Source: Fibrobacteria bacterium (GTDB lineage Bacteria > Fibrobacterota > Fibrobacteria > UBA11236). From it: a DNA stretch of 16,181 nt. Where the stretch lies: positions 1 to 16,181 of the forward strand of contig JAYTHY010000013.1 of NCBI GenBank assembly GCA_043732185.1, given 5' to 3'. Made by a program: the position numbers and the translations under genes. How positions within the stretch are numbered: the stretch's first letter is position 1; every line of letters begins with the position of its first letter. The notes under the pieces are model-generated. The model searched no databases and was not told the origin of the DNA. It saw only the letters and a list, made by a program, of their open reading frames with translations. This document shows, piece by piece, positions 1 through 16,181 of the stretch.

Positions 1-2
1 CC

Positions 3-1165
<1,163 letters not shown>

Positions 1166-1166
<1 letters not shown>

Positions 1167-1927
1167 TGAAATACAAGATTAGAGTGTGGCGGCAAAAAGA
1201 CGCCAACTCCCCCGGCGTCTTTAAAGAATACGAAGCCCATGACATTCTCGAAGACATGTCCTTTCTGGAAATGCTCGATGAAGTCAATATCGACTTAGTC
1301 AAAAAAAATGAAGAGCCGATCGCATTCGAAAGTGATTGCCGCGAAGGCATTTGCGGAACCTGCTGTCAGATGGTCAACGGCGAAGCCCACGGCCCCGAGG
1401 CTGCTACCACCGTGTGCCAACTGTTCATGCGCAGCTTCAAAGACGGGGACACTATAGTCATCGAACCCTGGCGCGCCAAAGCCTTCCCCATCATTCGCGA
1501 TCTCATGGTGGATCGCTCCGCCTTCGATAAAATCATCGCGTCCGGTGGTTTCATTTCGGCCAATGTGGGTGGAGCCAAGGATGCCAATAACATCCTCATC
1601 CCCAAACCCGACGCCGACACCGCCATGGACGCGGCCCAATGCATAGGCTGCGGTGCCTGTGTGGCCGCCTGCCCCAATGCATCGGCCATGCTTTTCGTGG
1701 CAGCCAAGGTGTCACACTTAGCGCATATGCCGCAAGGTCAACCCGAAAAAGCCCGCCGAGCCTTAGCTATGGTTTCCACCATGGACAAACTTGGCTTCGG
1801 CAATTGCTCCAATCATTATGAATGCGAGTCGGCTTGCCCGAAGGAAATTTCTGTCACCCACATTGCGAAGATGAATGTGGAATACGGCAGTGCCAGTTTG
1901 ATCAGTAAGGAAAATCCTCAAAGCTGA
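1166..1927 (+). CDS. sdhB: Succinate dehydrogenase/fumarate reductase iron-sulfur subunit
   Basis: [2Fe-2S] motif [10 protein letters not shown]...C, ferredoxin-type [12 protein letters not shown] and [12 protein letters not shown]. Translationally coupled to sdhA. Confidence 0.96.
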
Positions 1928-1929
1928 AC

Positions 1930-1973
1930 CTGACCAACACATTGATCGAACTTGCGATCAATGCGTTGGTCAG
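1930..1973. terminator. Long hairpin between convergent genes, probable bidirectional terminator or mRNA-end stem
   Basis: CTGACCAACACATTGATCG (1930-1948), loop AACTTG, CGATCAATGCGTTGGTCAG (1955-1973). 19-bp stem with one mismatch, which is G-U on the minus strand. No poly-T tail. Confidence 0.7.
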
Positions 1974-1982
1974 CCGACCCAG

Positions 1983-2513
1983 TTACATCCTGACGGCAGT
2001 GTAGGTCTGTGTAAGATTGGTGGTGTAGGTCATCCCCCCGAAACTATATGTTTTCTGCATATGGCTGATACTGGTCAACCTGCTGTTGGAAATCCCAACT
2101 TCGGATTTCAGCGTATCGGTTTTGGCCGCCGTAGGGGTGGACTTATAAATGGTGGTGAGCGTGCTGCCACTTAGGCTCCAGGTTCCCGTTAATACGGCTA
2201 CCGTGCTGGTGGATTTAGGCAATCCCTGCGAAGGCTCATTAGCAATAAAGGTCATGTCTGCTTTGAATTGGGTGTAATAAGTACTGTCCGAAAAAATCGC
2301 GGTGTCATTGAGACTCGTCGTAGTGTCTTTAGGCGGTGTGGTGGTGGTAACTCTCATAGTCCCTTCCTGTTTCATAGATTCAATGCGCCATTTTCCAACC
2401 AATGCTTCCATATCCACGGGTCCGAGCCCACCCGTTCCGCTGCTGCTATTGCATCCCGCCATCATGAAGCCCAACACCGTCAATACCGAAATCAGTCCAT
2501 AAATCTTTTTCAT
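1983..2513 (-). CDS. Lipoprotein with lipocalin-like beta-barrel domain
   Basis: Signal MKKIYGLISVLTVLGFMMAG-C (lipobox), LVGKW and GTWSLSGSTLT motifs, Thr/Ser-rich beta strands. Confidence 0.7.
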   Translation of the reverse strand: MKKIYGLISVLTVLGFMMAGCNSSSGTGGLGPVDMEALVGKWRIESMKQEGTMRVTTTTPPKDTTTSLNDTAIFSDSTYYTQFKADMTFIANEPSQGLPKSTSTVAVLTGTWSLSGSTLTTIYKSTPTAAKTDTLKSEVGISNSRLTSISHMQKTYSFGGMTYTTNLTQTYTAVRM

Positions 2514-2579
2514 AACGCCCCTTTGCAGATCCTCAAGAGGATCCAGTTAAACGTGTTCACCTAGATTTCATTACAAATA

Positions 2580-3467
2580 TCACGGTTTCTTATCCAAAAT
2601 CACCAAATCCACACGTCGATTCTTCTGCTTACCTTCCTTAGTAGCATTGTCAGCTACTGGCTTACTGAAACCGAATCCCGCCGACGTGAGCCGCGTTGCA
2701 GCCACGCCTCCAGGAGTTATCATATAATCCATCACATTGCTTGCGCGCAGTTCGGACAATTTCTGGTTGTATTCTTCGCCGCCCACATTGTCCGTATGGC
2801 CTTCCACCACTACGTTAGCGTCTTTATAAATGGTGAGAATACCAGCGATTTTAGCCAGGTTTACTTTAAGGTCCGTGGTCAACGTCGCCTTGCCTACATC
2901 AAAAAGAATGTCTGACATGGAGATGATGGTGCCGCGCGCATCCTTATGTACCTGAATGAGCGCGCTATTCAATTCACCAAAACGCTTCTCTGCATCATCC
3001 TTTGCTGCCGCGGCTTTGCGCTTTTGTTCTTCCAGGTCGGACTTGAGACTGGACGCGTAACCGCGTTCCAACTTGCTGATTTCAACTTGAGTGGCATTGA
3101 GTTCGGACAGGGTGGCGGACCTCTGTTCCTGAAGCTGGGACCGTTCGGCTTGACTGGACAATCCTTGGATTTGCACCAATGCAGCTTCTGTCATCAGCGA
3201 GCACGCTTGCACCCAGGCAGGCGCTTCCTTGGACTTGGGATTCTCCAGGAGGCGACTTTGTATTTCCTTAATGCGCGCTTTGGCGATGGGATAAAGATCC
3301 GGTGAGGGACCCTTGCGATCCAATCCATTCAGAGCGGCATCCAGCTTGTTTTCCAAGGATTCAAGTGGTTTCAGGGTGGGTGTAGCGGCGGCAACGGAAA
3401 TTGAATTGGCGATCAGGATCACAAAAACTCCAGCCACTGCGATTTTAAAAACGGACTGACTGTTCAT
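2580..3467 (-). CDS. OmpA-family peptidoglycan-binding protein with N-terminal coiled coil
   Basis: Signal peptide, then a helical coiled-coil region. C-terminal OmpA domain: DILFDVGKATL, VEGHTDNVG, YNQKLSELRASNV, NRRVDLVI. ATGA overlap with the upstream gene at 3464-3467. Confidence 0.9.
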   Translation of the reverse strand: MNSQSVFKIAVAGVFVILIANSISVAAATPTLKPLESLENKLDAALNGLDRKGPSPDLYPIAKARIKEIQSRLLENPKSKEAPAWVQACSLMTEAALVQIQGLSSQAERSQLQEQRSATLSELNATQVEISKLERGYASSLKSDLEEQKRKAAAAKDDAEKRFGELNSALIQVHKDARGTIISMSDILFDVGKATLTTDLKVNLAKIAGILTIYKDANVVVEGHTDNVGGEEYNQKLSELRASNVMDYMITPGGVAATRLTSAGFGFSKPVADNATKEGKQKNRRVDLVILDKKP

Positions 3468-3850
3468 GGTTTCCTCACGATCTTCATTTCCTCGAGGATT
3501 TGCTGATAGGTCTGCAGCTGATCCTTGTCTTTGGCCAGAGCGGCCTTGAGGCTCTGCACTTGGGCTTGGACTTCGTTCAGTTCTCGACGCGCCAGCGCCA
3601 AGTGGTACAAGGTGGTTGCCAAATCAGCCTCTTCCAAGGCCGGTTCCTCGTCACCGTCTTTCATATGACGCGCTGAAGCGATGAGCAGGGAGTCCCCCTT
3701 TTGCGTCTCCGCGTTCGCGATTTCGGCGCGCTTGCAGAACTCTTGGAGATGTTGACTTTCGGTTTGGCTGCGTTCTACCAAGAGCGAATGGCTCGCACCA
3801 CAGGCTACGAGTCCAAGTACCACCAAAATGCTAAGTGATTTTTTAATCAT
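3464..3850 (-). CDS. Small helical lipoprotein co-transcribed with the OmpA gene (DUF4398-like arrangement)
   Basis: Start placed at ATG 3850, preceded by AGGAGG, rather than 3877. MIKKSLSILVVLGLVA-C lipobox and coiled-coil C-terminus. The family assignment is inferred from gene order. Confidence 0.7.
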   Translation of the reverse strand: MIKKSLSILVVLGLVACGASHSLLVERSQTESQHLQEFCKRAEIANAETQKGDSLLIASARHMKDGDEEPALEEADLATTLYHLALARRELNEVQAQVQSLKAALAKDKDQLQTYQQILEEMKIVRKP

Positions 3851-3952
3851 GCCGCCTCCTTTAATTTCCAAAGGCATCGATATTCAAATAAAGGTGCCGA
3901 TGCTTAAATCTAATGCACTAGAGCCGGTTTTGGGGCTTCAATGTGCACGTCT

Positions 3953-5095
3953 TTACGCTTCCCCGTCCTGGAGTATTGCGAATTTCTCTATGTTTTTCGG
4001 GGTGATCACTTTGATTTCAGTACCCGGATAGGCTTCAAGAAATGCCTTCTGCGTTTTTACCTTGGCCTTTGGATTCCATTTGAACTCGTAAGCGTGCAGC
4101 TTTCCTTCATACTCCTCGATGTAATCGATTTCATGCTGAGTAGTGGTTCTCCAGAAATAGCGGCTCACCCTTTTTCCGGCATACTCCAGCGTTTTCATGC
4201 GCTCCACAATGCAATAGTTCTCCCATAGCGCACCGGTATCATTGCGAAGAGCCGGAGGATTATAGGTGTTGATAATCGCATTCCGGATTCCGATATCGCA
4301 GAAGTAAATTTTCCTTCCTCGCTTGATTTCATTACGCATGTTTCGGCTAAGGGCAGGTAATCGAAAAATCACAAATGACTTTTCCAGTAGGTCCAAGTAT
4401 CTTTCCACCGACTCTTTGTCGAGCTCCACCATTTGGGACAATTCATTGTAGGAGACTTCATTGCCTAATTGTAGAGCCAATGCCTTGACCAGTTTTTCCA
4501 ATACTGCCGGTTTCCTAATCTGCTGATAGGCCAGAAGATCTTTGTAAAGGTAGCTGCTGAATAATTCGTTGAGATGCGTTTGCTCAAGGCCTGGCTGAGT
4601 GACGACGCTGGGATAGAATCCGTACATCAACCTGTGTTCGATCATTCGGATCTCGGTTAATAGGCCGGTTTGCCCAGCCAACTCCTCAAACGACAAAGGG
4701 TAGAGATTGAGCTCATATTTTCGTCCAGTCATGGACTCGCTAATACCGGCAGCCAATTCCAAAGCCGAAGACCCAGTTACGATGAATTGGATCTCGGGAT
4801 TGGCGTCCACCAAAAGCTTAACAACCAGTCCCACACTTTCGATTCGCTGGGCCTCATCGAGCACCACGGTTTTGGCATTCCCGATCAGTAATTTCAGTTT
4901 CTCGGCGGAAGGCTCCCTGAATAGATCCTGGGTTCCAGGCTCTTCAGCGTTGTACCAGCGGACATCCGAGGAGCTGCGGTTGAAGAGGCTTTCCACCAAT
5001 GTAGTTTTGCCCACTTGCCTAGGACCCAGCACCACAATGGCCCTTTTCCGGTGCATGAAGTATTGAATTTGCTTTGCAAGGAGCCTGGGAATCAC
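3953..5095 (-). CDS. AAA-family ATP-binding protein (AAA_14 + DUF4143 with PD-(D/E)xK-like C-terminus)
   Basis: Walker A GPRQVGKTT, Walker B VVLDEAQ, TGSS, ESMTGRK, KIYFCDIGIRN, GALWEN, YFWRT..QHEIDYI...AYEFKW. GTG start. Confidence 0.92.
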   Translation of the reverse strand: MIPRLLAKQIQYFMHRKRAIVVLGPRQVGKTTLVESLFNRSSSDVRWYNAEEPGTQDLFREPSAEKLKLLIGNAKTVVLDEAQRIESVGLVVKLLVDANPEIQFIVTGSSALELAAGISESMTGRKYELNLYPLSFEELAGQTGLLTEIRMIEHRLMYGFYPSVVTQPGLEQTHLNELFSSYLYKDLLAYQQIRKPAVLEKLVKALALQLGNEVSYNELSQMVELDKESVERYLDLLEKSFVIFRLPALSRNMRNEIKRGRKIYFCDIGIRNAIINTYNPPALRNDTGALWENYCIVERMKTLEYAGKRVSRYFWRTTTQHEIDYIEEYEGKLHAYEFKWNPKAKVKTQKAFLEAYPGTEIKVITPKNIEKFAILQDGEA

Positions 5096-5187
5096 AGGAA
5101 AATAATACCTATTTTATCGGATTAAACCGAGAAATAACTGATAATGTTGCGGTTACAGCCTCAATTAACCGGTTTCTGTGAAAATTA

Positions 5188-5271
5188 TGCCTGAGAGGAG
5201 AGTCGAACTCCTACATCCTTGCGGACACAAGAACCTGAATCTTGCGTGTCTACCAATTCCACCACCCAGGC
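5188..5271 (-). tRNA. tRNA-Leu (anticodon CAG)
   Basis: Minus strand reads GCCTGGGTGGTGGAATTGGTAGACACGCAAGATTCAGGTTCTTGTGTCCGCAAGGATGTAGGAGTTCGACTCTCCTCTCAGGCA. Acceptor stem GCCTGGG/CTCAGGC, anticodon arm CAAGA-TTCAGGT-TCTTG, long variable arm, GTTCGA T-loop, discriminator A. CCA is not encoded. Confidence 0.97.
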
Positions 5272-5308
5272 GCGGTATCCACGTCCAAAGGACGGGAGGT
5301 GGCTCGGA

Positions 5309-5337
5309 AAGATGGGAAAATCCAGGTCCAATGTCAA
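5309..5337 (-). promoter_or_regulatory. Putative sigma-70 promoter of tRNA-Leu
   Basis: Minus strand TTGACA (5337-5332), 17 nt, CATCTT (5314-5309), followed by GC-rich TCCGAGCC, about 37 nt before the tRNA. Confidence 0.55.
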
Positions 5338-5350
5338 CCGCTAGGCCGGC

Positions 5351-5824
5351 CTATTGAATCAGGGGCATGCAGCATTTCTTGAATTTCTTGCCGCTCCCAC
5401 AGGGGCAGGCGTCGTTTCTACCCACATCCGTGTATTGCTTCTTAAAGGTTGTCCCTTTGACCGAACCATCCGCCCGCAAACTTTCCAGATATTTTCCCCG
5501 CACAGTATCCAAGCACATCAGCCAGGCACCGGCAGGCGGAAAGCGGCCCGTATCTTTTAGAAAGGTGAAAAAGCCTTCGAGAATATCCGGCACCGCTTTT
5601 TTCAATTCCACGGAAATCGCCAGCCTGGGCATGCTGTTGAGGATGACATGCTCGACATCCCGGCCCTTCATTCCCTCCAAGGAAGGCGGGGCCAAATCGT
5701 GGGCATGGCGGAAAAAGGCAGTTAAAATGGACTCGGCGCCATCCTTTGCGGGGCCATTTAGAAAGAGAAAGTGTTCCGAGGTGGCATACTCGGATACCAG
5801 GCTTTCGGCTTGATCGTGAAACAT
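5351..5824 (-). CDS. SEC-C metal-binding motif protein
   Basis: C-terminal [19 protein letters not shown]. The helical N-terminal domain is of unknown function. Confidence 0.88.
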
Positions 5825-5917
5825 GAACGAAAATTAGAATTTTCGGTTTGCTATTTTAACTTTCTCATGACGTAGAGCGACGCAGCGCATTCAACGACGT
5901 CTCGCAGAGGAATTGAA

Positions 5918-6994
5918 TTGGCCCATTCACAGGGTGAAAACCCCGAAACCACCTCCGAATTCCCACCGCCGCGAAAAAGACGCGTGTGGTTATCCGCATC
6001 CATGTTTTTCCTGACATTGCTTTTAGCCATGCTGCTGCATCGCTGCCAAAATGAAAAGTTGCCGCCGGCTTCCACTTTGCCCAGCGCCCAACCTGGAAAA
6101 CCTTTTAATGAAGAACCACTGGATTCGATTAAACCACCCGCCACTGAAACCACGCTGACAAAAAATCCCACACCCATAACTACCAATACGGCATCCCATC
6201 CCAAACTCGCCGAACAGATTCCTGCCCAGCTCCGAGTTGCCCCCGGGGATTCCGGTCCCTATATCTACGCCGATCCTTGGGGTGGACGTCATTTCGACTC
6301 CGTGCGCGTTGCGCTGCATTGTCGCGAAGAGTGTCTGATTCTCTATTCCTTGGAAGACAGCGTCCACTTCAAATCCTATGAGACACCGTTCACATTTCGA
6401 AGGAATACAACGCTCTGGTTATCGGGAATCGACTCTTTGCGTCGACAAGTGGCACCCATCCGAGTTGAGTACGTGATTGAACGAAACCCCGGAGCCTGCT
6501 CGGAAAACTCAATGCCTGTCGAGGTCAATGGCAAGTCCGTTTGCATGGATGTTTTTGAATGGCCAAATCGGGAAGGGGCATTTCCATCCACCTTTGTGAA
6601 TCAACAGGAAGCATCAGATTCTTGTAAACATGCGCACAAACGCCTGTGTACCGAAGAAGAATGGCGAACGACATGTCAAGGTCCAGATAAAGCCACCTAT
6701 CCCTACGGAAATAAATACAATGAGAATTATTGCCCCGCCAAAGAAGCCGCCGTCACCCGTTCCGGCCGATTTCCGGTGTGCCGATCCTATTACGGAGTGT
6801 ACGACCAAACCGGCAACCTTTGGGAATGGACCTCAACCCCATCCAAATCCGACTCCGACTTTTTCCTAGTGGCGGGCGGCAACTGGGATTCCGGAAATGA
6901 AGGCACGTGCAGTCTAGCCAAATTCAGTTTTTATCCTTCGGTACGTTATCCTTTTGTTGGATTTCGATGTTGCCAGAATGTGACGGGGAAATGA
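5918..6994 (+). CDS. Membrane-anchored formylglycine-generating-enzyme (FGE/SUMF1)-fold protein
   Basis: RKRR followed by a hydrophobic anchor, a Pro/Thr linker and a small beta domain. FGE-sulfatase motifs KRLCTEEEW, YPYGN, YGVYDQTGNLWEWT, GGNW, GFRCC. TTG start. Confidence 0.85.
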   Translation: MAHSQGENPETTSEFPPPRKRRVWLSASMFFLTLLLAMLLHRCQNEKLPPASTLPSAQPGKPFNEEPLDSIKPPATETTLTKNPTPITTNTASHPKLAEQIPAQLRVAPGDSGPYIYADPWGGRHFDSVRVALHCREECLILYSLEDSVHFKSYETPFTFRRNTTLWLSGIDSLRRQVAPIRVEYVIERNPGACSENSMPVEVNGKSVCMDVFEWPNREGAFPSTFVNQQEASDSCKHAHKRLCTEEEWRTTCQGPDKATYPYGNKYNENYCPAKEAAVTRSGRFPVCRSYYGVYDQTGNLWEWTSTPSKSDSDFFLVAGGNWDSGNEGTCSLAKFSFYPSVRYPFVGFRCCQNVTGK

Positions 6995-7091
6995 CTGGGG
7001 TAGGCGGATGGAGGGTATCAGAGGGCCTTGCAACAGCAGGCCTTTGCATATTATACTGGCGGAAAAGCTTAAGCGTAGAAGTCTAATACCT

Positions 7092-7949
7092 ATGGAACAG
7101 ATACCAGATACTTCTCCGAGTAATGTGCGCCGATTTGATAGGATTTGGGCAGGCTATCTGGGCCTAGTTGCATTGTTTGCGCTGTCCGTTTGGTTGATCA
7201 ATAAAGCAGACCACTCCAAGCCAATTGATTGGAATGAAAGCCATTTAACCTATCTCCCTTCCGGAAAAATATTAAAACCGATGGCTTTGGACTTTGATGA
7301 AGCTGTTGCCGACTTGTTTTGGATCGATGGCATGCTTTATTTTGCAGACGCCTACTTGGGGCAGAAAAGTTACCAGTGGATGGGCAATATCATTGATATC
7401 GTCACCAAATTGAATCCTAGGTTTCACTATGCCTATGAATTTGCTGGAGTCGTTTTAGGTAGGGAAAAAATCGAAATTCCTTTGACTTTACAGATTCTCG
7501 AGCGCGGTATAACTGAGTTCCATATGGACTGGCGTCTCCGTATCTATGCCAGCTTAGCCCAGTTGAAGCTCGACTCGAATTTCACAAAAGCGGCAGAATA
7601 TTTAAAACCAATCACATTAGCACCGGATGTGCCCGACTATATTCGTACACTATGTGCTACATACTTAGAAAAAGGAGGTGGCCGACGAGTTTCCTTAGCC
7701 TTTTTAGTAGATCGATACATTCACTCTTCAAATAGTATTAATCGAGAAATATTTGTGGAGAAGATACTAAAGCTTTATCCTGAAAATCTTGATAAGAAGG
7801 CCGAACGAAAAAATGGAGTTGAAAAAGTGTTAAATGAAATCTCCCAACAGCCTTCCATCCTAATGGTTGGACTAGGTATAATTCATGAATTCCTTTCCAA
7901 CAACATGTCACCACAAACACAGAAGATAATGGAATTGATTAACAAATAA
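7092..7949 (+). CDS. Membrane-anchored helical/TPR-like protein resembling type IV pilin-accessory proteins
   Basis: Start chosen at ATG 7092 (the ORF track gives 7008). One TM helix, then YLPSGKILKPMALDFDEAVADLFWI, VTKLNPRF..AYEFAG, ILERG....DWR and PDVPDY. I recognise this pattern from proteins encoded beside pilA in deltaproteobacteria. It lies directly upstream of the pilins. Confidence 0.65.
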   Translation: MEQIPDTSPSNVRRFDRIWAGYLGLVALFALSVWLINKADHSKPIDWNESHLTYLPSGKILKPMALDFDEAVADLFWIDGMLYFADAYLGQKSYQWMGNIIDIVTKLNPRFHYAYEFAGVVLGREKIEIPLTLQILERGITEFHMDWRLRIYASLAQLKLDSNFTKAAEYLKPITLAPDVPDYIRTLCATYLEKGGGRRVSLAFLVDRYIHSSNSINREIFVEKILKLYPENLDKKAERKNGVEKVLNEISQQPSILMVGLGIIHEFLSNNMSPQTQKIMELINK

Positions 7950-8110
7950 ATTGTGAAATCTGCCCCAATAACCCTCAAATCCAAAATCCATTTTTGCAAT
8001 TTCTTGTAAAGATTTGCAGAATGCGAAGCACAAGCAGTCTGTTACTCATGCTCGAGCTTAAATTTGTTCAAAATCGGGCGAATTACTGCGTTTCAACTGA
8101 AATAAATTTT

Positions 8111-8125
8111 TGGTACAAACCTTGC
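8111..8125 (+). promoter_or_regulatory. Sigma-54 (RpoN) -24/-12 promoter of the pilin genes
   Basis: TGGTAC-AAACC-TTGC versus consensus TGGCAC-N5-TTGC: one mismatch and exact spacing, 72 nt before the first pilin ATG. Confidence 0.85.
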
Positions 8126-8197
8126 GTTACTTATCACTCGAGACCTGTATATAGTGGTTGAAGCATGAGAGATTCAATAAATATGGAGAGGGAATAG

Positions 8198-8647
8198 ATG
8201 AAACAGAACCAGAGTGGGTTTACTCTCATAGAATTAATGGTCGTTATCGTAATCATTGGAATTCTTACCGCATTAGCTATTCCAAAAATGTTTGGAACCA
8301 GTGCAAAGGCGAAGGCTTCCGAGGCACCGGGTGTGATTTCCAACTGGGAGACCCTGCAAAGTGCTTACGCCTCTGAAAACTCGAAGGCAGGCGATTTTTT
8401 AACGATTGGCTTTGTAGACCCTAGTGCTTCAGTAAGCGGTGGATCAAAATGGTTTAATTATATCGATGGTCTACTTGGTGCACCTCCAGGTCCAACCGCA
8501 TTAATTACCGCCAATCCGGCTTCTGCTTTCGGTGAGTGCGCAATTGGTGATAGCTTCAAATCTGATTTTACAGCTGATGGAGTGGTAGTTTTACATAGTT
8601 CCGATGGAACATGCGCATCTTCTTACGCACCGAATTTCCTACCTTAA
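8198..8647 (+). CDS. pilA: Type IV pilin (copy 1)
   Basis: Class III signal MKQNQSG|FTLIELMVVIVIIGILTALAIP with Glu5. Two Cys in the C-terminal domain. RBS GGAGAGGG. Confidence 0.92.
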   Translation: MKQNQSGFTLIELMVVIVIIGILTALAIPKMFGTSAKAKASEAPGVISNWETLQSAYASENSKAGDFLTIGFVDPSASVSGGSKWFNYIDGLLGAPPGPTALITANPASAFGECAIGDSFKSDFTADGVVVLHSSDGTCASSYAPNFLP

Positions 8648-8713
8648 CTGTCCCAGTTCGCTTTTGATTTCTGTTCAGTTCCTATTTCAATAAACAACCA
8701 AAGGAGTGTCGTT

Positions 8714-9214
8714 ATGAAGTTACAAAAAGGATTTACATTAATTGAGTTGATGGTGGTAATAGTCATTATAGGCATATTGTCTGCCTTAGCTATCCCAAAA
8801 ATGTTTGGAGTTAGTGCCAAGGCAAAAGCGGCAGAAGCACCAGGAGTTATTTCCAATTTTGAAACCCTACAGAGCGCATACTCTCAGGAAACCGGTAAAA
8901 CGGGCTTTACCACTGAAATTGGTTTCGTATTACCCGGAACAGTTGTAGGTGCGGTTGGATCCACAAAGTGGTTCCAATACACAATTACGCCTGCAGCAGT
9001 AGGCGCAGGTGCAACTACAGCGACAATCGTTTCTAAAGTAAATAGTGCTTTTGGAAATTGTGCGCTCACAGATTCTTGGACATCTGGTTTTGATGCTGGT
9101 AAGGATTGCTATGCACATGGAAGCGCGGCTTATCCTAACGCGTCATGCGCTGGAGCCCCAGCTGGAGCACTTCCAGCAACGGCTGGATGTGCAGCATACT
9201 CACCAAATTGGTAA
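8714..9214 (+). CDS. pilA: Type IV pilin (copy 2)
   Basis: MKLQKG|FTLIELMVVIVIIGILSALAIP, four Cys, RBS AAGGAG. Paralog of the upstream pilin. Confidence 0.92.
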   Translation: MKLQKGFTLIELMVVIVIIGILSALAIPKMFGVSAKAKAAEAPGVISNFETLQSAYSQETGKTGFTTEIGFVLPGTVVGAVGSTKWFQYTITPAAVGAGATTATIVSKVNSAFGNCALTDSWTSGFDAGKDCYAHGSAAYPNASCAGAPAGALPATAGCAAYSPNW

Positions 9215-9243
9215 AAATCTAAATTAATTTGGATTAATCTTCG

Positions 9244-9270
9244 GGTCCGGATTAAACCGGGCCTTTTTTT
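9244..9270 (+). terminator. Rho-independent terminator after the pilin pair
   Basis: GGTCCGG-ATTAAA-CCGGGCC stem-loop (one G-U pair) followed by T7 at 9264-9270. Confidence 0.85.
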
Positions 9271-9375
9271 GACATAGTTATAATTATGAGCGAAACGCGC
9301 CGAATACAAAATTCTGCAAAATTGTCCTTGAAGTTTGCTTACTTTATCCTCTCTATTGGTATCACTTTAAAATAA

Positions 9376-11322
9376 TTATTACAATTTCTTAATGCGTCTC
9401 CCCTCAAGTCGATTTCTCTACTTTTAGGATTTAGAACCATTTCCATTCCATTTCTCAATCGATTACATCTGAACCGCGCAAGTTTTCCTTTCCTTCTCTT
9501 CTGGCTTTCCACCTACTTCAACCTATCCCACAACTCCCAAACTCAAGAAACTGCCCTTGCCTTAATAGTCACCCTACTAGCCTTCCTCCTCGGTTACGTT
9601 CGCATATCCGTTTTTCATCCTGGCATAACCACTCCGCTTATTCTCCTTTGCGTCGGCGCAGGAGTATACAATCTCGTAACCTTTTCTCCAGCAGTTCCCT
9701 TTTTCGGAGACAAAAACGTCTACAGTGGCATTTTGGTATTGGGCGCCTTTTACCATTTTTTCTTGATGGAAAACGGAGGCACTCATAAGCCTGTCCAGGT
9801 CCTTTTATACTCCTCCACATTGGTCGTGCTCGCCTCCCTTTTATTTGTGGATTCCCGCATTGCCCAGGGAGCCTTCATTCTCAGCTTCCTGCCCCTCCTT
9901 TTTGTAACCGTACGATTGGATGGAAAAGAGCCCAAGTTGGAAAAACTTGCGTGGACCACTGGCATAACCTTGTGCTTAGGACTTGCATGGATCAATTTGC
10001 CTGATGCGCGGTTTCATCAGATCGGCCAAGCTCTCGCCCCTTCCTCACCAAATTTTATTGGGAGTAATTGGGTGTCCGGTTGGGAAGCGTTTAAGACGTC
10101 TCCAATATTCGGTTCCGGCACTGGCAGTTTCCGTTTTGCAATTCTGGATCACCAAGCCTCCTGGCCATTTCCTACCGGAGACGGGAATATTCCAAAAGTG
10201 GTACACGCCCAAAACCACTATTTGGAAACCCTAATTGAAGGAGGACTCTTTGGTTTAGGACTGGAATTGATCCTGCTATTCGGAGCATGGTTCGGCCTGG
10301 CTAGAGTTTATTTCACCGAGTCCCGGCTCACAGTCAAGTATATTTTTTTCGCATTGCTCGCACTTTTTATTATGGCTCAGTTTTCATCCATATTAGAAAG
10401 CGCGCCGACGAAAGTCGCCTATTGGGCCTGCGTGGGTTATGGCTGGTCCTTTATTGTTTGGGGGCGACCATGGCCACGATATGCCACTCTTGTATTGGGA
10501 AGCGCTATTCTGCTCCTATGCACCATACACCTGTACTTGCGCATCCCGGAGTTGCGTTCGGATCACCAACTGGCATTGGCCGTGCCCTTGGCCGATACCA
10601 ATCCCAAAGCCTACACCGAACACCTGTCTGAAGCGCTTCGCCTAAAGCCGCACAATGAGTCCGCTTGTTATCGTTACGCGGAAGTGCTGGGAAAATTCCA
10701 TAGAGAAAAAGAAGCCGTCCATTGGATCGAATTCATTCAAACCTTTGCGCCAGATTCAAATCAGCGCTCGATATACCTTTCCAAGATCTATTATTCGTTG
10801 GGCCGGTTCGATTCTGCTGCCAAATATGCTTCCTATAAATTGGAAAAAAGACTGACGGATTTGCCGAATCTGGAAATGCTGATCCGATCCTGGAAGCATC
10901 AAGGAAATTGCAAATCCATTGATTCCATACAAGTGGCTTTGGCATCCTTGCCGAAATCCTACCACATACCGGCGTCCCAGGAATATACCGTAGAGGGCCT
11001 CAATAATCTATTCCGATCCAACCGTGAAATTTTATTTCTGCAACGTTGGTTTGGAGGTCAAGCGTCACGGCGCGCATTTATAGAAGGCCGCTTGCTCACC
11101 TACAATCGCCAATTCGAAAACCACCGCAAGTTAAACAAATTATTGCAAACACCCTGTTCAGATTCTTTGCCGTTACTGCCTGTGCCTGCTGAAAATCCTA
11201 CCCCGCCGCATTGGAAGTTCAGGGGCTGGGGTAACCTGACTATTCCAAAAAATAATCCAAAAATGTTTTATGCTACTTTGCGCCGTTTCACAGCTAGTTC
11301 ATGTAGCAATTCCCCAATATAG
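9376..11322 (+). CDS. O-antigen ligase (Wzy_C)/oligosaccharyltransferase-like membrane protein with TPR-like C-terminus. 5' end disrupted or non-canonical, possible pseudogene
   Basis: The frame is open from 9376, well upstream of the track's TTG at 9733, and encodes further TM helices and FFGDKNVYSGIL. Wzy_C motifs W..GWEAFKTSPIFGSGTGSF and HAQNHYLETLIEGGLFGL. True start is uncertain (see findings). Confidence 0.75.
   Translation, partial: LLQFLNASPLKSISLLLGFRTISIPFLNRLHLNRASFPFLLFWLSTYFNLSHNSQTQETALALIVTLLAFLLGYVRISVFHPGITTPLILLCVGAGVYNLVTFSPAVPFFGDKNVYSGILVLGAFYHFFLMENGGTHKPVQVLLYSSTLVVLASLLFVDSRIAQGAFILSFLPLLFVTVRLDGKEPKLEKLAWTTGITLCLGLAWINLPDARFHQIGQALAPSSPNFIGSNWVSGWEAFKTSPIFGSGTGSFRFAILDHQASWPFPTGDGNIPKVVHAQNHYLETLIEGGLFGLGLELILLFGAWFGLARVYFTESRLTVKYIFFALLALFIMAQFSSILESAPTKVAYWACVGYGWSFIVWGRPWPRYATLVLGSAILLLCTIHLYLRIPELRSDHQLALAVPLADTNPKAYTEHLSEALRLKPHNESACYRYAEVLGKFHREKEAVHWIEFIQTFAPDSNQRSIYLSKIYYSLGRFDSAAKYASYKLEKRLTDLPNLEMLIRSWKHQGNCKSIDSIQVALASLPKSYHIPASQEYTVEGLNNLFRSNREILFLQRWFGGQASRRAFIEGRLLTYNRQFENHRKLNKLLQTPCSDSLPLLPVPAENPTPPHWKFRGWGNLTIPKNNPKMFYATLRRFTASSCSNSPI
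11192..11252 (+). repeat. Direct repeat copy 1 (61 bp, within the 3' end of the ligase gene)
   Basis: 55/61 identical to 11738-11798. The 32-bp core CGCCGCATTGGAAGTTCAGGGGCTGGGGTAAC (11204-11235) is identical. Confidence 0.95.
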
Positions 11323-11534
11323 GTTTGGTATCTTTTTCCGGATTTAATCGCGATATCTTTAATTGCTTTCAAGTCGTTTCCGTTTATTCTAATGGTTATG
11401 ATTTTATCCTTTGCCAATGTTGCCCTGGCAGCCTCTCGGTATACATCTTTTTCATTTTTAGACAACTTTACCACCTCAAAATGACCTTTTTTGATGGCCT
11501 CTTTAATTTCTTTTTCAAATTTTGTCGGTTTCAT
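11268..11534 (-). CDS. CopG/BrnA-like ribbon-helix-helix antitoxin
   Basis: EKEIKEAIKKGHF...YREAARATLAKDKIITIRINGNDLKAIK..A...GKRYQTYIGELLH, typical of antitoxins encoded after BrnT-like toxins. Starts 1 nt after the stop of the toxin-like ORF. Confidence 0.85.
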   Translation of the reverse strand: MKPTKFEKEIKEAIKKGHFEVVKLSKNEKDVYREAARATLAKDKIITIRINGNDLKAIKDIAIKSGKRYQTYIGELLHELAVKRRKVA

Positions 11535-11535
11535 A

Positions 11536-11700
11536 TTAATCCTTTTCGTAAATCGTGATTAAAAAAATCGCGTCTTTTCCTTCTTTGAATGGGACTACCC
11601 AGAGTTTTCCATTCAGTTTCACCATGAAACATTTTTGACCAATGTGGTTTTTGCTTTTCAATTTTAGGTTTTTGCCTAGGTTCCATTTGAAAATCTTCAT
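11536..11700 (-). pseudogene. BrnT-like toxin, 54 aa, apparently internally deleted (absent from the ORF track)
   Basis: Manual translation: MKIFKWNLGKNLKLKSKNHIGQKCFMVKLNGKLWVVPFKEGKDAIFLITIYEKD*. It has the family start (F.W...KN..LK) and end (GQK...VPF......FL.TI) but lacks the central RGISFE-type segment. Confidence 0.75.
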
Positions 11701-11704
11701 TGAG

Positions 11705-11734
11705 ATAATATAAATACTTTGTATTTACAATCAA
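11705..11734 (-). promoter_or_regulatory. Promoter/operator of the BrnT-like TA module
   Basis: Minus strand TTGATT, 16-18 nt, TATATT/TATTAT just before the ATG at 11700. The spacer contains the inverted repeat TAAATAC-ttt-GTATTTA (11711-11727). Confidence 0.6.
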
Positions 11735-11737
11735 GTT

Positions 11738-11798
11738 AAAATCCTTCCTCGCCGCATTGGAAGTTCAGGGGCTGGGGTAACGTGACTCTACCAATAAA
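11738..11798 (+). repeat. Direct repeat copy 2 (61 bp)
   Basis: Offset exactly 546 bp from copy 1. Identical core at 11750-11781. Confidence 0.95.
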
Positions 11799-11831
11799 AC
11801 GGCAATTTAAAGGCATTTTATTGACTTTTAC

Positions 11832-11875
11832 CTGACTTTAGGGTAATTTGTCCTTATCATTAAGGACAAATTACC
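11832..11875 (+). promoter_or_regulatory. Promoter and palindromic operator of the Xre-RES module
   Basis: CTGACT (11832-11837), 17 nt, TATCAT (11855-11860). Perfect 15-bp inverted repeat GGTAATTTGTCCTTA-tcat-TAAGGACAAATTACC (11842-11875) covering the -10 and the AAGGA RBS. Confidence 0.8.
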
Positions 11876-11876
11876 T

Positions 11877-12371
11877 ATGTCAATAATTAAAAAAAAGTCC
11901 AAAGTACCGAACCGCAAGGAAAGGTCAGGCAGCGTTACTAAATCGAATCTCGGGCCTAAGCGAGACAGCACTCGATCTCAAAAAGGAGCCACAATTGCGC
12001 CTATTTTCAACGAAGGACAAGGTTTAAATAAAGACAATAATCCTTTCCAGGTAATAAAAGACCTCTCGGCGGATTTTGGATTTTCCGCAAAAGACATGGC
12101 GGGCGTTTTGGATGTGACTCCTAAAACATTTTCGAGATGGAAGCAAAAGGCTAACGGTATGTCTGATCAACAAGCAGATCGCATGCTGATCCTGAAATCG
12201 ATTTTTGAATTGAGCAGAAAGGTTCTAGGCTCGGATGCAAATGTAAAAAAATGGATGAGTGAACCTGTTTTTTTACTTGATGGGCATGCTCCCTTGAGCC
12301 TTTTGATAACTGAATCCGGAAGACGACGGATCGAATCGGTTTTGCACCAAATAGAATATGGGTTTTTCTGA
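11877..12371 (+). CDS. Xre/MbcA/ParS-family antitoxin
   Basis: HTH (MAGVLDVTPKTFSRWK), QADR, VLGS...KKWMSEP...LDGHAPLSLL.TESG...IESVL.QIEYG. Abuts the RES gene. Confidence 0.9.
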   Translation: MSIIKKKSKVPNRKERSGSVTKSNLGPKRDSTRSQKGATIAPIFNEGQGLNKDNNPFQVIKDLSADFGFSAKDMAGVLDVTPKTFSRWKQKANGMSDQQADRMLILKSIFELSRKVLGSDANVKKWMSEPVFLLDGHAPLSLLITESGRRRIESVLHQIEYGFF

Positions 12372-12824
12372 GTGGCCAGTCTTTTTCGTGTATCGAGAAA
12401 AGCATACCTACCTCAGGATCCAAACGGTGGTTATCACTCAGAGGGTCGATGGCATCCGATGGGAAATCCTGTACTTTACTTCTGTTCATCGCTACCAATG
12501 TGCATTTTTGAACTTCGTGCTAACAAAGTCGAGTTTGATATCATTAGAACCGGATATCATTTCAGCCGATGTGAAGCTGATCTCGCCTCCTCTTTGGAAG
12601 TCGTGCCAGACTCGTTCTACACCCAGGAATGGACGACCAATAAGGCAGCATCTCAAAAACTTGGTGAAAAATGGCTCAATTCGAATCGCACACTATTCCT
12701 GGCGGTGAAGAGCGCCCCTTTGCCAACGGAAACAAATTACATCATCAACCCATTACATCCTAAATTTTCTCAGCTTACCTTTACAATTCCTAAACCTATA
12801 CCACTTGACCTTCGAGTCACTTGA
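12372..12824 (+). CDS. RES-domain toxin (NAD+ phosphorylase/ParT-MbcT family)
   Basis: LFRV, GG...EGRWHPMG.PVLY.CSS....IFE, SQKLGEKW, LAVKSA....ETNYIINPLHP. The R, E and S residues are present. GTG start. Confidence 0.92.
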   Translation: MASLFRVSRKAYLPQDPNGGYHSEGRWHPMGNPVLYFCSSLPMCIFELRANKVEFDIIRTGYHFSRCEADLASSLEVVPDSFYTQEWTTNKAASQKLGEKWLNSNRTLFLAVKSAPLPTETNYIINPLHPKFSQLTFTIPKPIPLDLRVT

Positions 12825-13395
12825 CACTGGTGCGAAACCAGGTAGGTAGATTTTCAGCTAGGAAAGTTTTTCGACCATGGTCGAATACCGCGACCTTACG
12901 GAAAGGTTGGTCCAAATCATTATTGTCGAATATCCAAACATGTGGCAAAACGTCGATGGCTGCCTTCAGGTTCTTCATCGTCCTGGGGTAGCGCGATTTA
13001 AGTTTTTCCGTGGGGACATCATGTCCGCCTCTGGAAACTCGCATGGACACACGTTCCTCTGAGACGTCAGCACTGGATATGCCGATGAAGCAAAGTACGA
13101 CCGTATAACCTTTGGCTGCGGAATCCAAAAGAAATAAAAGCTTGTCACCTACCGGATCGGAAAAAACGGTTTCGAAGGCAAAACTCTCTTTTGATTCCAC
13201 TAACTGTAGGCGAATATCCCCTGCCATTTTGGCCGCGGTATAAGGATCTAGGTTCATTGATCTGGAGAGGTGATCCACATTGATAAAATGCAGTCCTGCA
13301 TGGCTGACATGAACTTGAAAAAAGGTGGTCTTCCCTGCGCCGTTAGGTCCCGCTATGGCAACGATAATCGGTCGCTGATCCAGTTGGCTACTCAT
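12817..13395 (-). CDS. Zeta-toxin-like P-loop kinase/ATPase
   Basis: IAGPNGAGKTT, FINVD, SFAFETVFS, RVSMRVSRGGHDVP, IFDN. Start placed at ATG 13395 (the track's 13446 lies inside the antitoxin gene). 8-bp convergent overlap with the RES gene. Confidence 0.88.
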   Translation of the reverse strand: MSSQLDQRPIIVAIAGPNGAGKTTFFQVHVSHAGLHFINVDHLSRSMNLDPYTAAKMAGDIRLQLVESKESFAFETVFSDPVGDKLLFLLDSAAKGYTVVLCFIGISSADVSEERVSMRVSRGGHDVPTEKLKSRYPRTMKNLKAAIDVLPHVWIFDNNDLDQPFRKVAVFDHGRKTFLAENLPTWFRTSVK

Positions 13396-13417
13396 TTCAG
13401 CCGATTTCGAACTTGCG

Positions 13418-13792
13418 TTATGCTTGGACTTCAGGCCTGAATTCACGATTTACAAATCGGCCCAATGTCCGAGATCCATCTTCGGAAATGCGAACCAACA
13501 ACCCGTTCTTTCCAGGCTCGGACTTATAATGAGGAAAAGGTTGCGTATCTAGAAAACTCTGAAGTCGCTCGCGCCCTGAAGGAGTATCTACGGTTTCCAA
13601 AATCTCTCCAAAGGATTGAATGGAACCGCTTCGACAGAGGGCCAATACTTGAGAGCCTTGTAAGAACGGTTCAACAGCTCTACCGAGGCTGGCCCAAAAC
13701 TCAACCTGTCCAGCAATGGACCGGTGGACGGACTCGCCCATCAAACGCGCTTGGAGAACAAGAGGATCGGACAGCTTTACGGGTTGGCTCAT
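13418..13792 (-). CDS. ParD-like family antitoxin
   Basis: MSQPVKLSDPLV..AR.......RSIAGQVEFWASLGRAVE is the ParD_like signature. It lies upstream of the zeta-like gene, a common pairing. Confidence 0.85.
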   Translation of the reverse strand: MSQPVKLSDPLVLQARLMGESVHRSIAGQVEFWASLGRAVEPFLQGSQVLALCRSGSIQSFGEILETVDTPSGRERLQSFLDTQPFPHYKSEPGKNGLLVRISEDGSRTLGRFVNREFRPEVQA

Positions 13793-13794
13793 AC

Positions 13795-13828
13795 CCTTTA
13801 TGGTAGCATTTTGCTACCATAAAGGCAA
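13795..13828 (-). promoter_or_regulatory. Promoter and palindromic operator of the ParD-like/zeta module
   Basis: Perfect 14-bp inverted repeat CCTTTATGGTAGCA-ttt-TGCTACCATAAAGG (13795-13825). Minus strand TTGCCT, 17 nt, TACCAT (with extended TG), 7 nt before the ATG. Confidence 0.8.
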
Positions 13829-13838
13829 GTTATTTGAG

Positions 13839-14072
13839 TTATTTGGTGCTTTGCCCGGATTTTATTCGTCTTAATTCCACGACATCCGCCAAATCCTTGG
13901 GCCGATTTGCCGCTAATTTACTTTTAATCAAATCAGTCTTGCAGATCACCTTTACGCCGATTCCATCCAACTTTAATACGACTTTTCTCCGGTAACACGA
14001 TTCGCTGACCTTATTCGAATGGAGAAACTTCAAAAATTCTTTGTACTCTGCCGGTAGTTGCCTTTCGGCCAT
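13839..14072 (-). pseudogene. Nucleotidyltransferase-family (TA-type) gene with a large apparent in-frame internal deletion
   Basis: The 77-aa ORF joins the family N-terminus (LPAEYKEFLKFLHSNKV) directly to its C-terminus (ESCY.......LDG..V.VI...DLIKSK.AANRPKDLADVVEL). The central GG.A...T.D.D catalytic region is absent. Confidence 0.72.
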
Positions 14073-14203
14073 AATGACATTCCCTGAGAAAGGTTATCGT
14101 GCGCGATTTCTTCTGGTAGCTCATTTTCTGCAGTTCAATGGTTTCGGATTTTTCCGCCTGCTTAAAGGTCTCAAATCCCCACGCTTTTTTTATCCAGCTT
14201 CAT
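14011..14203 (-). pseudogene. Small partner gene of the nucleotidyltransferase, frameshifted in an A7 run
   Basis: From ATG 14203 it reads MKLDKKSVGI*. Removing one A from the run at 14185-14191 gives 63 aa: MKLDKKAWGFETFKQAEKSETIELQKMSYQKKSRTITFLRECHYGRKATTGRVQRIFEVSPFE*, which overlaps the NTase start. Confidence 0.7.
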
Positions 14204-14329
14204 ATGTTCTCAAGTATAACCATTTATTCCAGCCGGGAACCGGACTGTAACTCCGAATTTCCAGCCTACTGCCGGGTCAGAATTCTATTTTGAAAGTACC
14301 AGATATCTAAACCGGTAAGGAAGCCTCGC

Positions 14330-14533
14330 ATGAAAGATCAGGCAAAGACAGGATGGATCCGCAATGGCATGGCCATTTCAATTGGCTTGACCTTGGTTTT
14401 CATCCTGTTTAGAAAATGGGCCTTGACCCGTATTGCCTTAGGATTTGTCTTGGCTTTTGTGGAAAGATGGCAAGCCCGAATTAAAACCGACGAACTTATA
14501 GGCTTGCTTACTGAAGCTGGGGGGCAGTCCTGA
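14330..14533 (+). CDS. Small hypothetical membrane protein
   Basis: AAGGAAG before the ATG, two short hydrophobic segments, and a stop that overlaps the probable start of the next gene. No family recognised. Confidence 0.5.
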   Translation: MKDQAKTGWIRNGMAISIGLTLVFILFRKWALTRIALGFVLAFVERWQARIKTDELIGLLTEAGGQS

Positions 14534-16098
14534 GTTCATCTCCCGCTTTCGACGCAGCCGATCTCGCCCAACTGATCTCCGTGGGCATCACCGAAAAAAT
14601 GGCTTTGGCACAAAGGGATATTTTTTTACAGGGACCGAAATATCCTTGCTTAAATCGACCCGCAACTCTTGGAGACGGAATTGTAGCGCTTTCTGATTCA
14701 GATCGAGTTGGCTTTAATCTCGAATATCGCGAGGCTGCCGAACAAGGTCGCGTACTTGAATTTATTCCCGCGTCCGGTGCCGCCACCCGTATGTTCAAGG
14801 CTTTGATTTCCATTTTGGGACGGACAGATAGGCCTGCTTTATCTCGATTGCAGCAAGAAGCGAAAGACCTAGGAAGTGAAGCGCCAGACACTCAGGAATT
14901 TTTGGAATGGTTTCATGGATTGGAAAATTTCGCCCTCCGGAAACCGCTGGAAGACGCTTTGCATAAGCAGGGCATGGACTTGCGGGATTTAATAAAGGCC
15001 GGTGCCTATCGGCCCATTCTGGAAACTCTTTTGACCAAGCAGGGGCTGGGGTATGCGGGTTTGCCCAAAGCTTTGATCCCTTTTCACGACCACCCAAGTG
15101 GACCCCAAACCGCCTTGGCCGAACACCTCGCAGAAGCAGCATTGCTGGTTGGAAATTCTCAGGGCGTATGCCGACTGCATTTCACCGTTTCTCCTGATCA
15201 TGAAGCCATGGTTCAGACCCTGCTGAATTCATTGATCCCAAAATACGCTTCGGAAGGCATCCACTTCGAGGTGCACCTCTCGCAACAAAAGCGAAACACC
15301 GATTGCTTGTCCATGGAAGAGGGAGGCACTTTCATACGAAACCCAGACGGTACTCTGGTGTTGCGCCCTGGCGGCCATGGAGCGTTGCTGGAAAATCTCC
15401 AAGATACCAAGGGAGATGTGGTATTTATCAAGAACATTGACAACCTGGTGCCCGCAAGGCTGAGAGAAGAAGTATTAAACCATCGTCAAGCCTTGGGCGG
15501 TTATTTGATTCGCTTGCAGAAACAAGTTTTCACTTATCTACACCACATCCAAAAGGAACCCGGGTCGGCACTCGTGCAGGAGATGGCTGATTTCGCGGAG
15601 CAAAACTTGGGGGTCAAGTTGCCGGAGATCAAAACAGTCGGTGAAAGATCCGCTTACTTGCAACAGGTTTTCGCTCGTCCTCTACGCGTCTGTGCCATGG
15701 TTGAAAATCAGGGTGAGCCTGGGGGTGGCCCTTTCTGGGTACAGAATCCGGATGGCTCGCAAAGCTTGCAGATAGTGGAGTCTGCCCAAGTGAACAAATC
15801 AAATCCGGACCAGAAAAAAATCGTGGCAGCAGCCACCCACTTCAATCCGGTGGACATGGTATGCGGCCTTAAAAATCATCGCGGCGAACTTTTTAATTTG
15901 GCGGAATACGTGGACGGGGATGCCTATTTCATCACGACCAAATCCAAGGATGGCAAGGCTGTCAAGGCGTTGGAACTGCCTGGACTTTGGAATGGATCCA
16001 TGGCGAATTGGAATACAGCATTTGTCGAGGCTCCCGGCGTGACGTTCAACCCCGTGAAGACCGTCACGGATCTTTTACGTCATAGCCACACAGCTTAA
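14530..16098 (+). CDS. DUF4301 family protein (sugar-nucleotide pyrophosphorylase-like fold)
   Basis: FIPASGAATRMFK, LPKALIPFH, LHFTVSPDH, RPGGHGALLENL, FIKNIDN, RPLRVCAMVENQGEPGGGPFWV, THFNPVD, LELPGLWNGSMANWNT, FNPVKTVTDLLR. Start is either GTG 14581 or more likely CTG 14530. Confidence 0.92.
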   Translation: MSSSPAFDAADLAQLISVGITEKMALAQRDIFLQGPKYPCLNRPATLGDGIVALSDSDRVGFNLEYREAAEQGRVLEFIPASGAATRMFKALISILGRTDRPALSRLQQEAKDLGSEAPDTQEFLEWFHGLENFALRKPLEDALHKQGMDLRDLIKAGAYRPILETLLTKQGLGYAGLPKALIPFHDHPSGPQTALAEHLAEAALLVGNSQGVCRLHFTVSPDHEAMVQTLLNSLIPKYASEGIHFEVHLSQQKRNTDCLSMEEGGTFIRNPDGTLVLRPGGHGALLENLQDTKGDVVFIKNIDNLVPARLREEVLNHRQALGGYLIRLQKQVFTYLHHIQKEPGSALVQEMADFAEQNLGVKLPEIKTVGERSAYLQQVFARPLRVCAMVENQGEPGGGPFWVQNPDGSQSLQIVESAQVNKSNPDQKKIVAAATHFNPVDMVCGLKNHRGELFNLAEYVDGDAYFITTKSKDGKAVKALELPGLWNGSMANWNTAFVEAPGVTFNPVKTVTDLLRHSHTA

Positions 16099-16181
16099 CC
16101 CGGTCCTCAAATGGGAGAGCCAGTGGGCTCGCTGGACTTGACTTTCCATTGGGATCCGTCGCCCAAGGCCGGCAGGGAAAA

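Follow-up and report, generated by a model that had tools for sequence, protein, structure and literature searches.

A toxin–antitoxin pair between two copies of a host gene end in a Fibrobacteria genome: a probable insertion with long target duplication

The window, meaning the whole stretch of 16,181 nucleotides analysed here (contig JAYTHY010000013.1, positions 1 to 16,181 of the forward strand), comes from an uncultured member of Fibrobacteria, whose genome we call G000. It carries a gene of the O-antigen-ligase family whose 3' end is present twice, and a small toxin–antitoxin (TA) pair lies between the two copies. Older accessory genes follow. The features are as follows.

9286..11322, plus strand: host gene frame, O-antigen-ligase-family (Wzy_C) and TPR protein, 678 codons (Pfam PF04932, E 1e-8)
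11192..11252, plus strand: copy 1 of the duplicated target, coding for the conserved terminal RGWG motif; the frame continues into the insert
11204..11235, plus strand (in copy 2, 11750-11781): 32-bp perfect run common to both copies
11253..11737: insert proper, 485 bp, 33% G+C, absent at the site in the sister genome G008
11268..11534, minus strand: BrnA/CopG-like antitoxin, full-length, 88 aa (Pfam PF14384, E 0.006, below the cut-off)
11536..11700, minus strand: remnant (54 aa) of a BrnT-like toxin; an in-frame deletion has removed 75 bp at 11655/11656
11707..11734, minus strand: predicted sigma-70-type promoter of the TA pair; a similar sequence stands upstream of homologous pairs
11738..11798, plus strand: copy 2 of the duplicated target, non-coding
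11799..11835, plus strand: sequence that once ended the host gene, now displaced, as far as TGA; it matches the G008 tail
11842..12824, plus strand: older neighbour, which follows the single copy in G008, consisting of the next three features
11842-11875: operator-like palindrome
11877-12371, plus strand: Xre/MbcA antitoxin
12372-12824, plus strand: RES toxin
12817..14072, minus strand: further accessory genes of the same slot (Pfam), namely the last three features
12817-13446, minus strand: Zeta-like AAA protein
13418-13792, minus strand: ParD-like protein
13839-14072, minus strand: DUF6036 fragment

Two type IV pilin genes precede the host gene, which has an in-frame TAA at codon 30 (9373-9375); the G008 orthologue (679 aa) aligns on both sides of this stop, and the longest open reading frame from a common start codon is 9733-11322. 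Nine of 12 orthologues in the genus stop right after RGWG. The accessory genes at 12817..14072 are partly deleted in G008 and in sequencing runs X3 and X4.

The direct repeats are identical at 55 of 61 positions (BLAST E 3e-15), with mismatches at repeat positions 9, 12, 45, 51, 53 and 58 that leave the 32-bp perfect run between them. These coordinates and identities reproduce those of a preliminary description of the locus, whose translation of copy 1 as ligase coding sequence is also correct. Both the core and the full repeat occur only twice in the 4.46-Mb genome, all other BLAST matches being chance matches of 13-18 nt, and Rfam gives no match on the repeat, which is protein-coding. A 14-bp match at 15040-15053 inside the DUF4301 gene is at chance level (E 0.66). 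From RES to DUF4301 we also looked for a third, decayed copy of the ligase end and rejected it: local alignment scored at best 21, while shuffled sequences averaged 19.7 and reached 28. Copy 2 does translate in the same frame, as had been described, but an in-frame TAA precedes it, so it belongs to no open reading frame. The repeat spacing of 546 bp, or 182 codons, had been described as keeping the frame; we consider this a coincidence because other strains have 547 bp, with one extra base at 11258 in runs X5, X6, X7 and X9. Spacings divisible by 3 occur in 4 of 12 brackets in the genome, and in-frame spacing was rejected as a functional feature. The figure of 546 bp given for the cassette is this spacing; the insert itself measures 485 bp.

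The insert has a G+C content of 33%, against 47% for the host gene and 49% for the genome, and its sole cargo is the TA pair. Full-length homologues of the antitoxin are 64-72% identical, and homologues match BrnA/CopG antitoxin models. A third of the toxin's length is missing, namely 25 residues from its interior that are present in 14/14 aligned homologues; the deletion also occurs in other strains and is bridged in run X8. Nine of 15 members of the toxin family match PF04365 (BrnT_toxin; best E 1e-9), the window protein itself giving no match, and Atlas neighbours carry the name BrnT family toxin. A sequence search of the PDB returned only designed repeat proteins and weak matches, with no related solved structure. 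The pair resembles the BrnT/BrnA type II systems (PF04365/PF14384) in being a two-gene operon with the toxin first, but its proteins score under the Pfam cut-offs. Unlike longer BrnT members, it belongs to a short subfamily (78-83 aa) without the C-terminal SRK stretch, from which the window copy has lost 25 residues more. A second, C-terminal toxin deletion was considered and rejected, close homologues stopping at the same place. With this deletion, the toxin looks dead, and the module is probably now an orphan antitoxin. The single enclosed TA operon described previously is the only cargo, but it is not intact.

As described before, the antitoxin stop lies 15 nt from copy 1 and the -35 box 3 nt from copy 2, the promoter being a consensus match only; within it, a 12-bp palindrome (11719-11730) is a possible operator. 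The closest homologues of the pair are ~70-75% identical in DNA, and homologues lie at unrelated sites. Among other loci with this antitoxin family, a repeat of at least 20 bp brackets 4 of 29, counted by the repeat criterion alone. Two known kinds of element were tried and rejected: an integron gene cassette (the non-coding room is 15 + 37 nt, and nothing matches the genome's multi-copy attC-like repeats) and a non-autonomous transposon (the terminal inverted repeat score of 5 is the mode of random pairs).

The sister genome G008 carries the empty site, which supports the view that an insertion became bracketed by a duplicated host gene end. There, a single copy runs straight into Xre-RES with the tail seen here after copy 2. 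Against G008, the correct flanks match at 39/60 positions to the left of copy 1 and 44/60 to the right of copy 2, and the opposite flanks at 14/60 and 16/60; likewise, the 60 nt after the repeat match the G008 tail at 44/60 for copy 2 and 14/60 for copy 1. An empty-site allele, for which the preliminary description had proposed a search, thus exists, though as a divergent allele from a sister species, 73% identical in the ligase, 87% in Xre-RES and 98% on the DUF4301 side. The copies agree with each other at 55/61 positions and with the G008 allele at 45/61 and 44/61, and therefore the duplication postdates the split of the alleles, unless conversion has erased its age. The ligase is 76% identical to G008 in amino acids, against 97-99% for three other genes and 82-87% for two, so this locus has evidently been exchanged between lineages. 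The related genome G002 (78% complete) has no match to the locus, and when metagenomes were scanned with the ligase end, 2 distant loci came up, neither with the cassette at the gene end.

That the second copy might be a misassembly, an outcome that the preliminary description had named as fatal to its reading, is so improbable as to be negligible. Other studies have the cassette in related strains, which argues against misassembly, and the copies are not identical, with 6 positions at variance. Runs of studies P3 and P4 bridge the copy-1 junction, and a different strain, in study P1, bridges the copy-2 junction. Depth is 9.6 over the insert, against 11.2 and 12.4 alongside, so there is no excess from circles, and a minority of empty sites would be compatible with it. 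In favour of an artefact, no single piece spans the whole structure, and the 32-bp run, which in run X1 forms one unitig at depth 32, against 9.6-12.4 alongside, is where the source run breaks. The empty-site joint (11252 to 11799) was seen in 0/8 runs examined, of 12, with copy 2 thinly covered and the source run blind to the joint; contigs built from 31-letter words cannot display a joint through a 32-bp identical run.

The preliminary description took the repeats for the attL and attR of site-specific integration, in which an integrase supplied in trans would have moved a minimal cassette, or a larger element since collapsed, and suggested that the 32-bp core may be an undescribed attachment site. 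Tyrosine-recombinase islands at the ends of tRNA or protein-coding genes do have direct repeats of 45-60 bp (PMC2853133), and the present locus is like them in its repeat at a gene 3' end and in the single copy at the empty site. The genome encodes 7 tyrosine recombinases and has a classical tRNA-end repeat of 25 bp at another site (C14). The perfect run itself (p ~0.03 under random drift, post hoc) is the sole positive evidence for mobilization in trans by an integrase. Unlike such islands, this locus has no integrase in or near the insert, no tRNA and no recurring use of the site, and the element restores neither the tail nor the stop of the host gene. In agreement with the earlier statement, we recognised no integrase or transposase in the window. 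Among 20 of its ORFs searched with Pfam, the only match of this kind was HTH_Tnp_1 on the Xre antitoxin, below threshold, and the 7 recombinases, together with 2 DDE_Tnp_1 matches, are all on other contigs (PF00589 and PF01609 searches). The core has no match in viral contigs, nor has the repeat in phage and plasmid records; the antitoxin alignment found nothing in viral scans, and a 41-bp phage match in the TA part (E 5e-3) was taken as chance. A crossover in the 32-bp run would leave 2/5 informative sites in disagreement, the empty allele being ~25% diverged. Neither a second repeat nor other cargo was found at this gene end in any of 15 orthologous loci; at the 3 loci scanned by Pfam, the genes after the ligase are GT2 or DUF4301. 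A collapsing larger element would also have had to lose everything up to 15 nt from the TA unit on one side and 3 nt on the other. We therefore regard site-specific integration as poorly supported and quite unlikely.

The same layout recurs in G000 at several unrelated places, with and without TA cargo, with repeats of 28-192 bp that are 80-99% identical within a bracket. These repeats are related neither to the 61-bp repeat nor to each other, which is not what one site-specific recombinase would produce. TA-type toxin genes are enriched in the other bracketed regions (4/10, against 0.13 expected). For two of the inserts, C19 (74-bp repeat) and C26 (192-bp repeat), G002 and G008 each have a clean empty site; conversely, an addiction-module insert with a 178-bp repeat is present only in G002, and G000 is its empty site. 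Long target duplications of variable length are known for IS1549 and IS1634, with repeats of 8-514 bp (PMC2266710), and the 2 DDE_Tnp_1 matches could in principle supply a transposase of this kind to move the TA unit in trans. The repeats of IS1549 and IS1634, however, enclose an element that has a transposase gene and terminal inverted repeats, and the insert here has neither. Terminal inverted repeats are absent in 13/13 inserts, with scores within the random range, and no common motif was found among 12 repeats or among 26 insert ends. This route is very improbable.

Based on these comparisons, we propose that a foreign TA pair probably entered without an integrase, its ends joining to a copied target on both sides, as an insertion with long target duplication. 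The cassette is likely a further case of an already described type of rearrangement, now with TA cargo. That type is defined by a duplication of >30 bp, an insert of <20 kb that neither contains mobility genes nor has them as neighbours, a repeat that is neither multi-copy nor a tRNA end, and a one-copy empty site with homology on both sides (Furuta 2010, PMC2853133). Here the duplication is 61 bp with 55 identical positions; the insert is 485 bp, without mobility genes among the 20 window ORFs by Pfam, the genome having been searched for PF00589 and PF01609; the repeat has two copies in the genome and no Rfam match; and the empty site is the divergent allele of G008. Published cases also share imperfect copies of similar size (59/64 and 57/64 in their Table 3), a small selfish-type cargo, and a repeat at a gene end, often across a start or stop codon, that leaves the target gene fused or its tail changed (PMC2853133). 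They differ in their cargo of R and M genes, which was the selection rule of that study and does not apply to this type II TA pair, and our host is an uncultured member of Fibrobacteria with its empty site in a sister species. No description of a TA pair accompanied by long target duplication turned up in titles and abstract openings, where subscription journals are thinly covered and absence is unproven.

The gene end originally led directly into Xre-RES, an arrangement that G008 retains. The low G+C and the homologues at unrelated sites suggest that the unit from promoter to stop was acquired horizontally; ComEC is present, so DNA uptake is a possible route. We infer that its two ends were then attached to the chromosome at points 61 bp from each other, for example when a break that had been extended on the sister chromosome was repaired, and that the copies were identical at birth. 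Ku was not found in G000, which makes classical end-joining unavailable as the enzyme. A gene end may tolerate such an insertion because copy 1 still supplies the conserved RGWG terminus. The copies now stand at 90% identity and the toxin has lost 75 bp; local conversion between the copies could hold their middle identical, and an orphan antitoxin would have little means to excise.

It is also possible, though unlikely, that a TA pair already joined to the ligase end of a related strain entered on a circle or linear fragment by a RecA-type crossover, the copies differing from the start. This would give the same published footprint class, and only the route differs. The five informative positions here (1,1,1,2,2; site pattern n11122) fit a single crossover with no violation and, with the 32-bp run, lean weakly to such recombination; the exchange of the ligase locus between lineages, the presence of ComEC and the G002 insert, one copy of which is 178/178 identical to the G000 allele, point the same way. 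However, this route requires that the donor had itself undergone an insertion before, and ligase plus TA without copy 2 was seen as an allele in 0/8 runs examined, with patchy cover. Copy-versus-empty patterns at other sites are interleaved, with 6-8 violations of a single crossover at C26 and 3 at C15, as duplication and subsequent drift would produce. At C15, two states occur in both copies of G000 but in neither G002 copy nor in G008, a pattern suggesting that conversion followed insertion; at C19, the copies match each other at 73/74 positions and G002 at 71-72, both with G000-specific states.

There is nothing unusual in this locus taken singly; what matters is the set of brackets, which offers several dated examples of one footprint in one genome and bears on the question of how TA pairs on chromosomes move when they have no mobility genes. 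It is also a warning that a duplicated gene end does not by itself make an att site. The cargo here is not known to cut DNA, and the footprint therefore does not have to arise from restriction cleavage by what is inserted, which the authors of the published cases suspected as its cause (PMC2853133). A bolder reading, which we consider unlikely, is that bare TA operons in this Fibrobacteria lineage are mobile units that enter with long target duplications, leave as small circles carrying the landing site and re-enter empty alleles after uptake. If true, this would be the 'virus-like' cycle proposed for restriction-modification genes, without DNA-cutting cargo, and would point to an undescribed joining activity of the host.

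The 3′ end of the Wzy_C/TPR ligase gene is present twice, at 11192-11252 (copy 1) and 11738-11798 (copy 2), and the two direct repeats proposed in the preliminary description are borne out by sequence comparison: 55 of 61 positions are identical, with a perfect run of 32 bp and mismatches at positions 9, 12, 45, 51, 53 and 58. The distances of 15 nt and 3 nt between the enclosed toxin-antitoxin (TA) unit and the repeats, and the translations of both copies, are also correct. A BLAST search of the whole 4.46-Mb genome (G000) returns these two copies alone (E 3e-15), with no further copy beyond chance matches of 13-18 nt. The 485-bp insert has 33% G+C, compared with 47% for the host gene and 49% for the genome, and carries two genes, both on the minus strand.

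Pfam identifies the host gene product as a Wzy_C/TPR protein, encoded behind two pilin genes; the ligase is matched in 19 of the 61 genomes searched and in 12 of 14 within the genus. RGWG (11221-11232) is the conserved C-terminal motif of the ligase family (loci L003-L012, L050), and nine of the 12 genus orthologues end directly after it, the others being one cut by a contig end, one masked near its end and that of the sister genome G008. The in-frame spacing of 546 bp (182 codons) holds as a translation in G000, but as a feature it is chance, since an additional base at 11258 brings it to 547 bp in four sequencing runs of related samples (X5, X6, X7 and X9). On the same evidence the ligase tail behind RGWG appears unconstrained. 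The ligase frame from ATG 9286 contains an in-frame TAA at codon 30 (9286-9375) and aligns with the G008 orthologue on both sides of it, a possible nonsense lesion or consensus error. Over 9286-11252 the ligase is 76% identical to that of G008 (L002), whereas the values for five other genes are 97-99% (three) and 82-87% (two); the pilin-ligase locus looks exchanged between lineages or under diversifying selection. A tRNA-like sequence, judged by eye, lies at 5185-5337 on the minus strand.

Misassembly is very unlikely as the cause of the second copy, both insert junctions being bridged in runs of other studies or strains. Eight of 12 listed runs were examined, all as contigs. Contigs span the junction of copy 1 and insert in X6 (study P3), X7 and X9 (P4) and X5 (P1, another strain), and that of insert and copy 2 in X4 and X5 (P1; 9 differences in 125 bases), where most of Xre-RES, an older TA pair 3′ of copy 2, is deleted (joint 11777 to 12651). 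Depths in X1, a possible source run, are 11.2 and 12.4 in the flanks, 32 in the core and 9.6 in the insert. No empty-site joint was seen in the eight runs, in which cover is thin and X1 is unable to show one.

An empty-site allele is present in G008, where a single repeat copy leads, with no insert, through a homologue of the copy-2 tail into Xre-RES. To the left of this repeat, 39 of 60 positions agree with the flank of copy 1 and 16 with the flank of copy 2; to the right, 44 of 60 agree with the flank of copy 2 and 14 with the flank of copy 1. Because the copies agree better with one another (55/61) than with the G008 allele (45/61 and 44/61), the duplication postdates the split of the two alleles, unless conversion has reset its apparent age; the simpler reading is an insertion in the G000 lineage. 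The allele in G008 has diverged, to 73% identity in the ligase, 87% in Xre-RES and 98% on the DUF4301 side. Between ligase and DUF4301 lies a slot (11877-14072) occupied by Xre-RES, a Zeta-like/ParD-like pair and a DUF6036 fragment, with different deletions in G008 and runs X3, X4 and X5.

The preliminary description saw one TA operon between the repeats; the two-gene unit stands, but its toxin lacks 25 residues. The 88-residue antitoxin is full length, with weak BrnA/CopG matches and homologues in 24 of 61 genomes, G000 included. The ORF upstream has 54 residues, compared with 78-95 in 14 homologues, through a 75-bp deletion, flanked in the nearest homologue by short TGAA matches; this deletion is bridged in X8 (P5), and X9 lacks 21 further bases there. 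The missing block contains the conserved RG-x-x-FE stretch of its family. The toxin is probably dead. PF04365 (BrnT) is matched by nine of 15 family members, and Atlas neighbours named BrnT family toxins provide a lead. A short BrnT-like subfamily (78-83 residues; L054, L025, L057, L028, L047, L030) stops short of the SRK stretch found in longer members. The closest homologous pair (L024, genome G019) has a frameshifted toxin and adjoins a BrnT/BrnA-like pair and, by eye, attC-looking sequences.

Homologous pairs occupy unrelated sites, with DNA homology beginning at most a few bases from the -35 box, as the window insert does. The 36 antitoxin-family loci scanned comprise the window's own, six repeats of earlier loci and 29 distinct others, one without an antitoxin match; four of the 29 are bracketed by repeats of 20-43 bp, unrelated to the window repeat.

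That the repeats are attL and attR of site-specific integration, with the 32-bp core as attachment site, we now regard as improbable. In its favour, the perfect run has a post hoc p of about 0.03 given six mismatches, and five informative sites are compatible with a single crossover, but a crossover inside the run disagrees with two of the five. Neither a duplicated ligase end nor alternative cargo between two copies occurs in any of 15 orthologous loci (the following gene is GT2 or DUF4301 in the three so identified by Pfam), and the core is unmatched in viral contigs, as is the 61-bp repeat in plasmids or phages. Searches for two families found seven tyrosine recombinases and two DDE_Tnp_1 matches in G000, none on the window contig, in keeping with the reported lack of an integrase or transposase. 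Other brackets also run against this reading; scanning the whole genome revealed the same layout on nine contigs.

Brackets of the same layout in G000, by contig
C15: 150-bp repeat, addiction-module pair
C19: 74-bp repeat including the host stop codon; second case, 69 bp
C26: 192-bp repeat, at the end of mfd (our reading of the sequence)
C117: 110-bp repeat
C118: 46-bp repeat
C66: 38-bp repeat, PIN pair
C101: 41-bp repeat, 3.6 kb from a tyrosine recombinase
C63: 28-bp repeat
C89: 37-bp repeat

C101 may be a different case, and C14 has a classical tRNA-end repeat. Five brackets (C15, C19, C26, C66, C118) were compared with five relatives. C19 and C26, with inserts of 4.1 and 3.9 kb holding ordinary genes (L062:1626-5759, L063:1801-5861), are each matched by a clean empty site in G002 and another in G008. 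The C15 pair, enclosed by 150-bp duplicates of the end of a host gene (L061:1821-2973), is common to G000 and G002, the repeat being single-copy in G008 with unrelated genes behind; the C66 bracket is common to G000 and G008, and the C118 repeat is single-copy in G002 and G008, with other TA genes behind it. A further addiction-module insert, with a 178-bp repeat, occurs in G002 (L108:1786-2913) where G000 has the empty site; it is nested within a PIN TA insert that is older. A TA hot spot lies in the gap after a sugar-transferase gene, which is occupied by a different TA set in each of G000, G002 and G008 (L066, L105, L106).

No motif is shared among 12 repeats or 26 insert ends, and terminal inverted repeats stay at the random level in all 13 inserts. 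Differences from the empty allele are interleaved at C26 and C15, with 6-8 and three violations of a single crossover. Both G000 copies at C15 share two states missing from G002's copies and from G008, which suggests conversion between copies; perfect runs would be simply explained by such conversion.

Filtering out paralogue and intragenic repeats reduces 196 repeat pairs to 35, and those present just twice in the genome combine into 11 regions (26,163 bp, 0.59% of the genome), C26 and C118 dropping out with three hits each. These regions contain seven of 27 toxin-type genes (partial census) and 32 of 3,766 ORFs (crude calling). With the index case left out, four of ten regions have a toxin-type gene against 0.13 expected under uniform placement, which overstates the enrichment because TA genes cluster in variable islands. 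Twenty of the 27 lie outside brackets, and several bracketed inserts hold ordinary genes.

Insertion with long target duplication is described in passages of PMC2853133 as a repeat above 30 bp around an insert below 20 kb, with no mobile genes and an empty site; cases there have 59/64 and 57/64 identity, a start or stop codon is often included in the repeat, and DNA breakage is the suspected cause. The window locus shares every structural feature of the class as set out in those passages and differs in cargo. Passages of PMC3874152 give this route for RM systems and do not give it for TA; a literature search, as weak evidence, found no paper evidently describing TA pairs with long target duplication. 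Part of PMC2266710 provides an enzymatic precedent for long duplications in IS1549/IS1634.

The footprint, the empty site, the recurrence and the decay are demonstrated. We propose, as the probable course of events, that a TA unit would arrive horizontally and be joined, independent of sequence, to two positions 61 bp apart, and that such insertions would survive at gene ends, since RGWG is preserved in copy 1. ComEC was found in G000 and Ku was not. Homology-anchored entry, in which the donor brings its own copy of the target, is unlikely. The locus is real and explained at the level of an already known class, and is ordinary as a single locus.
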